Assembly: GCA_001781125.1 (NCBI GenBank)
Contig: MFKT01000021.1
Location: 5,178-69,177 of the forward strand
DNA length: 64,000 nt
DNA from: Candidatus Kaiserbacteria bacterium RIFCSPHIGHO2_01_FULL_53_29
Lineage (GTDB): Bacteria; Patescibacteriota; Minisyncoccia; Phycocordibacterales; UBA2100
Direction of reading: 5' to 3'
Positions 1-64,000 of this stretch are shown piece after piece (within the stretch, counting starts at the first letter, position 1; every line of letters begins with the position of its first letter). The notes beneath the pieces are model-generated. The model did no database searches and had not been told where the DNA came from. It was given only the letters and a program-made list of their open reading frames with translations. A program made the translations under genes and the position numbers.

Positions 1-8503: not shown

Positions 8504-9880
8504 ATGTATGATGATTGCATGAATATCCGGAGACGCCTGTCTCTGCTTTTTCTTCTTCCCGTGTGCGCGGCGCTCCTTTTCTTTGCTTTCGCTTCTGCTG
8601 ACGCGCGCGACGAGCGCGCGGACAGGGAAGGGAGAATACCCGGACAATACATCGTCGTGTTCAAAGACTCGGTGGAAGACGTTGAGGCGGCCGAAAACGA
8701 CATTGTGCAGCTCAGCCGCGGTGAGCGGCTGGATTCGTATCGCTCGGCGCTAAGCGGGTTCTCCGCGCGTTTCTCTGATGCCGACCTTGCGGCGGTCAAA
8801 AATGATCCGCGTGTGGAATTTGTAAGCGAAGACAGAGTAGTTTCGATAGATGTGCGGGCGGATTCGCGCTCACCGCAAGAGGATTCGAGGATCTCACTAC
8901 AGGCAGACCGCTTGAGCCGCGTAACGCCCACACCACTCGCCAAGGCGGGTCCCACCATTCAAGCGCAATCGCTGCCCACCGGCATCAATCGCATCAACGC
9001 AGAAGGGTTGGCAAATACCGGCGCAGGTGTCAATGTCGCGGTTATTGATACAGGAATTCTCTCATCCCATCCCGATCTTTCCGGCAAGGTCGTCGGCGGC
9101 AAGAACTGCACGAGGGCGAGCGGGGGATACACCGATCAAAATGGCCACGGCACACACGTGGCGGGCACTATCGCCGCGAGCAACAACAGCCTCGGGGTCG
9201 TGGGCGTCGCGCCTTCCGCCAAACTCTGGTCTGTGCGTGTGCTCGATAGGAATGGGAACGGCACATGGTCGTCCGTCATCTGCGGCCTCGATTATGTGAC
9301 GAGCAAGGCTCCCGCAAAGGGCGGGCCCATCACCGTTGCCAATTTGAGTTTGGGCGGCGGAGGCGCGTCAGACAATAATTGCGGCAATAGCAACAACGAC
9401 GCCTTGCACAAGGCCATCTGCCGCACGCGCGACGCAGGCGTCACGCTCGTCGTTGCGGCCGGCAATAGCGGCGCCAACACGAGCGGCGCTGTCCCCGCTG
9501 CGTACGATGATGCTGTCATCACCGTCTCGGCTCTCGCGGATTCAAATGGTACTGCGGGAGGAGGCGGTGCCGCGACGTCCTTCGGCGCTGACGACACGTT
9601 TGCATCGTTCAGCAATTACGGAACCGCCGTAGATATCGGCGCGCCGGGTGTGTGGATCAATTCGACGTGGCTTTCAAATACGTACAAAACCATCAGCGGC
9701 ACCAGCATGGCCTCGCCGCATGTCGCCGGCGCCGCGGCGCTCTATATTGCCAAGAACCCGGGCGCCTCATGGACAGCAGTGCGCGATGCTTTGATTGCCG
9801 CGGGCGAAGCTCTCGGGGCAGGGCACACTGATCCATCAAGCAAGCATCCCGAACCCGTCCTGCGCGCGGACACGCTCTAA
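8504..9880 (+). CDS. S8 subtilisin-like serine protease with I9 inhibitor propeptide
   Basis: Signal peptide. I9-like propeptide (YIVVFKDSVEDV...). Catalytic Asp (VAVIDTGI), His (HGTHVAGTIAA) and Ser (GTSMASPHVAGAAALY). Confidence 0.85.
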   Translation: MYDDCMNIRRRLSLLFLLPVCAALLFFAFASADARDERADREGRIPGQYIVVFKDSVEDVEAAENDIVQLSRGERLDSYRSALSGFSARFSDADLAAVKNDPRVEFVSEDRVVSIDVRADSRSPQEDSRISLQADRLSRVTPTPLAKAGPTIQAQSLPTGINRINAEGLANTGAGVNVAVIDTGILSSHPDLSGKVVGGKNCTRASGGYTDQNGHGTHVAGTIAASNNSLGVVGVAPSAKLWSVRVLDRNGNGTWSSVICGLDYVTSKAPAKGGPITVANLSLGGGGASDNNCGNSNNDALHKAICRTRDAGVTLVVAAGNSGANTSGAVPAAYDDAVITVSALADSNGTAGGGGAATSFGADDTFASFSNYGTAVDIGAPGVWINSTWLSNTYKTISGTSMASPHVAGAAALYIAKNPGASWTAVRDALIAAGEALGAGHTDPSSKHPEPVLRADTL

Positions 9881-9922
9881 ACAAAGCTTTTGAGTTTTCT
9901 CGGAACGTGAGAAAATACACGG

Positions 9923-10975
9923 GTGAGGAAACCCCGTAGTAATCGCATTAAACGCGCCCGGCCGGTGATGCAAAAGCGTGAGTTGCGGCTCCTCGAAGGA
10001 GCGGCGCTTGTTGTGGTTGTTGTCCTCATTGTCGCGCTTTTTTGTATTTCGGCGATCCAAATGTTCGTCATGCGATCCGGTCAGACGGCTGCGGTCATCT
10101 CCGTAGTTTTGGTGGATCTTGTGAATGGTGACCGCGCATCGCAGAGCCTCGGGACGCTCACGATAAATCCCATTCTCACCGCTGCCGCACAGGCAAAAGC
10201 CGACGACATGGCGGGGAAAGGCTACTTCGCGCACAATTCACCGGACGGCAAGGATTCGTGGTACTGGTTCAAGCAAGCGGGATACTCATTCGCGTACGCC
10301 GGAGAGAATCTCGCGGTTGATTTTTCAGATTCTTCGGATGTCGAGCGCGCGTGGATGGACTCTCCCTTGCACCGCGAGAATCTTCTTGACCCGCATTTCA
10401 CCGAGATCGGTATCGCGATAGCGCAGGGAACGTTTGAGGGACATCCGACGACATTCGTTGTCCAGATGTTTGGGGCACCCGCACAGGCAAGCGAGGTACC
10501 GGTAGTCGTTCAGGAAATCACGGCACCGCAAAACGCCACGGAACCCGCGATCGCGACGACCGAGCTCCCTTCGGCCAATGTGTTGGGCTCGAGTTCAGAT
10601 AAGCCTGCGATTGAGGATGTATCGCCGATACCGGAAACTTCTGCGCCGATCGCGGATGTACGCACACCTGCTTCGCAGGCGCCGATCGGTGCCATCGTGC
10701 GCTACGCACCGGCGTGGGGATACTACGCGACCTCACCGAAGACAATGCTGCGCTACGCGTATTATCTGCTCGGATTCCTCGTGCTCTTGGCACTTTTTGT
10801 TACGACAGGCCTTGAATTGAAGTGGCACCACCGCCGTGCCTTTGCCGTCGCCGCGTGCCTCCTCGTATTTATGTCAGGCCTTTTCGTGGTCGCCGACTAC
10901 GCCATTTTCTCCGAGCCCGTCCTCGCGGACGAGAGTGTACCAAGGACCGTCCTTGACACGTCGGGAAGCACATAG
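9923..10975 (+). CDS. membrane-anchored CAP/SCP (YkwD-like) domain protein
   Basis: N-terminal TM segment. CAP signature GYFAHNSPDG...GENLA...AWMDSPLHRENLLDPHFTEIGIA. C-terminal TM region. Confidence 0.6.
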   Translation: MRKPRSNRIKRARPVMQKRELRLLEGAALVVVVVLIVALFCISAIQMFVMRSGQTAAVISVVLVDLVNGDRASQSLGTLTINPILTAAAQAKADDMAGKGYFAHNSPDGKDSWYWFKQAGYSFAYAGENLAVDFSDSSDVERAWMDSPLHRENLLDPHFTEIGIAIAQGTFEGHPTTFVVQMFGAPAQASEVPVVVQEITAPQNATEPAIATTELPSANVLGSSSDKPAIEDVSPIPETSAPIADVRTPASQAPIGAIVRYAPAWGYYATSPKTMLRYAYYLLGFLVLLALFVTTGLELKWHHRRAFAVAACLLVFMSGLFVVADYAIFSEPVLADESVPRTVLDTSGST

Positions 10976-11325
10976 GTCGGTTCTCTGTGCTTTTGCTTGG
11001 CTCAAAGCTTGCGTTATACACAGGGTGTGCACAGCTTGCCCCGACTATTCCCCATGTTTTCCCCAGAAGTTATACGAATGCCCCTCGGGCCCTCATAAAC
11101 GCGATATAGAATGGAGGGGTGCTGGCTTTTGCTTCGGGGAAACGGTGAAGGGAAGCGCGCACGATGTTTGCAATAGCATCACTTAGAAGAGCTTGCTGCT
11201 CTCGAACAACGAGGAGCTGTTTCGCGTATACCGGTCGCGAGACAGCTTTTTGTTATGAGCAGTTGGAGAATTATCAGTCTTTATCAGTAATTATTAGGGA
11301 GGATTATTGCAACTTATAAATTTTT

Positions 11326-13602
11326 ATGTCCAATACTTTGAATAGAATTCGCACACGGTTCTCGATCTTGCTTGGAATGGCAATTCTTCTTGGAAGCTTC
11401 GTCTTTGCAGGAGCTTTTGTTCAAATAGCAGATGCCGAAGTGATATTTTGCGGGACAAGTGCTGGGGCGACATCTACGAGCGGGATCGGCAGGACAGGAA
11501 GATGTGCAGACGGTGCCCGCCTTATCGTGGGTACATCGCCAGGCGAGGGGCCGCAAGGTCCGCAGGGTGAGGCTGGTCCGATTGGTCCACAGGGTCCGCA
11601 GGGCGACACTGGTCCCGCGGGTAGTGATGGAGCGGACGGCGCGACAGGTCCCGAAGGCCCACAAGGTGATACTGGCGCTACAGGTCCGCAGGGTACGGCA
11701 GGCGCTGATGGTGAAGATGGTACTGATGGAGCGGACGGCGCCACAGGCCCGGCCGGTGCCGATGGGACAGATGGCATAGACGGAGCGCAAGGTCCGGAAG
11801 GCGACACGGGACCTCAAGGTCCACAAGGTGACGAGGGGCCACAAGGTGTCGATGGTCCGCAAGGTCTGACGGGCGCTGATGGCGCGACAGGTCCGGAGGG
11901 GCCGGCGGGTGAATCAGCAAATGTCGTCGTGACAGAGGAGGGAGAAGGCGCCAACTGTGAGGCAGGCGGACAGAAAGTCGAGACGAGTGTCGGCGACGAT
12001 TCGCCGCAGGTAAGTTACGTCTGTAACGGACTGGACGGCGACGATGGAACAGACGGGACGAACGGTACCAACGGGACCAATGGCTCCAACGCGCTCGTCG
12101 TCGTGACCGACGAGGCGGCTGGTGCGAACTGTGAATTTGGAGGGGAAAAAGTAGAGTCGGGCGTCGACGCGAACAACAATACTGTTTTGGACGAGCTTGA
12201 GGTTACTTCCACGAGCTACGTCTGCGACGGCGCACCGGGAGCAGAAGGCGCGCCGGGTACACCCGGTGATCCGGGCACACCTGGAGACCAAGGTCTCCCG
12301 GGTCCTCAAGGCGTTCAAGGTATCCAAGGTGAAGTTGGACCACAAGGTCCGCAGGGTGATGTTGGTCCGATGGGGCCGGCTGGCCCAACAGGTCCTCAAG
12401 GTCCAATCGGCTTGACTGGTGAGACAGGTCCCACAGGTCCTCAAGGCGCAGAGGGTCCGACGGGTCCCGCAGGTCCGGCCGGTCCAGCTGGCCCAGAAGG
12501 TCCTGCCGGCCCAACAGGTGCAACTGGTCCGGAAGGTCCAATCGGACCAGCGGGCCCCGCAGGAGCTGATGGAGAAGATGGTACCAACGGGCAAGACGGC
12601 GCGACGGGCCCAGCTGGTCCGACAGGTGCCGCTGGTGCTGATGGTGCTGTCGGTCCAGAAGGTCCAACTGGTCCAGAAGGTCCTACAGGTCCCACAGGCG
12701 CTGCTGGTGACGATGGTCTCGCTTGTTGGGACACAAATCAAAATGGCGTTGCTGATCCCGCAGAAGATTTGAACGGCGACGACGTCTTCGATGCACTCGA
12801 CTGTCAGGGTGCAATAGGTCCGCAAGGTGATACAGGGGCAACCGGGGCAACTGGTCCCACAGGTCCGACGGGTCCAACGGGAGCAACAGGTGACACAGGC
12901 CCAGCTGGTCCGACAGGTGCCGCTGGTGCTGATGGTGCCACCGGCCCGACAGGCGCTACGGGCGCAACGGGTCCGGAAGGTCCACAAGGCCCAATAGGTC
13001 TCACAGGACCTCAAGGTGAGACGGGTCCAGCCGGCGCACAAGGTGACCAAGGAATTCAGGGAGAAATTGGCCCGATGGGTCCGCAAGGTGCTCAGGGAGA
13101 GACAGGAGCAACAGGTGCGACCGGCGCTGATGGCGCAACTGGGGCGGCAGGTGCCACTGGCGCGCCAGGCCCACAAGGAGACACCGGTGCTACGGGAGCA
13201 ACCGGTGCGACTGGTGCACAAGGTCCGCAGGGTGACGTCGGTCCTCAGGGTCCGCAGGGTGATACAGGTCCTGCTGGAGCAACAGGAGCTACAGGTGCTA
13301 CGGGTGCGGCAGGTGCTGATGGAGCTGATGGCGTAAGTGGATGGGAGAGAATCGTTGGCACCGCCTCATCATTGGATGAGATCGCAACAAAAACTGTAGT
13401 CGCAAACTGCAGCGCGGGAAAAAAGGTTCTGGGCGGAGGTTACCGCATTGACGTCGGCGGAGGCAGTATCGCTGCGATTACCAGCATTGTCAGCTTCCCC
13501 GCAGATGACGACACATGGTCTGTAACTGCGAGCGAGGATGACGATGCTATCGTGGGTGACTGGTTGGTCCAAGCCTACGCACTCTGCGCAACAGTTCTCT
13601 AG
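11326..13602 (+). CDS. bacterial collagen-like triple-helix repeat protein with interspersed non-collagen modules and a C-terminal globular domain
   Basis: Signal-like N-terminus. Hundreds of GxY triplets ([25 protein letters not shown]...). Two inserted xVVVTxExxGANCExGGxKVE...SYVCxG modules. A Ca-binding-like [24 protein letters not shown] segment. AGGGAGG-like RBS 25 nt upstream. Confidence 0.8.
11530..13330. repeat. GGN-CCN coding repeats (collagen GxY) generating many spurious overlapping ORFs on both strands
   Basis: Periodic ggt/ggc-ccn-nnn repeats. ORF-track entries 11421..11807, 11914..13221, 12441..12734 and 12804..13004 are artefacts of this periodicity. Confidence 0.7.
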
Positions 13603-13627
13603 AACTAAAACATTATCAGTAAAAAAA

Positions 13628-13654
13628 GAGCCCCGCCGAAGGCGGGGCTCTTTT
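13628..13654. terminator. bidirectional rho-independent terminator
   Basis: GAGCCCCGCC-gaa-GGCGGGGCTC with A7 upstream and T4 downstream. Serves the collagen gene on + and the 13669..13980 gene on -. Confidence 0.7.
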
Positions 13655-13668
13655 GCATGAGGGCGGGA

Positions 13669-13980
13669 TTAGTTTTTCGGCTTTACAAGGAAGAAAGAAA
13701 TTACAAACAACGCAGCAACAACCATGTCGGCGACCCGCCACATATCAGCGGCAAGGTAGAGCGGAGCAACGGGGTTGAAGACGACTGCCACAAGTACGAA
13801 CAGCCACACGAGCCAGAGCTTGTTTTGCTTGTAGGCCTGCGCTGCAGTCATGAGAGCTGCGCCGACGACGACCCAGTTCATGAGTTGGAAATAGGCGAAA
13901 TAGGGGACGGGCGCCAGAGCACCGAGGGCCATGGCGATTGCCAAGACCTTGAGCCAGTTATTGCCAAGCCATGCCTTCAT
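13669..13980 (-). CDS. small integral membrane protein (hypothetical)
   Basis: 103 aa with three predicted TM helices. A terminator lies immediately downstream. Confidence 0.4.
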   Translation of the reverse strand: MKAWLGNNWLKVLAIAMALGALAPVPYFAYFQLMNWVVVGAALMTAAQAYKQNKLWLVWLFVLVAVVFNPVAPLYLAADMWRVADMVVAALFVISFFLVKPKN

Positions 13981-14032
13981 ACGCGGACACTCTACTCCAC
14001 CTCTTTGTGCTAGTCAAAGCCGCAGCCCCTTG

Positions 14033-14062
14033 ACCTTAGAAGCGTCGCCTCTAAGGTAGGCC
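14033..14062. repeat. REP-like palindrome (REP1, left flank of RAYT1)
   Basis: ACCTTAGAAGCGTCGCCTCTAAGGTAGGCC hairpin. Shares the core GCGTCGCCTCTAAGGTAGG with the right flank. Confidence 0.55.
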
Positions 14063-14066
14063 TTAA

Positions 14067-14759
14067 TTACTTAAGATTTTCGATCATTGGTGATACCTCT
14101 CCGTAATAAGCCCGTGCATCGGAAAGCATTTTCTGCACTGGCACTTGATATGACCGGATTAGATCAACTTGTTCCGGGTCAAGGATCGCGTGCTCGGGCC
14201 GTACCATGCCAGAGTAGTCGGGGAAGCTTGCGTATGGATATGCCCGTATTTTTCTCTCTAGTCTCTGCATGTTTTTAACGAAACCGGATTTCCATTTAGG
14301 TTCGAATAATTCGCACGGATTCATGTGGACATAATCGACCGCACGATGCATATACCGATCGTCCGAGATGTGTTTCGATCTAAACGGCTTGATGAATAAA
14401 TTTCCCACACGGTCGTGCAGATTGTTGAAATAGAGTGCATAGCCCGTTCCGATCTTATGCATAAATCGAGAAATGCCGTGCTCCACAATTTCTTTCATCA
14501 ACAGGTGGATGTGGTTCGGCATCAGACAAAATGCACCAATGGCTACTAACGGTGACTTTCTTGGAAGAGTAAATGTCTCAGCGTATGAAACATGCTCGAA
14601 CAATGGGCGTTGAAGCGATTTTGTGTCGTTTGCCAAATAGAGGAGTTGCATGAACCGGCGATAGTGCGCGTCCTCCTCAAAGGTTATTCTTTTGTCGATG
14701 CCGCGATTGAAACAATGGAAATATTCATCTATTGCAAATGGAGTACGTCTGTAACTCAT
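14067..14759 (-). CDS. IS200-like Y1 HUH transposase, REP-associated tyrosine transposase (RAYT) type
   Basis: HuH motif LMPNHIHLLMKE. Catalytic-Tyr region YALYFNNLHDRVGNLFIKPFRSKHI. Paralogue of 34051..34728. Flanked by REP1 palindromes. Start taken at the internal ATG (MSYRRTPFAIDEYFHCF), which aligns with the paralogue; the track start codon at 14792 is TTG. Confidence 0.7.
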   Translation of the reverse strand: MSYRRTPFAIDEYFHCFNRGIDKRITFEEDAHYRRFMQLLYLANDTKSLQRPLFEHVSYAETFTLPRKSPLVAIGAFCLMPNHIHLLMKEIVEHGISRFMHKIGTGYALYFNNLHDRVGNLFIKPFRSKHISDDRYMHRAVDYVHMNPCELFEPKWKSGFVKNMQRLERKIRAYPYASFPDYSGMVRPEHAILDPEQVDLIRSYQVPVQKMLSDARAYYGEVSPMIENLK

Positions 14760-14797
14760 GAACTTATTGTAGCAACAAAATATGCTCGACAATAAGG

Positions 14798-14841
14798 TTA
14801 CCTTAGAGGCCTACCTTAGAGGCGTCGCCTCTAAGGTAGGT
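14798..14841. repeat. REP-like palindromes (REP1, right flank of RAYT1; two tandem units)
   Basis: TTACCTTAGAGGCCTACCTTAGAGGCGTCGCCTCTAAGGTAGG contains the perfect palindrome TACCTTAGAGGCGTCGCCTCTAAGGTA. Confidence 0.6.
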
Positions 14842-14883
14842 TCATGGAGGCCTACCGGTGCGGGAGGAAGGTACAATGGTCGA

Positions 14884-16227
14884 GTGAAATTATCAGACAT
14901 CACCGGAGTACGCATCAAAAAAGTGGCGGTGGTTGCGCAGGTCGTTGCGTCCTCCGCCGTCGCTGTGGGTGCTGCGGCTGTGGTGGCAGCGACGCGCGTA
15001 GCTTCTCCGCATAATAGCCACTCCATCGTCGAGCATGAGCTCGAGAAAGGGACGGAACTTTCGGTCATACGGCTCGTCGATCTCCTTATCGAGCGTGCGC
15101 AAGCGGCGCACGCATCAGATATCCATCTCGATCCGCGCGCAGGCTCGGTGGTAGTCAGGCTCCGTATCGACGGGATCCTGCAGGATGCTCACACGCTTCC
15201 CTCGAGCATTCACCATGAGGTTATCTCGCGCATCAAGATCCTTTGCGGCTTGCGCACCGACGAGCACCAAGCGGCACAAGACGGCCGTTTCCGCATCACG
15301 CTTGAGAGCGCTCTCTCGGTCGACGTGCGTGTTTCCATCGTGCCTACGTACCACGGAGAAAATGCTGTCTTGCGGCTTCTCTCTGATCAAGCAGAGGAAT
15401 TCACGCTCGAAACACTAGGGCTTACGCCAGAGAATCGCGCGAAGATCCTTCGCGCGATCAATAAGCCGCACGGCATGATCCTCGCGACCGGCCCGACCGG
15501 AAGCGGAAAGACGACGACACTCTACACGCTCGTTAAAATGCTCAACGTCCCCGCTGTTTCCATCATTACTGTTGAAGACCCCATCGAGTATTCGATATCA
15601 GGTATCAATCAAATACAGATCAACCCGCGCACGGGTCTCACATTCGCCAATGGCCTTCGGAGCATTCTAAGACAAGACCCCAACATCATCATGGTGGGTG
15701 AGATCCGGGATACCGAAACCGCCGGTCTTGCCGTCAACACGGCGCTTACCGGTCACCTTGTGCTCTCGACACTCCACACCAACGATGCGCCGACGACTCT
15801 ACCGCGTCTTCTCGACATGAAGATCGAACCATACCTCATCGCCTCGACCGTGAATATTGCCATCGGCCAGCGACTTGTCCGGCGCATCTGCAAACAGTGT
15901 AAGGAAGAACGCCCGATGACAAGTGCAGAAGCGGGGAGTCTTTCTGAGATCATGTCTGCGGAGCTTATCGAACTACCGGGCGTCTTTTACGCAGGTTCGG
16001 GCTGTGAGGCATGCGCGGGCACAGGCTATCGCGGGCGCGCGGGCATTCACGAAGTCATGGAGATCGACAATGATATTCGTGAGGCGATACTTCACAAAAC
16101 ATCTGCCCGCGAGATCCGTGATGTCGCCATACGCCAAGGCATGACGCCTCTTGTAGTTGATGGATTCCACAAGGCAGCACAGGGCCTGACCACGATCGAA
16201 GAGGTCTTGCGCACGCGCTATGAATAA
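14884..16227 (+). CDS. pilB: type IV pilus assembly ATPase PilB (GspE family)
   Basis: Walker A GPTGSGKTT; GspE core VIRLVDLLIERAQAAHASDIHLDP; C-terminal tetracysteine motif CKQC...GCEACAGTGYRGR. The track ORF start 14782 reads through REP1-R. Start reset to GTG 14884, which has a GGAGG 16 nt upstream; start uncertain. Confidence 0.8.
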   Translation: MKLSDITGVRIKKVAVVAQVVASSAVAVGAAAVVAATRVASPHNSHSIVEHELEKGTELSVIRLVDLLIERAQAAHASDIHLDPRAGSVVVRLRIDGILQDAHTLPSSIHHEVISRIKILCGLRTDEHQAAQDGRFRITLESALSVDVRVSIVPTYHGENAVLRLLSDQAEEFTLETLGLTPENRAKILRAINKPHGMILATGPTGSGKTTTLYTLVKMLNVPAVSIITVEDPIEYSISGINQIQINPRTGLTFANGLRSILRQDPNIIMVGEIRDTETAGLAVNTALTGHLVLSTLHTNDAPTTLPRLLDMKIEPYLIASTVNIAIGQRLVRRICKQCKEERPMTSAEAGSLSEIMSAELIELPGVFYAGSGCEACAGTGYRGRAGIHEVMEIDNDIREAILHKTSAREIRDVAIRQGMTPLVVDGFHKAAQGLTTIEEVLRTRYE

Positions 16228-17314
16228 ACCCTCCAATAAACTTTCAGTGCGAAAGAAACCTCTGCTTCTTCATTTTCCGCCACAGGAGCAAGCTCTGTTT
16301 GCCAAACGCCTCGGCATGATACTGCGTAGTGGCATGCCTATCATGGAGGGTCTGCAGATGCTCGGCGGCTCTGTGCGTTCGAGATCCGCGACCTACATGT
16401 ACGGACATCTGATCGAGCATGTCGAGAGTGGACAGCCGCTCTCGACGGGACTTGAGAAATTCAGGAAGATTTTTGGTGAGTTCTGCATCAACATCGTGCG
16501 GGTGGGGGAGAGCTCGGGCACGTTGCACGAGAACCTCGAGTATCTTGCCGAAGAGCTCAAGAAAAAAACGGCGCTGCGCAAAAAGGTCCTCGGCGCCTTG
16601 GTCTATCCCGCAATCATCGTTGTCGCGACGGTCGGGATCTCACTCGTTCTCACGGTGTATATCTTCCCGAAGATCACGCCCATCTTCCAAAGTTTCAAAG
16701 CACAGCTTCCGCTTACGACGCGCATGCTCATCGCGATATCGGATTTTCTCATCCACGATGGCTTGTGGCTTTTTATCGGAGTCGTGGCGACTGTAGTTTG
16801 CTGTCTTTTTCTTTTCCGCATTCCGCGCTTCCATCTTAGTGTCGACCACTTACTTCTGAAGCTCCCGCTTTTCGGGAAGCTTTCGCAGTACTACAATCTT
16901 GCCAATTGCTCCCGCACTCTCGGGCTTCTCCTCAAAAGCGATATGGGGATCGTGAGCGCACTCACTATCGTCACAAAAAGTTCGCGCAACCTTGCCTACA
17001 GGATCGCCCTTGCGAGTGTGACGAAAGAGGTGATGAAAGGGCAGAAAATCTCCACGCAGCTTACGAAAAATCCGAAACTGTTTCCACCGCTTTTTTCCCA
17101 GATGATCGAGGTCGGTGAACAGACGGGGAATCTCTCGAGCTCGCTCATGTATCTTTCCGATATGTACGAGGAGGAGATCAGCGACCTCACAAAGAATCTC
17201 ACGACGCTGATCGAACCGATTCTCATGCTCTTGATGGGCATCATTGTGGGCTTCATTGCGATATCGATCATTACGCCTATCTATGGCATCACCCAGCAAC
17301 TTACACCCCGCTAG
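16220..17314 (+). CDS. pilC: type IV pilus inner-membrane platform protein PilC (GspF family)
   Basis: GspF-family repeats with three TM segments. Overlaps pilB by 8 nt. Confidence 0.8.
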   Translation: MNKPSNKLSVRKKPLLLHFPPQEQALFAKRLGMILRSGMPIMEGLQMLGGSVRSRSATYMYGHLIEHVESGQPLSTGLEKFRKIFGEFCINIVRVGESSGTLHENLEYLAEELKKKTALRKKVLGALVYPAIIVVATVGISLVLTVYIFPKITPIFQSFKAQLPLTTRMLIAISDFLIHDGLWLFIGVVATVVCCLFLFRIPRFHLSVDHLLLKLPLFGKLSQYYNLANCSRTLGLLLKSDMGIVSALTIVTKSSRNLAYRIALASVTKEVMKGQKISTQLTKNPKLFPPLFSQMIEVGEQTGNLSSSLMYLSDMYEEEISDLTKNLTTLIEPILMLLMGIIVGFIAISIITPIYGITQQLTPR

Positions 17315-17819
17315 AGGCCTGCACGTAAAGTACCTGCGGCCTGCGCAGACAGGCTTCACCCTGCTTGAAGTCATGATCGTGATGGCGCTCGTCACCATTG
17401 TTGGGGCCTTCGGACTTTTGCTTGGTACGGACAGTTATCGCGGGTATTCTTTTCACTCGGATCACGACATTCTTGTTGCGGCTCTGCAGCATGCACGTTC
17501 GCAAGCCATCGGTAATGTATGTCTCGGGGAGGGTTGTACGCACGGGATGCCGCACGGCGTCTTTATTGATGCGGCTCATAATCGGTACGTCATCTTCCAA
17601 GGAACAAACTACGCGACGCGCGATGGGGAGGTCGACGCAGCGCTCGAGGCTGCGCCGGGAATGACCCGAAGCGGACTGTCGGAGATCGTATTCGCGCAGC
17701 TCTCCGGCAGTGCGAATTCGGCAGAAGCGCCGCCATGGGGAATTGTTCTCACTGATCCTACCGGTCGTACCTCAACGACCACTATCGAGAGCGAAGGGAG
17801 GATCTGGTGGACGCATTAA
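17283..17819 (+). CDS. prepilin-type N-terminal cleavage/methylation domain protein (minor pilin / pseudopilin-like)
   Basis: Class III signal ...RPAQTG|FTLLEVMIVMALVTIVGAF. Start ATG 17283 is uncertain and gives a long leader. Confidence 0.55.
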   Translation: MASPSNLHPARGLHVKYLRPAQTGFTLLEVMIVMALVTIVGAFGLLLGTDSYRGYSFHSDHDILVAALQHARSQAIGNVCLGEGCTHGMPHGVFIDAAHNRYVIFQGTNYATRDGEVDAALEAAPGMTRSGLSEIVFAQLSGSANSAEAPPWGIVLTDPTGRTSTTTIESEGRIWWTH

Positions 17820-17821
17820 CT

Positions 17822-19324
17822 ATGCAGCGCGGTTTCTCAACGCTCGAATTGTTGATAGCGATGGCGCTCATGGTTGTGACGCTCTCGGCCGTTATCGAGG
17901 TTTCGTTCGGCAATCAAGATATGCTCGTAAGTGGTGAAATGAATGCCGAGGCGCTGCGTATGGCCCAGACATTGCTGGAAGAGGAACAGCAACTCGCACG
18001 CAAAGATTTTAAGCTCGTGAACCCGATTGCGGTGACTACGAACGGCCCCTACGACACGTCAGTTACAGTCGAGCCATGGCCGGGAGATCCGTACACAACA
18101 AAGCGCGTGACCGCACATGTGAATTGGAGCGACGCACGTCATGTCACCAGAGGCGTCGCGCTCACCACACTCGTTAGCAATTTTGTGAGTGCCTCCGGCG
18201 CAGACACGTGCATCTCGGCGCTTACCGGAGACTGGAGCGCGCCGCAAAAGACCGACTACCAACTTGCTTCCGGTAGTCTTCTTCCCTCCGGTTTCCTTGG
18301 AAACTACCCGTTATCCGACATCGATGCGTCTCGGGGCACATTATATGTGGCGGTCGCAAGCACGAGTGCCGCCGCCCGTGCCAACTTTTTCGTGTTCGAT
18401 GTGAATCCAAGCGGAATGCCGGTCTATGTGAACAGCACAGACAATAACCCATCGAGTATCGACGGCATCAATGCGGTTCAGATCGCAGGTATCCAAGCCT
18501 TTGTCGCGAACGCTCACGATGCAAACTTCAAGACGTGTAAACCGGGAGCAAACTGTTCGCAACTCCAGATATTCAATCTCAATACGTTGTCGACACCCCC
18601 CGTGAATTTCTTGATACCCACCTCAACGCCACCGTTCGTACTCGGAAATATGACGAGCAACAATCAGGCAGTGGGCAAGAGCCTCTTTTACAAAGATGGC
18701 TACGTGTATCTTGGGCTCACGAAAACCGCAAGCGGTCCGGAATTCAATATCATCGATGTGCACGATCCTGCAACTCCGGCGTGGGTCGGGAGTTTCTCAG
18801 TCGGCGCGAGTATCAATGCGATCTACGTGAGAAATAATTACGCGTATCTTGCGACAGACGACAGCAGCAGGGAATTGATAATTCTCGATGTCGGAAATCC
18901 CGCGAGTCCGATTTTGGCACTCGGCACGGTTATTAATCCCGGGGGGTTAGGATTTGGCAGGAGTTTGTATGGAGTGGGCGACACGTTGTATCTCGGACGG
19001 ACATTCGCAAACGGGGCTAAGGAATTGTACCTTTTGGATGTTGCAGACCCGAGCACGAATATGTCGGCGCCGCTTGGATCGCTTGTGATCGGAAGCAGTG
19101 TCAACGCACTGGTCGTACGCGACTATCTTGCGTTTCTTGTGACCTCGACCACCAAACGGATCCACATACTCAATATTTCAAATCCGGCAAGCATCACCCC
19201 ATTTGCTCCGGCGCTATCGCTTCCGGGCACAGGTGCCACGCTTGATTGCGAGCAGAATGTTCTCTATGCGGGCTCAAACGGCACGGGCACGGGCTTTCTA
19301 TCAGTCATCACGTCTGGGCCATGA
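17822..19324 (+). CDS. prepilin N-terminal domain fused to an LVIVD-repeat beta-propeller (candidate pilus tip adhesin)
   Basis: MQRG|FSTLELLIAMALMVV prepilin signal. Four or more LVIVD-like repeats (YAYLATDDSSRELIILDVGNPASP; YLAFLVTSTTKRIHILNISNPAS; LYLGRTFANGAKELYLLDVADPS; YVYLGLTKTASGPEFNIIDVHDPATP). Confidence 0.6.
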   Translation: MQRGFSTLELLIAMALMVVTLSAVIEVSFGNQDMLVSGEMNAEALRMAQTLLEEEQQLARKDFKLVNPIAVTTNGPYDTSVTVEPWPGDPYTTKRVTAHVNWSDARHVTRGVALTTLVSNFVSASGADTCISALTGDWSAPQKTDYQLASGSLLPSGFLGNYPLSDIDASRGTLYVAVASTSAAARANFFVFDVNPSGMPVYVNSTDNNPSSIDGINAVQIAGIQAFVANAHDANFKTCKPGANCSQLQIFNLNTLSTPPVNFLIPTSTPPFVLGNMTSNNQAVGKSLFYKDGYVYLGLTKTASGPEFNIIDVHDPATPAWVGSFSVGASINAIYVRNNYAYLATDDSSRELIILDVGNPASPILALGTVINPGGLGFGRSLYGVGDTLYLGRTFANGAKELYLLDVADPSTNMSAPLGSLVIGSSVNALVVRDYLAFLVTSTTKRIHILNISNPASITPFAPALSLPGTGATLDCEQNVLYAGSNGTGTGFLSVITSGP

Positions 19325-19824
19325 AGCGACGAACGACAAGCTGCAAAGGATTCACCATGATAGAGACGCTCGTCTATCTTGCGCTTTACGCGATTATTAT
19401 GACCGGGTTACTTTCGGCAGTCTACAGTCTGATTGAATCGAGCGTGCATAACCAAACGGTCGCCATGGTGGAAGAGGAGGGAAATTTTCTCGCAGGAAAA
19501 ATAGAGTGGGCTCTTTCGAATGCGCGCGAGATTCTGGCGCCTTCCTCGAGTGGCTCGACGCTCTCCGTTACGACATTCGATGGCTCACCGATCACGATTG
19601 GCCTCACGGGTGGCGACATGCGGATACAAGAAGCATCGAATCCCGCACACATTCTGAACAACACAAATGTTTCAATAACCAATCTCTCGTTTACTCACGC
19701 CCGTGCTTCTTCCGACGGGATCAATCCCGAAAGTATTGAGTCTTCATTTACCATTTTTGCGACTACATCGAGCGGTCGTTTTTTATCCCGCGCGTTCTCG
19801 ACGCTTAAATATCTACGAAAATGA
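19321..19824 (+). CDS. prepilin-type pseudopilin
   Basis: MKRRTTSCKG|FTMIETLVYLALYAIIMTGLL. ATGA overlap with the upstream gene. Confidence 0.55.
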   Translation: MKRRTTSCKGFTMIETLVYLALYAIIMTGLLSAVYSLIESSVHNQTVAMVEEEGNFLAGKIEWALSNAREILAPSSSGSTLSVTTFDGSPITIGLTGGDMRIQEASNPAHILNNTNVSITNLSFTHARASSDGINPESIESSFTIFATTSSGRFLSRAFSTLKYLRK

Positions 19825-20294
19825 AACGCAACGCACGCGGAATGGAGAAGGAGAGGGGATTTGTGGCGCTTATCTCCACGCTGATTATTTCAGCCATCCT
19901 GCTCGGACTTGTGTTTACGGCTGGCGCGGCCAGTTTTTACGCGCGATTTGATTCGTTGGGCATAGAAAACAAGCGTGTGAGTTTGGGTTTGGCGGAGTCC
20001 TGCATTGAAATTGCGCTGCTCGCTCTTTCCACGTCAACCGCTCCCAGTGCATTGAGTCCAACGAACCAGATCGTTCCAGTCGGTATCGATCCACAGGGGA
20101 ACCCGACAACATGCGTCATCGAAAGCGTCACGCACGCGGGTGGAGTCGCGACGATCAAAGCGCACGCATCGTTCAGAGGCACTTTCAGCGCAGTCGTCGT
20201 AAGCGCAACTGTTGCAGATCCTACCGTTGCACCAGCGTCATTTCCCGCACCCCCGAACATTGATATCCAGTCTTGGACTGAAAAGCCGCAGTGA
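19821..20294 (+). CDS. prepilin-like protein (PilX-like)
   Basis: MEKERG|FVALISTLIISAILLGLVFTAGA. ATGA overlap with the upstream gene. Confidence 0.5.
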   Translation: MKRNARGMEKERGFVALISTLIISAILLGLVFTAGAASFYARFDSLGIENKRVSLGLAESCIEIALLALSTSTAPSALSPTNQIVPVGIDPQGNPTTCVIESVTHAGGVATIKAHASFRGTFSAVVVSATVADPTVAPASFPAPPNIDIQSWTEKPQ

Positions 20295-20389
20295 ACCAGC
20301 TGCGCAGAAGCTTCATTTGAGATGTCTGCGGTTTTATCAGCTCGTGTGGAAGGGAGGATGCCTCCTGTCATAATATTATTTTATTAACA

Positions 20390-20436
20390 CCCATATCCCT
20401 CAATCCTTGACGGCCGTCTATAATGGGGGGATATGG
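20390..20436. promoter_or_regulatory. nested palindrome overlapping the regulator start codon (candidate operator)
   Basis: CCCATATCCC-tcaatcctt-GACGGCCGTC-tataat-GGGGGGATATGGG; the ATG 20433 is embedded in the right arm. Confidence 0.4.
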
Positions 20437-21011
20437 GAAAGCTTGAGAATGAAGCCCGGTATGAGCGCCGTAAGGGGTATCTTCAACAGGCACTTCTCGC
20501 TGCCGTTGCAATTCCGGGACTGCTGCTCGTAGCCACCGCAGCGCCCAATGTTTTACAGCTTATCGAAAGACTTCCCGGCAACAAATACAAATTCAACTAT
20601 CGAATGAAGTCGGTCGCTTCCCGCCTGGCGCAACGCAAGCTCGTACGCTTCGTCGAACGAAACGGCAGAAAATATATGGAGATCACGGAAGCGGGCAGAC
20701 AAGTGCTTGAAATGGAACAACAAAAACGAACATTCGAGAAGCGTTCGCGCAGGCGGTGGGATAAACGATGGCGCATGATCATCTTTGACATACCGGAGAA
20801 ATATCGAGCGACCAGGAGTCGACTGCGAGTCATGTTGAGATCACTCGGTTTCGTGCAGCTGCAAGGAAGCGTTTGGGTATATCCCCATGATTGTGAGGAA
20901 GTGATCGCGCTCTTGAAAAGTGAACTCCGCGTGGGAGCATCCGTGCTCTACACGATAGTAGAGAAAATCGAGAACGATGCTGCTCTCAAAGATCATTTTG
21001 GTCTTCGTTGA
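20433..21011 (+). CDS. PaaX-like transcriptional regulator (N-terminal wHTH, PaaX_C-like C-terminus)
   Basis: RLAQRKLVRFVERNGRKYMEITEAGRQVL wing-helix. C-terminal WDKRWRMIIFDIPEKYRATRSRLRVMLRSLGFVQLQGSVWVYP resembles the PaaX/Cas2-fold C domain. Confidence 0.45.
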   Translation: MGKLENEARYERRKGYLQQALLAAVAIPGLLLVATAAPNVLQLIERLPGNKYKFNYRMKSVASRLAQRKLVRFVERNGRKYMEITEAGRQVLEMEQQKRTFEKRSRRRWDKRWRMIIFDIPEKYRATRSRLRVMLRSLGFVQLQGSVWVYPHDCEEVIALLKSELRVGASVLYTIVEKIENDAALKDHFGLR

Positions 21012-21013
21012 GT

Positions 21014-21058
21014 ATCCCCTTATTATGAACGGCCGTCAAAAATCGGGGGATGTTTTTT
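21014..21058. promoter_or_regulatory. second copy of the nested palindrome, followed by a T-run (operator and/or terminator)
   Basis: ATCCCC-ttattatg-AACGGCCGTC-aaaaatc-GGGGGAT-gttttttt. Same ACGGCCGT core and ATCCCC/GGGGAT outer arms as 20390-20436. About 140 bp upstream of the major pilin gene. Confidence 0.4.
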
Positions 21059-21195
21059 TATGAACCCGGAATAGTGGAAATGCCACGGCACTCTCAAGTT
21101 GTTCTTGAGATTCGAATTTCAACTAAGATGCTCCCGCGAGTTATGCACAGCCGGACGTTGCTGTTTATTCACGGAGATTTTATTATCACGCGAAT

Positions 21196-21684
21196 ATGGA
21201 ATCAATTAAAAAAGTATCGAAGACCTGCCTACCGGCAGGCAGGGGTTTTACATTAATAGAAATCTTAGTGGTCATCGGTATCATCGCCGTTTTGGCAGCA
21301 ATCGTTATTATCGCCATCAATCCGGCTCGCCAGTTCGCGCAGGCACGTAACACGCAGCGAACGAGCAATGTCAGCACGATCTTGAATGCGGTCGGTCAAA
21401 ATATTGCGGATAATAAAGGTGTCTTTACCTGCGCCAGCAACACACTTGCGCTTGGTACAACGGCAGTCCACATTGGCACGAGTGCAACTTTGGCAGATTT
21501 CTCCTGTCTCGTGCCGACATACATTCCTTCAGCCATCCCGACTGACCCCAATGGTGGAACTGCGGCCGACACAGACTACACGGTGGCGGTTGATGCCAAT
21601 GGCCGCTTTACGGTATGCGCTCCGAATTCGGTAACCGAACATGAGATATCGAATCCTGGGCCTACGATCTGTCTCACGCGCTAA
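21196..21684 (+). CDS. type IV pilin (major pilin candidate)
   Basis: ...PAGRG|FTLIEILVVIGIIAVLAAIVIIAINP. Confidence 0.65.
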   Translation: MESIKKVSKTCLPAGRGFTLIEILVVIGIIAVLAAIVIIAINPARQFAQARNTQRTSNVSTILNAVGQNIADNKGVFTCASNTLALGTTAVHIGTSATLADFSCLVPTYIPSAIPTDPNGGTAADTDYTVAVDANGRFTVCAPNSVTEHEISNPGPTICLTR

Positions 21685-21697
21685 CTTCTTAAACAAT

Positions 21698-22462
21698 TCA
21701 TTTCGTTACAGCGCACGCGGCAAGGATGCTGTCGATAACGTCGGCTGTTTGATGGGGTCCGGCTACCTGGATCGTCTGAATACCGGTGGGAATCACAACG
21801 GCGTCGTTGCCGCCTGCCTCTAGATCGTCGCCCACGAAGAGCATGTCGTGAGGCTCCACCTTGAGTCGCTCCGCAAACCAGCGCACCCCATGTGCTTTGT
21901 CGATGCCCGTGCGGGTGATGTCTATTGCCGTCCTTCCGGAGATGCGAATATCGAAGCCGGGGAGTCTCGGTTCAAGGAAACGTTTTAGCTGCTCGCGCTT
22001 CGTGCGATCTGGATCCCACGCTGCCTTTTCAGTAGGCGATGCATCAATACCGAGCGCGGCAAACGTGACCTGAACGTCGCGGGCGAGGAACAATTCGCCC
22101 CAGCGCGGCGCGCCTTCGATAATGCGGGTTTCCGCGAGCGCATCGGTGAAAACGTTTATGATCTTGTCGAATTCTTTTTTGGTGAAATCATTCTTATACA
22201 CACTGCGCCACTCTCCTTCGTGGAAGAGGTAACATTGTGCCGCCGTATCGGGGAACAAGTAGAGGCGTCCTTTGTGTACGTCCTCGGGCAGCGAGGGGAG
22301 TAGGTGCTCTTCCATCCGCGAAAAAGAAGCACCCGACATAATGGCAACGGGCATGAGGTCCAAAAGTTGGTGAAGTCTGCTTGCCACATGCGGCTGGGGT
22401 GACTGGAAACTTTCGGCGAGTGTGTTGTCGAGATCAAAAATGACAGCGTGGGGGCATTTCAC
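21698..22462 (-). CDS. HAD-IIB hydrolase, eukaryotic-type phosphomannomutase-like (paralogue 1)
   Basis: Motif I IFDLDNTL. C-terminal FVGDDLEAGGNDAVVIPTGIQT resembles PMM FFGDKTxxGGNDxEI. Start taken as the GTG at the MITE junction (MKCPHAVIFDLDNTL aligns with paralogue MNCPKTVMFDLDDTL). The track start 22519 is an in-frame ATG inside MITE A3. Confidence 0.6.
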   Translation of the reverse strand: MKCPHAVIFDLDNTLAESFQSPQPHVASRLHQLLDLMPVAIMSGASFSRMEEHLLPSLPEDVHKGRLYLFPDTAAQCYLFHEGEWRSVYKNDFTKKEFDKIINVFTDALAETRIIEGAPRWGELFLARDVQVTFAALGIDASPTEKAAWDPDRTKREQLKRFLEPRLPGFDIRISGRTAIDITRTGIDKAHGVRWFAERLKVEPHDMLFVGDDLEAGGNDAVVIPTGIQTIQVAGPHQTADVIDSILAACAVTK

Positions 22463-22573
22463 CCCGTTAGAAATAGGACGCGAACTATCAAGGTTGTCAC
22501 TTCGTTTGGTTATGCCCATAGCCTTATCTTCTCATCATATTCCGATTTCGCTCATCCGCGATTTCTAACGGGG
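22462..22573. mobile_element. MITE-like element, family A, copy 3 (112 bp)
   Basis: Terminal inverted repeats CCCCGTTAGAAATAGG ... GCGATTTCTAACGGGG. Direct duplication TTCA at 22458-22461 and 22574-22577 (TGAA in gene orientation). The upstream copy is preceded by A, giving ATGAA. Confidence 0.6.
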
Positions 22574-22585
22574 TTCATACAATGT

Positions 22586-23347
22586 TTATTTTACCGCGCA
22601 CGCCGCGCAAAGCTCATCAATAATTTCAAGCGTCTCCTGCGGACCCGCGACCTGGCGTGTCTGTATACCTGTCGGTATTACGACTGCGTCGTTGCCCCCT
22701 TCATAAAGTGCGTCGCCGACGAAAAGCATTCCAGCAGGCTCGATGTTGAGCCGCTGTGCAAACCACTGCACGCCATATGCCTTGTTGATGCCTTTGCGCG
22801 TGATATTGATCATGATAGTTCCTCCGATGGAGACCTCGAAATCCGGGATGCGGTGGAGGAGCGCGTCGCGGAGTTTCGTGCGTTTTGTCAGGTCCGGATC
22901 CCACGACGCTTTCTCCAACGCGGATGCCTGGAATCCGATGGCTCCCCACACGACGCTCGCTTCCCGGTCAAGGATCTCGGGCCGTTGCACGGCGTCCTTT
23001 TCAATGACGCCCGTTTCGTCAACGGCTTTCCCTATCTCTTCGATGATAGAAGCGCGCTCCTGTACCGTGAGCTTGAAATCATATTCCAATTTCCATGCTT
23101 TTTCCTCTCGGACGTAACACCGCGCGGCGTTATTCGGCAGAATATACAGGTAGTTTGCGCGGGGGAGGTCGGCAAACGCGGAAAGAATATCACGTTCGAT
23201 ACGGTAAAAACTGCCCCCCGATATGATGGCGATGGGAATGAGCTCGAGAAGCCTCTTGAGCCTCTCCAACACCTCCGGTTTCGGCGGTTCTAAGCTTTCA
23301 TTCAGTGTGTCGTCGAGGTCAAACATCACTGTTTTCGGACAGTTCAT
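22586..23347 (-). CDS. HAD-IIB hydrolase, eukaryotic-type phosphomannomutase-like (paralogue 2)
   Basis: MNCPKTVMFDLDDTL; IISGGSFYRIERDIL; FVGDALYEGGNDAVVIPTGIQT. Confidence 0.6.
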   Translation of the reverse strand: MNCPKTVMFDLDDTLNESLEPPKPEVLERLKRLLELIPIAIISGGSFYRIERDILSAFADLPRANYLYILPNNAARCYVREEKAWKLEYDFKLTVQERASIIEEIGKAVDETGVIEKDAVQRPEILDREASVVWGAIGFQASALEKASWDPDLTKRTKLRDALLHRIPDFEVSIGGTIMINITRKGINKAYGVQWFAQRLNIEPAGMLFVGDALYEGGNDAVVIPTGIQTRQVAGPQETLEIIDELCAACAVK

Positions 23348-23387
23348 GGGGAAAGCCTATCACGGCACATGGTAAAATTATATCGAC

Positions 23388-24590
23388 GTGAAAACCCGCA
23401 TACTCATGTTCGGATGGGAATTTCCGCCCTACAACAGCGGCGGACTTGGTGTTGCATGCCTCGGGCTCACCAAAGCGCTCTCGGAGCTTGGCGTGGAGGT
23501 GATTTTTGTGATGCCCAAAAAATTGGACATCAAAACTCCGTGGGCGCGCATCGTCTTTGCAGACGATGCGCGTATCGATGTGCGCGCTGTTAATTCGATG
23601 CTCAAGCCGTACGTCACGAGCCGGTCATATACACGGGACGGGGGCATTTACGCGGATGATCTCTTGGGTGAAGTACGTCGGTATGCTGCGCTTGGCGGCG
23701 CGATTGCGCGCGAGGAACAGTTCGATGTCATCTATGCCCACGACTGGCTCTCATTTGGCGCGGGTATCGAGGCGAAGCGTGCTACGGGAAAGCCCCTTAT
23801 CGTGCATGTGCATGCGACCGAATTCGATCGCTGCGGCGGTCCATCGGGTATCAACAGAGAAGTCTATGAGATCGAGAAAGAGGGGATGGAACAGGCTGAT
23901 GTGGTAATCGCAGTTTCCGAACTCACCAAAAACATCATCGTTCGCGAGTACGGGATTCGTCCCGAAAAAGTGCGCGTCGTCTACAATGGTATTGACGAAG
24001 GGACGGCACCATCGAGCGGCGGCTCGCTGCCCCGTTTGCGTAGCTTGAAAGCATCCGGGTATCGGCTGGTACTCTTTCTTGGCCGTGTGACGCTTCAAAA
24101 AGGTCCGGATCATTTTCTTCGCGCGGCCAAACGCGTCCTCGATCGCAATCCGCACGTCCTCTTTATCCTTTCAGGAGCGGGTGACATGGACGATCAGGTG
24201 ATGCGCCTTGCAGCTGAGCTCGGCATCGGGGGCCACGTATTTTTCACCGGATTTTTGCACGGAGCGGATCGGCACGAAGTGTATAAGGCGGCGGATCTCT
24301 TCGTCATGCCCTCCGTTTCCGAACCTTTTGGCATCACAGCGCTCGAAGCGATGAAGCTCGGCACGCCAGTACTGATCTCGAAACAATCGGGTGTTGCCGA
24401 GGTCGTGAAGCACGCGCTCAAGGTCGACTTCTGGGATGTCGATGAAATGGCCAATAAGATACTATCGGTCGTCGGGTACCCAGGGCTTCGACAGGCGTTG
24501 GCAGAAAATGCCGCGCGGGAGGCAGAATATCTCACATGGGCGCAGGCTGCGCAGAAAGTGAATGGCATTGTCCACGAACTTGTACAATAG
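23388..24590 (+). CDS. GT4/GT5-type glycosyltransferase, glycogen/alpha-glucan synthase-like
   Basis: N-terminal FGWEFPPYNSGGLGVACLGLTKAL and C-terminal GT-B fold motifs (EPFGITALEAM). Context is an alpha-glucan gene cluster. Confidence 0.65.
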   Translation: MKTRILMFGWEFPPYNSGGLGVACLGLTKALSELGVEVIFVMPKKLDIKTPWARIVFADDARIDVRAVNSMLKPYVTSRSYTRDGGIYADDLLGEVRRYAALGGAIAREEQFDVIYAHDWLSFGAGIEAKRATGKPLIVHVHATEFDRCGGPSGINREVYEIEKEGMEQADVVIAVSELTKNIIVREYGIRPEKVRVVYNGIDEGTAPSSGGSLPRLRSLKASGYRLVLFLGRVTLQKGPDHFLRAAKRVLDRNPHVLFILSGAGDMDDQVMRLAAELGIGGHVFFTGFLHGADRHEVYKAADLFVMPSVSEPFGITALEAMKLGTPVLISKQSGVAEVVKHALKVDFWDVDEMANKILSVVGYPGLRQALAENAAREAEYLTWAQAAQKVNGIVHELVQ

Positions 24591-24701
24591 AGGCCCGAAG
24601 TATCGTTTTTCTAGGTTACAATACGCTGTAATGAGAGCCGAAACCCGGTCCGATTTTAAGATTGAAATCCACTACGTACTACGAACTACGTACCACAAAC
24701 T

Positions 24702-25895
24702 ATGAAAAGCGTTTGCTTCTATTTTCAGGTGCATCAACCGTATCGCGTGAAGCGGTATCGCATTTTCGACGTGGGGAATGACGCAGAATATTTCAATGAT
24801 CGGGGAGAGAGCAATCTGAATAACCGGAAGATCATCGAGAAGGTGGCTCGAAAATCTTATATTCCGACGACACAGCTCCTGCTCGAGCTTTTGCGGCGGC
24901 ACCCCGAGATGCGCATCAGCTTTTCGTTCTCCGGCGTTGCACTCGAGCAGCTTGAGCGGCATGCGCCGGAAGTCATAGAACTTTTCAAACAGATCATAGA
25001 CACGGGACGGGCGGAAGTCTTGGGAGAGACCTATTACCACACGCTCGCGTTTTTTTATTCACCCGCGGAATTCGAGAGTCAGGTGACGAAACATCGGGAC
25101 ATCATACGGCGTTTGTTCGGAGCGCGTCCACGCGTATTCCGCAATACCGAACTCTCATATCGCAATGATCTGGGGGAGTGGGCCGATCGTGCCGGTTATA
25201 CAGGAGTGATCGCAGAAGGATGGGATCCCATTTTGGGCTGGCGTAGTCCCAATTATGTCTACAAACCGAAAGGTGCCGCCAACGCAAGATTACTTCTCAA
25301 GAATTATCGCCTGTCCGACGACGTCGCATTTCGATTCTCTTCGCGCGATTGGTCCGAGTGGCCTTTGACCTCGGAAAAATTCGCAGCTTGGATCGGGAGC
25401 GCCGAGGGCGACACTGTGAATCTTTTTATGGATTACGAGACATTTGGCGAGCATCAATGGGAGGAGACCGGTATTTTCAACTTTTTGGAAAAGTTGCCGG
25501 AGGAGTTGGCAAAAAACCCGGGTCTGGATTTCAAAACGCCATCGGAGGTGATCGCTACCTATGAGCCACGCGACGAAGTCGACATGCCGCATATCGTCAC
25601 CTGGGCCGACACCGACCGCGACTTGACCGCATGGACGGGGAATCCTATGCAAAAAGCCGCGATCGAGAATATCTACGCGCTCGAAAATGACGTACATCTC
25701 GCGAATGATGCAAAACTGCTCGAAGATTGGCGAAAACTCCAGACTTCCGACCACTTCTACTATATGTGTACCAAGTGGTTCGCCGACGGCGATGTACACG
25801 CCTACTTCTCGCCCTACGAATCACCCTACGATGCCTACATTGCCTACATGAACGCACTCTCGGATCTGCGCCTGCGCGTTGGCAAGCGGCGCTAA
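24702..25895 (+). CDS. glycoside hydrolase family 57 (alpha-amylase / alpha-glucan-acting)
   Basis: GH57 N-terminal hallmark CFYFQVHQPYR and the DYETFGEH region. Confidence 0.75.
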   Translation: MKSVCFYFQVHQPYRVKRYRIFDVGNDAEYFNDRGESNLNNRKIIEKVARKSYIPTTQLLLELLRRHPEMRISFSFSGVALEQLERHAPEVIELFKQIIDTGRAEVLGETYYHTLAFFYSPAEFESQVTKHRDIIRRLFGARPRVFRNTELSYRNDLGEWADRAGYTGVIAEGWDPILGWRSPNYVYKPKGAANARLLLKNYRLSDDVAFRFSSRDWSEWPLTSEKFAAWIGSAEGDTVNLFMDYETFGEHQWEETGIFNFLEKLPEELAKNPGLDFKTPSEVIATYEPRDEVDMPHIVTWADTDRDLTAWTGNPMQKAAIENIYALENDVHLANDAKLLEDWRKLQTSDHFYYMCTKWFADGDVHAYFSPYESPYDAYIAYMNALSDLRLRVGKRR

Positions 25896-25898
25896 TCT

Positions 25899-27854
25899 AT
25901 GGCCCGCTCGATCGTCCTTTCCAACGGAGAACTCTGCGTCGCGCTCGACAGATTCGGTGAGGTCCGCGATTTCTACTATCCGCACGTCGGGCTCGAGGAT
26001 CATGTGCGCGGACATTATCTGCATCGAGTCGGCGTGTGGATCGACGGAGTGATGAGTTGGTTCGATGAGGACGCAGTGTGGCAGATCGAGATCGGATGCG
26101 AAGAGGAGGCGCTTGCTTCAAAGATCACGGCGCGTCACCCCACTCTTCAGGTCGAGCTGACGTTCAAAGACATCGTTTACAACGAGCGTTCGATCTTCTT
26201 GCGGCGCGTAAAAGTCTCAAATCTCAGCTCGAGCGTACGCGAGATAAAGCTCTACTTTAGCCAACAGTTCGAGATCTACAAAGCGCACGGTGGAGACACG
26301 GCGTATTACGATCCTGCATCGCATTCGGTCATTCACTACAAGGGTCGTCGGGTTTTTCAGATCAGAGCCGAGCTCGATGGCGAATTATTTTCTGATTATG
26401 CGATCGGCATTGCGAATTTTCATGGGTTACAAGGTTCATTCCGCGATGCCGACGATGGCGCGCTTTCTAAAAATCCGATAGAACACGGACCCGTCGATTC
26501 AATCGTCGGTCTCTATGGCACCTATACGGGGGGTCAATCGCGCGTGTGTCACTACTGGATCGTCGCTGCACAATCGATCGCGCTCGCGCAAGAATTGAAC
26601 GAGTATGTGACGCGAAAGACTCCCGAATATTTGATGCAGATGGCGAGCAACTATTGGGAGTCATGGATGAAGCGGATGGTACCGGATTTTGGTGACCTCA
26701 AGCCGGCGCACATTGCGCTCTACAAGCGCTCGCTCATGCACGCGCGCTCGCATGTCGATCTCGAAGGCGGCATTCTCGCCTCGTGCGATTCCGACATGCT
26801 GCAGTACGGCCTCGATACGTATTCGTATGTGTGGCCGCGCGATGCGGCATATGTGGCTCTCGCGTTTGACATGGCAGGTGAATCGGCTGTGGCGAAGCGA
26901 TTGTTTGAATTCTGCAGCAGCGTCGTGGGTCACGACGGATATCTGATGCACAAATATCTGCCCGATAAGTCGCTCGGGAGTTCGTGGCATCCTTGGATAA
27001 GCGACGGGAAGCTGCAGTTGCCCATCCAAGAAGACGAAACAGCCCTTATCGTATATTCAATGTATCAGCACTACCTTTTGACAGACGACCTCGAACTGGT
27101 CGGGCTCTTGTATGCGCCGGTCGTCGAGAAAGCTGCCAACTTTATGCTGCAGTATCGGGATAAAAACACGAGCCTGCCCGATACATCGTACGATCTATGG
27201 GAAGAGAAGCGCGGTATCTCGACGTTTACTTCCGCTGCGGTGTACGGTGCGCTTGTGGCCGCTGCCGAACTTTCGAAAATTCTGGGAAAAGCAGAAAACG
27301 AAAAGCGCTACCGCGAGGGGTCAGAAGTGATACGCACTGCGATCCTTGCACATCTGTGGGATGGGGGTCAGGGGATATTCGTGAAATTGCTGCGCTCTGA
27401 TGGGAGTTTTGATCCGACGCTCGACGCGTCGAGTGTGTACGGTATTTTCGCGTTCGGCATTCTGCCACCTGAAGATCCGCGGCTCGTGCAGGCATGGGAG
27501 AGGACCGTGCGCGCGCTTTCCTACGGCATTCCGGCCGGAGGACTCGCGCGTTACGAGGGCGATCAATACTATCGCACCGACAAAGAATCGGCTGGAAATC
27601 CCTGGATCATCACGACCTTGTGGTACGCGGAATATCTGATCGCGTGCGCCAAGAAGGTGCAGGACTTGGATCGCGTACGTGAGATTTTTTCGTGGGTCGT
27701 TTTGCATGCGCAGCCCTCTGGTGTCTTATCCGAGCAGCTCGATCCGAAAACGGGGCGGCAAATTTCCGCGACCCCACTTACCTGGAGCCACGCGGCATAT
27801 GTGACAGCGGTCTTGAAGTATCTGAAACGTTCGGTAGAACTCGGTAGCACATGA
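25899..27854 (+). CDS. glycoside hydrolase family 15 (archaeal/bacterial-type glucoamylase or glucodextranase-like)
   Basis: N-terminal beta-sandwich plus (alpha/alpha)6 barrel signatures (YVWPRDAAYVALAF, LWEEKRGISTFT, ITTLWYAEYL). Confidence 0.7.
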   Translation: MARSIVLSNGELCVALDRFGEVRDFYYPHVGLEDHVRGHYLHRVGVWIDGVMSWFDEDAVWQIEIGCEEEALASKITARHPTLQVELTFKDIVYNERSIFLRRVKVSNLSSSVREIKLYFSQQFEIYKAHGGDTAYYDPASHSVIHYKGRRVFQIRAELDGELFSDYAIGIANFHGLQGSFRDADDGALSKNPIEHGPVDSIVGLYGTYTGGQSRVCHYWIVAAQSIALAQELNEYVTRKTPEYLMQMASNYWESWMKRMVPDFGDLKPAHIALYKRSLMHARSHVDLEGGILASCDSDMLQYGLDTYSYVWPRDAAYVALAFDMAGESAVAKRLFEFCSSVVGHDGYLMHKYLPDKSLGSSWHPWISDGKLQLPIQEDETALIVYSMYQHYLLTDDLELVGLLYAPVVEKAANFMLQYRDKNTSLPDTSYDLWEEKRGISTFTSAAVYGALVAAAELSKILGKAENEKRYREGSEVIRTAILAHLWDGGQGIFVKLLRSDGSFDPTLDASSVYGIFAFGILPPEDPRLVQAWERTVRALSYGIPAGGLARYEGDQYYRTDKESAGNPWIITTLWYAEYLIACAKKVQDLDRVREIFSWVVLHAQPSGVLSEQLDPKTGRQISATPLTWSHAAYVTAVLKYLKRSVELGST

Positions 27855-27873
27855 AAATGTTACAATACCACGT

Positions 27874-28461
27874 ATGACATTCGAACCATTCGCGTCGCGC
27901 AGTCACGAAAAAATGAAAGAGGTGCTTATGCATCCGGAGGCGCAGGGGCCAGCCATTCATTACTATATGATCCGCGGCGGCAAGAAAAAGCGGAATATCA
28001 CGGTATGGGAATCGGGCACGGTCGGCGGGGAATACATCAAAACATACGGCCACTACCACGTCGACGATTTGCCAGAGACATACTGGATAGTCGAAGGCGA
28101 GGGACTCGTGCTCCTGCAAAAGTTGGTCACAGAGAACGGAGTGCCGCAGATGGGTCGTGTTGAAGATTTTAAAGTCGTGCCAGTGAAAGCGGGCGATACG
28201 GTAAAAATTCCGGGAAACTGCGGTCATTTGGCGATCAATACGGGAAAGACCTGGTTCGTAACTTTCGACGATAGTCCAGTTGCCACCGATGACTCCGCTT
28301 CAATGCCGGTGCACGCGGATTATGAGATGGTCAAAAAGATGCGTGGCTTCGCGTACTATGTGATCGAGAAAAACGGTACACCGACTCTGGTGCGCAATAC
28401 GCTCTACACAGAGGTGCAGAAAACTGATTTCGGCGGCATTGAAGTAGTAGATAGCCATTAG
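27874..28461 (+). CDS. cupin-type glucose-6-phosphate isomerase (archaeal cPGI type)
   Basis: TYGHYH...ETYWIVEGEGLVLLQ and KAGDTVKIPGNCGHLAINTG match the Pyrococcus cPGI metal-binding cupin motifs (TKGHFH...EVYVALKGKGGMLLQ; GTVVYVPPYWAHRTVNIG). Confidence 0.65.
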   Translation: MTFEPFASRSHEKMKEVLMHPEAQGPAIHYYMIRGGKKKRNITVWESGTVGGEYIKTYGHYHVDDLPETYWIVEGEGLVLLQKLVTENGVPQMGRVEDFKVVPVKAGDTVKIPGNCGHLAINTGKTWFVTFDDSPVATDDSASMPVHADYEMVKKMRGFAYYVIEKNGTPTLVRNTLYTEVQKTDFGGIEVVDSH

Positions 28462-28538
28462 CCACTAGCCATTAGGAAAATGCAATTAGTACAGCATTCC
28501 CGGGTTATTCTAGTGGCTAACCTCTAGTGGCTAATTAC
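28452..28538. repeat. composite inverted/direct repeat filling the whole cPGI-ROK intergenic region
   Basis: TAGCCATTAG x2 and TTAGCCACTAG on the left; two copies of the reverse complement CTAGTGGCTAA on the right. Begins at the cPGI stop codon and ends 2 nt before the ROK ATG. Confidence 0.45.
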
Positions 28539-28539
28539 T

Positions 28540-29409
28540 ATGTTTATCGTTGCTGACATTGGAGGAACGAAAATGCGCATCGCAGGGAGCCGCGATCTCC
28601 TGACATTCAAAGAACCGGTGATCCTCGATACTCCGCATAACTATGGTGTGGGGGTGGAGCTCGTGCGCGATACGATTATGCACATCGCAGGAAAGGAGGC
28701 GATCGAAGCGCTCGCAGCGGGTGTTCCGGGCGCCTTATCGGATGATAAACGCACGCTGCAGGGAGCGCGGCATCTTCCGCTCTGGAAAGAGCATGACCTT
28801 GCGGGGGACCTCGAAAAGGCGCTTTCCACGCACGTTCATCTTGAGAACGATACCGCGCAAGTGGGTTTGGGCGAGGCTGTATTTGGCGCGGGGAAGGGTG
28901 TTGCTGTCGTCGTATACATTACGGTTTCCACGGGAGTGAATGGCGTGCGCATCATCGATGGCGTTATCGATCGCGGTCGCTCCGAAATTGGCGGGCAATA
29001 CCTGCAGGTGGGTGATTCGCCACGCTCGCTCGAAGACATGATCTCCGGGAGCGCCATTTCCGAAAAATACGGCGTGCATCCCAGGGAAATAGAGAAAGAC
29101 TCACCGGTGTGGGAAGAACTCGCTCGGATAACCGCCTTTGGCGTACACAACACCATACTTCACTGGTCACCGGACGTTGTTATTCTCGGAGGCTCGATGT
29201 TCAATGAGATCGGAATTTCGGTCGAGCGAGTGCGCGCGCATGTCGAGGAGATCATGCGAAAGTTCCCGACGGTGCCCGAGATCGTGCACGGGGCACTCAC
29301 CGATCGTGGTGGGCTCTGGGGCGGCTTGGCCCGCCTTCGCCAAGCTCTCCCCCACGCTAAAGTTTCGGCGGGGCAAGTCGGCGATGTAAAACCCGTCTCA
29401 AACAGTTGA
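28540..29409 (+). CDS. ROK-family sugar kinase (glucokinase-like; no HTH)
   Basis: N-terminal FIVADIGGTKMRIA ROK motif. Length and absence of an HTH suggest a kinase, not a repressor. Confidence 0.7.
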   Translation: MFIVADIGGTKMRIAGSRDLLTFKEPVILDTPHNYGVGVELVRDTIMHIAGKEAIEALAAGVPGALSDDKRTLQGARHLPLWKEHDLAGDLEKALSTHVHLENDTAQVGLGEAVFGAGKGVAVVVYITVSTGVNGVRIIDGVIDRGRSEIGGQYLQVGDSPRSLEDMISGSAISEKYGVHPREIEKDSPVWEELARITAFGVHNTILHWSPDVVILGGSMFNEIGISVERVRAHVEEIMRKFPTVPEIVHGALTDRGGLWGGLARLRQALPHAKVSAGQVGDVKPVSNS

Positions 29410-30006
29410 ATTAGGAGCTTTACGCTCCTTCCAAATTTGCCGGACAAGTGGAATGCAGGTCACGATGATGATAAGGATGACAATGGGCGTGAGGTAGGTT
29501 TGCACGGCGGGCACTTTTTCTCCCAAATAGTAGCCTATAAAGGTGACGCCCGAAGCCCAGAGGAGTGCACCGATAATGTTGTACATGACGAACGTGCGGT
29601 AGCGCATCCGTACGACCCCTGCGACGATGGGTGCAAAGGTGCGCACTATTGGGACGAAACGCGCGAGCACTATCGCAAGAACGCCGTGCCGATCGTAGAA
29701 TACTTTCGCGCGCTCCAGATGTTCGTGGTGAAAGAATCTCGAATCGGGGCGAAGAAAGAGCCGGACGCCAACCTTGGCGCCAAACCAATACCCAACGTTG
29801 TCGCCTAGGATTGCCGCGACGGTGAGAAGGGGAATAAGTATCCATATATTGAAAAATCCTTGCGATGCGAGAAGTCCCGCAGTGAAGAGCATTGATGCGC
29901 CGGGTAGAAAAAAACCGAAAAACACTCCCGACTCGAGAAATACCACCGCAAACATTCCCGGATATCCCACGAGTTGGATGAAATCAACGAGGTTGAAGAG
30001 GTGCAT
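29398..30006 (-). CDS. DedA/VTT-family membrane protein
   Basis: VLARFVPIVRTFAPIVAGVVRMRY DedA signature; multiple TM segments. Confidence 0.6.
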   Translation of the reverse strand: MHLFNLVDFIQLVGYPGMFAVVFLESGVFFGFFLPGASMLFTAGLLASQGFFNIWILIPLLTVAAILGDNVGYWFGAKVGVRLFLRPDSRFFHHEHLERAKVFYDRHGVLAIVLARFVPIVRTFAPIVAGVVRMRYRTFVMYNIIGALLWASGVTFIGYYLGEKVPAVQTYLTPIVILIIIVTCIPLVRQIWKERKAPNSTV

Positions 30007-30012
30007 CGGGTA

Positions 30013-31311
30013 CTAGACGAAGGATTCGGGAATAGGGAATTTCTTGCAGAGCGTACGGATCTCTTCGCGGATCGCGCTAAGTTTCTTCTCTTCGCTTTTG
30101 TTTTGCATCGCCTCTATCATCAACTCTGCGACGCGCGCGCTCTCTTTTTCGGTAAATTTGCGCGTCGTGATGGCTGGCGTGCCGAATCGGATACCGGATG
30201 GGTCAAAGGGCTTGCGCGTGTCGTCTGCGATCGCGTTCTTGTTAAGTGTGATGCCGACCTTGTCGAGTGTCCCCTCCGCATCCTTACCGCCGAGCGAGAG
30301 GGAAGACCATACATCAGCGAGGACTAGATGGTTGTCTGTCCCTCCGGCGATGAGCCGTATGTTCGCGTCTTGAAACACCTTTGCCATTGCTCTCGCGTTC
30401 TTTACGATCTGCGCGGCATACCCTTTGAAGGGGGGCTGCATCGCCTCGCCAAGAGCGATCGCTTTTGCAGCGATGTTGTTCATGTGTGGGCCACCCTGCA
30501 GACCCGGGAAGACGCTTCTGTCGATGAGCGTGGGCAGATTCTCTACCGTCTTTTCAGGCGCTTTCAGAGGACTCGACACAATGCCTTTGGAGAGGATCAT
30601 ACCGCCGCGCGGGCCGCGGAGGGTCTTGTGAGTCGTCGTCGTGACTATCTGGAATCCATAATCGAATGGATTTTTCGCGACACCGCCGGCGATAAGCCCC
30701 GCGATGTGCGCAACGTCGGCCATCGCGACGGCCCCGACCTCTTTCGCGATGTCGGAGATCTTCTGCCAATCCAATTCGCGCGGATAGCCGGAGAATCCTC
30801 CGAGTATTATCTTTGGTTTTTCTTTCTTTGCGATCTCGCGCATTTCATCATAGTCGATCTCTCCTGTCTCGATATTCTTCATTTTGTAGCGGATGAAGCG
30901 ATACAGTTTGGCCATATAGGTGACAGGCGCACCATGCGTAAGGTGGCCACCATGCCCCAGATCCATACCGAGGACAGTGTCGCCCGGGTCGAGCCAGGCA
31001 AAATACGCCCCAATGTTGGCGTTTGCGCCACCCAAAGGCTGGACGTTCGCATGGTCACAACCAAAAATCTTTTTCGCGCGGTCGATTGCGAGCTGCTCCA
31101 CCTTGTCGGTGAATTCCTGCCCACCGTAATAGCGCTTGCCGGGGTAGCCTTCTGAATATTTGTTGGTGAGGCACGAGCCGTTGGCCTCGCGCACGGCCTT
31201 TGAGACGTAATTTTCCGACGGTATCAATTCGAGGCCTTCGGCTTCACGCTGCTCTTCTCCTTCAAGGGCTGCGAATACTTCATTGTCTTGTTTGCGCACG
31301 TAGTCGTACAT
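30013..31311 (-). CDS. glyA: serine hydroxymethyltransferase
   Basis: PLP-lysine motif TTTTHKTLRGPRGGMI; full-length SHMT. Confidence 0.9.
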   Translation of the reverse strand: MYDYVRKQDNEVFAALEGEEQREAEGLELIPSENYVSKAVREANGSCLTNKYSEGYPGKRYYGGQEFTDKVEQLAIDRAKKIFGCDHANVQPLGGANANIGAYFAWLDPGDTVLGMDLGHGGHLTHGAPVTYMAKLYRFIRYKMKNIETGEIDYDEMREIAKKEKPKIILGGFSGYPRELDWQKISDIAKEVGAVAMADVAHIAGLIAGGVAKNPFDYGFQIVTTTTHKTLRGPRGGMILSKGIVSSPLKAPEKTVENLPTLIDRSVFPGLQGGPHMNNIAAKAIALGEAMQPPFKGYAAQIVKNARAMAKVFQDANIRLIAGGTDNHLVLADVWSSLSLGGKDAEGTLDKVGITLNKNAIADDTRKPFDPSGIRFGTPAITTRKFTEKESARVAELMIEAMQNKSEEKKLSAIREEIRTLCKKFPIPESFV

Positions 31312-31369
31312 ACCTTATTTTGGAATAGGCGAATAAAGGATATGCAGCGAAACTAAATCATAGGCGTAT

Positions 31370-31984
31370 TTAGAACATTGATTGTACCGCCTCCTCGATG
31401 TTGTGCCAAACCTCCTCGATCGGCCTGTCGGCATCAATGATGAATGGCTTCCCGTATTCGCTCAAATGCTTTTTGTACCCTTCCCGCACGCGTTCGTGGA
31501 AGGCCACCGCTTCTTCGTCAAAACGATTCGGAGCTTCGAGGCGCGCGTGCGCACGCGCAAGACCGACTTCGGGCGACACGTCGAGAAAGATCGTAACGTC
31601 GGGTACGCACCCACGATTCACCGCCGCAAACACACTTTTGACGAGCGGAAGATATTCTCGTTTTTGTCGCCCGTACACTTGATAGGCGATGGTGGAAAGG
31701 ATGTAGCGGTCGCAGATGACCATTTTGCCATTCTCGAGCGCGGGTGCGATGAGCTCGGCTATGAGCTGCGTGCGCGCGGCCATGAAAAGGAGGAGCTCGG
31801 TCGCAGTATCAATACCACGCGCCTCTTTAGAGAGCACCATGCGGCGGATATCCTCGCCGGTCTCGACACCTCCCGGATCGCGCGTGAAAACAGTGCCCTT
31901 CGGGAGCATCTCCCGCAGCCGCCCCATCTGCACCGATTTTCCCGACCCCTCGCCGCCTTCAAGTACGATGAACTTCCCACGCAT
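31370..31984 (-). CDS. tmk: thymidylate kinase
   Basis: FIVLEGGEGSGKS P-loop, DRY motif and lid region. Start taken at MRGKFIVLEG, 4 nt after the dCMP deaminase stop. Confidence 0.8.
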   Translation of the reverse strand: MRGKFIVLEGGEGSGKSVQMGRLREMLPKGTVFTRDPGGVETGEDIRRMVLSKEARGIDTATELLLFMAARTQLIAELIAPALENGKMVICDRYILSTIAYQVYGRQKREYLPLVKSVFAAVNRGCVPDVTIFLDVSPEVGLARAHARLEAPNRFDEEAVAFHERVREGYKKHLSEYGKPFIIDADRPIEEVWHNIEEAVQSMF

Positions 31985-31988
31985 ACCG

Positions 31989-32483
31989 CTATTGTACATC
32001 CGCAAACTGCCGGCCGATAACGTTCTCCGGATGCGCTTTGTTGAAGAGCTTTTCGCTGCCTTCAAGGAGATAGACGTCCTTAATGCTCGCCGCGATCATG
32101 GCTGTCCAACACGGCTCGCAGCACCACCAGTGGCCCCAGAGGTAGAGGTCGGCGCCGCGCGAGTCGTGTCCGTTTTTTCGTGCGTCGGCAATGGCCCGCG
32201 GTTCGGAGTGATTTTTTGGGTGACAGCCTTCGCACAATTCATACCCCTGTCCTGTCGGTATCCCGCGCTTCACGCGCTCGCACTCGTGTGTTTTGTGATA
32301 CTCGCTCCCGTTTGCCCCGCGGCCGATCACTTTGCCGTCCTTGACGACCAGCGCCCCCGTCGGCTGATGCTTGTCGATCGAATGCTCTTTTGCATATGCC
32401 TTTGCCTCCTGCATAGAGGAATTGTCCATCTCTACATAGAGTATCGAATGATCTTCAGGGAAGTAGGGATACTGGATATTCAT
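31989..32483 (-). CDS. dCMP (deoxycytidylate) deaminase-type zinc deaminase
   Basis: HSEPRAI (HAE-type) and CEPC zinc motifs. Confidence 0.6.
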   Translation of the reverse strand: MNIQYPYFPEDHSILYVEMDNSSMQEAKAYAKEHSIDKHQPTGALVVKDGKVIGRGANGSEYHKTHECERVKRGIPTGQGYELCEGCHPKNHSEPRAIADARKNGHDSRGADLYLWGHWWCCEPCWTAMIAASIKDVYLLEGSEKLFNKAHPENVIGRQFADVQ

Positions 32484-32535
32484 CGGATTAATCTACCACG
32501 TTTGCGGGGCTTCTCGTGGCGCGTACAATGCGCCC

Positions 32536-33372
32536 ATGAACGTCTTTGACTCCACGTATCAGGGAATACTCCGGCGGATAATGGACGAAGGTGAAGTGGA
32601 TGCGAACAGGCGCACGGGGCACGAAGTGCGCGCGATTCCGGGGATGCATTTCTCGCACGACATCGAGAAAGAAGGATTCCCACTTCTCACGCTGCGCAAG
32701 ATTCCCGTCAAAATGTTCGTCGCCGAGCAAATATGGTTTATCTCCGGCGCGCGCAAGCCCGCGGATTTCTTGCGCGACTACACCAAAATCTGGGACAGCT
32801 TCACCAATCCCGCCGATGTGGTGACGGTCGCATACGGCTATCGCTGGCGCAAACATTTCGGCCGCGACCAGCTCGGAGCTCTTGTCGAACTCCTGAAAAA
32901 AGACCCAAGCTCGCGGCACGCGGTCATTGTTACGTGGGATCCAGCAAGCGATGGGCTCGGCGGGACGAAGAAGGCCAATGTGCCATGTCCATACACTTTT
33001 ACGGTCAACATTATTGGCGGGCGGTTGCACCTTCACAACATGGTGCGTTCCAACGACATGGTGCTCGGGTTTCCCTCCGATGTCGCGGGCTTCGCATTAC
33101 TGCAAACCATACTTGCGCAGAAGCTTGGCGTCGGTGTGGGCGTCTACTCCCACTCGATCTCCAATGCGCACGTGTACGACAATCAATACGATGCAGTCAG
33201 CGAGATGTTGAATCGTACCAATGAGCACGCACCCATCCACCTCGAGCTTCCCAAAAATGTATTCGACCGCTCCGAGAAGAAAGATAAGAGGTTGGTAGAC
33301 GAGATTGCTGACCCAATTACGGCGCAATACCAGCCGCTGCCCGCCATTACAGGACTCCAAATTGTGCTATAA
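32536..33372 (+). CDS. thyA: thymidylate synthase ThyA
   Basis: RHAVIVTWDP, PCPYTFTV (PCH-type), NMVRSNDMVLGFPSDVAGFALL. Confidence 0.85.
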   Translation: MNVFDSTYQGILRRIMDEGEVDANRRTGHEVRAIPGMHFSHDIEKEGFPLLTLRKIPVKMFVAEQIWFISGARKPADFLRDYTKIWDSFTNPADVVTVAYGYRWRKHFGRDQLGALVELLKKDPSSRHAVIVTWDPASDGLGGTKKANVPCPYTFTVNIIGGRLHLHNMVRSNDMVLGFPSDVAGFALLQTILAQKLGVGVGVYSHSISNAHVYDNQYDAVSEMLNRTNEHAPIHLELPKNVFDRSEKKDKRLVDEIADPITAQYQPLPAITGLQIVL

Positions 33373-33381
33373 ATACAGGCC

Positions 33382-34014
33382 ATGTCCATTCTTACCAAAA
33401 AGGAAATTCTCGCGCGGGTAAAGAAGGGGAACATTGTCTTTCATCCGGGTCTCGATAGATTCCAATTGCAGACGCATGCAGTAGACCTCCGACTTGGCTT
33501 TACATTCCTCATCCCGAAATCCTGGAAAATGACGCCGAAGGGCAGGCAAGCGCTTTCGATAGACCCTCTCCGTGATCATGGACCCGAATACTTCGATGTG
33601 ATAGAGCTCGAACAAGGCCAGTCCTTCGACCTTCTGCCGCAAGAGTATGTCCTCGTCTCCACATTCGAGACGATAAAAGTGCCCAACGACCTTATGGCTG
33701 TCTTGTATCCGCGTTCATCAGTCAATCGCAAAGGGCTTTCGGTAGACTTGACCGGTATCATTGATAGCGGCTACGAGGGCCCGCTCACACTTCCCATTCG
33801 CAACAACACACGCTCACAGACCATCCAGCTCCATCCGGGCGAGCGATTTTGCCAGCTTGTTTTCGAAGAACTCAAACACAAAGTAGAACCCAAGAAATCC
33901 CGCTGGCATCAAAAGGACGTGGTGGATAAGGGCAAAAAAGAAAAAGCGGCCGAAATGAAACTCGTCTTTAGCGGCGACCTCAAAAAATTAAAAACCGACT
34001 TCTCTGCTCACTAA
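33382..34014 (+). CDS. dcd: dCTP deaminase (dUTPase-fold)
   Basis: MSILTKKEILARVKKGNIVFHPGLD...VDLRLG dCTP deaminase N-terminus. Confidence 0.8.
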   Translation: MSILTKKEILARVKKGNIVFHPGLDRFQLQTHAVDLRLGFTFLIPKSWKMTPKGRQALSIDPLRDHGPEYFDVIELEQGQSFDLLPQEYVLVSTFETIKVPNDLMAVLYPRSSVNRKGLSVDLTGIIDSGYEGPLTLPIRNNTRSQTIQLHPGERFCQLVFEELKHKVEPKKSRWHQKDVVDKGKKEKAAEMKLVFSGDLKKLKTDFSAH

Positions 34015-34036
34015 CGATGAGATGACATCTCATCGT
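34014..34036. repeat. REP-like palindrome (REP2, left flank of RAYT2)
   Basis: Perfect palindrome ACGATGAGATG-A-CATCTCATCGT starting at the dcd stop codon. Confidence 0.55.
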
Positions 34037-34050
34037 GGTACACTTGGGAC

Positions 34051-34728
34051 ATGGCAAATCGGCCTCCTTTTGAGTTAGGCGAGTGGTATCACTGTTTCAG
34101 CCGCGGTGTCGAGAAAAGAAAGGTATTTGAGAACGAGCTAGACGCAAATCGTTTTCTCATGCTTCTGTACTTAGCGAATGGAACAAAGCCCATACAGATT
34201 TTTAATACATACAAACCGGAACTTTCAAAAGCACTCAAAACTGATCGGGGAACTCCGATTGTTGCGGTTAGTGCGTATTGTCTGATGCCCAATCATTTTC
34301 ATTTGCTATTAAAAGAAGTCGTTGAGGGCGGCATTTCATCGTTTATGAGGAAGTTAGGAATTGCATACACAATGTATTTTAACGAAAAGAATGAACGTGT
34401 AGGGAATCTGTTTGTAAAACCCTTCCGGTCGCGGCGGATTGGTACCGATCGTTATTTCCAACGCGTTCTTCAATACATTCACTGCAATCCAGCTGAATTA
34501 TACGAGCCAGCTTGGAAATCTGGATCAGTGCGAAATATTCGCACACTGGAGAAGAAACTTGTTGATTATCCCTACTCAAGCCTCCGAAATTATTCATTGC
34601 CAAAGAGCAATAACAGGATTCTTTCAAAAGATGGATTTGATGTTGCCGATCATCCTTCGGCCGCCAGAATGATTGAAGATGCTCGATCCTATTATGCGGA
34701 CATTGCAGAAGACAGATTCGAGCGCTAG
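34051..34728 (+). CDS. IS200-like Y1 HUH transposase, RAYT type (paralogue of 14067..14759)
   Basis: LMPNHFHLLLKE HuH motif; YTMYFNEKNERVGNLFVKPFRSRRI Tyr region. Flanked by REP2 palindromes. Confidence 0.7.
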   Translation: MANRPPFELGEWYHCFSRGVEKRKVFENELDANRFLMLLYLANGTKPIQIFNTYKPELSKALKTDRGTPIVAVSAYCLMPNHFHLLLKEVVEGGISSFMRKLGIAYTMYFNEKNERVGNLFVKPFRSRRIGTDRYFQRVLQYIHCNPAELYEPAWKSGSVRNIRTLEKKLVDYPYSSLRNYSLPKSNNRILSKDGFDVADHPSAARMIEDARSYYADIAEDRFER

Positions 34729-34729
34729 T

Positions 34730-34754
34730 CACGATGAGATAACATCTCATCGTG
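34730..34754. repeat. REP-like palindrome (REP2, right flank of RAYT2)
   Basis: CACGATGAGAT-AA-CATCTCATCGTG. Confidence 0.55.
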
Positions 34755-34780
34755 TTCTCCAATATTGGTATAGTCCTGTA

Positions 34781-35293
34781 ATGACTAAGCCGGTAATAGC
34801 CGCGGTCGTGGCGATAGGGAAGAACCGCGAGCTTGGAAAGGCGGGCAAGCTTCTGTGGCACATTCCGGATGATTTAAAGCGATTTAAGGAGCTGACGCTC
34901 GGGCACCCCATCATCATGGGTCGCAAGACATTTGAATCAATCCTCGGCTATACCCAGGGCAAGCCGCTGCCGGAGCGAACGAACATAGTCGTTACCCGTC
35001 ATAACGACTTCGTAAGTCGTTATGACAATGTTGTTATTGCGCATTCGTTGGAGGAGGGGATAGAAAAAGCCAAGGCATTGGACAATGTGGAAATCCATAT
35101 CGGCGGGGGAGCGGAGATCTACGAACAAGCCCTCGCTAGAATAGACAAGCTCTACCTGACTCTCATTGATGCGGAAGGTGAAGCCGATTCGTTTTTCCCC
35201 GCGTACGAAACCGAATTCACCAAAAAAGTATTTGAAGAAGAGCACGAGTGGAACGGCATCAAGTACCGCTTCGTAGATTTGGAGCGGCCATAA
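34781..35293 (+). CDS. folA: dihydrofolate reductase
   Basis: VIAAVVAIGKNRELGKAGKLLWHIPDDLKRFKELTLGHPIIMGRKTFESI. The track ORF start 34673 lies within REP2; ATG 34781 gives a typical DHFR N-terminus. Confidence 0.75.
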   Translation: MTKPVIAAVVAIGKNRELGKAGKLLWHIPDDLKRFKELTLGHPIIMGRKTFESILGYTQGKPLPERTNIVVTRHNDFVSRYDNVVIAHSLEEGIEKAKALDNVEIHIGGGAEIYEQALARIDKLYLTLIDAEGEADSFFPAYETEFTKKVFEEEHEWNGIKYRFVDLERP

Positions 35294-35366
35294 AAGAAAG
35301 GAACCCCGAGCCATCGCACTGCGCGACGACAAGAGGTTCCTAAAGGTGTGCGGGAGTGCCATTCGT

Positions 35367-36575
35367 CTAGCTGCGTTTACGGTGTTGCCACCAACACGCA
35401 GCAAAGATGAGAATGAATACGCCCGCCGAGACGAAAGCCGCTTCACGCGACGCGAAGGACACGACATGAGCCCCGATCAAGAGCCCAAGAGATGAGCCGA
35501 CGTGGTGGCCGATCGCATCCCATGAGGCTGCGGTTGCCCGGAGCCTGTCGTCGTTGATGTTGCGGTGAAGGAACGCCAGCATGACAGGGATGAACGCACC
35601 CCGCCCGGCCTGATAGAGCAGGTAGAACGTTAGCGAGTCTTCGTAGTTGCCCGCCAACGCCGTCCCGACGAGGCCGACGCCGACCACAATGAGACAGATC
35701 AACAACGTCTTTCGGTCGTACATCTCGAAACCGAAAAGCCGCGGGACCATCACGACCAACATGCCTAAGCCGTTGGCCATCGATGCCCACACCCAGACGT
35801 TGCCCAGTTGCTCCTTGCCCGGCAGCCATTGCAGAAAGTGTGGCTGCCAGAGCATGTTGGCGATCATGAGCGTGCCGTACATGCCAGCAACGGCCAGCGC
35901 TCCTGACCAGATCTTTTTGTTGTTGCGCCCGTATGCCGCCCCGTCGCGTGCGGTTTGTTTCCATGCGCAGAGGAGTTCTCTGATCGGTATACGTCCGCGC
36001 TCTTCGACGTCTTTCTCCGCCATTACCACATAAGCCACAATGGCGATGGCGAGGTAGCACACAGCCGAGAGAAACCACGGGATCTGCATCGTTGTCCCTG
36101 CGAGGAACCTGATGCCGACGAATCCCGCGAGTCCGCCAATGAGGCATTTCAGGAACTCGACCATGGTGAAGTAGAGGTCGAACTTTTCCTTCGGCACACC
36201 CTCTTGGTTGAGTTGCGTGACGAACCACGTAGTCAAGGTCCCGTTCGCGAGAGCTGCGCCAACGCCACCGACGGTGGCTGCAAACGCGAACAGGTAGAAG
36301 TTGTCTGCGAGCCCGTAGGCTGCCATGCTGACGGCGTTGAGTCCGCACGCCAGCAAGAAAGCTCTCTTACGCCCTCCGACATCCGTCCACGCTCCCGCCA
36401 ACATTGTGATTGACGTGAGCGCGATGAAGTAGAAGGCGTAGGCGATCATTGCTGATCGCTCGTCGAGCCCACCTCGCCTCATGAGATAGGTTACGAACAT
36501 CGCCGACGTCAAGTTGACGGCGATGCAGTAGAGCGCTGCGAGACCAAAGTATCGCAGCGTGAACATCCGTACCAT
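35367..36575 (-). CDS. MFS transporter
   Basis: 12-TM topology; MFS motif region GAWTDVGGRKRA. Confidence 0.65.
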   Translation of the reverse strand: MVRMFTLRYFGLAALYCIAVNLTSAMFVTYLMRRGGLDERSAMIAYAFYFIALTSITMLAGAWTDVGGRKRAFLLACGLNAVSMAAYGLADNFYLFAFAATVGGVGAALANGTLTTWFVTQLNQEGVPKEKFDLYFTMVEFLKCLIGGLAGFVGIRFLAGTTMQIPWFLSAVCYLAIAIVAYVVMAEKDVEERGRIPIRELLCAWKQTARDGAAYGRNNKKIWSGALAVAGMYGTLMIANMLWQPHFLQWLPGKEQLGNVWVWASMANGLGMLVVMVPRLFGFEMYDRKTLLICLIVVGVGLVGTALAGNYEDSLTFYLLYQAGRGAFIPVMLAFLHRNINDDRLRATAASWDAIGHHVGSSLGLLIGAHVVSFASREAAFVSAGVFILIFAACWWQHRKRS

Positions 36576-36722
36576 TACCAGTACTCCCGCGTTTCTGTTT
36601 TTGGACTGTGCTGCACTTAGAGCCGTGGCAGCACATTACGGCACTAATCGAAGATTATACGATTAAAATACACTTCGTCAAGTATTCGTAGGGATGACTT
36701 ACAGCGCGTTATACTGAATAAG

Positions 36723-37388
36723 ATGGGACAGGAACAATGGATACCAAACCAAGAACGCGGAGAGCGGAGGAAAGAGCACTTCGAAAGACGCGAACTGGCA
36801 CATGAGGAAAGGGAATCAGCACGAAAGGTAGAGATCAGTGAATTACAGAAACTTGCGAATGTAGACCCGCTGACTGGCCTGTTAAATCGAAGGGGTTTTG
36901 AAACACATATCAGTGTCCTGATGGCTCAGCCGCCAGAAGGGCAACGAGGAGAGAAATCACAACGCATTGCGCTCATCGCCTGCGATATAGATCACTTTAA
37001 AGAGATCAACGATAGATACGGACACGACGCTGGCGACCATGTTTTGCAGGAGATAGCGCCCCTTTTAAGATCGGCGGTGAGAGATACTGACTGCGTTGCA
37101 CGAATGGGAGGAGAAGAATTTGTGCTTGTCCTGCCAGGCGCAACGGAGAAAAAGGCTGTTGAAATCGCTGAGCGCCTACGTCAGACAATTGAAGAACAGC
37201 CTGTCGCATTGGGAAACGAGTCGTCAGTTCGCGTGACCGTAAGTTTTGGAGTCGCGTATACGGATCTGCGTGAGGAATTTCCACAAATCATTAAACAGGC
37301 TGACGAAGCACTGTATCAAGCTAAAGAATCGGGCAGAAACAAGGTCTGGCTAAACGGCTCATCTGGAGAGACTCCGAAGAACCTGTAG
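36723..37388 (+). CDS. GGDEF-domain diguanylate cyclase with N-terminal coiled coil
   Basis: LTGLLNRRGF; RMGGEEF active site; I-site-like RxxD absent or unclear. Confidence 0.8.
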   Translation: MGQEQWIPNQERGERRKEHFERRELAHEERESARKVEISELQKLANVDPLTGLLNRRGFETHISVLMAQPPEGQRGEKSQRIALIACDIDHFKEINDRYGHDAGDHVLQEIAPLLRSAVRDTDCVARMGGEEFVLVLPGATEKKAVEIAERLRQTIEEQPVALGNESSVRVTVSFGVAYTDLREEFPQIIKQADEALYQAKESGRNKVWLNGSSGETPKNL

Positions 37389-37799
37389 ATTCGAATATAT
37401 AATCGCTACGCACCAGAAAATATTCGACCTCGCGGTCCCATTGAAGGGATCCCGCGAGGTCGTATTTTCGTCATCACGCTGGATTCTCGGGAGTCAGTCT
37501 TCCCTGATCAACCCCACGAAGTTGCCAACGGCTATGACCCCGAAGCAAACCGCTGCGATGAACGGACGCCACTCGGCGGTCGTCCATTGGCGCATGTCCG
37601 GTACTTGTGGGTCGACGGTGGTAACAATCGCACCAAAGCCGCAGACCGCCATCACCAGCATTACAAGGCAGAATCCTCTACCCATACGCACCTCCATGTG
37701 CTTGTGGCGAGTTCTGAAATGATACAACATCTCTTAGTCTCCGTCAAATCCTATGTATTTATATTGGCGTCGGGGACAGACAGGCTTTTTGACACGTAA

Positions 37800-38840
37800 T
37801 TACTTTGCGAGACTTTTGAGAACTTTTAGATACAGATTTTCAACTATTTTCTGCTGCGCTTGGCCGGTTTTGACGTAGTGGTCAAGGCCTGGGGCGGCGT
37901 TGATTTCGAGGACCCAATACTTATTCGGCTTGTCAGTAATCGTTCCATCCACCATGAGATCGACGCCGCAGAGGCGCAGGCCCATGTCGCGAGTGAGCTT
38001 GATCGCGAGCTTTTTGAATGCCGGATGAATTTGTTTTGTTACATCTACTGAATCCCCGCCGCTTGAGAGATTTGCGTTGTCGAGAAGAAACACTTGCTCA
38101 CCGCGGGAGGGAATATTTACCAAGGACCGTCCTTGGTATTTCAGTTTTGCGGCGATGCGCGGGTCGTTGAGCTTGATACGTGTGTCGCGGCTGGAGGCGA
38201 TAAACTCGCGGGATTTTTTTGCGAGCAGTTGTTTGATGGTTGAGTGGCCGTTCCCCACGACGTTGAGGGGAATTCGCTCGTATGCCGAAATGACTTCTTT
38301 GTCCAAAACGACGATGCGATAATCTTTGCCAGTGACTACTCGTTGCACGAGCGCGACACGGTCGTGTTTGAAAATCGCGCGCATCGCGCGATAAAATTCT
38401 TTTTTGTTGCGGACAAGGGCTACGTCGATGCCTTGTGTCCCGCTATTGGGTTTGACGATAACGGGGAAACTCTTCGACGAGCTCAGGGCAAGGCCGAGCC
38501 GTCGCGCATAGCGGTAGGCTGCATGGATATTTCGCTTTGACTCGATCGCTTTGCACCATTCATCGGAAAAGAATGTTTTGCCCGGAATCGTCGGGTAACC
38601 CATGCGGCGCATGAAGAAATTTGCATAGCCCTTGTCCTTGGCGATGTCTGAAGCGCCGACCGGATTGAGGTCGAGCGTGTTGTAGCGGAAATAACGGTTC
38701 AAGCCATTCTTGTAGCGGATCTGCCCGGCAATATTCCACTCGGGCTCGAGGGTGACATGCGCACCGATGCGACGGGCTAGTTTTTTCAACATTCCTGCGA
38801 GCACTAGGTGTTCCGACTTTCTCCTCATGTGCGTTATCAT
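37800..38840 (-). CDS. ATP-grasp ligase (RimK / cyanophycin-synthetase N-domain-like)
   Basis: ATP-grasp motifs FPVIVKPNSGTQGIDV, DNANLSSGGDSVDVT, YWVLEINAAPGL. Confidence 0.55.
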   Translation of the reverse strand: MITHMRRKSEHLVLAGMLKKLARRIGAHVTLEPEWNIAGQIRYKNGLNRYFRYNTLDLNPVGASDIAKDKGYANFFMRRMGYPTIPGKTFFSDEWCKAIESKRNIHAAYRYARRLGLALSSSKSFPVIVKPNSGTQGIDVALVRNKKEFYRAMRAIFKHDRVALVQRVVTGKDYRIVVLDKEVISAYERIPLNVVGNGHSTIKQLLAKKSREFIASSRDTRIKLNDPRIAAKLKYQGRSLVNIPSRGEQVFLLDNANLSSGGDSVDVTKQIHPAFKKLAIKLTRDMGLRLCGVDLMVDGTITDKPNKYWVLEINAAPGLDHYVKTGQAQQKIVENLYLKVLKSLAK

Positions 38841-38864
38841 GCCACAATGGCTCGCCGCAAATGC

Positions 38865-38892
38865 TTGACTTTTTTCGCAGAAGTAGTATCAT
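38865..38892 (+). promoter_or_regulatory. sigma70-like promoter for purL, near-leaderless
   Basis: TTGACT -16 nt- TATCAT, with the -10 ending 5 nt before ATG 38898. Confidence 0.35.
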
Positions 38893-38897
38893 GAACC

Positions 38898-41864
38898 ATG
38901 GTAAATCGCATTGCAGTCTCATCAAAGATCGAAGATGCACGCGCCAGAAGCTATCTCCACACACTCAAAAATTTGTTTCCCAAAAGCGGCCTCACGGCCG
39001 CTTCTGTCGTTCAGGCCTACACGGTCGATGCTCAAGTATCAGCACCAGATCTTGAGGAAGCTGCGCAACGGCTCACCAACCCAATAACGGAGGTTTCCTC
39101 CGTAGAGAATATTCCGACACCACAGACATACGCGTATGCGATTGAGATAGGATACCTGCCGGGCGTCACCGACAATGTAGGGCGCACGGCGCGCGAGACG
39201 ATAGAAGACTGCCTCGGCAAGAAATTCAAAGACGACGAGCACGTGTATTCGTCCGTCTTTATTTTCCTTGAAGGAAAGATAGAGGCGCGCGAAGCTGGAA
39301 GCTTCGCGCGCGAACTCCATAATCCGCTCATCGAGCGGGCAACTGTTTTTGCAGCGGGAAAGAAGTTTCCCGTCATCGTCCCACAAGTCAGACTTGTGGG
39401 GAAAACCCATACCAGCGAGATCGATCTCGATGTCTCAGACGAAGAATTGCGGAAGATGAGCAAAGAAGGAATCGAAGGGAGAGGCCCGCTCGCGCTCCCG
39501 CTCGCTTCGATGAAAGTGATACGCGGCCATTTTAAGAAATTAGGTCGCAATCCCACCGACGTCGAGCTCGAATCACTTGCGCAGACGTGGTCCGAGCACT
39601 GCAAGCACACGATATTTGCCGATCCGCTCGACGAAATAAAAGAGGGGATTTACCGCCGCTACATCAAGGGCGCAACGGAGAGAATACGAAAAGCAAAAGG
39701 CAAGAAGGATTTCTGCGTCTCGGTGTTCAAGGATAATTCGGGCGCCATTGCATTTGATGACAAGTATCTCGTAACGCACAAAGTGGAGACGCACAATTCT
39801 CCTTCGGGTCTCGACCCATTCGGCGGTTCCGTCACCGCCATTGTCGGCGTCAACCGTGATTGCCTCGGATTCGGGCTTGGCGCGAAACCGATCGCCAACA
39901 CCTATGGTTTCTGCGTCGAGGACCCGAACGACGCAACGGAATTGTTTAGAGATAAAGGTAAGCAACAGCCTCTCCTCCCTGCGCGCCGCATTCTCGAGGG
40001 CGTCGTCAAGGGCATCAATGCGGGAGGCAATCAAAGCGGCATCCCCACACCTCTTGGATTCGTTGCCGTTGATCCGTCCTATCGCGGCAAGCCGCTCGTC
40101 TTCGGCGGCACCGTCGGCCTGATCCCGCGTAAAAGCCCTGCGGGCTCACGCGGCTCCGCCCGTAAACTATATGCAAAACGTGCGCGACCGGGCGACTACA
40201 TCGTGATGCTCGGCGGACGTGTCGGACTCGATGGCATCCACGGCGCCACGTTCTCGTCCGAATCGCTCTCTGCCGGTTCGCCCGCGACAGCGGTTCAGAT
40301 AGGCGATCCCATCACCCAGAAAAAACTTTCCGACATGCTCATACGCGAAGCACGCGACGCGGGGCTGTACAACTCCATCACCGATGACGGCGCAGGCGGG
40401 CTCTCCGGTTCAGTGGGCGAAATGGCACGTGAAAGTGGAGGAGCGCAAGTCGACCTCGAGAAAGTCCCGCTCAAATATCCAGGCCTTGCGCCTTGGCAAA
40501 TATGGCTCTCCGAATCTCAAGAGCGTATGACGCTTGCGGTGCCGAGGGGAAAATGGTCTGCATTCAAAAAGATATGCGATAGACACGATGTCGAAGCCAC
40601 ATGCATCGGAGAGTTTACGAAATCGAAGCGTTGTATCGTTCGGCACAACGGAAAGTCTGTTATGGACATTGCGCTCGACTTTCTGCACGAAGGCAGGCCT
40701 GTCGAGCAGCAAAAAAGTGTCAGGCCGAGAAACCATCAAGGCGACGCCTCGGTGGTTGGAAGGGGAAAGACCGATCTCGCGGAAGCGCTTCTGCGAATGC
40801 TTTCGGGACCAAACGTCGGTTCAATTTCGTTCATTTCACAACAATACGACCACGAAGTGCAGGGCACGTCCGTGACGAAGCCTTTGCAGGGAAGGGGGCG
40901 GGTCAATGCGGATGCAGCTGTTTTGCAGCCGTTATCGGATTCACAAAAGGGCATCGTACTCGCACATGGTTATGCGCCTCGGTATTCGCAGATTGATACG
41001 TATGCGATGGCAGCCGCTTCTATCGATACAGCGGTACGCAACGCCATCGCTGCCGGAGCTTCTCTCGAGTACCTCGCCATTCTCGACAATTTCTGCTGGT
41101 CCTCGAGCGAGAAACCGGAACGACTCTACGAGCTGAAACAATCCGCCAAAGCTTGCTACGACACTGCGGTCGCCTACGGCACGCCATTTATTTCCGGCAA
41201 GGACAGTATGTTCAACGATTTCCGCGGATATGATTCGAAGGGGAAAAATGTCCACATCGCGGCATTGCCGACACTGCTCGTCTCTGCGATAGGGGTTATT
41301 CCCGATGTATCGAAAGCGATGACACTCGACTTCAAGCGTGTGGGTGACCTCGTGTATCTTATCGGGGAAACGAATGATGAACTGGGCGCATCGGCATATT
41401 TCTCGATGCCTGAAGAAATTGGACGTCCGACGTCCAATTTTGGGGGGCAGGTCCCGTGTGTAGATACGAAGAAGAATTCAAAAGCCTACGGAGCAGTATC
41501 GAAGGCAATACAAAAAGGACTCGTGGCTTCTGCTATTGGCGTGGGGCGCGGCGGACTCGCCGTCGCACTCGCCAAATCTGCAGTTGCAGGGCAGCTCGGC
41601 GTTCAGGCCGACCTCACCAAACTCCGCGGCAGCGCTAAAAGTGCAGAAGCGATTCTTTTTTCTGAAAGCCAAGGGCGCATGCTTCTTTCTGTGCCGCGCA
41701 GCGCGCAAAAGGAATTTGAGAAAGTATGTCAAGGCGTCGCCTTGACACAGATAGGAGAGGTAATCCAACCCGCATCAGTATCTATCGAACTGCCGAAGGC
41801 AAAAGTCGAATTGCCACTTTCCGCGCTGACCGAAAGCTACAGGTCGTTCTTCAAGAATTGGTAA
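38898..41864 (+). CDS. purL: phosphoribosylformylglycinamidine synthase II (PurL) with N-terminal PurS-like extension
   Basis: PurL/AIRS-fold repeats; about 230 extra N-terminal residues (PurS-like). Immediately followed by purQ. Confidence 0.8.
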   Translation: MVNRIAVSSKIEDARARSYLHTLKNLFPKSGLTAASVVQAYTVDAQVSAPDLEEAAQRLTNPITEVSSVENIPTPQTYAYAIEIGYLPGVTDNVGRTARETIEDCLGKKFKDDEHVYSSVFIFLEGKIEAREAGSFARELHNPLIERATVFAAGKKFPVIVPQVRLVGKTHTSEIDLDVSDEELRKMSKEGIEGRGPLALPLASMKVIRGHFKKLGRNPTDVELESLAQTWSEHCKHTIFADPLDEIKEGIYRRYIKGATERIRKAKGKKDFCVSVFKDNSGAIAFDDKYLVTHKVETHNSPSGLDPFGGSVTAIVGVNRDCLGFGLGAKPIANTYGFCVEDPNDATELFRDKGKQQPLLPARRILEGVVKGINAGGNQSGIPTPLGFVAVDPSYRGKPLVFGGTVGLIPRKSPAGSRGSARKLYAKRARPGDYIVMLGGRVGLDGIHGATFSSESLSAGSPATAVQIGDPITQKKLSDMLIREARDAGLYNSITDDGAGGLSGSVGEMARESGGAQVDLEKVPLKYPGLAPWQIWLSESQERMTLAVPRGKWSAFKKICDRHDVEATCIGEFTKSKRCIVRHNGKSVMDIALDFLHEGRPVEQQKSVRPRNHQGDASVVGRGKTDLAEALLRMLSGPNVGSISFISQQYDHEVQGTSVTKPLQGRGRVNADAAVLQPLSDSQKGIVLAHGYAPRYSQIDTYAMAAASIDTAVRNAIAAGASLEYLAILDNFCWSSSEKPERLYELKQSAKACYDTAVAYGTPFISGKDSMFNDFRGYDSKGKNVHIAALPTLLVSAIGVIPDVSKAMTLDFKRVGDLVYLIGETNDELGASAYFSMPEEIGRPTSNFGGQVPCVDTKKNSKAYGAVSKAIQKGLVASAIGVGRGGLAVALAKSAVAGQLGVQADLTKLRGSAKSAEAILFSESQGRMLLSVPRSAQKEFEKVCQGVALTQIGEVIQPASVSIELPKAKVELPLSALTESYRSFFKNW

Positions 41865-41866
41865 CT

Positions 41867-42643
41867 ATGAAAAAACCACACGTCATCATATTTTCGGGAT
41901 ACGGACTCAACACCGAGGATGAAACGAAGGCCGCATTTCAGTCGGTGGGAGCAACCGCAGACATCATCCACCTCAACGACATCATTGCAAAACCGGCGGT
42001 ACTCGATAAGGCACAGATAATTGTATTTCCCGGTGGATTCTCATATGGCGATGACACAGGGAGTGGCAAGGCATACGGCAATCGGCTCAAGCAGCACCTC
42101 GGCAGAGAAATCGAGAAGTTTCTCGCGCGCGACACGCTTCTTATCGGCATTTGCAATGGCTTCCAGATAATCACGAGCGCGGGCATCTTGCCCGGCGCAC
42201 TTGTCGCCAACGACTCGGCTCGATACCAATGCCGGTGGGTCGATCTGAAAGTACAGGGGAATAGCCCGTGGCTCAAAGGTATCAAAATGCTGTCAGTCCC
42301 GATTGCACACGGGGAGGGAAAATATTATGCACCGCGAGAGACATTGGATACTCTCAAAAACGAAAACGCGATCTCGCTCAAATACGTCGCAGGCGAGACT
42401 TCCAAACATTTCGACATGCCCGCCAATCCAAACGGCTCGCTCGAAAATATCGCGGGCATAACGGGTTACGGTGGACGAGTGCTCGGGCTCATGCCACACC
42501 CCGAGCGCGCGGTGCGCTTTACCCAGCTTCCGCATTGGACGTGGCTCAAAGAGGAGTATGTGCGAAATGGCAAGGAGCTGCCGACCGAAGGTCCAGGAAT
42601 CCAAATCTTTAAAAATGCGGTCAACTACTTCAACCATGATTAA
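41867..42643 (+). CDS. purQ: phosphoribosylformylglycinamidine synthase I, glutamine amidotransferase PurQ
   Basis: HVIIFSGYGLNTEDET, GFSYGDD, ICNGFQ. The track ORF start 41726 overlaps purL; ATG 41867 lies 2 nt after the purL stop. Confidence 0.8.
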   Translation: MKKPHVIIFSGYGLNTEDETKAAFQSVGATADIIHLNDIIAKPAVLDKAQIIVFPGGFSYGDDTGSGKAYGNRLKQHLGREIEKFLARDTLLIGICNGFQIITSAGILPGALVANDSARYQCRWVDLKVQGNSPWLKGIKMLSVPIAHGEGKYYAPRETLDTLKNENAISLKYVAGETSKHFDMPANPNGSLENIAGITGYGGRVLGLMPHPERAVRFTQLPHWTWLKEEYVRNGKELPTEGPGIQIFKNAVNYFNHD

Positions 42644-43295
42644 ACTCGTCGTCTTTGATTGGAATGGGGTACTTATCGCCGACACACAGGCCATCCTCGA
42701 CACGGACAACGACCTCCTGCGAAGTTTGGGTCGCCGTCCGATTAGCATGCAAAAGTACAGGGACATCTTTACAATGCCAGTCAAAGATTTCTTTTTTGCG
42801 CTCGGATTCACCGAAGCGGAGATGCGCAAAGATGCGAAGAAAATACAGGAAACATTCCACCGCCTCTATGAGCCCCGCGCTGCACGGCTTCGTACTCGTG
42901 GCGGCGCACGCTACTTGCTCGCGTGGCTCAAGAGCCGCGGTATCAGTGCGACGATATTGAGCAATCACACTAAGGAGGGACTCAAGGTCCAGTTGAACCG
43001 GCTTGGCATCGCGCATTATTTCGATAAAGTCATCACGAACGACAAGCATCAGACGATGGCCCAGAAAAACAAGGCCGTAAAGCTTCGTGACCTTGTTAAA
43101 AAGTCCGGTCTGAAGCGCAGTGAGATACTTATCATCGGTGATTCACCCGAAGAAGTGGAGGCGGGAAGGGCGGCGGGCGTTCGCACCGTTTCCCTGACCG
43201 GCGGTTACTATTCGACAAAGCGCCTTGAAAAAGCGAAACCTGACCATCTCATTCACACGCTTACAAGACTTATTGATATTATTAAGAAGGTATAA
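42636..43295 (+). CDS. HAD-IA-like hydrolase embedded in the pur operon (motif I D-W-N variant)
   Basis: VVFDWNGVL, ATILSNHTKE, IIGDSPEEVEAGRAAG. Overlaps purQ by 8 nt. Confidence 0.55.
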   Translation: MIKLVVFDWNGVLIADTQAILDTDNDLLRSLGRRPISMQKYRDIFTMPVKDFFFALGFTEAEMRKDAKKIQETFHRLYEPRAARLRTRGGARYLLAWLKSRGISATILSNHTKEGLKVQLNRLGIAHYFDKVITNDKHQTMAQKNKAVKLRDLVKKSGLKRSEILIIGDSPEEVEAGRAAGVRTVSLTGGYYSTKRLEKAKPDHLIHTLTRLIDIIKKV

Positions 43296-43828
43296 TGAAC
43301 ATTATGAAACCACTCGTCGGCATATTAATGGGCTCGGATTCGGATCTTCCCATTATGCAGGAGGCAGCGAAGGTTTTGGAGGAATTCGGGATCGGCTCGG
43401 AAGTGCACACGCTCTCCGCGCATCGAACGCCGGAGGCGGTCGTCGAGTATGTGAAGGCGAGTGAGACGAGCGGATATAAGGTATTTATTTGCGGCGCCGG
43501 AGGCGCCGCGCATTTGGCCGGCGTTGTTGCGGCACACACCGCACTCCCTGTCATTGGCGTTCCTATCATGAATAAGACCGCCGCTGGCGTTGACGCGTTA
43601 TTTGCCACCGTTCAGATGCCACCGGGCATCCCCGTGGCGACCGTCGCCATCAACGGAGCAAAAAATGCCGGCATTCTAGCCGCGCAGATAATCGGGACAG
43701 GAGATACCAACATACTTAAGAATGTTGGTATGTACAAAGAAAAAATGGCGAAGGACGTTGTTGCCAAAGACGAGAAACTTCAGGAGAAGGGCTTCAAAAA
43801 ATATCTTGAAGAACAGGGTCTTATATGA
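43295..43828 (+). CDS. purE: N5-carboxyaminoimidazole ribonucleotide mutase PurE
   Basis: GILMGSDSDLPIM, GGAAHLAGVVAAHT. Confidence 0.85.
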   Translation: MNIMKPLVGILMGSDSDLPIMQEAAKVLEEFGIGSEVHTLSAHRTPEAVVEYVKASETSGYKVFICGAGGAAHLAGVVAAHTALPVIGVPIMNKTAAGVDALFATVQMPPGIPVATVAINGAKNAGILAAQIIGTGDTNILKNVGMYKEKMAKDVVAKDEKLQEKGFKKYLEEQGLI

Positions 43829-44865
43829 CTAAGAAACTCAATTACAAAAAATCCGGAGTCGATATAGATACTGCCAATGAGACTAAGCGAGAGATGACCG
43901 AAGTGCTAGAAACAAGCGAAGCGCGCGTTTTGAATAAAATCGGAGCATTCGCATCGCTCTTCGACGGCTCGTTCCCTGAATACAAACATCCGGTCCTCGT
44001 GCTCAAAACGGAAGAGCCTGGCACGAAGCAAAAGCTCGCGTTCAAAGAGGGAAGTATCAAGACGATCGCGCAGGATCTCATCGCACACCTCATCAACGAT
44101 TGCATAGTGATGGGTGCCAAGCCGCTTTCCGTGCAGGATTGCATTATTTGCGGCAAGATCGAAAAAGATGTCGTTCTAAAGATCGTTTCGTCTATCGTCG
44201 CCGCATGCAAAGAAAATGGCGCGGTCCTCACGGGCGGAGAGACTTCGGAACAGCCGGGCGCGCTTGCCGTAGGTGAATACCTCTTGACGGCGAGCATCGT
44301 CGGCATTGTCGAGAAAGAAAACATCGTTGACGGCTCGAAGATACAAGTCGGCGATGTTGTCCTTGCTTTGACGTCAAGCGGGGTACACACCAACGGGTTC
44401 TCGCTCGTCCGAAAAATAATGGAAGCATCGCCGGAAATTGGCGATGAACAGGTAGCGGGGGAGCCGTTCATCAAAGCTATCCTTACGCCGCATCGCTGCT
44501 ACTACAATTGCTTGCGCGACTTGTTCGGAAAGAAAGAGCTGGTCGGTCTCGCGCACGTCACCGGAGGGGGAATACAGGAAAACCTCAATAGAATATTGCC
44601 GGAAGGCTTGAATGCACAAATTGACCTGAGCGCGATACGAGTCTTGCCCATATTTAAAATACTCAAGAAGTTTGGCGGACTCGAGGATGCCGACATGCTG
44701 CGTACGTTTAACATGGGTGTCGGCATAACGGCCGTTGTACGAAAAGAATTTGTCGAGGAAGCGATCGCACACCTCAAACAATACGAAGTCGTAGCCTACG
44801 AAATAGGCGTTATCGCAGAGGGCAATAAGAATGTCGAGCTTATCGGAGAATTGCAATGGGAATGA
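43825..44865 (+). CDS. purM: phosphoribosylformylglycinamidine cyclo-ligase PurM
   Basis: AIRS N- and C-domains (YKKSGVDIDTANE...). Confidence 0.85.
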   Translation: MTKKLNYKKSGVDIDTANETKREMTEVLETSEARVLNKIGAFASLFDGSFPEYKHPVLVLKTEEPGTKQKLAFKEGSIKTIAQDLIAHLINDCIVMGAKPLSVQDCIICGKIEKDVVLKIVSSIVAACKENGAVLTGGETSEQPGALAVGEYLLTASIVGIVEKENIVDGSKIQVGDVVLALTSSGVHTNGFSLVRKIMEASPEIGDEQVAGEPFIKAILTPHRCYYNCLRDLFGKKELVGLAHVTGGGIQENLNRILPEGLNAQIDLSAIRVLPIFKILKKFGGLEDADMLRTFNMGVGITAVVRKEFVEEAIAHLKQYEVVAYEIGVIAEGNKNVELIGELQWE

Positions 44866-44902
44866 GCTATTCTAGTATTTTGCAAAAAACTGCAATAGAA
44901 AT

Positions 44903-45838
44903 ATGACCCAAGTCCTCAAAGAAACAAATTTTGATTTTCTCGGAAAAAAGAAGGTAGGCAAAGTGCGCGATATCTATGATGCCGGCGACAAACTCATTCT
45001 CGTAACGACCGACCGGCACTCTTCCTTCGACCGTATCATCGCGCATATCCCGTGGAAGGGGCAGGTGCTGAATCAGGTGAGTGCGTGGTGGTTTGAACAG
45101 ACAAAGGATATTGTTCCCAATCACGTGCTTGCGATACCGGATCCCAACGTCACCGTTGGTAAAAAAATGAAAATGGTTCCCGTCGAAGCTGTCGTGCGCG
45201 GTTATTTGACCGGAGTCACCGACACCGCGATCTGGACGCGCTATTCGGGCGGTATGCGGGAATTCGGCGATCTGAAGTTACCTGATGGCTTGAAGAAGAA
45301 TACGAAATTGCCGCAACCGATCTTTGATCCAACGACCAAAGAAGATACCCACGACCGCGCTATCTCAACCGAGCAGATGGTGCAAGAGGGTCTCATAACC
45401 GCCGAATTGCTCGCGCAGGTGAAAGATACGGCGATGAAACTTTTCCTGCGCGGGCAGGTGCTTGCGGCCAAAAGCGGGCTCATCCTCGTTGATACCAAGT
45501 ACGAGTTCGGCACCGATATGGAAGGAAACCTTGTTCTTATTGACGAAATTCACACGCCAGATTCTTCGCGCTATTGGCAGATCGAAGGATATGAAGAAAG
45601 CCTCATCAACGGTGGCGAGCCCAAGAGTTTCGACAAAGAATTTTTGCGCCTGTGGTTCAAGGAGCACTGCGATCCGTATAAAGATGCGTTGCTCCCAGAA
45701 GCACCCACCGAGCTTGTGGAAGAGCTCTCGCGACGGTACATTCAGATGTATGAACAGATTACGGGCCAGAAGTTCATACCCGGCGAATCTCCCGTCATCC
45801 CTCGTATTGAGCGTAATCTAAAAAACTATGCCGCTTGA
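44903..45838 (+). CDS. purC: SAICAR synthetase PurC
   Basis: GKVRDIYDAGDKLILVTTDRHSSFD. Confidence 0.8.
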   Translation: MTQVLKETNFDFLGKKKVGKVRDIYDAGDKLILVTTDRHSSFDRIIAHIPWKGQVLNQVSAWWFEQTKDIVPNHVLAIPDPNVTVGKKMKMVPVEAVVRGYLTGVTDTAIWTRYSGGMREFGDLKLPDGLKKNTKLPQPIFDPTTKEDTHDRAISTEQMVQEGLITAELLAQVKDTAMKLFLRGQVLAAKSGLILVDTKYEFGTDMEGNLVLIDEIHTPDSSRYWQIEGYEESLINGGEPKSFDKEFLRLWFKEHCDPYKDALLPEAPTELVEELSRRYIQMYEQITGQKFIPGESPVIPRIERNLKNYAA

Positions 45839-47249
45839 ACCACTTATCGCAGTCAGTTCGGTCGACGGACGCTACCGCACCTATGCGGATATGCTGTACA
45901 CGTCGATCAGCGAATTTGCCCTCATCCGGAATCGTGTGCGCGTGGAATGTGAATATTTGATAACGCTTTCGGAAACAAAAAGTATCGGAATCCGCGCCTT
46001 GAACCCGGAAGAAAAGAAAATGCTCCAGAAGATTGTGGCCGATTTTTCTCTCGACGATGCGCATATCGTCAAAAAGATAGAGCAGGATGGATTCGAGAGT
46101 ATTCCCGCCACGAATCACGACATGAAAGCTGTTGAGTACTTTATCAAGGGAAAACTGGCGAAAACCTCTCTTGCCGATGTTTCCGAGTGGATTCATTTCG
46201 GACTCACATCAGAAGACGTCGACAACATTGCCTACGCCCTCATGATCCGCTCGGCTCTTGACGAGGCGATTTTGCCCGCTCTCGATATCGTAGAGAAGTC
46301 GCTCGAAGGACTTGCCCGTGAGCATGCAGGAAGTGCCATGCTTGCGCGCACCCACGGCCAGCCCGCCTCGCCGACGACGTTCGGGAAGGAAATGCGAGTA
46401 TTTGAGGCGAGACTTTCGCGGCAACTCCAGCAGCTCAAGGAACGGTCTCTGTTGGTGAAGTTGGGTGGCGCGACAGGGAATTACAATGCGCATGCGGTGG
46501 CCGCGCCCGACGTGGATTGGCAGAAGTTCGCCCAAACGTTCGTTGCCTCGTTCAACCCTACTTCGCACGAGGCTTCGAAGGGCACAGCAATAAATCTTGA
46601 GCTCAACGGCGTAACGACACAGATAGAACCGCACGATACTTACGCGGAACTCTTCGACAACATGCGGCGCATCAATACGATACTCATCGGATTTTCGCAG
46701 GATATGTGGCGCTACATCAGCGATGGTTGGATCATACAGACTCCTAAGCTCGGCGAGGTTGGTTCCTCAACGATGCCGCACAAAGTGAATCCAATAGATT
46801 TCGAGAATGCGGAAGGGAACTTGGGTGTGGCAAACGCGCTCTTCGAGCATTTCTCGCGCAAACTGCCTATCTCGCGCCTACAACGGGATCTTTCGGATTC
46901 GACCGTGAAGCGCACATTCGGCCTCGCATTCGCGCACTCATACATCGGATATCGTGTGCTTGCGAAGGGCTTGGCGAAAGTCAGCGTGAATACCGAAGCC
47001 ATGCTTAAAGAGCTCCAAACCCACCCGGAAGTGCTCGCGGAAGCCATCCAAACGATGCTTCGCCGCGAAGGCGTCGAGGTACCCTATGAAAAACTCAAAG
47101 ACCTCACGCGCGGTCGGCAGGTAACGCTCGACGACTTCACGAAGTTCATTGACGCTCTCTCCGTAAGCGACGAAGCAAAAAAACGTCTCAAAGCGCTGCG
47201 ACCCGAAAATTACATCGGACTTGCCGAAAAGATCGCCAAGGGCCAATAA
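45828..47249 (+). CDS. purB: adenylosuccinate lyase PurB
   Basis: Fumarate-lyase signature SSTMPHKVNPIDFENAEGN. Confidence 0.85.
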   Translation: MPLEPLIAVSSVDGRYRTYADMLYTSISEFALIRNRVRVECEYLITLSETKSIGIRALNPEEKKMLQKIVADFSLDDAHIVKKIEQDGFESIPATNHDMKAVEYFIKGKLAKTSLADVSEWIHFGLTSEDVDNIAYALMIRSALDEAILPALDIVEKSLEGLAREHAGSAMLARTHGQPASPTTFGKEMRVFEARLSRQLQQLKERSLLVKLGGATGNYNAHAVAAPDVDWQKFAQTFVASFNPTSHEASKGTAINLELNGVTTQIEPHDTYAELFDNMRRINTILIGFSQDMWRYISDGWIIQTPKLGEVGSSTMPHKVNPIDFENAEGNLGVANALFEHFSRKLPISRLQRDLSDSTVKRTFGLAFAHSYIGYRVLAKGLAKVSVNTEAMLKELQTHPEVLAEAIQTMLRREGVEVPYEKLKDLTRGRQVTLDDFTKFIDALSVSDEAKKRLKALRPENYIGLAEKIAKGQ

Positions 47250-47288
47250 GAAAGAGGCCCGCAGTGCTTCATCTGGTTGAGTAGTCTC

Positions 47289-47681
47289 CTAGCCTGTAGC
47301 TCGCTCCTGGTTTTTATCTTCAGAACCCTCGTACGCTAGTGCAACGAGATACATATACCGGCGAGGATACCTGCTCGGCAAGTCGAGGAAGTCTTCTAGA
47401 AGCGCAGATAACTTCTCTTTATCTTTGGGTATTCGGAATTCGACCCCTTTTGCCACCGCGGGGTCATTTTCGTATTTGGAAATAAGACCGCTTGCAATCT
47501 CGTCTGGAGACAATCTCTCAGTTTTTTCTACCGCAACTGGTCCTCCTATTGAAATTGCGTTGTCGACTGCATCAAGGTTGTCAAGGATTCCCTCGGCATT
47601 CAGATCCGCTATCTCCCCAGGAAGGCGTTTTCCCAACTTGGGAAACCTCAGAACGTCCCCTGTTCCTCCTTCTCGGCTCAT
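47289..47681 (-). CDS. hypothetical protein
   Basis: 130-aa ORF with no recognisable motif; possibly not expressed. Confidence 0.25.
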   Translation of the reverse strand: MSREGGTGDVLRFPKLGKRLPGEIADLNAEGILDNLDAVDNAISIGGPVAVEKTERLSPDEIASGLISKYENDPAVAKGVEFRIPKDKEKLSALLEDFLDLPSRYPRRYMYLVALAYEGSEDKNQERATG

Positions 47682-47696
47682 ACTGCAAGTATACGC

Positions 47697-47762
47697 TATT
47701 GTTTGAGTCCCAATCCTGTGCGAATAAGGTACCAGTTGACTGCTGTGAGAACCGCTATTCCA
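47697..47762 (-). pseudogene. diverged duplicate of the 3' end of the ABC-2 permease gene (fragment)
   Basis: Minus-strand translation ...IAVLTAVNWYLIRTGLGLKQ* matches the C-terminus of the permease at 48728..49510 (...LVAINWYLIRTGLGLKQ*). Shares the 19-mer CGAATAAGGTACCAGTTGA with 48751-48769. Confidence 0.45.
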
Positions 47763-47955
47763 CCCTCTCTTTCAAGCACGCTCTCCTCCATAAGGGAAGT
47801 CTAGCAAAATTCTGCTGTTGCAGCACTATCGTACGACCCACTTTTCTTAGATGAACACTTGGTGAAGGGGCCCGGTGATCGGTGTAAGCGTCCAAGAGGC
47901 GGATCGTCTTCATGATGCACAGGTTGTGCGCATTATAAACCAATAAAAAACACGT

Positions 47956-48660
47956 ATGATCAGCTTTATCAAACGTCAGAGTGCACGTATTGGAGCTACT
48001 GTTACATTGCTCTTTGCCGTTCTCGTTCTCGGCGTGCAGCATGCCCATGCGCAATATCAGTACGGCGCTACCCAACCGGCGAGTGGCGTTATTACCTCAA
48101 CTATGGATCCGGGTGACTCTGGAGGGAACGTGACCGCGCTCCAGATATTTCTCGCCAAGGACCCAGCCATCTATCCGGAAGGATCGGTGACGGGTTTCTA
48201 CGGGGCCCCTACCATGGTTGCTGTGCAGCGCTTCCAATGCAGACATGAAATTATCTGCGAGGGAGATGTTGCTTCGACTGGTTATGGCCGGGTAGGTCCT
48301 GTGACGCTTAGGGTGATTCAATCACTCCAGGGGTCAGTGTCGCTTCCGTTGCCCTTTACGCGTGCTGATGTATTTGCACCCGTCATGAGTACCGCGACAA
48401 TAACAGTGGCCTCAACGTCTGCGACCTTCCACTGGACGACGAATGAACCCGCAATGAGCGCGGTGCTCTATGGAAGTGCGTGGCCCTTCTACATCGGGAC
48501 AGCGCCGAGTGCGTGGGACAGAACAACAATGGATCTCTCTGCCAATGTAGTGGTGACGGGTCTCACGCCCAACACCACGTACCACTATGTCTTGCAATCT
48601 CTCGACGCCTCGGGGAATGTGCAATGGGACGTTGGAAGATCGTTTACCACCTTGCGGTGA
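47956..48660 (+). CDS. secreted protein with peptidoglycan-binding-like domain and FN3-like domain
   Basis: Signal peptide. GNVTALQIFLAKDP...GFYGAPTMVAVQRFQ. TFHWTTNEPAMSAVLYG...TGLTPNTTYHYVLQSLDASGN. Confidence 0.6.
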   Translation: MISFIKRQSARIGATVTLLFAVLVLGVQHAHAQYQYGATQPASGVITSTMDPGDSGGNVTALQIFLAKDPAIYPEGSVTGFYGAPTMVAVQRFQCRHEIICEGDVASTGYGRVGPVTLRVIQSLQGSVSLPLPFTRADVFAPVMSTATITVASTSATFHWTTNEPAMSAVLYGSAWPFYIGTAPSAWDRTTMDLSANVVVTGLTPNTTYHYVLQSLDASGNVQWDVGRSFTTLR

Positions 48661-48671
48661 GCGACCGCATC

Positions 48672-48714
48672 ACTCAATGCAAAATCCCGCCTCGAGCGGC
48701 ATTTTGCATTGAGT
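48672..48714. terminator. long perfect hairpin between convergent genes (bidirectional terminator candidate; no T-tract)
   Basis: ACTCAATGCAAAAT-cccgcctcgagcggc-ATTTTGCATTGAGT (14-bp stem). Confidence 0.45.
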
Positions 48715-48727
48715 CAACAAACGGTGT

Positions 48728-49510
48728 TCATTGTTTTAATCCTAGACCGGTACGAATAAGGTACCAGTTGATGGCGACGAGAGCTGCGATCATACCTACC
48801 AAGACCGCCAGCGATATCCAGAGAGAGATGTCGGCAATGCCTAAGAAGCCATAGCGGAAGCCGTTGACGAGGTAGAAAATCGGATTCACGAAGGTGGCGT
48901 ATTGTGCGATTTGCGGGAGCGAATGCACAGAATAAAAGACGCCGCCGAGATATACCAGAGGTGTCAAGACAAACGTGGGTACGAGATTGATGCCGTCGAG
49001 GGATTTTGCATACACGCCGTTGACCAAACCTGCGAGGGAGAATACGAGTGCGGTCATAACCGCGAAGAGGAAGATGATCGCGGAGTTGAAAAGCGAGATA
49101 TGGAGGCCGGTAAAAAAGATGGAAATGAGAAGCACGAGCGTACCAACCAATACGCCGCGCACGATGCCTCCCGATATGAATCCGGCGATGAGCAGCCACG
49201 GCGGAGTGGGCGAGACGAGTATCTCGTCGATGCCGCGGAAGAAGAATTTGGATTGGAAGAAGGTGAATGAGGTGTTGGAATAGGCGTTGGTCACGATAGC
49301 GAGCATCACGAGCCCTGGTACCACGAACGACATGTAGTCGACCCCCTGCATATCACCGATGCGCGAGCCGAGCACGGTGCCGAAAATAAGGAAATAGAGG
49401 CATGAGGTGATGACGCTCGGCAGGAAGGTCTGCACCCAAATGCGGAACATGCGCACCACATCCTTGCGGAGCATGGTGTAAAAAGAGATCCATTTCTGAT
49501 ACGAGTTCAT
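48728..49510 (-). CDS. ABC-2 type transporter permease
   Basis: Six TM segments; ABC-2 family. Start taken at MNSYQKWISFY, 4 nt downstream of the ATPase stop. Confidence 0.7.
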   Translation of the reverse strand: MNSYQKWISFYTMLRKDVVRMFRIWVQTFLPSVITSCLYFLIFGTVLGSRIGDMQGVDYMSFVVPGLVMLAIVTNAYSNTSFTFFQSKFFFRGIDEILVSPTPPWLLIAGFISGGIVRGVLVGTLVLLISIFFTGLHISLFNSAIIFLFAVMTALVFSLAGLVNGVYAKSLDGINLVPTFVLTPLVYLGGVFYSVHSLPQIAQYATFVNPIFYLVNGFRYGFLGIADISLWISLAVLVGMIAALVAINWYLIRTGLGLKQ

Positions 49511-49514
49511 ACGA

Positions 49515-50279
49515 TTACTTTTCGCTCGTGAGCTTGAGGAACACCTCCTCGAGCCGACCGCCGCGATACCCGTCTTTGGAAGGGGAGCCATCGTGATGCT
49601 TCGCGATGACCTCTTCCATGGTGCCGCTCGCCACGATCTCACCCTTGTTGATGATCGCGACATGCTTGCAGAGCTGCTCGGCCTCTTCGAGGTAGTGGGT
49701 CGTGAGTAAGATTGTGAGGCCGGAAGCGCTCAAGCCCGTAAGGTAATCCCACATGCCGCGCCGCAATTCCACGTCGACGCCCGCGGTCGGCTCGTCGAGG
49801 ATGAGGAATTTTGGTTCATTGACGAGCGCGCGCGCTATCATGAGGCGGCGCTTCATGCCGCCCGAAAGCGTCATGGCGTTTTGTTCCATTTTCTCTCCGA
49901 GGCCGAGATCAGTGAGAAGCTTTTTGGCACGGGGGATGGCCACGGAGCGGGGGATGCCATAGTAGCCGGCCTGATTCACGATGATGTTGAGGGTCTTCTC
50001 GAACGGGTTGAAGTTGACCTCCTGACCGACGAGGCCGATCTGCATTTTTGCCAGCTCTGTCTCTTTGTCTATATCATGCCCGAATACCGAGACTGTTCCG
50101 CTCGTTTTATTGACCAGTCCCGTCGTAATGCCGATGATGGTCGTTTTCCCCGCGCCATTGGGTCCCAAGAGCGCAAAAAAATCACCCTGCGGTATTTCGA
50201 GCGATACACCCTTCAGGGCCACCGTACCCGTCGCGTAGGTTTTCTTGAGGTCATGGATAGAGAGTGCGGGAGCTGGCAT
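49515..50279 (-). CDS. ABC transporter ATP-binding protein
   Basis: Walker A LGPNGAGKTT, signature LSGGMKRRL, Walker B LILDEPT. Confidence 0.85.
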   Translation of the reverse strand: MPAPALSIHDLKKTYATGTVALKGVSLEIPQGDFFALLGPNGAGKTTIIGITTGLVNKTSGTVSVFGHDIDKETELAKMQIGLVGQEVNFNPFEKTLNIIVNQAGYYGIPRSVAIPRAKKLLTDLGLGEKMEQNAMTLSGGMKRRLMIARALVNEPKFLILDEPTAGVDVELRRGMWDYLTGLSASGLTILLTTHYLEEAEQLCKHVAIINKGEIVASGTMEEVIAKHHDGSPSKDGYRGGRLEEVFLKLTSEK

Positions 50280-50281
50280 GG

Positions 50282-51007
50282 TTAGGATCTTAACAGATGT
50301 TCAAGGTAGAGGTATGTCTCTTTGTAATTTTTCACTGCCTTGACGGGAAGGATACCGATAACCGTTTCATCGTTGCCGCCGGGGAAAAGTGCATCGCCAA
50401 TGTAAATACAATCTTCCTTTTTCCAATCCATAGCTTCGATGAAAGCGGGAACGTTATAGCCTTTATTTTTACCAAGTTCGATAAGGTCGAGATTGGTAGT
50501 ACCCGCGATACGGATCTCCATATTCGCCGCTTTTAGCGTCTCCACTTCTTGCACAAGATCGCTGAGTAACTTACGCCGTTTCGCTTGATCGGGATCGAAC
50601 GCGTCCTTTTTTACTTGATTTTCGTGATGACCGATAAGCGAGAATGCGATCTGGGAACCCCGATCTTCCACGATGTCGTTTTCATCTCGTATTGTGTAGT
50701 TGAGATGTTTCTGCGCTTTCTCGATGAAGGTGCGTGCCGCATCTTTTTGCGCTTGCGAGAGTGGGCGCTTCCAGAGCACTCGTCCGTCCTTGGTCTGCGC
50801 AACGTTGCCATTTTGTCCCAATATATGATAAAGGCCTTCAAGCGCCAGCGTTAGATGCTTGCGAATATCGTTTTCGCCATGGCCGGAAACAACAGTGATG
50901 TCTGCTCGTTCGCCAAGCTTCTTCAAGACCGGTACATGCGCGGCCTCGATTAGGGCCTTGCTCGGCGTAAGGGTATTATCGAGGTCAAAGAAAAAATGTT
51001 TTGGCAT
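50282..51007 (-). CDS. HAD-IIB hydrolase, eukaryotic-type phosphomannomutase-like (paralogue 3)
   Basis: FFFDLDNTL, VVSGHGENDIRKHL, YIGDALFPGGNDETV. Confidence 0.6.
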   Translation of the reverse strand: MPKHFFFDLDNTLTPSKALIEAAHVPVLKKLGERADITVVSGHGENDIRKHLTLALEGLYHILGQNGNVAQTKDGRVLWKRPLSQAQKDAARTFIEKAQKHLNYTIRDENDIVEDRGSQIAFSLIGHHENQVKKDAFDPDQAKRRKLLSDLVQEVETLKAANMEIRIAGTTNLDLIELGKNKGYNVPAFIEAMDWKKEDCIYIGDALFPGGNDETVIGILPVKAVKNYKETYLYLEHLLRS

Positions 51008-51010
51008 TGT

Positions 51011-51556
51011 TTATAGGTTTTTGAGCGGCAAGCCACCGATGTAATCTGTCTTACCGAGGGCAACACCACTCTTGCGGAGTATCGAATAAGCGGTCACGAC
51101 GTGAAAGTAGAAGTTTGGCAGAAGATATTCGGTCGTGTATTCGAAGCCGGTGATGTACTTACCCGTGAAGTAGGGATAGGGGAGTGAAACTTTTCGCTCT
51201 TCCTGTCCGATAATTTGTTCGGGCTGTATCGTCTTGAGAAAATCCAGCGTTTTTTTGATGCGCTGCTGCAATTCGGCAATGGTTTTTTCTACATCTTCGT
51301 ATTTTGGGGGCTCGACTCCCGCCAAGCGCGCGGCCCCGCCTTTTGCATTGTCCGAGGCGATCTGGATCTGGCGGACCAGAGGGAATTGATCGAAGATGAG
51401 GCGGCTCTGTAGAAGCGCGTCCTCGAAGTACGAAGCGGGGCGTCGTTCGGTCGCATATGTAGCAGCGTGCACGGTGGCTTTATCGAGAATTTTGTCGAGC
51501 GCCGCGAGCGCTTTCATCATCGGCGGGATAGCAATCGTGTAGAGATCTGTCATGCG
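51011..51556 (-). CDS. DUF1993-like (DinB/YfiT-fold) protein
   Basis: LLPNFYFHVVTAYSILRKSG C-terminal motif. Start chosen at MTDLYTIAIP. Confidence 0.4.
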   Translation of the reverse strand, partial: RMTDLYTIAIPPMMKALAALDKILDKATVHAATYATERRPASYFEDALLQSRLIFDQFPLVRQIQIASDNAKGGAARLAGVEPPKYEDVEKTIAELQQRIKKTLDFLKTIQPEQIIGQEERKVSLPYPYFTGKYITGFEYTTEYLLPNFYFHVVTAYSILRKSGVALGKTDYIGGLPLKNL

Positions 51557-51560
51557 TTCT

Positions 51561-52142
51561 TTATATCTTATCACTCCGCTTTTCCCAATATGTTGCCGAT
51601 GCATTCACATAATCCGCGACTCTACGCTCCGCGGCGGCAGCGAGGCGCGTTACTAGCGTCACGCGTTCGGCTTCGCGGGAACCATTTTTGAACCATCGCT
51701 CCAGCTCGTCGATCTGTGCAGGATTTGAGAGTACCAAGCGCCTGCCTTTTGCTGCCGCGCGCAAAAGTGTGGGGCCCCCGATGTCTGTTTGTTCGATGAT
51801 ATCCTCGGGCGTTGAGGCAGGATCCGCAATCGTTTTTTCAAGGGGGTAGAGCGTCACATACACGAGCCCGATAGGCCGAATGCCGAGTCGGTCGAGTTCT
51901 TCGGAGTCTTCAGGCTTGGCGAGCAATGCCGCGTAGATCTTGCGCGCAAGTGTGACGACGCGGTGCCCAAGAATGGGCGGGCCGACCGTCTCGGCAATGT
52001 CGCGGCAGCTAAACCCGTTATCTCCGAGGAATTTGGTCGTTCCCGCCGACCCCCACAGAGACCAGTCATAGGTCGTAAGGACGCGCGCAAGGCGAAGCAG
52101 CGACTCGTCTTTTTCGTATGATGTGAGGAGTGCACGCTTCAT
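51561..52142 (-). CDS. stand-alone IMP cyclohydrolase (PurH N-terminal MGS-like domain) homologue, no AICAR transformylase domain
   Basis: KRALLTSYEKD...GSAGTTKFL...LVYVTLYPLEKT...EQTDIGGPTLLRAAAKG aligns with the PurH IMPCH domain. The GRVKTLHPK catalytic region is diverged (GHRVVTLARK). Confidence 0.6.
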   Translation of the reverse strand: MKRALLTSYEKDESLLRLARVLTTYDWSLWGSAGTTKFLGDNGFSCRDIAETVGPPILGHRVVTLARKIYAALLAKPEDSEELDRLGIRPIGLVYVTLYPLEKTIADPASTPEDIIEQTDIGGPTLLRAAAKGRRLVLSNPAQIDELERWFKNGSREAERVTLVTRLAAAAERRVADYVNASATYWEKRSDKI

Positions 52143-52243
52143 CCCGCTCTTTCTACGCCAATAATTGTTCCAGAGTGATTGATATAAGAAAGGGCGGGAT
52201 TCATGGGCGACATTGTAGCATAGGGAGGTGTGCCTGATATGAA

Positions 52244-53368
52244 TTAAATCCTGCGGGCCGAGAAATCCACCGCGATCTCATTGAGCACGTTTTTCGAGTT
52301 GGCTTCCTGCCCGATGATGCCACGGCCCGCGACCCCGGGGAGTGAGATCGACACGCTTGTGCCGCGCCCCACGGCGCTTCGCACGGTGATCTTGCCGTGA
52401 TGCATTTTCACCAGCTCGCTCACGATAGCAAGGCCGAGGCCCGAGCCACCTGCGCTTCTTGTGCGCGAAGGATCGCCGCGGTAAAAGGGCTCGAAGATGC
52501 GGTAGAGATCTTTGCGCGGGATCCCCGTTCCTGAATCTTGCACGATGAGCTCGACGTAGTTATTTGCCACTGGTTCCACACTGATGCGGATGTGTCCGTT
52601 GCGTGGCGTGTAGCTGATAGCGTTCTTCAAAAGATTACCCACGATCTGCGTCAGAGCAGTCGCGTTACCCCAGACGGTAACGTCGAGACCCTTCCTCACG
52701 GTGATCTGATGTTCACCGATCTTGGCAAGTTGCGAGAATTTCTGTACCGTATCGGTCACTACCGCCGAAAGGTCAACCGCGCTGAATTCAACGCGCTCCG
52801 GCCGCACCAGCGCCGAGAGGGAGACCAGGTTGTTGATGATCTCGGAGATGCGGTCAAGCTCTTCCACATTGCTCTCGAGTGTTGTCTTTAGCCCCGCGTC
52901 GACGTGAGTATCCAAGAGTGCGACCTCGGTATTCGTCTTGAGGATCGACAGTGGCGTGCGCAATTCGTGGGCGATGTTGCCGATGAATTGTTTTTGCGAA
53001 GCGAGCGCATTGCGCGTCGGGGCGAGCGTGATGCGTGCGATGATATAGCTGAAGAGAATGGTCGTGAGCGTGATGATGGCGACAATACCCCCGAGATTCC
53101 GCGTTTTGATATTCTGAAGTTCTCCCACGATCAAAGGGGCGGCCGCTTGGGGGTTTGAGGAAGCGGCGGCCTGTATGCCCTCTACGATCGCCGCAGAGAT
53201 GTTGTGGTAGAGCAGGCTAAAGGACGCCCCCACGATGCCGAGGATGACGAGGGCAAAGGCGATCTGCAGCGAGATGACATTGACTTCCGTGCGGAAGAAT
53301 GGATCGCGGCGGTATTTATTCAGCCAGCCGGTACCCAATTCCCCGAACCGTCTCAAGTACGCTACCAT
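52244..53368 (-). CDS. sensor histidine kinase (HisKA + HATPase_c)
   Basis: H-box AHELRTPL; N, G1 and G2 boxes (VQDSGTGI, GGSGLGLAIV); one N-terminal TM. Start uncertain: candidate Met codons overlap the upstream response-regulator gene. Confidence 0.75.
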   Translation of the reverse strand: MVAYLRRFGELGTGWLNKYRRDPFFRTEVNVISLQIAFALVILGIVGASFSLLYHNISAAIVEGIQAAASSNPQAAAPLIVGELQNIKTRNLGGIVAIITLTTILFSYIIARITLAPTRNALASQKQFIGNIAHELRTPLSILKTNTEVALLDTHVDAGLKTTLESNVEELDRISEIINNLVSLSALVRPERVEFSAVDLSAVVTDTVQKFSQLAKIGEHQITVRKGLDVTVWGNATALTQIVGNLLKNAISYTPRNGHIRISVEPVANNYVELIVQDSGTGIPRKDLYRIFEPFYRGDPSRTRSAGGSGLGLAIVSELVKMHHGKITVRSAVGRGTSVSISLPGVAGRGIIGQEANSKNVLNEIAVDFSARRI

Positions 53369-53990
53369 TCTCACCGTCACCAATTTTTCTTCGAAGATTT
53401 TTGACATGGACGTCTACAACATTGCTAAAGCCGGCATAGTTGAAATCCCACAAATGATTGAGCAGGTCTTCCCGATTTACGACCTGATTCGGGTGCCGCA
53501 TGAAGTATTCCAGAAGCCCGAATTCTTTGAGCGTGAGCGGGACTTCTTTGCCTTCCCGTGCAACTTTACGCTGTGCCGGATTGAGTTCGATATCGCCGAC
53601 CGTGAGCGTCTCTGGCAGCGTTTCGCTCGGTCGTCGCAAGAGGGCCTGAATGCGCGCGTTCAATTCTGCGAATGAGAACGGCTTGACCAGATAATCATCG
53701 GCGCCCGCGAGCAGGAGCTGCACTTTTGTATCGGTTTCCGCGCGCGCGGTAAGAATAAGGATGGGGAGGGTGATATTCATCTCACGCACCTGTTTGCATA
53801 TCTCGAGCCCGTCCATTGAGGGGAGCATGAGGTCGAGGATAACGAGGTCATAATCGCTCCGGTGGAGCGAAATGCGTGTGAAGGCTTTCTTGCCGTCATT
53901 GATAATGTCGGCGGTGTATCCCTCGTGCTCGAGCCCCTTCTTGAGCGCTTCTGCTAATTTTTGTTCGTCTTCTACGAGAAGTATTTTCAT
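53316..53990 (-). CDS. OmpR-family response regulator
   Basis: MKILLVEDEQ receiver with D in VILDLMLP; winged-helix C-terminus. Confidence 0.8.
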   Translation of the reverse strand: MKILLVEDEQKLAEALKKGLEHEGYTADIINDGKKAFTRISLHRSDYDLVILDLMLPSMDGLEICKQVREMNITLPILILTARAETDTKVQLLLAGADDYLVKPFSFAELNARIQALLRRPSETLPETLTVGDIELNPAQRKVAREGKEVPLTLKEFGLLEYFMRHPNQVVNREDLLNHLWDFNYAGFSNVVDVHVKNLRRKIGDGENGSVLETVRGIGYRLAE

Positions 53991-54187
53991 ATGTTTTGGC
54001 AGATTATTACACTGATAACCTAATTGTACAGCTTGGCATGAGAAAGATGAAGATTTCGTGATTCCTCTTAATGAAGACGCTGGTATGGCTCTTCCGTTAC
54101 ACATTTTTTGTGGTGCAATCTGACAATCCTAAAGAATGACGATCAGAGACGGATCGTGACCCTCCGTCGGCCCCGTGTCTCTACCGG

Positions 54188-54952
54188 TTATTTCACCGCC
54201 GAATCCGCTTTTATCATTTTGATCGCCTCGTGGACGGTCGTCATGAATTGCGCGGGGAAGATGATGGTGGAGTTTTTCTCGACCGATATTTCTGCCATGG
54301 TCTGGAGCGTGCGCAGCTGCAAGGCGACAGGATGCGCCTGCATGACGTCGGCCGCTTCGCCGAGCCGCTGCGCGGCCTGGAATTCACCCTCGGCTGCGAC
54401 GATCTTGGCGCGGCGTTCACGCTCGGCTTCTGCTTCCTTCGCCATGGCACGCTGCATGTTATCGGGAAGCGCGATGTCCTTGATCTCGACTGCCGTTACC
54501 TGCGCACCCCACGGCTCTGTGTGCGCGTCTATCATGGTCTTGATCTGTTCGTTGATCTTCGGGGTCTGCGAGAGAAGTTCGTCGAGGCTGAATTGACCGA
54601 CGATATTGCGAACGGTCGTCTGGGAGATCTGATTCGTCGCATTCTCGACATTCTCGATCTGGATGACCGACTTCTCCGGGTCGGTGACCTTGTAGTAGGC
54701 GACTGCGGCAATGTCGATGGAGACGTTGTCGCGGGTAATTATTTTCTGCGATGCTATCTGCATCGTGACGGTGCGCAATGATACGCGCTCCATACTTTGG
54801 AACGGCACGAAGATCATGGTGAGTCCCGGCTGACGCACACCGGTGAATTTGCCGAGAAGGAACACGACCCCGCGCTCGTATTGCCGCAAGATGCGGATGG
54901 AGCTCAAGAGGTAGACAACGATCGCGATGCCAACGTAGAGAGTCCAGTCCAT
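54188..54952 (-). CDS. SPFH/band-7 (stomatin/HflC-like) membrane protein
   Basis: N-terminal TM segment, SPFH domain, C-terminal coiled coil (AEAERERRAKIVAAEGEFQAAQ). Confidence 0.8.
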   Translation of the reverse strand: MDWTLYVGIAIVVYLLSSIRILRQYERGVVFLLGKFTGVRQPGLTMIFVPFQSMERVSLRTVTMQIASQKIITRDNVSIDIAAVAYYKVTDPEKSVIQIENVENATNQISQTTVRNIVGQFSLDELLSQTPKINEQIKTMIDAHTEPWGAQVTAVEIKDIALPDNMQRAMAKEAEAERERRAKIVAAEGEFQAAQRLGEAADVMQAHPVALQLRTLQTMAEISVEKNSTIIFPAQFMTTVHEAIKMIKADSAVK

Positions 54953-55002
54953 TCGTTGATTCTATCACAGACCATTATTTTTGTGCTATTCTTGCGCACA
55001 TG

Positions 55003-55136
55003 CCCGGCAGGACAATTTCGAATTGCTTTGACCGTGGCAGCTTCAAATGATAGACAAAAGTCTTACTTCGTGGGGCGATTTTGCATCAAGCTGGATATGA
55101 CTGCAGCAAGAACTATTCGAAATTGTACTAGCCGGG
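55003..55136. mobile_element. MITE-like element, family B, copy 2 (134 bp)
   Basis: Terminal inverted repeats CCCGGCAGGACAATTTCGAAT ... ATTCGAAATTGTACTAGCCGGG. Direct duplication (C/T)ATG at 54999-55002 and 55137-55140. The downstream ATG is the start of the cytidylyltransferase gene. Confidence 0.6.
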
Positions 55137-55137
55137 T

Positions 55138-55575
55138 ATGAAAGACGGAAAGAAAGTAGGATTTACCGCCGGGGCATTCGACCTCTGTCACGCCGGACAC
55201 ATGCTCATGTTCGAAGAGGCAAAGACGGTTTGCGAGCACCTCATCGTCGCACTTCAGAGCGACCCGAGTATCGATAGGCCTGACGTCAAGAATAAGCCCA
55301 TCATGTCTCTGAAGGAGCGCATGATAATTCTCAAAGGCATCAAGTACATCGACGAGATAGTGACTTACGACACGGAGGTTGACCTTCTCAAAATGCTTAC
55401 CGAAAACAAGCTGGGCATCGACGTACGTATCTTGGGTGTCGAGTACAAGGACAAGCCCTATACGGGGCGCGATCTGCCGCTGCCGGTCTATTTCAACTCA
55501 CGCGACCATGGTTTCTCGACAACGGAATTACGGGAAAGGGTGTACGAGGCCGAGAAGCTGAAGAACGGGAATTGA
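55138..55575 (+). CDS. cytidylyltransferase-like nucleotidyltransferase (TagD / RfaE-domain-II-like)
   Basis: GFTAGAFDLCHAGHMLMFEEAK (HxGH motif). Confidence 0.7.
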   Translation: MKDGKKVGFTAGAFDLCHAGHMLMFEEAKTVCEHLIVALQSDPSIDRPDVKNKPIMSLKERMIILKGIKYIDEIVTYDTEVDLLKMLTENKLGIDVRILGVEYKDKPYTGRDLPLPVYFNSRDHGFSTTELRERVYEAEKLKNGN

Positions 55576-55599
55576 ATAGGCAACGTAAGTCAGCCGCGA

Positions 55600-55696
55600 C
55601 GTCGAAAGCAACGGCTTTCGACGCGATTTGCGCCGTTGCGCAAATCGCCCGTACGCGCCGGGCCGCCCGCACACTTCGTGCTACGGGCGGCCCGGC
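55600..55696 (+). other. array of three consecutive perfect hairpins (structured RNA or terminator cluster candidate)
   Basis: CGTCGAAAGC-aacg-GCTTTCGACG; GATTTGCGC-cgtt-GCGCAAATC; GCCGGGCCGCCCG-14nt-CGGGCGGCCCGGC. Not repeats of one another; no T-tract. Confidence 0.4.
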
Positions 55697-56042
55697 TTAC
55701 ATGATGACCTTCTTCAGATCATAGATATTTTGATCCATGACGTGATGCTAGCGTCTAACAAAGAGCATCTTCGAAAGAACTTACTTCTGGAGTAATTTTC
55801 GCAGGAGCGCAGTGAAATTAAAGTGAAGAAATTATACCCAGAGCGCAAGAACTGCCAAATAATTAATAGGAACCATAGTAAATATCTAGGAAGTTAGCCG
55901 CTAATGGGAGTATTGTAACATACGGTAGGGAAGTGGATAACCGAGTAGCGCGCTTCATGAGTGGGTACATACTGGTGGGGTATAAACAGCAATCCTGTAA
56001 CGGGGTCGAGTTTACCAACCAATTTTTTCTCCACATACGCAT

Positions 56043-56279
56043 ATGAAAGGTTTACACATGGTTTCCTGGATCCTCCTCATCGTCGGTGGCCTCAATTGGG
56101 GTCTTGTCGGCTTGGGAGAATTCATGGGAGGCAACTGGAATGTGGTCGGTATGATCCTCGGCTCGTGGCCGGCGGTAGAATGGCTCGTATACATTCTCGT
56201 CGGTCTCTCGGCGGTCTACGAGGTCGTTACGCACAAGGGCAATTGCAAGCTGTGCGGCGGCTCGGGGATGTCGATGTAA
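56043..56279 (+). CDS. DUF378-family small membrane protein
   Basis: IVGGLNWGLVGLGEF motif. Confidence 0.55.
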   Translation: MKGLHMVSWILLIVGGLNWGLVGLGEFMGGNWNVVGMILGSWPAVEWLVYILVGLSAVYEVVTHKGNCKLCGGSGMSM

Positions 56280-56400
56280 GGGTTTTGTCCGAAGCCCCCG
56301 CGCCCTCGGCCTGGGGCTTTGTGGCATGTCCACAGCCACCCTCGCGTCCCCTTGCGTAGGGGGTATACTGGTTCCCATAACAGATAACAAACGATAACGT

Positions 56401-56658
56401 ATGGTTAGAACAGCGAATCCCGCATTATTAAAGCCGCTCAACCTTTCTGCCGAGCTCGAGGCGGTCGTGGGCAAGGGGCCCATGTCGCGAGGTCAGGTAG
56501 TGAAGCAGATTTGGGTATATATCAAGAAGCACGATCTCCAGAATCCAGCCAACAAGCGCAACATTCTGGCTGACGACAAGCTGAAGCCACTCTTTGGCGG
56601 AAAAGGTGAAGTCACGATGTTCGAGATGACGAAACTCGTCTCTGGACACATGAAGTAA
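56401..56658 (+). CDS. SWIB/MDM2-domain protein
   Basis: SAELEAVVGKGPMSRGQVVKQIWVYIKKHDLQNPANKRNILADDKLKPLFG...MFEMTKLVSGHM. Confidence 0.7.
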   Translation: MVRTANPALLKPLNLSAELEAVVGKGPMSRGQVVKQIWVYIKKHDLQNPANKRNILADDKLKPLFGGKGEVTMFEMTKLVSGHMK

Positions 56659-56680
56659 GGAAAAAAGAGAGCAAAGAATG

Positions 56681-56707
56681 AGGCCGCCCCGACGGGGCGG
56701 CCTTTAT
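56681..56707 (+). terminator. rho-independent terminator after the SWIB gene
   Basis: AGGCCGCCCC-gac-GGGGCGGCCT followed by TTAT. Confidence 0.6.
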
Positions 56708-56722
56708 GGTAGACTAGTATGC

Positions 56723-56956
56723 ATGACGAAGCTGTTTGAAGAGGGAATCGAGGCGGTGAAGAATCTGCCGCGTGCTCGGCAAGACGTCGCAGGGGAATTT
56801 TTGCTTGCGATTGCGGAACAGAACGCCCGGTCTTATAGCCTCAGCGAAGAGCAGGTAAAGGAGGTCAAGCGCCGACAGCAAGCTTTCAAGAGGGGCAAAG
56901 AGCCCTACGTAAGTGACAAAGAAATGGCCAGACTTTGGAAAAAGTTGGGTCTATGA
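56723..56956 (+). CDS. type II antitoxin (ParD/Phd-like, putative)
   Basis: 78-aa helical protein immediately upstream of, and overlapping by 4 nt, a RelE/ParE toxin. Confidence 0.45.
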   Translation: MTKLFEEGIEAVKNLPRARQDVAGEFLLAIAEQNARSYSLSEEQVKEVKRRQQAFKRGKEPYVSDKEMARLWKKLGL

Positions 56957-57234
56957 GAGTGAGGTATCGGCGGCGTGCCAAGCTCGATGTCGAGAACCTG
57001 TACCGCTACATTGGTGAGCGAGATCAGCACGCAGCGACTTCGGTTGCCGCGCGCATTCGTTTTGCCGTCAGTCGTCTTGGAGCGTGGCCATATATGGGAC
57101 ACGTGGGAAGCGCGGCAAAAACATACGAGTGGATCGTCGCTGGACTACCCTTTGTAATTGTCTACGAAGTTGATGAAGTGGCGAACGAAATCGCGATTAT
57201 CGCTGTCTTCCATTGCGCGCAAGATCGTCCATAA
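56953..57234 (+). CDS. type II toxin, RelE/ParE family
   Basis: RelE/ParE fold motifs: C-terminal WIVAGLPFVIVYEVDEVANEIAIIAVFHCAQDRP. Confidence 0.6.
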   Translation: MRVRYRRRAKLDVENLYRYIGERDQHAATSVAARIRFAVSRLGAWPYMGHVGSAAKTYEWIVAGLPFVIVYEVDEVANEIAIIAVFHCAQDRP

Positions 57235-57238
57235 ACGT

Positions 57239-57288
57239 GAGGTCATCATGTTTGAAATGACCAAGCCGTCTCGGCGCACATGAAGTAA
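57239..57288 (+). repeat. diverged duplicate of the SWIB gene 3' end
   Basis: GAGGTCATCATGTTTGAAATGACCAAGCCGTCTCGGCGCACATGAAGTAA versus 56608-56658 GAAGTCACGATGTTCGAGATGACGAAACTCGTCTCTGGACACATGAAGTAA. Roughly 75% identity by eye; not computed. Confidence 0.5.
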
Positions 57289-57309
57289 ACGTTTCCAAAG
57301 AGTTTTCCA

Positions 57310-57339
57310 GCCGCGGCCCCGTAAGGGGCCGCGGCTTTT
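57310..57339 (+). terminator. rho-independent terminator
   Basis: GCCGCGGCCCC-gtaa-GGGGCCGCGGC-TTTT. Confidence 0.7.
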
Positions 57340-57435
57340 CAACAGAGCTCTTGATTAGTTGGAACTTTCGCCCAATAATGGCGAGACGGTCTTTAACTTA
57401 ATTGACGACGATACAGTGTCTCTTGGAGGTCAAGG

Positions 57436-57825
57436 ATGAAACGGGCAATAAGTCTGCTTATGCGGTCATTTCCGCACTTGTTCGACGGTAGCGGTGTGTC
57501 GCAGTATCAGCCGCCCACCGTTGTTCTACGCGTACGGGAAGTGTGCCGAGTTAGGGCCTATTACGCGATCGGTTGTTGGGATATGGTGTCTGTAACCACC
57601 TTGCCTCCATGTGTTGAAGTGGAGGCCGCTTATCGAGCCCTCTTGGGAACTCGTTGGTGCGGACCAATCCTCTCGTACGATCGTCTGCACGATCGGCTTA
57701 TCGACCGACTCGGGGAATACAAACACGCCAAACGGTTTGAAGGACTTCGCGCGGCGCGAGAATTAATCCGCTGGGGCCTCAACATTAGAAACGGAGTGCC
57801 GTCGGATTACCAGCTGCCGCAATGA
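57436..57825 (+). CDS. hypothetical protein
   Basis: 129-aa ORF followed by a terminator; no recognisable motifs. Confidence 0.3.
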   Translation: MKRAISLLMRSFPHLFDGSGVSQYQPPTVVLRVREVCRVRAYYAIGCWDMVSVTTLPPCVEVEAAYRALLGTRWCGPILSYDRLHDRLIDRLGEYKHAKRFEGLRAARELIRWGLNIRNGVPSDYQLPQ

Positions 57826-57851
57826 CGCGGCAATGTTCAAAAGAGAGTGAC

Positions 57852-57891
57852 GAGGCGCCGCGGTTCGGATACCACGGCGCCTCTTGTTTTT
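57852..57891 (+). terminator. rho-independent terminator
   Basis: GAGGCGCCG-14nt-CGGCGCCTC-TTGTTTTT. Confidence 0.55.
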
Positions 57892-58024
57892 CTTTATGTA
57901 ACGAAGCCCTAGACTTCTTCACAAGGATGACGTCTAAGCTTGTCCACACGCTTGACAAGCTGCCAGAAAGGATAATTATGCTAGTAATTAGGATAATTAT
58001 TAATGTAATTAATCTAGCGCGCGC

Positions 58025-59458
58025 ATGATTAATGCTAACTTGAAAGATTTTTTAGAGATCCCATACGACAAACTCGAGGAGATGAATTTGAAGGCGAAGG
58101 AAAATGCGGAGAAGAAAAGCGAGGCTCAATTAGAGAAAGAATACATCACGTGGCTCAAAAAGGAGAAGCGGGTGAAGGCGGTGACATTGTGTTTTTCCGA
58201 TATCGAGGGGCGGCTCCACATGCTCGATTACGACAAGAAGTTTTTGCTCGATTCGCTTTCCAATCTTACCTTCGACGGCTCCTCTATCCGTGGCTTCACA
58301 CCGCAGCACGAAAGCGATCTGCGGCTCGAGGTGGACTGGGCGAGCATTCGCTGGATGCCGGCGGACGTATTCGGGCCGGGCAAAGTGATGTTTTTCGCGA
58401 CGGTCCTCAATCGCGACCGCACGCCCTACATTTCTGATTTTAGAGGACGCCTCAGGGCATATACAGCCGAACTGAAGAAAAAAGAGGGTTTGACGGCGTA
58501 TGCCGCGCCGGAGATCGAAGGATTCGTGATAGATGGCGAGAATTCCGAACAGGATTTTGACCCGAATGTCGGATTCAAGCTTATCTCAAGTGGAGGCTAC
58601 TTCCATTCGCTCCCGATGGATCCGCTGCGCATCTTCATCGACGCTTCGGCAGAAGCGCAACGGGCCCTTGGGTTCAAGAATGAAAAGGATCACCCCGAAG
58701 TCGCACCTTCGCAATTCGAGATGAATTTCTCCTACGCCGAAGTGGTGCGCGCGGCAGACAATGTGCAGCTCTACAAGCTCGTCTGCCGGCAAGTCGCGCG
58801 CAACATGGGGCTCACCGCGAGCTTTCTCCCGAAGCCCCTCATGGGTATCAACGGAAGCGGTATGCACACCAATTTTTCACTGGGGAAAGGCGGCAAAAAT
58901 ATCTTCTACGATCCGAAGGGTGGAGAGGGACTTTCGAAGACCGCGTGGGATTTCATTCTGAAGCTTCTCAATCACGCGCCGGAGATCTGCCTCATTCTCA
59001 ATTCTTCGGTCAACGCGTACCGCCGGCTCGATCCGCATTTCGAGGCGCCCAACCAGATCAAGGTCTCGGCGATAGACCGCGGGAGCATGATACGTATTCC
59101 GGTGGGCAACGAGCGCACGGCGCGCATCGAGCTGCGCTCTGTGGCACCGGATGCCAATCCCTACCTCGTGCTCTTCACAATGCTCAAAGTCGGCATGGAA
59201 GGGAAGCGGCTCGCCAAGGATGAAAGTAAGCGCGATCGCGTCCGCTATCTTTCCGACAATATCTACGACGCCATCGCGCTTATGAAGAGCAGCAAATTCA
59301 TAGCCGATGCATTGGGTGAGGAGAGCAAGGAGAAGTTTATCAAGTTTAAACAAGCCGCGGCGGATCGATCGCCGAAAGCCTTGGGAACGACCGTGAAGCG
59401 GTCGGAGATCATTTATCATCATGAGGTAACAAATCAACTTCTATGGAACAACTTCTAA
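58025..59458 (+). CDS. glnA: glutamine synthetase (type I-like, with N-terminal extension)
   Basis: NGSGMHTNFSL; the ATP-binding and glutamate-binding regions. Confidence 0.85.
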   Translation: MINANLKDFLEIPYDKLEEMNLKAKENAEKKSEAQLEKEYITWLKKEKRVKAVTLCFSDIEGRLHMLDYDKKFLLDSLSNLTFDGSSIRGFTPQHESDLRLEVDWASIRWMPADVFGPGKVMFFATVLNRDRTPYISDFRGRLRAYTAELKKKEGLTAYAAPEIEGFVIDGENSEQDFDPNVGFKLISSGGYFHSLPMDPLRIFIDASAEAQRALGFKNEKDHPEVAPSQFEMNFSYAEVVRAADNVQLYKLVCRQVARNMGLTASFLPKPLMGINGSGMHTNFSLGKGGKNIFYDPKGGEGLSKTAWDFILKLLNHAPEICLILNSSVNAYRRLDPHFEAPNQIKVSAIDRGSMIRIPVGNERTARIELRSVAPDANPYLVLFTMLKVGMEGKRLAKDESKRDRVRYLSDNIYDAIALMKSSKFIADALGEESKEKFIKFKQAAADRSPKALGTTVKRSEIIYHHEVTNQLLWNNF

Positions 59459-60810
59459 ATGCTGCGGGTGCGCGACGATTCTGGACGCATCTTCTCTTGT
59501 GGCTTGTGGGCGGCGCGGCTATCGGATGGAGCGCCGTGTATTTTGCGGGCGCCTCCGCTGGCGTGTTTGATGCGGCCTCGATCAACCCGGGCGACACCGC
59601 ATGGATGCTCGCTTCCGCTGCGCTTGTCATGCTTATGACGCCGGCTGTCGGATTTTTCTACGGCGGCATGGTGTCGTCGAAAAATGTGGTTTCGGTCATC
59701 AAACAGTCGATGATCATTCTCGCACTCGTTTCTGTGCAATGGGTCGTCATCGGCTACTCGCTCGCGTTCGGACCCGACACGGGCTCTGGCTTCATCGGCA
59801 ATCTCGCCAATTTCGGTTTGCGGGGTGTGGGATTTGCGCCCGACCCCAATTACGCGGGCACGATCCCCGCCCTTGTATTCATGATCTTTCAGGCGATGTT
59901 TGCCATCATCACGCCCGCGCTCATCATCGGCGCGTTCGTCGAGCGCATCAAATTCAAGACACTCGTTATTTTTACACTCTTGTGGGCGACACTCGTCTAT
60001 GACCCCGTCGCGCACTGGGTATGGTCACCGGATGGGTGGCTTCGCGCGATGGGTGCTTTGGACTTTGCGGGAGGCACTGTCGTGCACATGACTGCAGGAT
60101 TCTCCGCACTCGCAGCGGCACTTCTCGTCGGAAAGCGCTTGGACACACATCACCCCGGAGCGACTGCCAACAACGTACCGTTCGTCATTCTCGGAGCCGC
60201 GTTGCTCTGGTTTGGCTGGTTTGGATTCAACGCAGGCTCGGCACTTGCGGCAGGGGCTCTCGCTGCCAGCGCATTCGTCGTCACAAATACCGCAGCAGCG
60301 GCAGCAGCACTCACGTGGGTCGCGCTCTCGTGGGCTGAAAACAAGAAACCATCCGCTCTTGCAGCTGCGATCGGTGCCGTGTGCGGATTGGTCGCCATCA
60401 CGCCGGCTTCCGGCTATGTCGGACCCATCGCGGCGCTTGCGATCGGTGTCCTCGGAGGCGTCGTTACCTATGCGGCAGTCTATATCCGCAGCAAGGCGAT
60501 CAAGATCGACGATACGCTCGACGTATGGGCGGCGCACGGCATCGGCGGGCTTACTGGTGCCATACTCACCGGAGTATTCGCAGAGAAAGCCATCAATGCA
60601 GCGGGCAACAACGGTCTTCTCTTCGGTAATCCGCAGCAGCTCGTCGTGCAGATCATTGCGGTGGCCGCAGTCGGCTTGTATTCATTTGTAGCAACATGGA
60701 TCATTCTCAAAGTCCTTGCCGCTATCAAATTCCCGTTGCGTGTTTCACCAGCCGAGGAAGCTGAAGGTCTCGACATGGCCACCCACGGCGAATCGGCGTA
60801 TCGGGTGTAG
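59443..60810 (+). CDS. amt: ammonium transporter (Amt family)
   Basis: 11-TM Amt fold: DFAGGTVVHM, LWFGWFGFNAGS. Confidence 0.85.
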   Translation: MEQLLNAAGARRFWTHLLLWLVGGAAIGWSAVYFAGASAGVFDAASINPGDTAWMLASAALVMLMTPAVGFFYGGMVSSKNVVSVIKQSMIILALVSVQWVVIGYSLAFGPDTGSGFIGNLANFGLRGVGFAPDPNYAGTIPALVFMIFQAMFAIITPALIIGAFVERIKFKTLVIFTLLWATLVYDPVAHWVWSPDGWLRAMGALDFAGGTVVHMTAGFSALAAALLVGKRLDTHHPGATANNVPFVILGAALLWFGWFGFNAGSALAAGALAASAFVVTNTAAAAAALTWVALSWAENKKPSALAAAIGAVCGLVAITPASGYVGPIAALAIGVLGGVVTYAAVYIRSKAIKIDDTLDVWAAHGIGGLTGAILTGVFAEKAINAAGNNGLLFGNPQQLVVQIIAVAAVGLYSFVATWIILKVLAAIKFPLRVSPAEEAEGLDMATHGESAYRV

Positions 60811-60905
60811 GTGACCCCGCTCGAAGAGAGCGCCCGTAGGGGCCGAATGTCGGCTACTGCCGATATGAGGCGGGTCAGGCACACGCGAGCACGTGCGGGC
60901 CAAGT

Positions 60906-61592
60906 TTATTTTCCGATCCGCCGCTCGCGAAGCACGTACTCCTTGAGAACTTCCTCAAGATCTGCTTTCGTGAACGCAGGCCAGTATTTTTTTACAAAAA
61001 ATAATTCGCTATATGCGCTTTGCCAAAGAAGGAAATTGGAGAGGCGTTGCTCTCCGGCAGTCCGAATGATGAGGTCAGGGTCGGGCATACCCCTCGTCCA
61101 TAAATAGTCTACGAGTGATCCTTCTGTTATCGCTCCGTCCGTTTCCACTGCGGCTCGTGCGGAATTAACGATTTCCGCTCTGCCGCCGTATGAAATACAT
61201 ATCCACACCGTGAGGTCGGGCTTCTCGGGATTTTTTGCTTCGGCTTTATTCATCGCGTCTTGCAAGGCTTGGGAGAAACGTTCCCGTTGTCCCACAAAGC
61301 GGACGGCGATATTGTCTTCTCCAAGTTTTGTCAAACGTTCACGGGCCATCGACTCAAAGAGTCCCATGAGATACGAAACCTCTTCTTTTGATCGATTCCA
61401 ATTCTCTGTCGAGAAGGCATACACCGCCATATGCTGAATACCAAAATGCCGGGCCGCACGGCCGATCGTTTCAATATTATCCAACCCCCGTCGATGCCCT
61501 TCAAATGTTGGAAGGCCGTGCTCTTTAGCCCACCGGCGATTTCCGTCGAGGATAATTCCAATGCATGCAGGAGTTGTATCCGGCTCGGTCAT
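60906..61592 (-). CDS. uppS: isoprenyl transferase (undecaprenyl diphosphate synthase family)
   Basis: GIILDGNRRWA; RTAGEQRLSNFLLWQSAYSELFF. Confidence 0.85.
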   Translation of the reverse strand: MTEPDTTPACIGIILDGNRRWAKEHGLPTFEGHRRGLDNIETIGRAARHFGIQHMAVYAFSTENWNRSKEEVSYLMGLFESMARERLTKLGEDNIAVRFVGQRERFSQALQDAMNKAEAKNPEKPDLTVWICISYGGRAEIVNSARAAVETDGAITEGSLVDYLWTRGMPDPDLIIRTAGEQRLSNFLLWQSAYSELFFVKKYWPAFTKADLEEVLKEYVLRERRIGK

Positions 61593-61655
61593 AATGACAC
61601 GCCAATACTAGCAGGGAACGTATCGTAATGCGAAAGATTCTTGTAGACTTGGCCC

Positions 61656-62486
61656 ATGCGCCACTCCTTCGCCCCCGGCAAGATAATTCTCTCCGGGGAG
61701 TATGCCGTGCTCTTCGGATATGCAGGCATCGCTGTCCCGTCCCCTTTGGGAATACAGGTTGAGTTTGACGAAGATGCCGCGTCTGATCGCATCGAGATAT
61801 ATTGGGAAGGAGCGAACAATGAGTGGCTAACGTACGCGGAGAAAATAGTCGGGAAGACCGATTCGAAATTGCGCGGTCATCTCACTATTCATTCGAATCT
61901 CCAGCTCGGAAAAGGGATGGGGTCGTCAACCGCACTCCTCATAGTCGTTACCCGCGCACTCTTGGGTGAAAACTCTCGAAAGGAAGCGCTCCTCATCGAA
62001 GATGCGCTGAACCCTGGACACAGCGGTTTTGATTTCGCCACCATTTGGGAAGGCGTCCCCATCCTGTTTCGCAAAGGAGATACTGCAAAGCGTATTGATA
62101 TCTCGGCGGAACTATTGCGCGGAGCCATGCTCATCGACACGGGACTCCCGAGTGAATCTACGGCGGAGCTGGTTGCGTGGATGCGGAGTCGCGAAAAACA
62201 AATAGAGGAGCCACTAAAGACCATAGGGAACTGCACAGAGCGGCTTGTGCGCGGTGAACCACTGGACGCTGTCATGCGCGACCATAACAGAGCGCAGATA
62301 ACACTCGGCGTGGTACCGCCGGATGTCGAGAAACTGATCGCCGCGATCGAACAGATAGGCGGAGCTGGTAAGGTCATCGGCGCGGGCAGCCGCACCGGTG
62401 GCGCGGGTATGGTACTCGCACTCGGAAATCAGGAAGGAATCAAAAATATTGCCTATCGGAGAGATATGCCTATAATGGCGCTCTGA
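61656..62486 (+). CDS. GHMP kinase (mevalonate kinase-like)
   Basis: APGKIILSGEYAVLFGY N-terminus; LGKGMGSSTAL GHMP ATP-binding motif. Gene context with mvaD and the HMG-CoA reductase gene. Confidence 0.55.
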   Translation: MRHSFAPGKIILSGEYAVLFGYAGIAVPSPLGIQVEFDEDAASDRIEIYWEGANNEWLTYAEKIVGKTDSKLRGHLTIHSNLQLGKGMGSSTALLIVVTRALLGENSRKEALLIEDALNPGHSGFDFATIWEGVPILFRKGDTAKRIDISAELLRGAMLIDTGLPSESTAELVAWMRSREKQIEEPLKTIGNCTERLVRGEPLDAVMRDHNRAQITLGVVPPDVEKLIAAIEQIGGAGKVIGAGSRTGGAGMVLALGNQEGIKNIAYRRDMPIMAL

Positions 62487-62487
62487 T

Positions 62488-63480
62488 ATGTCCGTTCGAG
62501 CAGTTTCCACGCCAAATATCGCCCTTATTAAATATTGGAGCAATCGTAATGAAGAATTGCGTTTGCCAGCCGCAGATTCGCTCTCGATGACACTCGACCG
62601 ACCGACGGTCGAAGTTGTCGTCGAATATGCGGAGCGATTCACTGCTCGCAGTTTCGAACCGGACGGTACGGCACGCATTCTCACCGACAAGGAGAGTAAG
62701 CGACTGGAGAAGCACTTCCTTCTCGTAAAAAAATATCTTGACACGATCGGCGCGGCTGTATTTCCTGCTTCCGTTTCGCTCGAAATCCGCTCAAAGATCC
62801 CCAAAAGTGTCGGTCTCGCCTCATCGGCGGCAGTCTTTAGTGTTCTTGCAGAAGCCTATGGGAGCTTTGCTAAAAAATTGTCGCGGCGCGATGTCAGTAT
62901 TCTCGCGCGTCTCGGCTCCGGCTCGGCGAGCCGGAGCGTCTTTGGAGGATTCGTTGCGATGATAGCCGGAGAGGGCGAGACAATCGGTGCCTCGTATGCG
63001 GAGCAAGTCGCACCGGAAAATCACTGGAAATTATGGGATATCATCATCGTGCCATCCCACAAGGAGAAAGAAACGGGATCCACCGAAGGCCACGCGCTCG
63101 CACGCACGAGCCCGCTTTTTGAAGCGCGGCTTCGGGAAATTCCCAATCGCCAAAAAATGTGTATTGAAGCGATCCGGCAAAAAGATTTTGAGAAACTTCA
63201 AAGAGTTGCTGAAGAAGACTGCCTTGATATGCACGCGGTCATGGCCTCGAGCACCCCATCGCTTCAGTATCTCTCCGAGGAGACGCATCGCATCATCCGC
63301 GACGTTGAGGAACTCCGAACTCGCGAGCATCTGGCAGTGCTCTACACCATGGACGCCGGCCCCACCGTGCATCTCATTTGCGACGAAAGCGCACTGCCGA
63401 GCGTGCGTGCGTATGCCCATACGCAGAAGGACTGCACGGTCTTTGAGGCTAGCATCGGAAGGGGATCACATACTTTGTGA
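62488..63480 (+). CDS. mvaD: diphosphomevalonate decarboxylase family
   Basis: PNIALIKYWSNRNEELRLPAADSLSMTLD; GLASSAAVFSVL. Confidence 0.75.
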   Translation: MSVRAVSTPNIALIKYWSNRNEELRLPAADSLSMTLDRPTVEVVVEYAERFTARSFEPDGTARILTDKESKRLEKHFLLVKKYLDTIGAAVFPASVSLEIRSKIPKSVGLASSAAVFSVLAEAYGSFAKKLSRRDVSILARLGSGSASRSVFGGFVAMIAGEGETIGASYAEQVAPENHWKLWDIIIVPSHKEKETGSTEGHALARTSPLFEARLREIPNRQKMCIEAIRQKDFEKLQRVAEEDCLDMHAVMASSTPSLQYLSEETHRIIRDVEELRTREHLAVLYTMDAGPTVHLICDESALPSVRAYAHTQKDCTVFEASIGRGSHTL

Positions 63481-63503
63481 TTCTTCGCTATAATCGGGCT
63501 GCA

Positions 63504-64000
63504 TGGATATACGCAATCTTCCGGTAGATCTCGACGCTTTCGGGCGCGTCTCGAAGCGGCGTGCTCTGATCGAAAAAGAATTGGATATTGATCTCTCTGC
63601 ACTGCAGATCTCTTCCCGACAGATCGGCACTGCCGATGAAAAAAACTGCGAGCAGATGTTTGGAGCGGTTCCGATACCGATCGGACTCGCTGGCCCGCTT
63701 CTCATCCATTTCAGTACAGGGGAAGAGCACTCCGTGTACTTGCCGCTTGCGACGACCGAAGGTGCTTTGGTTGCAAGTATTAATCGCGGATGCAAAGCGC
63801 TGACGGAAGCGGGCGGCGTCCGTGTTGCATCCGAATACGTCGGTATCACGCGCTCGATTGCATTTGAAGTCAAGGATGGAAAAGAAATCTCCGGAAAAAT
63901 CCGCGAACGTGAAGAAGAATGGAAAAAGATCGCGGAAGCGACGAGCAGTCACCTAAAGATACTTTCCTATGAGATCGATACGCGTGAAGATGTTTTGTTC
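63504..64000 (+). CDS. HMG-CoA reductase (partial; runs off the window end)
   Basis: From ATG 63504: ...EKNCEQMFGAVPIPIGLAGPLLIHFSTGEEHSVYLPLATTEGALVASINRGCKALTEAGG, characteristic of HMGR. Not in the ORF track because no stop lies within the window. Confidence 0.6.

Follow-up and report, generated by a model that had tools for sequence, protein, structure and literature searches.

A RAYT-like Y1 endonuclease gene and its flanking palindromes in a Kaiserbacteria genome

In a 64-kb stretch of Kaiserbacteria DNA (the whole of which was analysed and is called the window here), a gene for a small Y1 endonuclease lies between short palindromes, next to a divergent gene for a pilus ATPase. Such an arrangement can be read as an insertion sequence with a hairpin near each end, as a host gene with palindromic regulatory elements for neighbours, or as a RAYT-type gene accompanied by its own REP sequences, and the question raised by this locus is which of these it is. 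We consider it likely that it comprises a RAYT-like gene flanked by cognate palindromes of the REP type, that is, a REPtron-like unit.

A Y1 gene, its palindromes and the start of pilB

The gene, referred to here as gene A, occupies positions 14067-14759 on the minus strand and encodes a protein of 230 aa. We place its start at ATG 14759 because homologues align from MSYRR/MGYRR onward. The earlier note had picked out an HUH motif (HIHLL) and a catalytic tyrosine at this location, and an alignment with 20 homologues bears both out: H83 and H85 of NHIHLL are invariant, as are Y143, H145 and N147 of the tyrosine motif YVHMNP, and P148 is present in at least 90% of the 20 sequences. Y---NP has been described as the signature of RAYT-like class 2, as opposed to the Y---Q of IS200 and class 1 (Quentin et al., 2018; PMC6006769), and it is this motif that places gene A in class 2. 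In profile searches, gene A scores 26.0 bits against Pfam PF01797, Y1_Tnp ("Transposase IS200 like"), just over the cut-off of 23, and its top NCBIfam model is NF047646, REP_Tyr_transpos, where 40.2 bits fall short of the curated cut-off of 80 for the canonical RAYT equivalog. At the position of the RAYT W-Q residues, which have been linked to GTAG recognition (Quentin et al.; PMC6006769), the protein has F-x-K. The family is a large one, with 840 clusters at 50% identity (E <= 1e-30).

Because a PDB sequence search with the 20-sequence family profile returned no match at E <= 1, we compared folds instead. The AlphaFold (AF2) model of gene A has a pLDDT of 87.6, and its best PDB match in Foldseek is 4ER8, a complex of the E. 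coli RAYT with a REP hairpin (E = 2.4e-5, TM-score 0.69 normalised to the target), followed by the IS608, ISDra2 and IS200 transposases; all of the matches at probability 1.00 are Y1 transposase or RAYT structures. The last ~80 residues form a C-terminal domain that is predicted to be helical, and a Pfam search with the C-terminal 78 aa found nothing at E <= 10, including Bac_DnaA_C, HTH_23 and HTH_28. Taken together, the tyrosine motif and the predicted fold, which places 4ER8 ahead of the IS608 and ISDra2 TnpA proteins, support the assignment of gene A as a Y1 HUH enzyme of RAYT-like class 2 rather than an IS200 TnpA, in agreement with the RAYT reading first put forward for it.

The palindrome that flanks gene A, which we call REP1, is 31 nt long. 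The left unit (14030-14060), TTGACCTTAGAAGCG-T-CGCCTCTAAGGTAGG, lies 6 nt past the stop codon of gene A, and its palindrome is imperfect; the right unit (14810-14840), 50 nt upstream of the start codon, is a perfect 15+1+15 palindrome, CCTACCTTAGAGGCG-T-CGCCTCTAAGGTAGG, and the two are identical at 27 of 31 positions. Abutting the right palindrome is a duplicated 13-nt arm, GTTACCTTAGAGG (14797-14809), and a putative junction fragment, GGAGGCCTACC (14846-14856), repeats 14805-14815. The "two tandem" units that the earlier note saw on the right therefore amount to about 1.5 units plus a fragment. Across the 64-kb window, the 19-mer GCGTCGCCTCTAAGGTAGG has three matches, compared with 0.04 expected, and all are at the flanks of gene A: 14042-14060 (plus strand), 14822-14840 (plus strand) and 14810-14828 (minus strand, with one mismatch). 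Folded as single-stranded DNA, the right unit reaches about -17 kcal/mol on either strand (z = -5.2), and the left unit -7 to -11 kcal/mol. On each strand, two of the three reading frames through REP1 are open, and the peptide that it encodes is YLRG[VD]ASKVG. Between 13600 and 15100, a search for promoters and terminators gave matches at background level, none of them at the palindromes, and no T-tract follows the hairpins. Strain variants of the locus (L001-L010) are 96-100% identical and displayed no empty-site polymorphism; one of them, L008, has a small discontinuity within pilB, away from the REP.

The gene on the other side of the right palindrome encodes a pilB/gspE-type pilus ATPase. 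The ORF that opens at ATG 14782, the sole in-frame ATG, is 481 aa long; it begins only 22 nt from the divergent start of gene A and reads LEAYLRGVASKVG through the REP1 palindrome, and the conserved ATPase core starts near residue 86-97. Close orthologues of pilB (72-80% identity, 443-451 aa) open with M-K-[LFI]-S-D-I, which aligns with VKLSDI at GTG 14884, a codon preceded by GGGAGGAAGG, and the NCBI record (L002) gives a pilB of 447 aa. Because of these two agreeing lines of evidence, we take GTG 14884 as the start, in line with the earlier note, which called the start at 14782 almost certainly wrong and suggested GTG 14884 or a nearby codon; judged by its orthologues, pilB spans 14884-16227 (plus strand, 447 aa) and the ATG over-extends it by 34 codons. 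The REP cluster lies within the 124-nt divergent spacer between gene A and pilB.

Cognate palindromes in relatives, and palindromes without a gene

The window holds a second member of the family, gene B (34051-34728, plus strand, 225 aa), between dcd and folA. The proteins of genes A and B are 46% identical, and gene B scores 31.3 bits against Pfam Y1_Tnp (cut-off 23). Gene B also lies between palindromes: ACGATGAGATG-A-CATCTCATCGT at 34014-34036, between the dcd stop and the gene B start, and CACGATGAGAT-AAC-ATCTCATCGTG at 34730-34754, 1 nt after the gene B stop codon. Their common sequence, REP-B, is CACGATGAGAT(G/A)ACATCTCATCGTG, which is different from REP1.

The same layout recurs at further loci. 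In seven of eight relatives (paralogue B, L023, L026, L034, L036, L040 and L042), the Y1 gene has a palindrome of its own on either side, and in the eighth, L038, there is one upstream only; the palindromes stand 10-50 nt before the start codon and 1-14 nt after the stop codon. P0002 (L023) is flanked by the REP1 of the window, P0073 (L026) by AACCGTAAGGCGWCGCCTTACGGTT, P0008 (L040) by TCCGTGGCGWCGCCACGGA, P0107 and P0108 (L034 and L036) by CCGTAAGGTGWCACCTTACGG, and a 228-aa paralogue (L042) by ACGGCAAGGTAAGACCTTGCCGT, while the upstream palindrome of P0012 (L038) is TCAAGAGGCGACGCCTCTTGA. In P0008, the REP is also found inside the coding sequence itself and in the wrongly called N-terminus. 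Most of the family palindromes share an apex, GG(C/T)G-W-C(G/A)CC, and vary in the lower stem. The arrangement of one arm plus one full unit seen to the right of gene A is also found in L023 and L026, and together with the conserved apex it hints at a cleavage site, without defining it. Two regularities were considered and rejected. The GTAG inside the REP1 arms is not a canonical foot, since it is missing from the palindromes of other lineages (P0073, P0012, P0008, P0107/P0108, L042 and paralogue B), so that there is no family-wide GT[AG]G foot. Nor does the centre base of the REP (A or T) mark a fixed orientation relative to the gene: in a comparison of the window, L023 and L026, the units are direct in the first two but flipped between them, and inverted in the third.

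The pair formed by gene A and P0002 shows how differently gene and palindrome have changed. The two proteins are 69% identical, with pS at 0.83 (saturated) and pN at 0.19, and the spacers of the two units cannot be aligned; REP1 beside P0002 is nevertheless identical to that of the window at 30 of 31 positions upstream and shows two differences downstream; past the outer edges of the palindromes, similarity is lost. By this comparison, REP1 is constrained far more strongly than gene A. Because palindromes flank the gene on both sides in seven of eight relatives, because REP1 has been kept despite saturation, and because solo copies exist, the sequences support the view that the flanking palindromes are cognate to the Y1 gene. 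The earlier note had called gene A a transposase flanked by its own palindromes, and on this point the relatives and the saturated orthologue side with it.

Within the 64-kb window, no further copies of REP1 or REP-B were found at up to 3 mismatches. The window does contain three palindromes with the apex of REP1 (GGCGWCGCC) but other arms. One is a solo intergenic palindrome, CACCGAGGCG-A-CGCCTCGGTG, at 8357-8377; an imperfect one lies within purL at 40734-40760 and is read in frame as HQGDASVVG; and a third, the solo palindrome TGTCAAGGCG-T-CGCCTTGACA, at 41727-41747, is inside the 3' end of purL and is read as CQGVALT. In three of the four apex 9-mers, perfect pairing extends for a further 6 bp or more (the expectation is 0.007 at 4 bp or more). 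More generally, the window holds 17 perfect palindromes (arms of at least 9, loop of at most 5), several of them in coding sequence, versus about 1.1 in Markov shuffles.

Exact REP1 cores were found in other genomes. Among species-representative genomes, the 21-nt core occurs at three sites in another CPR genome, MAG CAYMRY01 (one intergenic, one within uvrC, the third nearby), and among metagenome contigs it occurs on four contigs of Ga0209542; a scan of viral contigs for the REP1 hairpin gave no match. Six of the seven solo cores lie inside long ORFs, where they are read as LRG[D/V]ASK or LEASPL, and for five the host gene could be identified: uvrC, uvrB, transketolase, guaA (GMP synthase) and purH. 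The copies in UvrB and PurH fall in insertions of 17 aa and 14 aa, respectively, relative to solved homologues. Sister lineages have cognate solo copies near their own Y1 gene, inside recR (L026; about +3 aa relative to PDB RecR) and inside a peptidase M16 gene (L038). Dispersal of REP1 is seen in other genomes; in the source genome, going by the 64 kb covered here, any dispersal would be sparse at best.

Insertion sequence, regulatory element or REPtron-like unit

One alternative is an autonomous insertion sequence of the IS200/IS605 type, in which the palindromes would be left and right subterminal hairpins and the whole ~810-bp unit would transpose. Several features of the locus resemble one: like IS608 and ISDra2, it combines the fold of an HUH/Tyr single-strand transposase with a compact layout that has a hairpin close to either end, the similarity between the window and P0002 stops exactly at the outer palindrome edges, and the very name of the Pfam domain is "Transposase IS200 like". 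Two genes that are only 6 nt apart in the genome of the window are separated at L023 by the homologous unit and a 569-aa gene, so the REP-Y1-REP unit occupies different loci in two relatives. Genes A and B are low outliers in base composition (GC 0.45 and 0.43 versus 0.54 for the window; GC3 0.50 and 0.41 versus about 0.6 in neighbours), which fits a unit that itself moves.

Within the 64 kb covered, the copy number is instead that of a resident gene, and low copy number with low identity between the copies of one genome is also a trait of RAYT-like class 2. The identical gene A protein has a single genomic context, on about 23 contigs and in the NCBI assembly, and the exact gene B protein is likewise confined to a single context. 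Subclass 1.1 of IS200 is multi-copy, about 150 aa long and marked by Y---Q, with copies about 99% identical (PMC6006769), whereas the 64 kb of genome covered here contain two paralogues at 46% identity with different palindromes, one copy of each, and gene A has 230 aa and Y---NP. The genes for P0107 and P0108 occupy syntenic positions in two species, the predicted structure is nearer to RAYT than to the IS608 or ISDra2 TnpA, and the solo palindromes have no gene beside them. Weighing these points, we find the insertion-sequence interpretation unlikely. It is because of the single context, the divergent paralogues with different repeats, the synteny of P0107/P0108, the tyrosine motif, the fold and the gene-less palindromes that we read the locus as a REPtron-like unit able to relocate occasionally, rather than as an active IS200.

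The palindromes might instead be host regulatory elements (repressor operators, or hairpins for RNA stability or termination) unrelated to Y1 catalysis; the Y1 protein would then be a domesticated factor that binds DNA or processes hairpins but plays no part in their spread. A perfect palindrome is the kind of site that would suit a protein binding as a dimer, the upstream copy falls within the divergent promoter region of gene A and pilB, and the excess of perfect palindromes in the window, many of them unrelated to each other, indicates that such structures may also arise by other routes, for example template switching. We nonetheless regard this explanation as quite improbable. The terminator scan passes over the hairpins, which are followed by no T-tract, and in seven of eight relatives the same sequence is present on both sides of the gene; moreover, the identical 21-nt core recurs in unrelated coding genes of other genomes, within lineage-specific insertions, and neither an operator nor a terminator explains those in-gene copies. 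That an ordinary gene simply happens to lie between two hairpins could be argued from the mere two to three copies of the motif in the window, but we give this practically no credence: chance resemblance is refuted by the excess of the 19-mer over expectation (three versus 0.04), by the recurrence of the arrangement at eight further loci, and by the conservation of the palindrome across saturated synonymous divergence.

For the REPtron-like unit, the E. coli TnpA-REP and IS608 TnpA proteins suggest how it might work. By analogy with them, the palindrome would be extruded as a hairpin when the DNA is single-stranded, as at replication forks; a Y1 dimer would bind the REP1 hairpin; and Tyr143, with the metal bound by the HUH motif, would cut the strand and join it again. 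In this way, copies of the REP, and from time to time a whole REP-gene-REP unit, would be placed at new sites, where copies of suitable length could survive in frame within genes, given that REP1 has two open frames out of three on each strand. Hairpin recognition, cleavage and strand transfer by Tyr143, and activity in the present day are all features that we infer from TnpA-REP and IS608.

A broader and more tentative idea, which we would not yet favour, is that these genes represent an undescribed RAYT-like subclass found across the CPR. Its REPs would be short perfect palindromes read mainly via the apex GGCG-W-CGCC, and perhaps cleaved there in the manner of rolling-circle Rep proteins, with a lower stem specific to each lineage; they would colonise reduced genomes chiefly in frame, in genes essential for repair and nucleotide synthesis (uvrB, uvrC, recR, purL, purH and guaA), and the palindrome excess would be their footprint.

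Comparison with known systems and implications

REPtrons, in which a RAYT (TnpA-REP) gene such as E. coli yafM is flanked by REPs, were reportedly described by Nunvar in 2010, Bertels and Rainey in 2011 and Ton-Hoang in 2012. The Kaiserbacteria locus resembles the E. coli YafM system, of which 4ER8 is a RAYT-REP complex, in its predicted Y1 HUH fold and Y---NP motif, in having a single-copy gene between cognate hairpin repeats, with solo copies of the repeat in other genomes, and in the presence of divergent paralogues in a single genome, which have separate repeat families. It differs in several respects. The proteins, at 225-230 aa, end in an additional helical domain that matches no Pfam family; gene A scores 40 bits against the NCBIfam cut-off of 80 for canonical RAYTs, and F-x-K stands in place of W-Q. 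Unlike canonical REPs, the repeats are perfect or near-perfect palindromes with a mostly shared apex and no conserved 5' GT[AG]G foot, and the 64-kb window has neither REPIN-like dimers nor a high copy number.

Judged by published descriptions, the closest subclass in protein length and motifs is TnpA-Y1 subclass 2.1, or TIRYT. Subclass 2.1 has a median length of 238 aa, the motifs NH[YF]H and Y[IV]HLNP, a C-terminal HTH (Bac_DnaA_C, HTH_23 or HTH_28) and no REP-like hairpins (PMC6006769); here, in contrast, hairpins are present and no C-terminal HTH was found at E <= 10. Some TIRtrons have wholly self-complementary flanking repeats and modest repeat families (Di Nocera et al., 2013; PMC3733652), but their TIR motif, GGGGWSAS, is absent here. 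The design itself is already known from other bacteria, and what we describe is a divergent form of it in Kaiserbacteria.

Palindromic elements inside genes also have a precedent in the Rickettsia palindromic elements, reportedly described by Ogata in 2000. Like those elements and like intragenic REPs, which are concentrated in repair genes (Di Nocera et al., 2013; PMC3733652), the palindromes studied here are in-frame repeats in housekeeping genes, notably repair genes (uvrB, uvrC and recR). At 21-31 nt they are much shorter than RPE-1, which exceeds 100 bp, and they are coupled to a particular Y1 gene, whereas no transposase is known for the CGTC REPs.

Most descriptions of REP/RAYT systems come from complete genomes of Proteobacteria, Cyanobacteria and Bacteroidetes. 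The survey of Quentin et al. (PMC6006769) covered completely sequenced genomes, of 2178 bacteria and of 172 archaea, and mentions no CPR lineage, and none of the papers searched deals with REP/RAYT in CPR/Patescibacteria.

There are practical consequences for annotation. A palindrome that is open in two frames leads gene callers to over-extend the adjoining ORF, as happened with pilB, with the 569-aa gene at L023 and with the N-terminus of P0008, and CPR metagenome-assembled genomes in general probably contain more such errors; over-long gene calls caused by REPs at the 5' ends of ORFs have been noted before (Di Nocera et al., 2013; PMC3733652). For the biology of the family, repeats that stay identical across saturated divergence provide a clean natural experiment on the co-evolution of a protein with its DNA hairpin, and the family opens the question of how genomes of very small size cope with palindromes, selfish or domesticated, in essential genes.

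Palindromes and a second Y1 unit in the window

A second REPtron-like unit, consisting of a Y1 gene with its own flanking palindrome, lies at 34014-34754. Its Y1 gene, gene B (34051-34728), is a paralogue of gene A, the RAYT-like gene next to pilB, with which it is 46% identical, and it is found between dcd and folA, a genomic context that is the same throughout ~23 contigs. The palindrome on both sides of gene B, CACGATGAGAT(G/A)ACATCTCATCGTG, is its own.

For perfect palindromes with arms of at least 9 and a loop of at most 5, the whole 64 kb contains 17, compared to ~1.1 in shuffled sequences; examples lie at 15434-15458, 23545-23572, 34998-35026, 38118-38138, 39285-39311, 39380-39400, 41416-41440 and 62915-62937. 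Many of the window's palindromes are intragenic (in pilB, a glycosyltransferase gene, folA, an ATP-grasp gene, purL and the gene for mevalonate-diphosphate decarboxylase), and many have no sequence relation to REP1, the palindrome flanking gene A. The one within pilB, read as RAKILRA, is kept in a relative whose PilB is 80% identical (6565-6585 of L042, the locus of a 228-aa Y1 paralogue).

Three palindromes have the same apex as REP1, GGCGWCGCC, with different arms: one at 8357-8377 and two inside purL (38895-41864), at 40734-40760 and 41727-41747, which are translated in frame as HQGDASVVG and CQGVALT. They could be solo REPs that belong to a further Y1 paralogue, located at another place in this genome.

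Two imperfect palindromes that resemble each other, both centred on ACGGCCGT, bracket a 192-aa PaaX_M-domain gene within the pilus cluster (20433-21011). They lie at 20390-20437 and 21014-21051, read ..CCTTGACGGCCGTC.. and ..ATGAACGGCCGTCAAAA.., and may be operator sites for this regulator. Elsewhere in the window, a 758-aa secreted protein (11326-13602) consists mostly of collagen-like G-x-x triplet repeats, and its gene is overlapped by long spurious ORFs on both strands.

REP units at related loci

At the locus of the 69%-identical gene A orthologue (L023, 1231-3700), a REP1-Y1-REP1 unit and a 569-aa gene are placed between the GH57 gene and its adjoining gene; in the window genome, 6 nt separate this pair (~25892-25899). 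The 569-aa gene belongs to no known family, and its ORF call extends through the palindrome. At L040, the P0008 locus, the REP TCCGTGGCGWCGCCACGGA occurs four times (9956-10770): twice upstream of the Y1 gene, with one of these two copies read as a spurious extension of the N-terminus (SSVASPRI); once within the gene, where it reads SVATPRI and leaves the length almost unchanged relative to homologues; and once downstream.

At L038, the P0012 locus, no palindrome was found downstream of the Y1 gene at the place where ~75 nt of the alaS 5′ end, which lies upstream (~9870-9950), recurs directly downstream (~10730-10810), at roughly 70-75% identity as judged by eye. This repeat may be the scar of an insertion or of a rearrangement. 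Separately, an RVT_1 reverse-transcriptase gene adjoins the Y1 gene in one species (L034/L035, 11186-12895), whereas the sister species lacks it at the syntenic locus (L036).

Solo REP1 cores in other genomes

One CPR UvrB (L030) has, beside its REP-bearing 17-aa insertion, a second insertion of 20 aa relative to solved UvrB, SGTPRTVLGNYQGPSLVDYS (residues ~446-465 of the L030 protein), which contains no palindrome. Among the solo REP1 cores at L021, L022 and L030-L033, which lie away from any Y1 gene in other CPR sequences, the outer stems vary with complementarity retained (ATCAACC/GGTTGAT, ACCCC/GGGGT and AA/TT). This pattern suggests either REP sub-families or palindromes that grow outward through hairpin-templated correction.

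Follow-up and report, generated by a model that had tools for sequence, protein, structure and literature searches.

Three short repeats, A1, A2 and A3, in a 64,000-nucleotide stretch of a Candidatus Kaiserbacteria genome (contig MFKT01000021.1, positions 5,178 to 69,177; hereafter the window) are probably mobile elements of a cross-phylum superfamily that is moved in trans, and the excess of such elements at start codons probably reflects self-repairing insertions that have survived selection. The observations behind this reading are the anatomy of the copies, their duplications, filled and empty orthologous sites, an enrichment at start codons and a bias towards in-frame ATGs. Direct reading of the sequence placed the three copies and their 4-bp duplications where a preliminary description of the window had put them:

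1661 to 1791, + strand: A1, 131 bp, 19 nt past ATG 1642 in a gene for a 1448-residue surface protein (direct reading and fold)
1657 to 1660 and 1792 to 1795: TCAA duplication of A1 (direct reading)
1706 to 1764, + strand: element nested in A1, 59 bp, end subtype GAGGC, same superfamily (direct reading)
1702 to 1705 and 1765 to 1768: CAAG duplication of the nested element
6639 to 6753, + strand: A2, 115 bp, within the 5' coding part of a gene for a family-2 glycosyltransferase
6635 to 6638 and 6754 to 6757: TGAA duplication of A2 (direct reading)
6696 to 6699, + strand: ATGA overlap in A2, the new in-frame ATG at 6696 lying over the stop TGA at 6697-6699
6753 to 6755, + strand: junction GTG of A2 (direct reading)
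21698 to 22462, - strand: HAD hydrolase gene if the junction GTG is taken as its start
22462 to 22573, - strand (gene orientation): A3, 112 bp, in the start codon of this HAD-IIB/phosphomannomutase-like gene
22458 to 22461 and 22574 to 22577: duplication of A3, TTCA on the + strand (TGAA in gene orientation)
22458 to 22462, - strand: junction start codon GTG of A3 (22462-22460), made of the element's last G and the TG of the downstream duplication (22461-22458)
22517 to 22519, - strand: in-frame ATG inside A3, opening the 19-residue leader MGITKRSDNLDSSRPISNG, followed by V
22574 to 22578, - strand: upstream duplication TGAA of A3 with the original ATG (22578-22576) (direct reading)

A1, A2 and A3 have in common the inverted ends CCCCGTTAGAAAT; the terminal repeats are thus shared as described before, but identity of the arms extends over 13 nt rather than 15. 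With up to two mismatches allowed, this 13-mer is confined within the 64 kb to the six ends of A1 to A3 (the left arm of A1, CCCCATTAG, carries one mismatch), compared with a chance expectation of about 1.3 matches, unpaired. Among the window copies only A2 displays ...ATAG/CTAT... on both sides, and the ends of the nested element read CCCCGTTAGAGGC/GCCTCTAACGGGG. Together with its duplication A1 comprises 135 nt (45 codons) and the nested element 63 nt (21 codons), both in frame, and A1 is open and read through by its host gene, as had been proposed. With their duplications A2 (119 nt) and A3 (116 nt) are not in frame.

A3 is an exact start-codon insertion. Deletion of the element and one copy of TGAA yields cattgtATGAAATGCCCC, reading MKCPHAVIFDLD, which matches the N-termini of the orthologues, of the form M-KCPRAV..., and the upstream duplication copy is located 7 nt past the stop codon of the paralogue at 22586-23347. 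The claim that A3 had landed within ATG|A of the start codon is borne out by the paralogue, the orthologues and a pair of close relatives whose proteins (P0053 and P0054) are 89% identical, the gene site being filled in locus L131 and empty in locus L132. The junction indeed recreates a GTG, and the public annotation starts the gene at the internal ATG (273-residue product). HAD orthologues carry elements of different end subtypes (GAAAT, GAGGC and GAAGC) at the very same start codon, with interiors that cannot be aligned. In the L134 orthologue an element of subtype GAGAC sits one codon away at TAAA and, with GTA as the junction codon, initiation there has to rely on an internal start. Leaders ending in SNGV were present in 11 of 120 clusters of HAD orthologues. 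Other orthologues have leaders of the type MTAVSNVIK, putative remnants of the element. For this strain, no record of the exact 254-residue protein expected from the empty site was found, nor an empty allele in the population.

Occupation of the HAD start site in many species and the stability of the element hairpins (z = -3.0 to -6.1; for A3, -40.7 kcal/mol and z = -3.4) could also be accommodated by immobile sequence, that is, by a structured leader, either an RNA hairpin or a regulatory motif, that these genes have inherited from an ancestor. We regard this as scarcely credible, as duplications are present, host genes are unrelated and host phyla many, presence or absence differs within the filled/empty pair, and even copies at one and the same gene lack a conserved interior; moreover, Rfam returned no match at gathering score in the window and none on A3 even at E <= 1.

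The fate of the other two copies is different. A2 had likewise been assigned to an original start codon, an assignment that must be abandoned: orthologues carry 10-57 residues ahead of the NLKNF motif, and the pre-insertion frame of the window runs from ATG 6508 or 6517, which places A2 some 39-42 codons inside the gene. This truncated original N-terminal frame ends at the stop TGA 6697-6699. A2 would therewith split off the poorly conserved first ~40 codons and restart the gene at its own ATG, and the ATGA overlap suggests coupled translation of the two parts. The internal in-frame ATG with a 19-codon leader, described earlier for A2 and A3, is present in both (ATG 6696 and, on the minus strand, ATG 22519, each 19 codons ahead of the junction GTG). 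A1, on the other hand, would act as a 45-codon in-frame insertion ahead of the signal peptide. A general relay in which overlapping stop and start codons lead from the old ATG to its replacement was considered and discarded, as it fits A2 and A3 but not the family.

The superfamily is defined by the ends CCCCGTTAGA...TCTAACGGGG. At least 120 contigs from many phyla carry exact 12+12-nt end pairs, a lower bound from a scan confined to perfectly matching ends 65-95 nt apart. Assemblies in which the element is present include CP113000.1, the Kaiserbacteria genome GCA_001781875.1 and the 1.2-Mb contig CAWHBU010000003.1. Besides the Kaiserbacteria genome the family is found in at least 10 other bacterial phyla, its hosts including Patescibacteria, Omnitrophota, Planctomycetota, Desulfobacterota, Nitrospirota and others; 2.9 million viral contigs contained no copy. 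Of 132 copies, 84 (64%) have the same 4 bp on both flanks, versus 13 expected if the flanks were independent, and the duplications reported for the window recur in the family at large. Elements measure 29-204 bp, have unrelated interiors and lack a transposase gene, and flanks and host genes differ among the at least 120 contigs. Inverted ends, a duplication, small multi-copy units that encode no transposase, and orthologous sites polymorphic for presence or absence are hallmarks of a MITE, and the earlier interpretation as a non-autonomous transposable element holds across the family on the strength of its inverted ends and duplications.

Alignment of the 132 copies revealed 10 invariant and 3 covarying terminal positions, the arms covarying at positions 11-13. 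The target, R|T-N-A-A, is asymmetric, position -1 being R and position +4 unbiased, and orientation of the element relative to the target is fixed in 10 of 11 similarity clusters (one is unclear). The sequence of the duplication varies within subfamilies (e.g. TAAA and TGAA), about 13 copies have inverted instead of direct flanks (TTNA...TNAA), and perfect mini-hairpins of 29-31 nt occur. From the inverted ends and the duplications we infer that the elements would be moved in trans by a transposase of the cut-and-paste type making 4-bp staggered cuts. The asymmetric target, fixed orientation, covarying arms, mini-hairpins and inverted flanks are odd for a plain cut-and-paste element. An autonomous partner was not found in the window or in ~0.9 Mb of fetched loci among long-range end pairs with matching duplications; nor did the fetched loci disclose one at solo ends with adjoining reading frames, as generic long inverted repeats with duplications or among the protein families common to the loci.

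Orientation-specific insertion, covarying stems and the 29-31-nt mini-hairpins would suit a hairpin intermediate, and we therefore considered REP/REPIN-like hairpins that a Y1 transposase (RAYT or IS200-like) would mobilize in the form of single-stranded DNA. The window contains two RAYT-like genes (14067-14759 on the minus and 34021-34725 on the plus strand), the first of which is flanked by 31-nt hairpins, CCTACCTTAGAGGCG-T-CGCCTCTAAGGTAGG, that have TTAGAGGC in common with the nested element's ends. REP/REPIN and family A are both hairpin-forming repeats of similar size, with RAYT-like genes and their hairpins in the same genomes. Nevertheless, a Y1 mechanism is very unlikely. Transposition by Y1 enzymes leaves the target unduplicated, but 64% of the copies carry a duplication, which varies within subfamilies, and the window shows no amplification of the motif that flanks RAYT. 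In five loci, the hairpins on either side of a RAYT homologue keep a conserved apex (GGCG-N-CGCC) on stems that vary, a design opposite to that of family A, in which the base is conserved and the apex free; these five loci are devoid of CCCCGTTAGA ends and have no family-A ends within 10 kb. REPINs, moreover, are extragenic and lack duplications, whereas family A has duplications and lies in start codons and coding regions. RAYT was accordingly rejected as the mobilizer: its flanks (CCTACCTTAGAGGCG..., ACGATGAGAT..., CACTTGGCGG... and similar) are a sequence family different from family A, none being equal to CCCCGTTAGA. A metagenome scan with the RAYT protein returned three distant matches only. 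An IS5-like transposase beside the RAYT-like gene in locus L112 was dismissed too, its ends being unrelated.

IS1380-family elements and piggyBac, which are related, produce 4- to 5-bp duplications at T/A-rich targets and have ends beginning CC(C)...TAGA (piggyBac CCCTAGAAAG, ISEcp1 CCTAGATTC). The duplication length fits family A, the apparent resemblance to these ends is short, and the piggyBac target TTAA is rare among family-A copies (~3/132). We found no IS1380-family transposase with family-A ends. As a side note, IS1380 is named beside piggyBac in the titles of several piggyBac papers. Palindrome-associated elements derived from IS200/IS605 have a hairpin near each end and, on the left side alone, a fixed target of 4 to 5 nt, without inverted ends or duplication; this identity was rejected, as the ends of family A pair with each other and the flanks vary together within subfamilies. 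Similarly, in an integron attC site a RYYYAAC at the 5' end is paired with GTTRRRY at the 3' end; in family A the core order is reversed (GTTAGA...TCTAAC) and the loop is on the other side of the stem, and attC was likewise discarded.

How, then, do copies come to reside at start codons? Eleven of 19 copies with a TGAA duplication are on strictly defined start codons; in the loci concerned, 6.7% of RTGAA sites overall have that position (odds ratio 19, p = 7e-9). Compared to non-coding RTGAA sites, TGAA copies are still in excess at starts (65% versus 25%, odds ratio 5.5, p = 7e-4), counts for which genes were called by crude open-reading-frame logic and not by a gene finder. The frames following the junction align from profile position 1-2 for rplA, atpD, gmd, trpG/pabA, hrcA, ispH, scpA and nusA, from position 4 for ackA, and after a 24-residue N-terminal extension for rpsQ; as judged by alignment, these starts are the true N-termini of genes that must stay functional. 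The coding mask holds 2 of 19 TGAA copies versus 73% of RTGAA sites, and 9 of 35 TAAA copies versus ~72% of sites, a paucity that points to purifying selection.

An element landing in NTG|AA would retain, in the upstream copy of the duplication, whatever had overlapped the start, such as the TGA stop of an ATGA overlap, and the downstream copy plus the element's final G would form a GTG at the original position, so that the reading frame would keep an initiation codon. From copies with an in-frame ATG the protein would gain a short leader ending in ...SNG-V (the translation of TCT AAC GGG GTG). Insertions at starts would thus be self-repairing and, in very compact genomes, among the few to survive selection, which would explain the start excess without the element seeking starts. 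The earlier statement that the elements precisely target or replace start codons is, on these grounds, too strong, for all that TGAA copies are in excess there: only about a fifth of the sampled copies are at start codons, and the commonest duplications, TAAA and TCAA, show no excess beside gene starts (4/35 and 1/14 just upstream, same as the null). Selection could account for the 2.6-fold excess over non-coding RTGAA sites, and target preference and selection combined may suffice without active targeting; that an excess over non-coding sites persists may indicate that something besides selection is at work.

A bias towards supplied start codons is evident as well. An open in-frame ATG is located inside the element at 18 of 26 start-site junctions, versus 41 of 236 control junctions (17%; odds ratio 10.7, p = 9e-8). 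In the same 26 elements such an ATG was seen in 0, 3, 2, 0 and 6 cases (0-23%) for the two remaining frames and the three at the far end. The ATG precedes the junction by 6-35 codons, most internal ATGs have no Shine-Dalgarno sequence ahead of them, and only the end-repeat peptide ...SNG is common among the leaders. Initiation may take place at the junction GTG or at the internal ATG, and folding of the RNA hairpin may move the former ribosome binding site into the vicinity of the GTG.

Specificity of the ATG bias for frame and orientation raises the possibility that the family, or subfamilies of it, evolved into a start-codon cassette that inserts at starts with a built-in leader (ATG ... SNG-V), perhaps with promoter or structural signals, takes over or modulates initiation and might serve as a reversible on/off or tuning switch via precise excision. 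That diverged species have different subfamilies at one and the same HAD start codon would agree with such a cassette, as would the 65% start occupancy of TGAA copies versus 25% of non-coding RTGAA sites, a ~117-bp Patescibacteria subfamily whose extra-AGG arm always faces the gene (A3, L016, L024, L026, L093, L130, L131 and L134) and a second, unrelated element family in the window that is likewise flanked by ATG. We nonetheless consider it unlikely, because about four fifths of the copies are away from start codons, TAAA and TCAA copies are not enriched beside starts (TAAA copies are followed by Shine-Dalgarno-like sequence in weak excess, 23% versus 13%, p = 0.04), 8 of the 26 start-site copies have no in-frame ATG, and no sigma-70 consensus promoter was found inside A2 or A3. 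Variable ATG positions and unrelated interiors, moreover, fit selection after insertion. Equally doubtful is the wider notion of a pan-bacterial family specialized for translation starts that, in fixed orientation at R|TNAA, rebuilds the start and adds its own ATG and SNG-V leader: it would place essential genes under a transposon-borne initiation module, perhaps reversible by precise excision or tunable by the hairpin, and would imply a transposition mechanism with hairpin, 4-bp duplication and asymmetric target that is not yet described.

Under the reading that we favor, self-repairing insertions of a trans-mobilized family, comparison with known repeats is instructive. Bacterial MITEs such as Correia, RUP, Nezha and Chunjie are, like family A, short, non-coding and multi-copy, have inverted repeats and duplications, fold into hairpins and sit between genes or at gene edges. 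Ends and duplication differ from family A in each case, the duplication of Correia elements being TA. Chunjie was rejected as an identity because its 21-bp repeats and 9-bp duplication (PMC3184786) do not match. Unlike these MITEs, family A conserves only ~10-13 bp, leaves the interior free, extends over many phyla and combines an asymmetric target and fixed orientation with repeated presence in start codons.

Rickettsia palindromic elements (RPE) are palindromic, mobile, persist in frame within genes and add peptide segments (PMC10969869), and A1 and the copy in locus L052, which is also in frame and open, behave like them. By contrast, RPE are ~150 bp, encode a conserved peptide, are limited to Rickettsia and are not described as start-codon replacers, whereas most genic family-A copies are at the first codon, out of frame and dependent on a new start. 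Repeats that carry a promoter and a ribosome binding site as well as an ATG have been described in Neisseria (REP2) and Borrelia (IR) (PMC3184786, PMC10969869). REP2 possesses a promoter and a ribosome binding site but neither terminal inverted repeats nor a duplication, whereas neither a promoter nor a ribosome binding site is recognizable in family A, whose start, unlike that of REP2 or the Borrelia IR, is partly rebuilt from the terminal base and the duplication. Novelty of the class therefore has to be claimed more narrowly than before: start-carrying and in-frame repeats are known, but neither this family nor the replacement of a start codon by an element of this sort was found described in the literature, and in no paper did the family's end sequence occur in a relevant context.

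Ten terminal base pairs are conserved between distant phyla from groundwater and sediment. The shared ends, the asymmetric target, the fixed orientation and the lack of a partner among the loci searched suggest that the transposase or mechanism is one not yet recognized and that the family has spread horizontally among ultra-small bacteria and the neighbors of these. Essential genes (rplA, atpD, nusA and ispH) evidently survive a transposon in the codon that is most sensitive, which opens a route to new N-terminal peptides and gene splits in very compact genomes and offers a natural test of initiation at a GTG behind a long hairpin and at ATGs without a Shine-Dalgarno sequence. Gene callers select the GTG or the internal ATG without evidence for either, and hundreds of proteins in uncultured lineages probably have false or element-derived N-termini (...SNGV). 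Predicted leader peptides of the element-derived type include SDNLDSSRPISNGVK and NARPISNGVNLK.

Direct reading of the sequence bore out the three copies of family A, a MITE-like element with inverted ends and a 4-bp duplication, and revealed a second element nested within the first copy:

1661-1791, A1, in a surface protein gene; duplication TCAA; inner stem GCCCGC/GCGGGC
1706-1764, nested element within A1; ends CCCCGTTAGAGGC; duplication CAAG
6639-6753, A2, in a family-2 glycosyltransferase gene; duplication TGAA; inner stem GCGGGC/GCCCGC
22462-22573, A3, in a HAD hydrolase gene; plus-strand TTCA, i.e. TGAA in gene orientation; inner stem CGCG/CGCG

The six ends of A1-A3 are the sole occurrences of the core CCCCGTTAGAAAT within the window, and the arms match over 13 nt rather than the 15 nt of the preliminary description. 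Beyond this core the stem bases differ between copies yet are complementary within each, and all three copies fold into closed hairpins with stability above shuffled controls (z = -3.0 to -6.1). A1 lies after codon 6 of its host gene and is read through in frame: with its duplication it measures 135 nt and the nested copy 63 nt, each divisible by three. Initiation at an in-frame GTG close to the 3' end of A1 would yield MRARFLTGSISVSRALAAFLVVVL..., a plausible signal peptide. A3 is present in every examined contig of the source population (Candidatus Kaiserbacteria, Rifle aquifer), and the public annotation of the A3-bearing gene gives a 273-residue product that includes the leader.

We then searched one genome per species for CCCCGTTAGARR and YYTCTAACGGGG separated by a gap of 65-95 nt and found such end pairs on at least 120 contigs. 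Hosts among the matches listed include many Patescibacteria classes, Omnitrophota, Planctomycetota, Nitrospirota, Desulfobacterota and other 'delta' lineages (including a complete Thermodesulfobacteriota chromosome), Bdellovibrionales, Clostridia, Edwardsbacteria and Stahlbacteria. Viral contigs yielded no copies, Rfam returned no match for the elements and a literature search for the end sequence gave no occurrence in a relevant context. Only the outer 10-13 bp are conserved, the interiors are unrelated, and sizes range from 29-nt perfect hairpins to ~200 bp. At positions 11-13 the arms covary: 96%, 92% and 79% of copies have complementary bases there, versus 60%, 60% and 32% expected. Identical 4-bp flanks occur in 84 of 132 copies from the matches listed versus 13 expected with independent sides, and the duplication proposed from the window copies is therefore real in other copies as well. 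With strands collapsed, the duplications in these matches are TAAA (36), TGAA (19), TCAA (13) and few others; in the T-N-A-A orientation the preceding base is biased (49 G, 27 A, 4 C and 5 T) and the following base is not. Since duplication polarity is constant among copies with similar interiors in 10 of 11 clusters (the remaining one is ambiguous), insertion is orientation-specific relative to an asymmetric target. About 13 of the 132 copies carry TTNA...TNAA flanks. Mini versions of 29-31 nt consist of two arms and a loop of 3-9 nt and nothing else; some are flanked by a 4-bp duplication (TTAA, L100), and in others the flanks prolong the stem (TTCG/CGAA, L134):

4402-4430 of locus L134, mini element
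3405-3435 of locus L033, mini element
1262-1291 of locus L043, mini element
2660-2688 of locus L100, mini element
999-1027 of locus L118, mini element

The placement of A3 within a start codon was upheld. Deletion in silico of A3 and one TGAA restores ATGAAATGCCCC, which translates to MKCPHAVIFDLD, and short N-termini such as M-KCPRAV are found in 86 of 120 HAD orthologue clusters. In 11 of the 120, a leader ending in [IAV]SNGV directly precedes KCPRAV; this is the translated end repeat TCT AAC GGG GTG, and the DNA agrees in several loci. An empty site, as sought in relatives, is found in locus L132, whose HAD protein is 89% identical to that of L131, where the site is filled (gtATGAG[120 bp]TGAAATGCCC) and the upstream gene's stop TGA is preserved within the left duplication copy. 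The HAD site is also filled in L130, L133 and L134. End subtypes at this site differ (GAAAT in the window, GAGGC in L130 and L131, GAAGC in L133, GAGAC with duplication TAAA in L134), the interiors do not align with one another and the arms are as near to copies at other genes as to one another, which favours recurrent insertion or turnover at this start codon over a single inherited leader. Empty L132 (290-310) reads gtATGAtATGAAATGCCC with a tandem ATGA, L135 (2134-2165) reads gtATGA-CCCCCCTCCCAAAAGTAAACAT-ATGTCC with 21 additional in-frame nt starting CCCC, and several HAD orthologues have MTAVSNVIK-type leaders; such sequences may be remnants of decayed elements or footprints of excision.

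To compare real and control sites, elements were deleted in silico and the same simple open-reading-frame rules applied, a strict start being the first or second in-frame start, at most 35 codons past a stop, that opens a frame of 80 codons or more. Among copies with a perfect TGAA duplication from the matches listed, 11 of 19 occupy a strict start. Of all remaining RTGAA sites in these loci, 6.7% do so (odds ratio 19, p = 7e-9); for RTGAA sites lying outside long reading frames the share is 25% (odds ratio 5.5, p = 7e-4). Profile alignment of the post-junction frames begins at position 1-2 for rplA, atpD, gmd, trpG/pabA, hrcA, ispH, scpA and nusA and at position 4 for ackA, and is preceded by a 24-residue N-terminal extension for rpsQ; these are genuine N-termini of conserved, often essential genes, whose expression must persist. 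In L066 (893-1060) the element in the nusA start codon contains a nested second copy, and its final 21 nt, TGAACAAAACTTCTAACGGGG, are tandemly duplicated to give the protein MNKTSNGVNKTSNGV... Copies with the more frequent TAAA and TCAA duplications are no more common directly upstream of starts than expected and show a weak excess of downstream Shine-Dalgarno-like sequence. Precise targeting of start codons is too strong a description: starts are over-represented among TGAA copies, and start-codon copies account for about one fifth of the sampled family.

Insertion at NTG|AA always places GTG, from the element's last G and the duplicated TG, at the old start position. An in-frame ATG within the element, open to the junction, is present at 18 of 26 start-site junctions; among control junctions the count is 41 of 236 (odds ratio 10.7, p = 9e-8). 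For the same 26 elements, the two remaining frames and the three far-end frames gave 0, 3, 2, 0 and 6. The candidate leaders comprise 6-35 residues and share the ending ...SNG. A Shine-Dalgarno sequence is missing ahead of most of these internal ATGs, and a search of A2 and A3 revealed no consensus promoter. Either the junction GTG or the internal ATG may serve as start; at the HAD gene of L134 the junction reads GTA, which leaves only a start inside the element. We class family A as cross-phylum miniature transposable elements with a geometry that lets insertions at start codons repair themselves. Selection on an (R)TNAA target preference suffices to account for the observations; active targeting of starts, or an adapted initiation module, is less probable.

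A2, also described as a start-codon insertion, proved to be internal. Its host's orthologues have 10-57 residues ahead of the NLKNF motif (e.g. MASLVSAKPAKKGVNLKNF), and the pre-insertion frame, starting at ATG 6508 (which overlaps the upstream gene's stop as ATGA) or 6517, reads MRPMVSHTSTKPIAKTG...GPAKAGL|NLKNF, placing A2 ~39-42 codons inside the gene. The insertion shifts the reading frame, and the stop of the truncated frame (TGA 6697-6699) overlaps the new in-frame ATG 6696 in A2; translation of both parts could be coupled through this overlap, and such overlaps are not general across family A. At 6556-6630, in frame within the N-terminal region, lies a GC-rich stretch of ~75 nt (25 codons) bounded by inverted repeats CCTTCGC/GCGAAGG, with the motif P(I)AK(T/A)GL repeated on both sides. 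The stretch is missing from orthologue P0123 and may represent an earlier palindromic insertion.

No autonomous partner of family A was found in the window or the fetched loci. The inverted ends and 4-bp duplication suggest a DDE enzyme as mobiliser, and the ends may resemble those of IS1380 and piggyBac. The asymmetric target, fixed orientation, covarying arms, mini elements and copies with TTNA...TNAA flanks are unusual for a plain cut-and-paste element. We also considered the RAYT-like Y1 transposases, an abundant family in Paceibacterota, which in the window are bracketed by their own perfect hairpins:

14067-14759, minus strand, first RAYT-like gene; hairpins 14028-14063 and 14797-14843
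34021-34725, plus strand, second RAYT-like gene; hairpins 34009-34043 and 34728-34762

The first reaches 26 bits with the Pfam model Y1_Tnp and, under the cut-off of 80, 40 bits with NCBIfam REP_Tyr_transpos, and one flanking hairpin has TTAGAGGC in common with the element nested in A1. A role as mobiliser is not supported, because the hairpins flanking RAYT homologues in L134 and L136-L139 all combine a constant GGCG-N-CGCC apex with stems that vary, and are unrelated to CCCCGTTAGA. Adjoining the first RAYT gene and type IV pilus/secretion genes, 11326-13602 encodes a 758-residue protein in which collagen-like G-x-x triplets (GPQGP..., GATGP...) fill nearly the whole length.

As A1 does, Rickettsia palindromic elements persist within genes in frame (PMC10969869). 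Neisseria REP2 and Borrelia IR repeats also supply an ATG, together with a promoter and a ribosome binding site, to the frames behind them (PMC3184786). Family A is unlike Chunjie, which has 21-bp repeats and a 9-bp duplication (PMC3184786). The term 'start codon' is absent from a 2024 review of prokaryotic MITEs.

Two copies of another element, family B, have inverted ends of ~25 bp (CCCGGCAGGACAATTTCGAAT...ATTCGAAATTGTACTAGCCGGG(T)) and unrelated interiors:

7984-8111, family B; right-hand ATG opens reading frame 8112-8330
55009-55137, family B; right-hand ATG opens reading frame 55138-55575

Each is flanked by ATG on both sides, so that a second, unrelated family in this genome is also tied to start codons. 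Directly upstream of an ATG at ~28540, an imperfect inverted repeat (ATAGCCATTAGCCACTAGCCATTAG...CTAACCTCTAGTGGCTAATTACTAT, 28451-28541) is composed of short ...TAGCCA... units.

Follow-up and report, generated by a model that had tools for sequence, protein, structure and literature searches.

A RAYT-class gene with cognate hairpins as a probably long-inherited, REPtron-like unit between dcd and folA of Kaiserbacteria

Most of what is known about RAYT/REP systems comes from Proteobacteria, where the repeats are abundant and extragenic and their function is debated. In classical REPtrons, the REPs that flank the RAYT gene are reportedly inverted. Known genes, often essential ones, are said to tolerate Rickettsia palindromic elements in frame. 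Intragenic REPs, likewise palindromic repeats in frame within known, often essential, genes and presumably in loops, have been described as well (Di Nocera 2013, PMC3733652). One group of RAYT-like proteins, termed subclass 2.1 of TnpA-Y1 (Quentin et al. 2018, PMC6006769), RAYT group 1 (Bertels et al. 2017, PMC5581495) or TIRYT (Di Nocera 2013, PMC3733652), is flanked by low-copy 16-mers (~12 per replicon). It was reported without REP-like hairpins beside the gene, while some members carry GGGG[AT][CG]A[CG] terminal inverted repeats (PMC6006769). None of the published RAYT surveys lists a host from the candidate phyla radiation (CPR; PMC6006769, PMC5581495, PMC3733652). Here we describe a RAYT-class gene of domesticated appearance, RAYT2, in a streamlined CPR genome; its motif class was earlier reported without REPs, and it is paired with a very small hairpin family.

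RAYT2 lies in a window of 64 kb, that is, the whole stretch of Kaiserbacteria DNA that was analysed. Upstream, dcd (33382–34014, + strand) encodes a dCTP deaminase-like protein (Pfam DCD, 121 bits). Its TAA stop codon (34012–34014) overlaps at position 34014 with the left hairpin, REP2-L (34014–34036, + strand), whose sequence ACGATGAGATGACATCTCATCGT reads ACGATGAGATG-A-CATCTCATCGT and forms an 11-bp perfect stem. RAYT2 itself (34051–34728, + strand; Pfam Y1_Tnp) encodes a Y1 HuH tyrosine transposase-like protein of 225 aa, and a putative −10 box, TACACT, with TGG just before it, can be read 6 nt 5′ of its ATG (34039–34044, + strand). The right hairpin, REP2-R (34730–34754, + strand; CACGATGAGATAACATCTCATCGTG, or CACGATGAGAT-AAC-ATCTCATCGTG), repeats the left copy in direct orientation. 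After a spacing of 26 nt, which holds a second putative −10 box, TATAGT (34769–34774, + strand; TGgTATAGT), 6 nt 5′ of the ATG, folA starts at 34781 (34781–35293, + strand; dihydrofolate reductase, Pfam DHFR_1, 160 bits); it is the conserved downstream partner of RAYT2. A previous sequence-only reading of this DNA had given the same coordinates and sequences for the RAYT2 ORF, both palindromes and the folA spacing, and had correctly described thyA, dCMP deaminase, tmk and glyA as neighbours, with the DCD and DHFR_1 proteins adjoining RAYT2 according to Pfam. Rfam and tRNA scans of the 64-kb window found nothing. We consider it probable (about 0.75) that RAYT2 and its two direct cognate hairpins are a vertically inherited REPtron-like unit, resident between dcd and folA since before the sampled Kaiserbacteria diverged.

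The assignment of RAYT2 to the RAYT class, already proposed in the sequence-only reading, was supported by its motifs and by its predicted fold. RAYT2 matched Pfam Y1_Tnp with 31.3 bits, above the cut-off of 23, and this was the sole domain reported. With the NCBIfam model NF047646 (REP_Tyr_transpos), both RAYT2 (39.2 bits) and its paralogue RAYT1 (40.2 bits) stayed below the equivalog cut-off of 80. The HuH motif reads N81-H82-F-H84 and the Tyr motif Y142-I-H-C-N-P (Y-x-x-x-N-P). Both are among the 40 columns that were invariant in an alignment of 24 homologues with divergence down to 45% identity, and the FQ and SS motifs were invariant or nearly so. PDB sequence searches with RAYT2, as a single sequence and as a profile, gave no significant match, and the fold search alone was informative: the AF2 model (pLDDT 84.7) had its best Foldseek match in E. 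coli TnpA-REP (4ER8_A; E 7e-6, target TM 0.67), followed by IS608 TnpA and ISDra2 TnpA. By motif alone, RAYT2 resembles TnpA-Y1 subclass 2.1, or RAYT group 1, further criteria for which are a C-terminal HTH (Bac_DnaA_C-like) domain and assignment by the authors' HMMs. The motifs NH[YF]H, FQ, Y[IV]HxNP (Y[IV]HLNP in Table 1) and SS of that subclass (PMC6006769) correspond to NHFH, FQ137, YIHCNP and YSS177 in RAYT2, and its 225 aa compare with a median of 238 aa. Unlike the subclass, RAYT2 has perfect hairpins on both sides.

RAYT1 (14067–14759, − strand; 230 aa) was expected to share core motifs with RAYT2 and to diverge elsewhere. The core motifs are indeed common to both, but the two proteins are 46% identical over 219 aa, so that the pair is conserved over its full length and beyond the motifs. 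As had been claimed, each RAYT is bracketed by its own, different palindrome. Hairpins of the CCTTAGAGGCGTCGCCTCTAAGG type flank RAYT1 at 14034–14056 and 14814–14836; the downstream REP1 hairpin (14034–14056, CCTTAGAAGCGTCGCCTCTAAGG) has one stem mismatch, and the upstream one in its entirety (14810–14840, CCTACCTTAGAGGCG-T-CGCCTCTAAGGTAGG) has a 15-bp perfect stem. GAGGCGWCGCCTC cores accompany the RAYT1 clade as well as a third clade, and GAG(A/G)T cores accompany the RAYT2 clade. The REP1 core reads GAGGCGNCGCCTC.

A degenerate 23-mer for REP2 matched twice in the 64-kb window versus 0.02 matches expected by chance, and none of 100 shuffles reached two. As single-stranded DNA, REP2-L folds with −9.3 kcal/mol (z −4.8) and REP2-R with −11.1 kcal/mol (z −5.7). 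The window contains neither a third full copy of REP2 nor a further full copy of REP1. In all orthologues examined, a cognate palindrome was found on both sides of the RAYT2 gene, and in one of them (L011) the orthologous dcd stops at a TGA within the hairpin. Loop and strand were identical between the two flanking copies in eight of eight genomes, except that the loops of the window's pair do not start with the same base (GAC/AAC). Both copies are thus direct, whereas those of classical REPtrons are inverted, and neither a GTAG nor a CGTC tag is conserved at the hairpin foot in the flanks. The stems of the orthologues begin with CAATGAGAT, CGATGAGAT, CAGTGAGGT or CAATGAGGT and differ by compensatory changes. 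Among the 16 flanking copies of nine RAYT genes, 90.9% of the cells were paired (at most 49% in slid controls), and 9 of the 13 stem pairs had changed on both sides, which was reached in none of 500 shuffles. This compensatory variation supports the co-evolution of RAYT and REP that had been suggested from the two paralogues.

Beyond the flanks, scans of the genome contigs of four relatives revealed 3–5 dispersed hairpin copies per genome in addition to the two flanking ones. All 16 dispersed copies in these four genomes match the flanking copies of their own genome in the variant of stem or loop (~0.5^16 by chance), and a half-converted hairpin intermediate, a mixed CA/CG copy that would predict stepwise change in place, was found in L025. 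The dispersed copies are single hairpins and not REPIN doublets. A few of them adjoin a hairpin of another family (L036, L043 and L063/L069), with L069 carrying a REP3-REP2 pair. Of the ~34 dispersed sites in relatives, at least 16 lie within genes and in frame, among them the essential genes pheT, tsaD, miaA, purD, purH, def and atpG, at recurrent loop positions; the segment in PheT or TsaD reads xDEMxSHx. One codon position of pheT accounts for at least 13 hairpin gains or losses among 117 orthologues. In relatives, the copies are uniform per genome, subject to compensatory change between genomes and often in frame in essential genes, which sets them apart from the proteobacterial systems; since there are so few of them, each site can be traced across genomes. 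The tiny copy number and the lack of a third REP2 copy in the 64-kb window speak against a REPtron-like unit, as do the low NCBIfam score, the PDB sequence searches, the missing tag and the direct flanks; in the window organism, REP2 is a putative repeat at most.

The REP2 pair is located at boundaries between transcription units. A TAnnnT box precedes RAYT2 at the same distance in all orthologues, the putative −10 arrangement after the right hairpin is conserved in orthologous loci, and in the window a −10-like box at −12 to −14 precedes many genes at the head of a transcription unit. Judged from the sequence, TACACT may serve as a leaderless-type promoter of RAYT2 and TATAGT as a −10 box of folA, even though a sigma-70 consensus scan, which needs a −35 box, called neither. 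With an apparent −10 box of its own before both RAYT2 and folA, the unit interrupts no reading frame and no needed co-transcription. It is conceivable, if unlikely, that the hairpins are primarily host punctuation, serving as terminators or insulators or forming RNA/DNA structures in mRNAs and where units meet, and that RAYT2 is a domesticated hairpin-binding or maintenance factor or a mere neighbour. Transcripts of dcd and RAYT2 would then end at the flanking pair, just 5′ of leaderless promoters; in keeping with this, each hairpin stands directly 3′ of a stop codon and directly 5′ of a TAnnnT box that the following ATG succeeds after 6 nt. One genome (L083) keeps a solo hairpin upstream of folA without RAYT, and in another (L013) a hairpin of a different family precedes folA, both of which hint at a hairpin role independent of RAYT. 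Furthermore, perfect hairpins with a stem of 10 bp or more number 18 in the 64-kb window versus 0.55 expected, mostly with unique sequences, and the hairpin in purL is conserved at its orthologous site in a genome of Paceibacterota, where a T-A pair is replaced by C-G in a compensatory manner. Within folA itself, a perfect in-frame hairpin of a third family (34998–35026, + strand; GTCATAACGACTT-CGT-AAGTCGTTATGAC) encodes HNDFVSRYD. This window type is found in ~25 of 120 folA orthologues, while others have different palindrome-encoded segments at the same loop, which is 2 aa shorter in six orthologues; the 19-mer core is also present in L063/L069, in L083 and, in two copies, in L044. However, no U-tract follows the flanking hairpins, the terminator scan did not call them, and the same 21–27-nt sequence recurs within coding regions, where termination would harm. 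Moreover, the hairpin sequence follows the RAYT lineage and is uniform per genome, which a generic structural role does not require. A function as punctuation is compatible with a REPtron-like unit, and the two are not mutually exclusive.

The REPtron-like unit is an old inherited resident of its slot and not a fresh insertion. The exact RAYT2 protein occurred in 23 contigs and every time in the same context. The entries L001–L010 were left out as relatives, since with 99–100% identity they represent the same organism and are uninformative on evolution. What looked like interruptions of thyA in L003/L004 proved to be gaps in the scaffolds (runs of N) and were rejected as insertions. The slot between dcd and folA is filled in at least four other Kaiserbacteria genomes by RAYT orthologues of 72%, 68%, 65% and 60% identity, and RAYT adjoins folA in two more (66–68% identity); this adjacency was seen in L011, L017, L018, L038/L081, L067 and L084. 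RAYT identity tracks that of the neighbours and is similar to the values for tmk, thyA and folA. Thus, the sequence-only reading was right about a REPtron in so far as RAYT is bracketed by a cognate hairpin, but the insertion that it took to split the thymidylate operon is not supported, given a slot filled down to 60% RAYT identity and an identity that follows the neighbours. It had proposed to look for relatives with dcd directly before folA; the one found (L083, with dcd, 58 nt and folA) still has its single solo hairpin in the slot. L083 is nested among RAYT-bearing genomes and is most simply a secondary loss of RAYT, because the solo hairpin fits loss better than an unoccupied site. In assembly GCA_964362175.1, RAYT2 is absent from the dcd–folA junction. 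The sequence-only reading had also named, as an outcome that would speak against it, orthologous loci of distant relatives with this RAYT in the dcd–folA slot and no REP elsewhere: the former was found, but hairpin copies are dispersed in the genomes of relatives. Plasmid and phage searches returned distant RAYT relatives alone, with at most 31% identity. For annotators, the locus is a warning that an apparent operon insertion can be an ancient resident.

This record also largely refutes a recent transposition into the thymidylate gene cluster by an autonomous insertion sequence of the IS200/IS605 type, an explanation we regard as very improbable. The unit is compact (741 bp) and resembles IS200/IS605 elements (IS608, ISDra2) in the fold of the Y1 transposase, in carrying, like IS608, subterminal hairpins at its two ends and on one strand, and in the presumed cleavage and rejoining of single-stranded DNA. 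In addition, the GC content of the RAYT2 gene is 0.43 versus 0.54 for the window, a trough of ~11 points. Yet RAYT2 is single-copy and always at one locus that is conserved to 60% protein identity, tnpB is absent, the left and right hairpins are alike, and the Tyr motif is Y-x-x-x-N-P as opposed to Y-x-x-x-Q of TnpA-IS200 (PMC6006769 Table 1). IS200/IS605 TnpA proteins, in contrast, measure ~150 aa and belong to elements with many near-identical copies, horizontal transfer and distinct left and right ends. We rejected the GC trough as a sign of recent acquisition because all orthologues in the conserved slot show it, the RAYT gene being 4–11 points under its surroundings in each. The deficit in every orthologue could also be read as a foreign origin, which counts against the explanation we prefer. 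That gene and hairpins are the inert relic of a once-mobile element, persisting by drift with no present activity, would suit the very low copy number and the loss of the gene in L083 without obvious consequence, but it is hardly credible given an ORF intact at 224–229 aa in all RAYT2 orthologues, the 40 invariant columns including HuH and Tyr, hairpins that remain perfect and covary, and the uniformity of the dispersed copies inside each genome.

If RAYT2 and its hairpins are an inherited REPtron-like unit, E. coli TnpA-REP and IS608 TnpA suggest by analogy how it may act. On single-stranded DNA, such as the template of the lagging strand, the hairpins would extrude, and RAYT2 might read their stem and loop sequence-specifically and cut and rejoin at the hairpin foot via a metal bound by H82/H84 and via Y142. 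Such activity could seed a small family of identical hairpins genome-wide and keep them in register. By the same analogy, RAYT2 may bind, cleave, mobilise or homogenise the hairpins. More speculatively, and with clear doubts on our part, Kaiserbacteria may keep a few perfect hairpins at fixed orthologous sites as maintained host punctuation, which the RAYT paralogues write, replace and homogenise. In that case, hairpin sites would be unit boundaries and in-frame surface loops of essential genes (pheT, tsaD, miaA, folA, purL), one and the same loop would be targeted again and again, as at the pheT position, and every copy would match the current specificity of the enzyme; the hairpins would be protein-specified DNA/RNA punctuation and not selfish extragenic repeats. 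With the copies so few, comparative genomics and simple ssDNA biochemistry can address whether RAYTs move, replace or merely bind hairpins. A second caution for annotators is that a short in-frame palindrome in a CPR protein is not necessarily an assembly error.

Among known systems, E. coli TnpA-REP (PDB 4ER8, PMC3479197) shares with RAYT2 the Y1 HuH fold, the Y-x-x-x-N-P motif, one copy per genome and vertical inheritance, in keeping with the housekeeping-like distribution of RAYTs. The E. coli REPtron (PMC3479197) likewise consists of a gene bracketed by a hairpin that is found elsewhere, for RAYT2 in relatives, and hairpin and protein co-evolve. However, the two proteins are just 14% identical in the structural alignment, and RAYT2, with 225 aa, has a helical C-terminal extension of ~75 aa. 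Unlike E. coli REPs, the RAYT2 hairpins are short and perfect (10–15-bp stems), lack the GTAG tag and flank the gene directly; E. coli has hundreds of REPs, whereas relatives of the window have a handful of hairpins, about half of them intragenic. The REPIN-RAYT systems of Pseudomonas and Enterobacteria (Bertels & Rainey; bioRxiv 10.1101/2021.07.10.451892) also show long vertical persistence of RAYT and repeats at orthologous positions. REPINs are inverted REP doublets that occur extragenically in tens to hundreds, while the Kaiserbacteria copies are few singlets and many are intragenic. Compared with intragenic REPs and Rickettsia elements, the Kaiserbacteria units are single hairpins of 21–29 nt that encode ~8 aa, recur at one loop in many lineages with lineage-specific sequence, and match the RAYT flanks of their own genome.

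RAYT2, the transposase-like ORF between dcd and folA, encodes 225 amino acids (34051–34728, forward strand; Pfam Y1_Tnp). It lies between a left palindrome, ACGATGAGATGACATCTCATCGT (34014–34036), which overlaps the dcd stop codon (34012–34014), and a right palindrome, CACGATGAGATAACATCTCATCGTG (34730–34754), upstream of the folA ATG at 34781. Pfam verified the neighbouring genes as glyA, tmk, dCMP deaminase, thyA, dcd and folA, and the ORF, both palindromes, dcd and folA were found where the sequence-only reading had placed them. Both palindromes fold strongly as single strands. A scan of the 64-kb window matched this hairpin type, REP2, only at these two sites (0.02 expected) and detected no degenerate copies. 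The features are thus present as that reading described them. Its interpretation stands in part: co-evolution of RAYT and hairpin is supported, an insertion event that split the operon is not.

To characterize the protein, we combined alignment with structure prediction. The HuH motif (N-H-F-H) and Y142-I-H-x-N-P are invariant in an alignment of 24 homologues, and FQ and SS are conserved. The AlphaFold model is confident (pLDDT 84.7), with the hairpin-bound E. coli REP-associated tyrosine transposase (4ER8) as top fold match, followed by IS608 TnpA and ISDra2 TnpA. Purely sequence-based searches of the PDB, with the single sequence and with a profile, found nothing significant, and the protein scores 39 on NCBIfam REP_Tyr_transpos, where the cut-off is 80. 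RAYT2 therefore belongs to a divergent branch. Its plasmid and phage relatives are distant only (at most 31% identity).

On all 23 contigs that carry the exact RAYT2 protein its surroundings are the same, and more divergent orthologues lie in or near this slot. The order thyA-dcd-RAYT-folA recurs in four relatives whose RAYT is 72% (L011), 68% (L018), 65% (L084) and 60% (L038/L081) identical to that of the window. In L017 and L067 (66–68%) the gene adjoins folA, and in L013 (64%) it is still nearby, at a distance of 3 kb from folA. Identities of tmk, thyA, dcd and folA to the window fall within the same range, so that an occupied slot at 60–72% identity and a divergence matching that of the neighbours argue against a recent insertion. 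RAYT2 has a GC content of 0.43 versus 0.54 for the window, and in all genomes examined the RAYT genes (RAYT1, the second paralogue of the window, RAYT2 and the orthologues in L011–L084) lie 4–11 GC points under the surrounding DNA. Since low GC is common to every orthologue, it is a persistent family trait and no mark of recent arrival.

When we asked whether any relative has dcd directly followed by folA, a single genome was found (GCA_964362175.1, L083), which shares 80% identity with the window in folA and 85% in tmk. Its 58-nt gap holds no RAYT, only one hairpin, ATGCAATGAGGTCAGACCTCATTGCAT, with the −10 box of folA after it. This genome is nested among RAYT-bearing ones, and the two hairpins around a RAYT are direct repeats of each other; most simply, its RAYT would have been deleted between its own two hairpins. 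Upstream of folA in L086, a more distant member of the Paceibacterota, there is neither RAYT nor hairpin.

RAYT1 (14067–14759, reverse strand) is 46% identical to RAYT2 over the full length. The palindrome on either side of it is another one, CCTTAGAGGCGTCGCCTCTAAGG: each of the two paralogues has its own hairpin. The two hairpins flanking each gene are identical or nearly so (the left arm in L084 carries one mismatch), and between genomes they diverge through paired changes: stems read CGATGAGAT.. in the window, L017, L067 and L081, CAATGAGAT.. in L011 and L018, CAGTGAGGT.. in L013 and CAATGAGGT.. in L084, and GAGGCGWCGCCTC cores are used by RAYT1 and a third clade (L082). Across 16 flanking copies, 90.9% of cells were paired and 9 of 13 pairs had changed on both sides; none of 500 shuffles equalled the pairing/covariation score, and slid controls were at most 49% paired. 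The double-sided changes and the shuffles support co-evolving RAYT/REP pairs.

The third-clade gene of L082 (GCA_001783445.1) follows guaA and has ACGAGGCGTCGCCTCGT-type hairpins on its flanks, with a further copy inside an rsmH-like gene (1876–1900) and a second Y1_Tnp gene plus a DDE transposase within 5 kb. At the REP1 hairpin upstream of RAYT1 (14797–14860), the left arm is partly duplicated in direct orientation before the hairpin (ACCTTAGAGGCCTACCTTAGAGGCG), and an additional AGGCCTACC lies downstream. A hairpin at 8357–8377 shares the GAGGCGACGCCTC core of this REP1 copy and has a different outer stem.

Dispersed REP2-type copies were detected in relatives, at low copy number. Scanning the genome collection for CRATGAGATNNCATCTCATYG, a pattern that demands perfect arms and would miss decayed copies, returned 41 loci, of which about 33 belong to Kaiserbacteria-type MAGs; the 8 in unrelated phyla look like chance matches. 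A metagenome-contig scan missed C687J35174_10001457, a known carrier of two exact matches, and its counts are thus lower bounds. Four relatives' genomes contain the two flanking copies and 3–5 dispersed ones each. All 16 of these dispersed copies carry the variant that flanks the RAYT of their own genome (CA or CG stem; GAC/GTC or AAC/GTT loop), and L025 has one half-converted copy, CA...CG. Some REP2-type hairpins stand 12–20 nt from a hairpin of another family, GCAATGAGGCGWCGCCTCATTGC or AACGACTTCGTAAGTCGTT, in BIME-like pairs (L036 404–460, L043 5114–5177, L063 1605–1668, L069 9856–9920, L044 4493–4553).

Of about 34 distinct sites in relatives (L016–L056, L058–L078), at least 16 lie in frame within genes, most of them confirmed by Pfam: pheT, tsaD, miaA, purD, purH, def, atpG and a fumarase/aspartase-class lyase. 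The encoded peptide is x[DN]EM[TSL]SHx. The remaining copies occupy very short spacers between genes, where they often overlap the adjoining stop and start codons. Individual in-gene loop positions recur across genomes, in pheT in three, in tsaD in four and in miaA in two. At the PheT site, about 100 of 120 orthologues have a 5-aa beta-turn, and about 20 have a 9-aa palindrome-encoded segment exactly there, of several hairpin types (CNEMTSHC; CSEVRPHC, TGCAGTGAGGTCAGACCTCACTGCA in DNA; RDEVTPHR; CDEATPHR; others). On a rough neighbour-joining tree, segment presence changed at least 13 times from a root state of absence.

Genes of the window itself also contain hairpins. With a stem of at least 10 bp and a loop of at most 6 nt, we counted 18 perfect hairpins (0.55 expected from shuffles), the majority within long ORFs, four of them in purL, and the majority unique in the window (for example 8357–8377, 15434–15458, 23545–23572, 38118–38138, 39285–39311, 39380–39400, 41416–41440, 41727–41747 and 62915–62937). 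In folA, the perfect hairpin GTCATAACGACTTCGTAAGTCGTTATGAC (34998–35026), whose stem has 13 bp, lies in frame and encodes HNDFVSRYD in a loop that is 2 aa shorter in six orthologues and holds different palindrome-encoded segments in others, such as MMEIVSPSS and SDEVRPHR. Its core recurs in L044 (twice), in L063/L069 beside a REP2-type hairpin, and in folA of L083. Among folA orthologues, the called products of P0243, P0339 and P0341 are extended at the N terminus by about 30 aa that include Cys/His-rich motifs (CPLHHQRRPCRIC); the extensions of P0254 and P0258 merely translate the upstream hairpin, which indicates mis-called starts. An ORF-poor stretch (54.9–58.0 kb) contains three successive hairpins at 55600–55700 (CGTCGAAAGC..GCTTTCGACG, GCGATTTGCGC..GCGCAAATCGC and CCGGGCCGCCCG..CGGGCGGCCCGG). 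Neither an Rfam scan nor a tRNA scan gave a match anywhere in the window.

The purL hairpin at 39285–39311, GCGCGCGAAGCT-gga-AGCTTCGCGCGC, is matched at the orthologous purL offset in L086 (4943–4967) by CGCGCGAAGCC-gaa-GGCTTCGCGCG, whose innermost pair shows a compensatory change from T-A to C-G. This suggests an intragenic structure that is old and under selection.

Both hairpins flanking RAYT2 are preceded by a stop codon and followed by a TAnnnT box 6 nt upstream of the next ATG (TACACT, 34039–34044, for RAYT2; TATAGT, 34769–34774, for folA). This spacing is common to all orthologues and also occurs at many unit-leading genes of the window. From it we infer a putative leaderless-type promoter for each of RAYT2 and folA; a consensus promoter scan, which needs a −35 box, called neither box. 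TAnnnT 6–8 nt before the ATG, with no Shine-Dalgarno sequence, is seen at RAYT1, RAYT2, folA, thyA, dCMP deaminase, purL and others, a pattern suggesting that leaderless transcription may be widespread in this organism.

We consider the RAYT2 locus to be a vertically inherited REPtron-like unit whose enzyme would seed and homogenize a small hairpin family (probability roughly 0.75). By homology, RAYT2 would recognize its cognate hairpin once the DNA is single-stranded, then cut and rejoin it; in this way the family would be seeded and kept uniform. The main rival, compatible with such a unit and distinctly less probable, is that the hairpins serve the host as punctuation, in a role independent of RAYT; the solo hairpin kept by L083 and the conservation of hairpins upstream of folA and within purL speak for it, set against the lineage-matched dispersed copies. 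That the locus is an active insertion sequence or an inert relic is poorly supported, and each is very improbable.

Among the papers searched, none connects REP or RAYT with CPR or Patescibacteria. At the motif level, RAYT2 resembles TnpA-Y1 subclass 2.1, which corresponds to RAYT group 1 (PMC6006769, Table 1). For that group, flanking REP hairpins are reported absent, and flanking 16-mers reach only about 12 copies per replicon (PMC5581495). Intragenic REPs are already known elsewhere (PMC3733652), so that the location within genes is not new in itself; recurrence at one codon position together with lineage-matched sequence is unusual.

Follow-up and report, generated by a model that had tools for sequence, protein, structure and literature searches.

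A displaced permease 3' end in a Kaiserbacteria genome, probably the scar of recombination between diverged lineages

The DNA analyzed here (the window) is a 64-kb stretch of contig MFKT01000021.1 from Candidatus Kaiserbacteria bacterium RIFCSPHIGHO2_01_FULL_53_29, an uncultivated groundwater bacterium. It contains an intact ABC-2 permease gene next to the gene of its partner ATPase and, about 1 kb from the permease 3' end, a diverged copy of that end, called the orphan end below. The only gene in the 1-kb segment between the two ends is sec234, which encodes a secreted protein. The orphan end is followed by a small gene, p130, and by the convergent purB gene (Table 1). The intact permease is 90–91% identical to the orthologs of lineages L001, L002 and L004, the ATPase is up to 92.5% identical to its orthologs, and synteny of the permease and purB flanks was found at 17 loci.

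Table 1. Features of the permease-purB locus, in positions of the window
Feature	Position	Strand	Remarks
ABC ATPase, permease partner	49515..50279	-	Pfam ABC_tran E=1.5e-32; left-hand conserved flank
ABC-2 (YadH-like) permease, intact	48728..49510	-	260 aa; Pfam ABC2_membrane E=5.5e-33
Intact permease 3' end homologous to orphan copy	48728..48796	-	22 codons + TGA; codon-by-codon comparison
Exact 19-mer, copy in intact permease	48753..48771	.	Encodes (I/V)NWYLIR; second copy at 47721-47739
Hairpin between convergent sec234 and permease	48672..48714	.	19-nt arms, 95% complementary
sec234	47956..48660	+	234 aa, secreted; PG_binding_1-like and FN3-like (Pur_ac_phosph_N) domains (Pfam)
Conserved upstream (regulatory) region of sec234	47882..47955	+	Motif TGTAAGCG...CGTCTTCAT...CATTAT
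Spacer, orphan end to sec234 upstream region	47765..47881	.	117 nt; left edge is the abrupt junction J1
31-codon ATG-started ORF containing the orphan end	47696-47791		Annotated by gene callers
Orphan (displaced) permease 3' end	47696..47764	-	22 codons + TAG; 69 nt
p130, small protein gene	47289..47681	-	130 aa; start 14 nt past the orphan-end stop codon
purB (adenylosuccinate lyase)	45828..47249	+	Convergent with p130; Pfam Lyase_1/ASL_C; right-hand conserved flank of the variable slot

The original prediction reported a second copy of the permease 3' end about 1 kb away, and this copy proved to be real, in frame and composed of 22 codons and a stop codon. Its location was correct, and its edge was off by 1 nt, as the TAG stop codon occupies 47696–47698 and does not begin at 47697. 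The intact permease ends in GMIAALVAINWYLIRTGLGLKQ and the orphan copy in GGIAVLTAVNWYLIRTGLGLKQ, each followed by the stop codon. At the nucleotide level the two ends align in register at an offset of 1032, with 49 of 69 nt identical (46/66 over the last 66). The 19-mer CGAATAAGGTACCAGTTGA, described as common to both, indeed occurs exactly twice in the window, against a chance expectation of 0.01. When a profile was built from the nucleotide sequences of 33 orthologous permease ends (nhmmer), it matched the orphan end with E=6e-13 over model positions 28–89 of 90, so the similarity is not that of the 19-mer alone and extends about 25 nt beyond it on each side. In the 25 nt before the 19-mer, the orphan end is identical to the resident end at 14 positions and encodes the peptide IAVLT, as in L008, L137 and L138. 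The AATCCT motif, also presented as shared, lies 6 nt out of register (47712 versus 48738) and is not a shared site, because each of its two occurrences derives from another Gly-Leu codon pair within the GLGL repeat. The orphan end was detected by tblastn with E=3e-9 as the sole gene-end duplicate in the window; no other was found within the 64 kb, and none of 132 loci of other lineages contained a second permease end.

Over the last 14 codons, all nine differences between the orphan and intact ends are synonymous, and the stop codons differ (TAG and TGA, respectively). Under neutral evolution, a copy made in situ would retain the peptide NWYLIRTGLGLKQ up to its stop codon with a probability of about 2e-5, so both ends diverged in separate functional genes. 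This codon pattern identifies the two ends as xenologs that diverged under purifying selection. Their divergence also equals that between species, the orphan end sharing 39–48 of 66 nt with the ends of other species and 46 with the resident end. Exact runs of at least 19 nt were found in 31 of 595 pairs of orthologous permease ends (5%), since the NWYLIR codons are conserved, and the NWYLIRTGLGLKQ end is nearly invariant throughout the permease family. The shared 19-mer thus reflects conserved codons and is no demonstrated core of a crossover. The longest exact run of the orphan end is nevertheless with the resident end (19 nt, compared with 13 or fewer for other permease ends), which leaves some room for a role of the 19-nt identity. 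As a weak signal, the last 25 nt of the intact end match L003 at 22 positions and every other ortholog at 19 or fewer. Strains are 99.97% identical, with zero differences within the orphan fragment.

Homology to permease ends stops abruptly between 47758 and 47765, and the boundary at about 47764/47765 (J1) appears as a single, abrupt, non-homologous junction in the alignments. The spacer beyond J1 resembled neither the permease nor any purB 3' end nor the loci of other lineages that were compared, and no significant RNA structure was found over 47682–47960, which includes the spacer. A purB 3' remnant was sought in 47765–47955 and not found at either the nucleotide or the peptide level. This result counts against the explanation preferred below, as a parent in which only a short spacer separated purB from sec234 might have left such a remnant. 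The hairpin previously described as long and perfect is present, with one mismatch in its 19-nt arms. The 81-nt stretch containing it (48655–48735) has a folding energy of -38 kcal/mol (z=-5.7), and the hairpin is likely to be a bidirectional terminator between the convergent sec234 and permease genes. No second copy of it was found in the window or in the compared loci of other lineages, no Rfam family matched it, and Rfam and promoter/terminator scans of the locus were uninformative. Among the loci compared, the hairpin and the spacer are unique to this species. An element mobilized by IS200/IS605 or REP/RAYT was also considered and rejected, as the hairpin is single-copy in the window with none at the other end. 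The only transposase-like genes in the window are two IS200-like Y1_Tnp genes (14067–14792 and 34051–34728), located about 33 and 13 kb away.

The gene attached to the orphan end has few relatives. A word-indexed protein search for p130 returned only the same species, and a full HMMER scan, which was needed to find homologs, yielded three (43–50% identity) among 1.84 billion representatives. All three, in L136, L137 and L138, immediately follow a full-length permease and precede purB, without sec234 between, and the gene order in each is permease, p130 and convergent purB. The p130 homolog overlaps the permease by 4 nt in one lineage and starts 25 nt and 14 nt after its stop codon in the other two; in the window, p130 starts 14 nt after the orphan stop codon. 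As every known p130 homolog has this position, the junction of the orphan end, p130 and purB is of the ancestral type. These lineages are thus relatives in which the permease is directly followed by what lies after the orphan end in the window, as the original prediction had suggested looking for. With nothing between permease, p130 and purB, they have the form of an unoccupied target site, which is equally expected under recombination. The orphan fragment lies downstream of the intact copy in the same orientation and is joined to its cognate p130, the arrangement expected of 3'-end displacement. While p130 is related to the genes of L136–L138, the permeases of L137 and L138 are only 76–77% identical to the intact permease of the window; the L136 locus holds the permease end only.

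The predicted structure of p130 has a C-terminal helical domain (pLDDT about 85) and gave no meaningful match to PDB folds. Its GC3 is low (0.47, z=-2), and since the small ORFs after the permease have a GC3 below that of the permease in every lineage checked, this value is no sign of foreign origin. Homology of p130 to the other small post-permease ORFs was marginal (L027, E about 0.003 in a 24-sequence set), and these ORFs were treated as positional analogues.

Among 5.8 billion proteins searched, the nearest homolog of sec234 has no more than 57% identity, which gives no hint of a cassette in circulation. No close copies of the sec234 segment were found among the 80 metagenome loci and one viral locus retrieved, and viral contigs gave one weak partial match (41% over residues 53–126). 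The genes next to purB in L048, L053 and L003/L049 group with it as orthologs. Its upstream region is 73% identical to that of the L048 ortholog, and the CGTCTTCAT motif is found about 50 nt before the ATG in sec234 orthologs and paralogs. It is a positional ortholog with its own conserved upstream region. Orthologs in the same slot and orientation beside the permease were found in L003/L049, L018, L056 and L048/L052, with no duplicated end. The slot is thus occupied by sec234 in at least four other Kaiserbacteria lineages without any duplication, an arrangement that the original prediction had named as evidence against an integration event. Five states of the slot were observed: empty (L010, L030, L031), a small ORF (many lineages), sec234 (L003/L049, L018, L056), both (L048), and the state of the window.

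Taken together, the duplicated permease end is probably the scar of a recombination between two diverged Kaiserbacteria lineages that had different genes in the slot. One parent would have had the order permease, p130 and convergent purB, and the other a permease followed by sec234 and purB in convergent orientation. Linear DNA of one lineage was probably acquired by natural transformation. On one side, a homologous crossover may have occurred within a conserved flanking gene, and on the other side an illegitimate joint would have formed at J1, 22 codons before the permease stop codon. The product would be a working permease, the terminator hairpin and sec234, with the 69-nt orphan end still attached to its cognate p130. 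By analogy with the orphan modules at rhs, CDI and T6SS loci, the process would be a homology-facilitated illegitimate recombination that results in 3'-end displacement, a model already put forward for T6SS effector-immunity arrays and rhs orphans (PMC5361080). Natural transformation is suggested as the entry route by comparison with other CPR bacteria: com genes are reported to be conserved across the CPR, and comEC-dependent transformation with homologous recombination has been demonstrated in Saccharibacteria (PMC10633639). The window itself contains type IV pilus genes, as read from their translations. To our knowledge, the experimental demonstration of natural competence in Patescibacteria (CPR) is recent and concerns Saccharibacteria only.

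It counts against this explanation that no donor or pre-event haplotype was found. All 26 contigs read for this species carry the arrangement of the window (99.97–100% identity). A crossover breakpoint in the permease was searched for by 90-nt sliding identity against 16 orthologs, and no clear switch was seen except the weak L003 signal in the last 25–90 nt. The incoming block would be either the ATPase and permease with sec234, or the orphan end with p130 and possibly purB. This polarity of the exchange was also examined by phylogeny (identity matrices, normalized window-versus-group ratios and neighbor-joining trees) for purC, purB, the permease and the ATPase, and the trees were discordant for all taxa. 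The purB gene is slightly atypical, with a normalized window-versus-group ratio of 0.92, which is not decisive.

The original prediction read the locus as a site-specific integration with attL/attR-like ends. In its explicit form, a circular cassette of about 1 kb (permease end, hairpin, sec234 and spacer) would have recombined at the 19-bp identity to leave hybrid ends; the enzyme would be either RecA or a recombinase whose gene lies in another part of the genome. A single gene flanked by direct repeats of a gene 3' end, a permease gene kept whole, the exact 19-mer as the longest run of the orphan end with any permease end, and the existence of lineages without sec234 in the slot (L136–L138) are all in keeping with this model, which we nevertheless consider unlikely. 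Homology that flanks the 19-mer on either side marks a gene fragment and not an att core with element-specific arms, and runs of this length are not exceptional among ortholog pairs. The sequences after the core are not conserved among the sec234-bearing lineages (12–22 of 25 nt), and sec234 sits in the same slot elsewhere beside a single permease end. Donor-type loci with one permease end offer no obvious excision of a circle and no source for a circular intermediate. No other copies of the cassette were found, and the distant homologs of sec234 with their one weak viral match also argue against it. The claim that no recombinase lies nearby was borne out: no tyrosine or serine recombinase was visible among the 66 ORFs of the window (16 assessed by Pfam, the others by eye from their translations), and its absence itself weighs against integration.

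A segmental duplication in situ followed by deletions, with the orphan end since kept by selection, is less probable still. For example, a purB-sec234-p130-end-permease order could have duplicated sec234-p130-end and then lost one sec234 and one p130. Selection would act on a translated 31-aa membrane micro-protein, or on a leader for translational coupling of p130. The orphan end does lie within an intact ATG-started ORF annotated by gene callers, the near-invariance of NWYLIRTGLGLKQ across the family means that the peptide could matter, the overlap of the L136 p130 homolog with the stop codon of the permease hints at translational coupling, and a small ORF and sec234 coexist in the L048 slot. 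However, three events are needed, the codon pattern has a very low probability without selection on the fragment, and the 31-codon ORF is preceded by neither a Shine-Dalgarno-like sequence nor a promoter-like site. The affinity of p130 to lineages with a more distant permease is also left unexplained. An assembly chimera of two co-occurring Kaiserbacteria populations, joined at a shared k-mer, is hardly credible. The metagenome source and the 19-mer common to both ends would allow it, but several assemblers, working on different sample sets, gave the same arrangement, including MEGAHIT k141 contigs of up to 89.8 kb, JGI, the NCBI Rifle bin and Logan. It is present in the 26 contigs read (13 places among the matches listed; ENA, JGI, NCBI and Logan), among them one from a second strain with 99.97% identity. 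The sequence at J1 is unique and not that of the repeat, and a repeat-based switch would not leave 1 kb between the copies.

The scar is of a known kind in a new setting, and it reveals no new mechanism. Kirchberger et al. (2017, PMC5361080), and Jackson et al. (2009) as cited there, describe C-terminal displacement with orphan modules at rhs, CDI and T6SS effector-immunity loci. As in these systems, a conserved gene receives a new end from an incoming module, and the old 3' end and its cognate gene are orphaned downstream in the same orientation, with no integrase. In contrast to them, the displaced piece here is the conserved end of an ABC-2 permease and not a polymorphic toxin domain, and variation affects the gene that follows the permease rather than the permease C-terminus. 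There is one orphan and no array, no toxin-immunity logic is evident, and the host is a CPR bacterium (Kaiserbacteria). Homology-facilitated illegitimate recombination in natural transformation is listed in PMC5361080 for Acinetobacter (de Vries & Wackernagel 2002), S. pneumoniae (Prudhomme et al. 2002) and P. stutzeri (Meier & Wackernagel 2003), and it is also known from E. coli conjugation (PMC3240628). There, too, a homologous anchor and an illegitimate joint, without recombinase or repeats, give an abrupt junction and a change in gene content beside a conserved gene; the present case is deduced from its natural product only.

Elements that integrate at 3' ends (phages and ICEs with attP in tRNA, tmRNA and protein genes) resemble the locus in the intact target, the displaced 3' copy on the far side and the short exact identity. 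The locus differs from them in having no integrase in the window, homology on both sides of the identity and no evidence of mobility found, and its cargo is a single chromosomal ortholog with the same slot in relatives without duplication. It shares with integron cassettes a single promoter-proximal gene unit beside a palindromic element. However, there is no IntI-like ORF in the window and no array, and sec234 has its own conserved upstream region. By sequence inspection, the hairpin between the convergent genes forms an almost perfect stem of 19 bp, without the extrahelical bases and GTTRRRY cores of attC.

A more speculative idea, to which we give little credence, is that the ultra-conserved permease end (NWYLIRTGLGLKQ and its stop codon) and its DNA serve as a recurrent homology handle, with the slot as a cassette-exchange site and the orphan end kept through a used 31-codon ORF. 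If this were true, permease-linked accessory genes (p130-like small proteins and sec234) would be swapped between lineages, the ORF would serve either to make a membrane micro-protein or to couple p130 as its leader, and the locus would be a polymorphic system analogous to rhs/CDI on a transporter base.

Under the preferred reading as a recombination scar, the locus shows clearly, in a natural Patescibacteria (CPR) genome, how recombination between lineages can leave an illegitimate joint. It is also a warning for annotation that a duplicated gene end alone is not the footprint of an att site. Across Kaiserbacteria, changes in gene content and mosaicism are concentrated in the permease-purB stretch, which is a hotspot for both. 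The gene trees of this locus are mutually discordant, and the purB gene of L137 is closest to L004 and L002 (about 76%), while its permease is closest to L048 and L138; these mixed affinities indicate that block exchange at this locus recurs.

The second, orphan copy of the ABC-2 permease 3' end proved real, as the original prediction had held, although its stop codon lies at 47696-47698, one base to the left of the position proposed. The copy is in frame over 22 codons plus stop (GGIAVLTAVNWYLIRTGLGLKQ, compared with GMIAALVAINWYLIRTGLGLKQ in the intact permease), is identical to the intact end at 49 of 69 nt, and matched a nucleotide profile of 33 orthologous permease ends with E=6e-13. The exact 19-mer said to be common to both copies was found twice; the AATCCT motif, also taken as a shared site, is offset by 6 nt between the two copies and derives from the GLGL repeat. 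Homology to permease ends breaks off abruptly at ~47764/47765 (J1). A comparison of every ORF end in the window (66 ORFs) showed a second copy outside the gene for the permease end alone; the other notable matches were between paralogs (two Y1_Tnp genes and repeat-rich surface proteins). The arrangement of orphan end, sec234 (a 234-aa secreted-protein gene) and permease was present in 26 contigs read from ENA, JGI, NCBI and Logan, among which one strain differs at 0.03% of sites. An assembly chimera is very unlikely, since independent assemblies show the same arrangement.

Coordinates of the features discussed (window positions unless a comparison locus is named)
Feature	Position	Strand	Remark
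Repeat-rich surface proteins	32-5988 and 11326-13602		Large; upstream of the type IV pilus cluster
Y1_Tnp gene	14067-14792	-	IS200-like (HUH, RAYT-like), paralogous pair
Type IV pilus gene cluster	14782-21684
Y1_Tnp gene	34051-34728	+	Second of the pair
purB	45828-47249	+	First gene of the 45.8-50.3 kb stretch
p130	47289-47681	-	130-aa gene, after purB in plus-strand order
p130 homolog, L136	127-525
p130 homolog, L137	1128-1502
p130 homolog, L138	1318-1683
Orphan permease 3' end	47696-47764	-	Between p130 and spacer
Spacer			191 nt, orphan end to sec234
sec234 upstream motif	47882-47955
sec234	47956-48660	+	Secreted PG-binding/FN3-like protein
Strong hairpin	48672-48714		Between sec234 and permease
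ABC-2 permease	48728-49510	-
ATPase of the permease	49515-50279	-
HisKA kinase gene	52244-53407
ParE-toxin gene	56935-57234	+	Overlapping 92-aa ORF precedes (pair 56678-57234)

The gene beside the orphan end, p130, had no homolog outside its own species by word-indexed search; scanning 1.84 billion representatives in full with HMMER gave three (43-50% identity) that share its conserved C-terminal half. All three (L136-L138) lie directly 3' of a permease ending in RTGLGL(K/R)Q and directly before convergent purB, and sec234 is absent from all three contigs. One p130 homolog overlaps its permease by 4 nt, and the other two begin 25 and 14 nt beyond the permease stop; the gap between the orphan stop and the window's p130 is 14 nt. 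From this shared order, orphan end, p130 and purB form a preserved junction of the native, ancestral type, severed from a permease body at J1. The p130 family is tiny, with four lineages, each gene directly following a YadH-like permease. Its N-terminal half is disordered, and the helical C-terminal domain is conserved (DPxVxxGVxYRxP...YxRRYxYLVAxAY); p130 had no Pfam match, and its AlphaFold model (C-terminal half pLDDT ~85) no PDB fold match.

Over the last 14 codons, all nine nucleotide differences between the orphan and intact ends are synonymous, including TGA to TAG. In a simulation of in-situ duplication with selection on the working copy alone, the orphan peptide was retained in 2e-5 of trials. 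Duplication in place would need selection on the 31-codon orphan ORF, and we consider it quite unlikely. The orphan end is identical to the resident end at 46/66 positions, within the range for the ends of other species (39-48/66), and the two copies are xenologs. Because the C-terminal peptide is almost invariant in all 35 orthologs examined, any functional ortholog could be the source.

The duplicated end had been read as an attL/attR footprint of site-specific integration; the duplication stands, and that reading is supported only in part. Among 595 pairs of orthologous permease ends, 31 share an exact run of at least 19 nt; the 19-mer is explained by codon conservation and alone is no evidence of an att core. 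No integrase is visible within the 64-kb window, in agreement with the prediction, and a second permease end was found in none of the other lineages (132 loci). The only transposase-like genes in the window are the two Y1_Tnp genes, ~13 and ~33 kb away, and no repeated hairpin family tied to them was seen near the duplication. Nor is sec234 a roaming cassette: it groups with the purB-adjacent copies of L048, L053 and L003, sharing their signal-peptide region and upstream motif, and its closest homolog shares only 57% identity with it. Insertion of the Campbell or att type at the 19-mer, for which no recombinase, source circle or second example turned up, is unlikely.

Across Kaiserbacteria, the slot between permease and purB stops is hypervariable and takes five arrangements (window 47289-48727; L001-L056, L136-L138). 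It is empty in L010, L030 and L031; many lineages have a small, fast-evolving ORF there, L003/L049, L018 and L056 have sec234 alone, and L048/L052 have both a small ORF and sec234. The small ORFs occupying p130's position in many other lineages are acidic and unrelated-looking, all with GC3 below their neighbours. The window's intact permease is 90-91% identical to those of L001, L002 and L004, and p130 is akin to genes of L137 and L138, lineages in which the permease shares only 76-77% identity with the intact one of the window. In L137, purB is nearest L004 and L002 (~76%) and the permease is nearest L048 and L138. Trees of purC, purB, permease and ATPase are mutually discordant, which points to a recombination hotspot; mosaicism is common here. 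In L036 (RIFCSPHIGHO2_01_FULL_55_37, 3644-4422) the permease ortholog matches in two overlapping pieces, suggesting a frameshift or internal duplication. The Kaiserbacteria permease (~50%) and ATPase (54-62%) show unusually high identity for a cross-phylum comparison to an Enterobacterales ABC-2 pair (L032-L035: Budvicia, Pragia, Limnobaculum and an Enterobacteriaceae MAG).

The simplest account is one recombination event between diverged lineages with different slot contents, in which one crossover, a homologous one, would fall in a conserved flank and the other would be an illegitimate joint at J1. Such homology-facilitated illegitimate recombination is the proposed origin of orphan 3' ends and immunity genes at T6SS and rhs loci (PMC5361080). 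Either ATPase/permease and sec234 would have overwritten a locus of the p130 type, or the orphan end and p130, perhaps with purB, would have been spliced in upstream of sec234. Neither direction was favoured by scans for breakpoints, by normalised identities, by trees or by GC3. DNA uptake is a plausible entry route: genes for type IV pilus components lie in the window, and in Saccharibacteria transformation with homologous recombination is mediated by the CPR com system (PMC10633639). The orphan end is most likely a scar left by recombination, of the known kind termed 3'-end displacement, in a new setting, a transporter gene of a CPR bacterium.

Upstream of sec234-family genes, a motif (TGTAAGCG ... 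CGTCTTCAT ... CATTAT) is conserved, ~50 nt before the homologs in L003, L018, L048, L050, L051, L053, L054 and L058. Paralogs adjoining a response-regulator/histidine-kinase pair (L050, L051) are among these, and the motif may serve as the operator of a two-component system; a HisKA kinase gene is present in the window. The hairpin after sec234, a probable terminator, is single-copy, and 12 nt of its arm (48677-48688) are perfectly complementary to 49000-49011 inside the permease gene, probably by coincidence (~0.5 expected by chance in 4 kb, a rough estimate). The ParE gene and its 92-aa ORF are probably a type II toxin-antitoxin pair. The surface proteins comprise secreted proteins of 487 and 1448 aa and a 758-aa collagen-like protein with Gly-X-Y repeats.

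Follow-up and report, generated by a model that had tools for sequence, protein, structure and literature searches.

A ParE-family toxin-antitoxin islet set between an intact and a displaced copy of a SWIB gene 3' end in a Candidatus Kaiserbacteria genome

We analysed a stretch of 64,000 nucleotides from Candidatus Kaiserbacteria bacterium RIFCSPHIGHO2_01_FULL_53_29 (GCA_001781125.1, MFKT01000021.1:5178-69177), referred to below as the window; all coordinates are counted from its first nucleotide. The gene order at the locus described here is CTP-transferase-like, DUF378, SWIB, toxin-antitoxin (TA) pair, orf129, orf68, glnA and amt, and the part from the SWIB gene to the end of the TA operon contains the following features:

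56401-56658, + strand: intact SWIB-domain gene, 85 aa (Pfam SWIB, 4.3e-30)
56602-56658, + strand: copy 1, the functional SWIB 3' end (...GEVTMFEMTKLVSGHMK and stop), from local alignment with 57233-57288
56659-56722, + strand: imported spacer, terminator 1 (T1) and putative extended -10 box before the antitoxin ATG (fold; no homologue)
56723-56956, + strand: antitoxin gene, 77 aa, homologous to the 78-aa partner that always lies 5' of related toxins
56953-57234, + strand: ParE-family toxin gene, 93 aa (Pfam ParE_toxin)
57233-57288, + strand: copy 2, a displaced and frameshifted SWIB 3'-end remnant, from local alignment with copy 1
57289-57340, + strand: resident spacer and terminator 2 (T2), which now ends the TA operon (alignment to relatives)

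The toxin matches the Pfam family PF05016 (ParE_toxin; E-value 8e-12, 46 bits, cut-off 23), the match covering positions 1-88 of 89, whereas it reaches only 17.5 bits against NCBIfam RelE_StbE, for which the cut-off is 27.9. A profile of 15 members of the toxin family matches the E. coli ParE2 structures 5CW7/5CZF at 1e-4, and phmmer searches of the PDB with the single toxin or the single antitoxin gave nothing significant. In tblastn searches, RelE/ParE toxins including the plasmid-borne YacB matched the toxin at 35-39% identity (YacB, 35-37%). The antitoxin stop and the toxin start overlap by ATGA. The antitoxin itself scores below threshold against Unstab_antitox, PF09720 (E 0.0019, 18.7 bits, cut-off 23.3), as do five of its homologues (14-20 bits), and it has no match in NCBIfam or in the PDB. 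Some gene callers place its start at 56678, inside T1, but the alignment of the family favours the 77-aa form. Just 5' of the antitoxin ATG, at 56707-56715, lies a putative extended -10 box, TGgTAGACT, and a similar box is found 6-7 nt 5' of the ATG in homologous cassettes elsewhere; this position points to a promoter from which the antitoxin would be read with a leaderless start. Judged by its layout, the pair represents a two-gene type II toxin-antitoxin module with a ParE-family toxin, and TA activity may be expected of it. It resembles ParE2-PaaA2 (PDB 5CW7) and the plasmid pair YacAB in that a small antitoxin precedes a PF05016 toxin, but the similarity is distant only, and the antitoxin here resembles the Unstab_antitox type at a sub-threshold score.

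The closest relatives of the toxin are 60-71% identical to it, are annotated as ParE1/3/4 and lie in high-GC contigs of soil bacteria, not in CPR, with unrelated neighbours. Each of them has a gene of about 95 aa and is preceded by the 78-aa partner with a 4-nt overlap, and the conserved span of the family extends from the -10-like box to the toxin motif AQDR, beyond which the C-terminal tails differ. Since homologous pairs occur in unrelated contexts in other bacteria, the TA pair behaves as a mobile islet. Its G+C content (53%) is like that of its own genome (54%), while the related pairs have 58-61% in genomes of 64-68%, so the copy in the window is not a fresh import from these relatives. 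Twelve contigs, all from Rifle groundwater assemblies and representing one strain, encode the toxin and match the window at 99.6-100% identity; a toxin scan of metagenomes yielded no relatives, and one of viral contigs yielded a single match at 33%.

The SWIB protein ends in ...EVTMFEMTKLVSGHMK before its stop, and its orthologues are 71-95% identical in 80 Parcubacteria/Kaiserbacteria loci. Local alignment of copy 1 with copy 2 gave 45 matches in 57 columns with one gap and a score of 52, compared with a mean of 14.5 (sd 2.1) and a maximum of 26 in 2000 shuffles. None of the 80 related SWIB loci has a second downstream copy of the gene end, the best score there being 28. The 3' end of the gene is clearly present twice, and the similarity, which the initial annotation had judged by eye at ~75% identity, is statistically supported: when the last 54 nt are codon-aligned, 42 of them are identical (78%), and the longest block shared by the two copies is only 12 nt. 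The first base of copy 2 is 57233, so that it abuts or overlaps the toxin stop codon (57232-57234), and the joint of the remnant lies within about 3 nt of that stop. It carries a 1-nt deletion (AAACTCGTC versus AAGC-CGTC), and the peptide ...VIMFEMTKPSRRT before a stop is a frameshifted reading of it. Past the deletion the DNA similarity runs on to the original stop (CACATGAAGTAA, 57277-57288), and the TGA at which the distal copy had been taken to end is not its real limit.

Each gene end is followed by a hairpin. That of T1 (56680-56704) has an 11-bp stem, a folding energy of -23.7 kcal/mol and a z-score of -4.45 and is followed by UUUAU, and that of T2 (57309-57336) has a 12-bp stem and -31.2 kcal/mol and is followed by UUUUC; both z-scores are below -4.4. 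The proposal of a terminator behind each gene end therefore holds as far as the two hairpins are concerned, but the U tracts are short and do not reach the T-run threshold of the consensus terminator scan on the + strand. On the other hand, the view that gene end and terminator had been duplicated together as one unit had to be given up. The similarity of the two copies ends at the stop codon, and the spacers and hairpins beyond it are not homologous and cannot be aligned; the "similar design" of the terminators is only the generic design of intrinsic terminators. T1 and T2 are not copies of each other, and it is the gene end alone that occurs twice.

Comparison with related genomes lacking the TA pair, as suggested in the initial annotation, allowed the two sides of the insert to be distinguished. 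The site is empty in L014, L112 and L113, and also in L012. L014 has the order CTP-transferase, DUF378, SWIB, glnA and amt, with the TA pair absent, and its positions 4208-4312, which comprise its SWIB end, spacer and terminator, align at 81% to 57239-57339 of the window (most of copy 2, the spacer and T2). Behind SWIB in L014, L012, L112 and L113 lies sequence that matches T2 and its upstream spacer at 81-85% identity, and L012, L112 and L113 have this same spacer (GGGTTTCCA.GGTGTTTTCCAGCC); the L014 orthologue of the T2 hairpin has another stem sequence but folds equally well, at -34.4 kcal/mol. The TA genes have no counterpart at the SWIB loci of relatives, T1 and its spacer have no homologue in any fetched locus, and relatives ending in VSGHMK have no downstream sequence in common with copy 1. 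Orthology with the sequence at the empty sites, present for the distal gene end and for T2 but not for T1 and the TA genes, identifies the distal side as the native one: copy 2 and T2 are the original, resident sequence, and T1 together with the proximal downstream sequence is foreign and arrived with the cassette. These syntenic relatives without the pair, together with the ParE_toxin match well above its cut-off, also bear out that a two-gene TA cassette was inserted behind SWIB.

The differences between the two SWIB copies are not randomly distributed. Third codon positions account for eight of the 11 substitutions (P=0.009 if decay were uniform), which is expected for orthologous ends that diverged under selection and not for a local duplicate that decayed. 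Moreover, when polarised with five relatives, the two copies form a mosaic. The left part of copy 1 is nearly identical to the relatives and that of copy 2 is divergent; in the right part it is copy 2 (TCG GCG...) that matches them, its tail CGTCTCGGCGCACATGAAGTAA being identical to L011, and copy 1 has TCT GGA (Ser-Gly), which is unusual as most relatives have TCG GCN. The mosaic resembles the outcome of a reciprocal crossover at the shared CGTCTC, but a breakpoint test of the maximum chi-square type was not significant (permutation P=0.17). Two Logan contigs both begin at 56613 (56643 minus 30). With the k=31 used to build Logan contigs, this would put a graph branch at the base directly following CGTCTC, 56643. 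The variant contigs show no SNP at 56612, and the shared start is a weak hint of a coexisting allele. An empty allele would show ...GACGAAACTCGTCTC joined to GGCGCACATGAAGTAAACGTTTCC. A scan for such an allele with the exact pattern of native SWIB end plus native spacer returned three relatives of 85% identity only, and no sister strain.

A second locus in the window, at 47.7-48.8 kb, contains the following features:

47289-47681, - strand: 130-aa ORF between remnant B and the adenylosuccinate lyase (ASL) gene (ORF only)
47696-47761, - strand: remnant B, the displaced ABC-2 permease 3' end (...GIAVLTAVNWYLIRTGLGLKQ and stop), from alignment with copy A
47956-48660, + strand: cargo gene for a secreted 234-aa protein, PG_binding_1 / purple-acid-phosphatase-N, FN3-like (Pfam)
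48674-48712, both strands: two-way hairpin after the cargo (folds of -20.7 and -24.9 kcal/mol)
48728-48793, - strand: copy A, the last 66 nt of the permease gene, from alignment with remnant B
48728-49510, - strand: ABC-2 permease gene, 260 aa (orthologues 82-90% identical)

Copy A and remnant B align with a score of 49 against a shuffle maximum of 28. Nine of their differing codons are synonymous and four non-synonymous, and over the last 14 residues remnant B equals the functional permease end, the differences there being synonymous only. Were one copy free to decay, this would have a probability of about 0.002 (a rough estimate), which argues against a local duplicate that decayed later. 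In L108 and L110 the permease and ASL genes abut tail-to-tail without interruption, and in L109 an unrelated 128-aa ORF lies between them. L115 carries between its ASL and permease genes a 57%-identical homologue of the cargo, with the hairpin in common and no remnant; its permease end is identical to copy A at 58 of 66 positions and to remnant B at 43 of 66. No remnant of the ASL end was seen upstream of the cargo, and the 130-aa ORF, which has neither homologues nor a Pfam match, is probably an earlier insertion at the same spot. The simplest reading of these alignments has three steps: the ancestor of the window would have had the permease gene, then orf130, then the ASL gene; DNA from an L115-like lineage would have brought a permease end, the terminator and the cargo; and the old permease end would thereby have been displaced. 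With its duplicated permease end and a cargo that is native in L115, the second locus has the same architecture as the SWIB/TA locus, as the initial annotation had stated.

A third case was found outside this group of bacteria. When 10 homologous TA loci were tested for flanking repeats, a single one, L095, was positive. In this unrelated soil bacterium (L095/L107, GCA_040960175.1) a homologous TA pair lies 46 nt behind a tRNA-Leu(TAA) gene, and the toxin ORF runs into a second copy of that tRNA, which is perfect over 64 nt from the anticodon stem to the 3' end and whose anticodon TAA is the toxin stop codon. Leftward, this second copy extends as a degenerate tRNA-like stretch. The surroundings of the cassette, out to 10 kb, contain no integrase, and the repeat occurs in just two copies. 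From their sequence the L095 repeats look like a pair of att sites, and the locus is the best argument for readings that involve an integrase or a Campbell-type event.

We favour, with modest confidence, the explanation that a compact type II TA islet was acquired horizontally by one-ended homologous recombination with DNA of a related lineage. The islet would consist of its own -10 promoter, the 77-aa antitoxin and the 93-aa ParE-family toxin, and would have entered a variable spot between the SWIB gene and glnA of the Kaiserbacteria genome. The incoming DNA, probably taken up from a related Kaiserbacterium, would have carried the SWIB 3' end of another lineage, with its own terminator T1 and the TA pair, and this SWIB end would have served as the homologous segment. 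If the incoming DNA was linear, the route may have been homology-facilitated illegitimate recombination (HFIR), and if it was circular, a single crossover of the Campbell type. As a result, SWIB would now finish in wholly or partly imported sequence terminated by T1, and the last 56 nt of the resident SWIB, along with the resident T2, would have been moved to a position behind the toxin, where the displaced fragment decayed by frameshift and T2 came to terminate the TA operon. The features of such a displacement are present at the locus: the insert has a copy of the gene end on either side, the proximal one intact, and beyond the distal one the native downstream sequence resumes. This explanation is favoured because it accounts for the orthologue-type divergence of the copies, for the donor-type arrangement in L115 and for the absence of recombinases. 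Several observations speak against this route. HFIR gives no reason why, in the window as in L095, the beginning of the remnant falls exactly on the toxin stop; the L095 locus, with a degenerate left part, a perfect right part and a start at the anticodon stem, is more like an att site; the mosaic that would suggest a reciprocal crossover is not significant; the scan for an empty allele yielded no near-identical strain that could mark the left limit of the imported DNA; and no donor with T1 or the SWIB-TA arrangement was found among the relatives and loci searched, the closest toxin relatives being only 71% identical and non-CPR.

The main rival of one-ended homologous recombination is a site-specific integrative element that has since decayed, an origin we regard as unlikely but worth serious attention. 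An integrase island would have entered the SWIB 3' end by an attP carrying a substitute gene end, in the manner of islands that target tRNA genes or trmE, and later deletions would have left only the addictive TA pair, the remainder being of the form attL-TA-attR. Elements that have lost the integration genes but kept attL and attR are known as CIMEs (PMC5704250), and a streamlining of islands to TA-only islets has been proposed by Belot et al. (PMC13617665). The strongest point for this origin comes from L095/L107, where the repeats start at the 5' arm of the tRNA-Leu(TAA) anticodon stem and run to the 3' end, and where the right copy combines a degenerate left part with a perfect 64-nt right part. 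The att sites of tyrosine integrases that target tRNA genes usually start at this arm. In addition, the repeat abuts or fuses with the toxin end in both cases, as a deletion up to attR would give. Against it, there is no integrase in the scanned ORFs of the window or within 10 kb of the L095 cassette, where a third repeat is also absent; the SWIB copies are only 78% identical with no identical block above 12 nt; and at the second locus the cargo is native at the same place in a relative, L115, without repeats, which fits an exchange between relatives better than an island. A further reading, which we find quite doubtful, is that the TA family travels as a minimal, recombinase-free element made up of the TA pair and a captured piece of a conserved host gene, namely tRNA-Leu in one phylum and, in Kaiserbacteria, the SWIB 3' end. 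When its flanking repeats recombine, a circle with one repeat copy would be released, host homologous recombination would, after uptake, reinsert it behind the same conserved gene of a new genome, and the addictive pair would protect the insert from loss. The direct joining of a pseudo-target segment to the toxin end in both cases fits such an element, as does the combination of degenerate left and perfect right parts in L095.

Two further explanations are unlikely altogether. A local origin, in which the insertion itself doubled the SWIB end through a staggered cut or target-site duplication or through replication slippage and the distal copy then decayed, may seem natural in view of direct repeats that flank the insert and have similar lengths in the three cases (57, about 64 and 66 nt). 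Nevertheless, we consider it very improbable: the third-position bias of the SWIB differences and the synonymous-only differences in the last 14 permease codons already disfavour it, what follows copy 1 does not duplicate what follows copy 2, and no transposase is known to make duplications of 57-66 bp. Hardly any more credible is that the TA pair and both copies were ancestral to the clade and that the "empty" relatives lost the pair by recombination between the repeats. Since such recombination would restore a single intact gene end, the empty sites alone cannot give the direction of change; however, the cassette is confined to one strain (the 12 nearly identical contigs) and absent from all of the 80+ related SWIB loci, including five with native downstream sequence, a distribution that would require many independent and precise losses.

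Several known systems share features with the islet. TA "islets" are type II TA pairs lying alone between core genes (Hayes & Van Melderen 2011, as cited in Belot et al. 2026, PMC13617665), and Belot et al. also report a ParE/RelE operon with a 24-bp palindrome on either side, of which the empty site has a single copy (PMC13617665). The pair described here is likewise a two-gene unit without mobility genes, located between conserved genes in a high-turnover spot and absent from close relatives, but its host belongs to the CPR, and its flanking repeat, instead of being a palindrome or a res-like site, is a diverged 57-nt 3' end of a protein gene. In Rhs, CDI and T6SS effector-immunity arrays, C-terminal or 3'-end displacement has been explained by an HFIR model (Jackson et al. 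2009; Kirchberger et al. 2017, PMC5361080). There, too, recombination through the conserved upstream part of a gene brings a new 3' end and cargo, leaving the former 3' end orphaned further downstream, and repeated events accumulate at a single site, as at the permease/ASL junction. The displaced ends of those arrays, however, are variable toxin domains, and the process diversifies the gene, while at the SWIB locus the gene end is conserved and only an anchor for cargo unrelated to the gene. Elements targeting gene 3' ends (tRNA- and trmE-associated islands), CIMEs and tycheposons give rise to att-site duplications (PMC5704250; bioRxiv 10.1101/2020.12.28.424599). They have in common with our case that the insert lies between direct repeats of the target gene's 3' end, that an intact gene is preserved by the proximal copy, and that older events have left behind remnants of partial targets, a form to which L095 conforms closely; unlike them, the whole "element" here is about 0.6 kb, its repeats are only 78% identical, and no integrase was found in the ORFs scanned here or near L095.

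In the light of these systems the islet is a neat but unremarkable scar left by the insertion of horizontally acquired genes, and it leaves the knowledge of TA systems and of recombination unchanged. What is new is the instance: the host is a CPR bacterium, a SWIB gene serves as the anchor, neither junction has been lost, and two such loci occur in a stretch of 64 kb. How TA pairs without mobility genes enter chromosomes is still discussed (Belot et al. 2026). With both junctions preserved and an empty site in relatives, resident and imported sequence can be told apart here, and the SWIB locus, the second locus and L095 together point to gene-end-anchored recombination as one route, which would add small cargo to the streamlined CPR genomes. 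The locus may serve as a worked example and provides a search pattern, that is, a gene-end remnant downstream of a small insert. Such remnants are rare. Among 779 genes in related loci scanned for them, no genuine one was found, which suggests that the process itself is rare; matches in L083 turned out to be three tandem paralogues.

Among the approximately 55 ORFs scanned in the window there is no tyrosine or serine recombinase, and the only transposases are two IS200-like Y1 genes. Mobilisation by the IS200-like/RAYT genes through their palindromes was considered and rejected, given that T2 is resident and conserved in relatives and that neither T1 nor T2 is related to RAYT palindromes. The window also contains a type IV pilus set (PilB, PilC and pseudopilins), which would fit DNA uptake by transformation.

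The stretch running from the resident terminator T2 to the region of the glnA promoter was compared with two related SWIB-glnA loci that lack the TA pair (L014 and L112). This stretch (57340-57972 in the window, 4313-4994 in L014) proved to be wholly different among the relatives. In the window it holds orf129 and orf68, neither of which gave a match in a Pfam search, while the L014 stretch carries a 145-aa ORF unrelated to these two, and L112 has yet another sequence, unlike both. Since the three loci differ so completely here, the variability of the SWIB-glnA interval goes beyond the TA insertion site, and the interval is a general variable spot.

Variation was also seen among sequences of the window's own strain. 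Scaffold L008 is missing 57303-57332, a 30-nt deletion that removes the left arm of the T2 hairpin, and L005 carries three substitutions in the T2 region (57300, 57302 and 57317); these differences could be true polymorphisms, or they could stem from difficulties in assembling a perfect hairpin. With regard to the SWIB end, two independent Logan contigs (L006 and L009) start at an identical position, exactly 56613. Logan contigs are built with k=31, so that a graph branch would fall at 56643, which is the first base differing between copy 1, the functional SWIB 3' end, and the native-type SWIB end. The common start may reflect a coexisting allele without the cassette.

A homologous TA pair is located behind a tRNA-Leu(TAA) gene in locus L095 (GCA_040960175.1, JBFOMP010000083.1), where repeats of the tRNA end lie on both sides of it:

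L095 3619-3721: tRNA-end repeat, one side of the TA pair
L095 4265-4362: tRNA-end repeat, other side of the TA pair

The toxin ORF is fused to a tRNA-end repeat, and its stop codon is the anticodon TAA. No integrase was found within 10 kb of this pair, nor was a third tRNA-end repeat found in L095.

The permease/adenylosuccinate lyase (ASL) junction of the window contains the following ORF:

47289-47681: 130-aa ORF separating the permease remnant from the ASL gene, no Pfam match

The publicly available annotation of the window's strain does not call this ORF as a gene. The same junction in a relative (L109) carries a different orphan ORF of 128 aa, which suggests that insertions have occurred repeatedly at this tail-to-tail junction.

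The scan for gene-end remnants also returned matches in L083 (65-2536). These are not remnants: the locus holds three full-length paralogous genes in tandem (277, 244 and 287 aa) with near-identical 3' parts, e.g. 96% over 227 nt.

Elsewhere in the window are two paralogous transposase genes, a repetitive ORF and a gene cluster:

14067-14792, minus strand: Y1 (HUH) transposase gene, IS200-like, RAYT (REP-associated) type, Pfam Y1_Tnp 1e-5
34051-34728, plus strand: Y1 (HUH) transposase gene, IS200-like, RAYT type, Pfam Y1_Tnp 2.5e-7
11326-13602: 758-aa ORF, mostly Gly-X-Y triplet repeats of collagen-like type with a periodicity of 9 nt (repeat families D1-D3)
14782-21684: type IV pilus or competence-like cluster with PilB-type ATPase, PilC, pseudopilins and a PaaX_M protein

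The RAYT-type genes (14033-14840 and 34014-34754 including flanks) are each flanked by a near-identical palindrome, ACCTTAGAGGCGTCGCCTCTAAGGTAGG and ACGATGAGATGACATCTCATCGTG, and the second gene is located within a thyA-dcd-folA cluster, with the dCTP deaminase gene on one side and the dihydrofolate reductase gene on the other. In the pilus or competence-like cluster, the PilB-type ATPase matches T2SSE (9e-118) and PilC matches T2SSF, the several pseudopilins have the N-terminal methylation motif, and the PaaX_M domain is Cas2-like.
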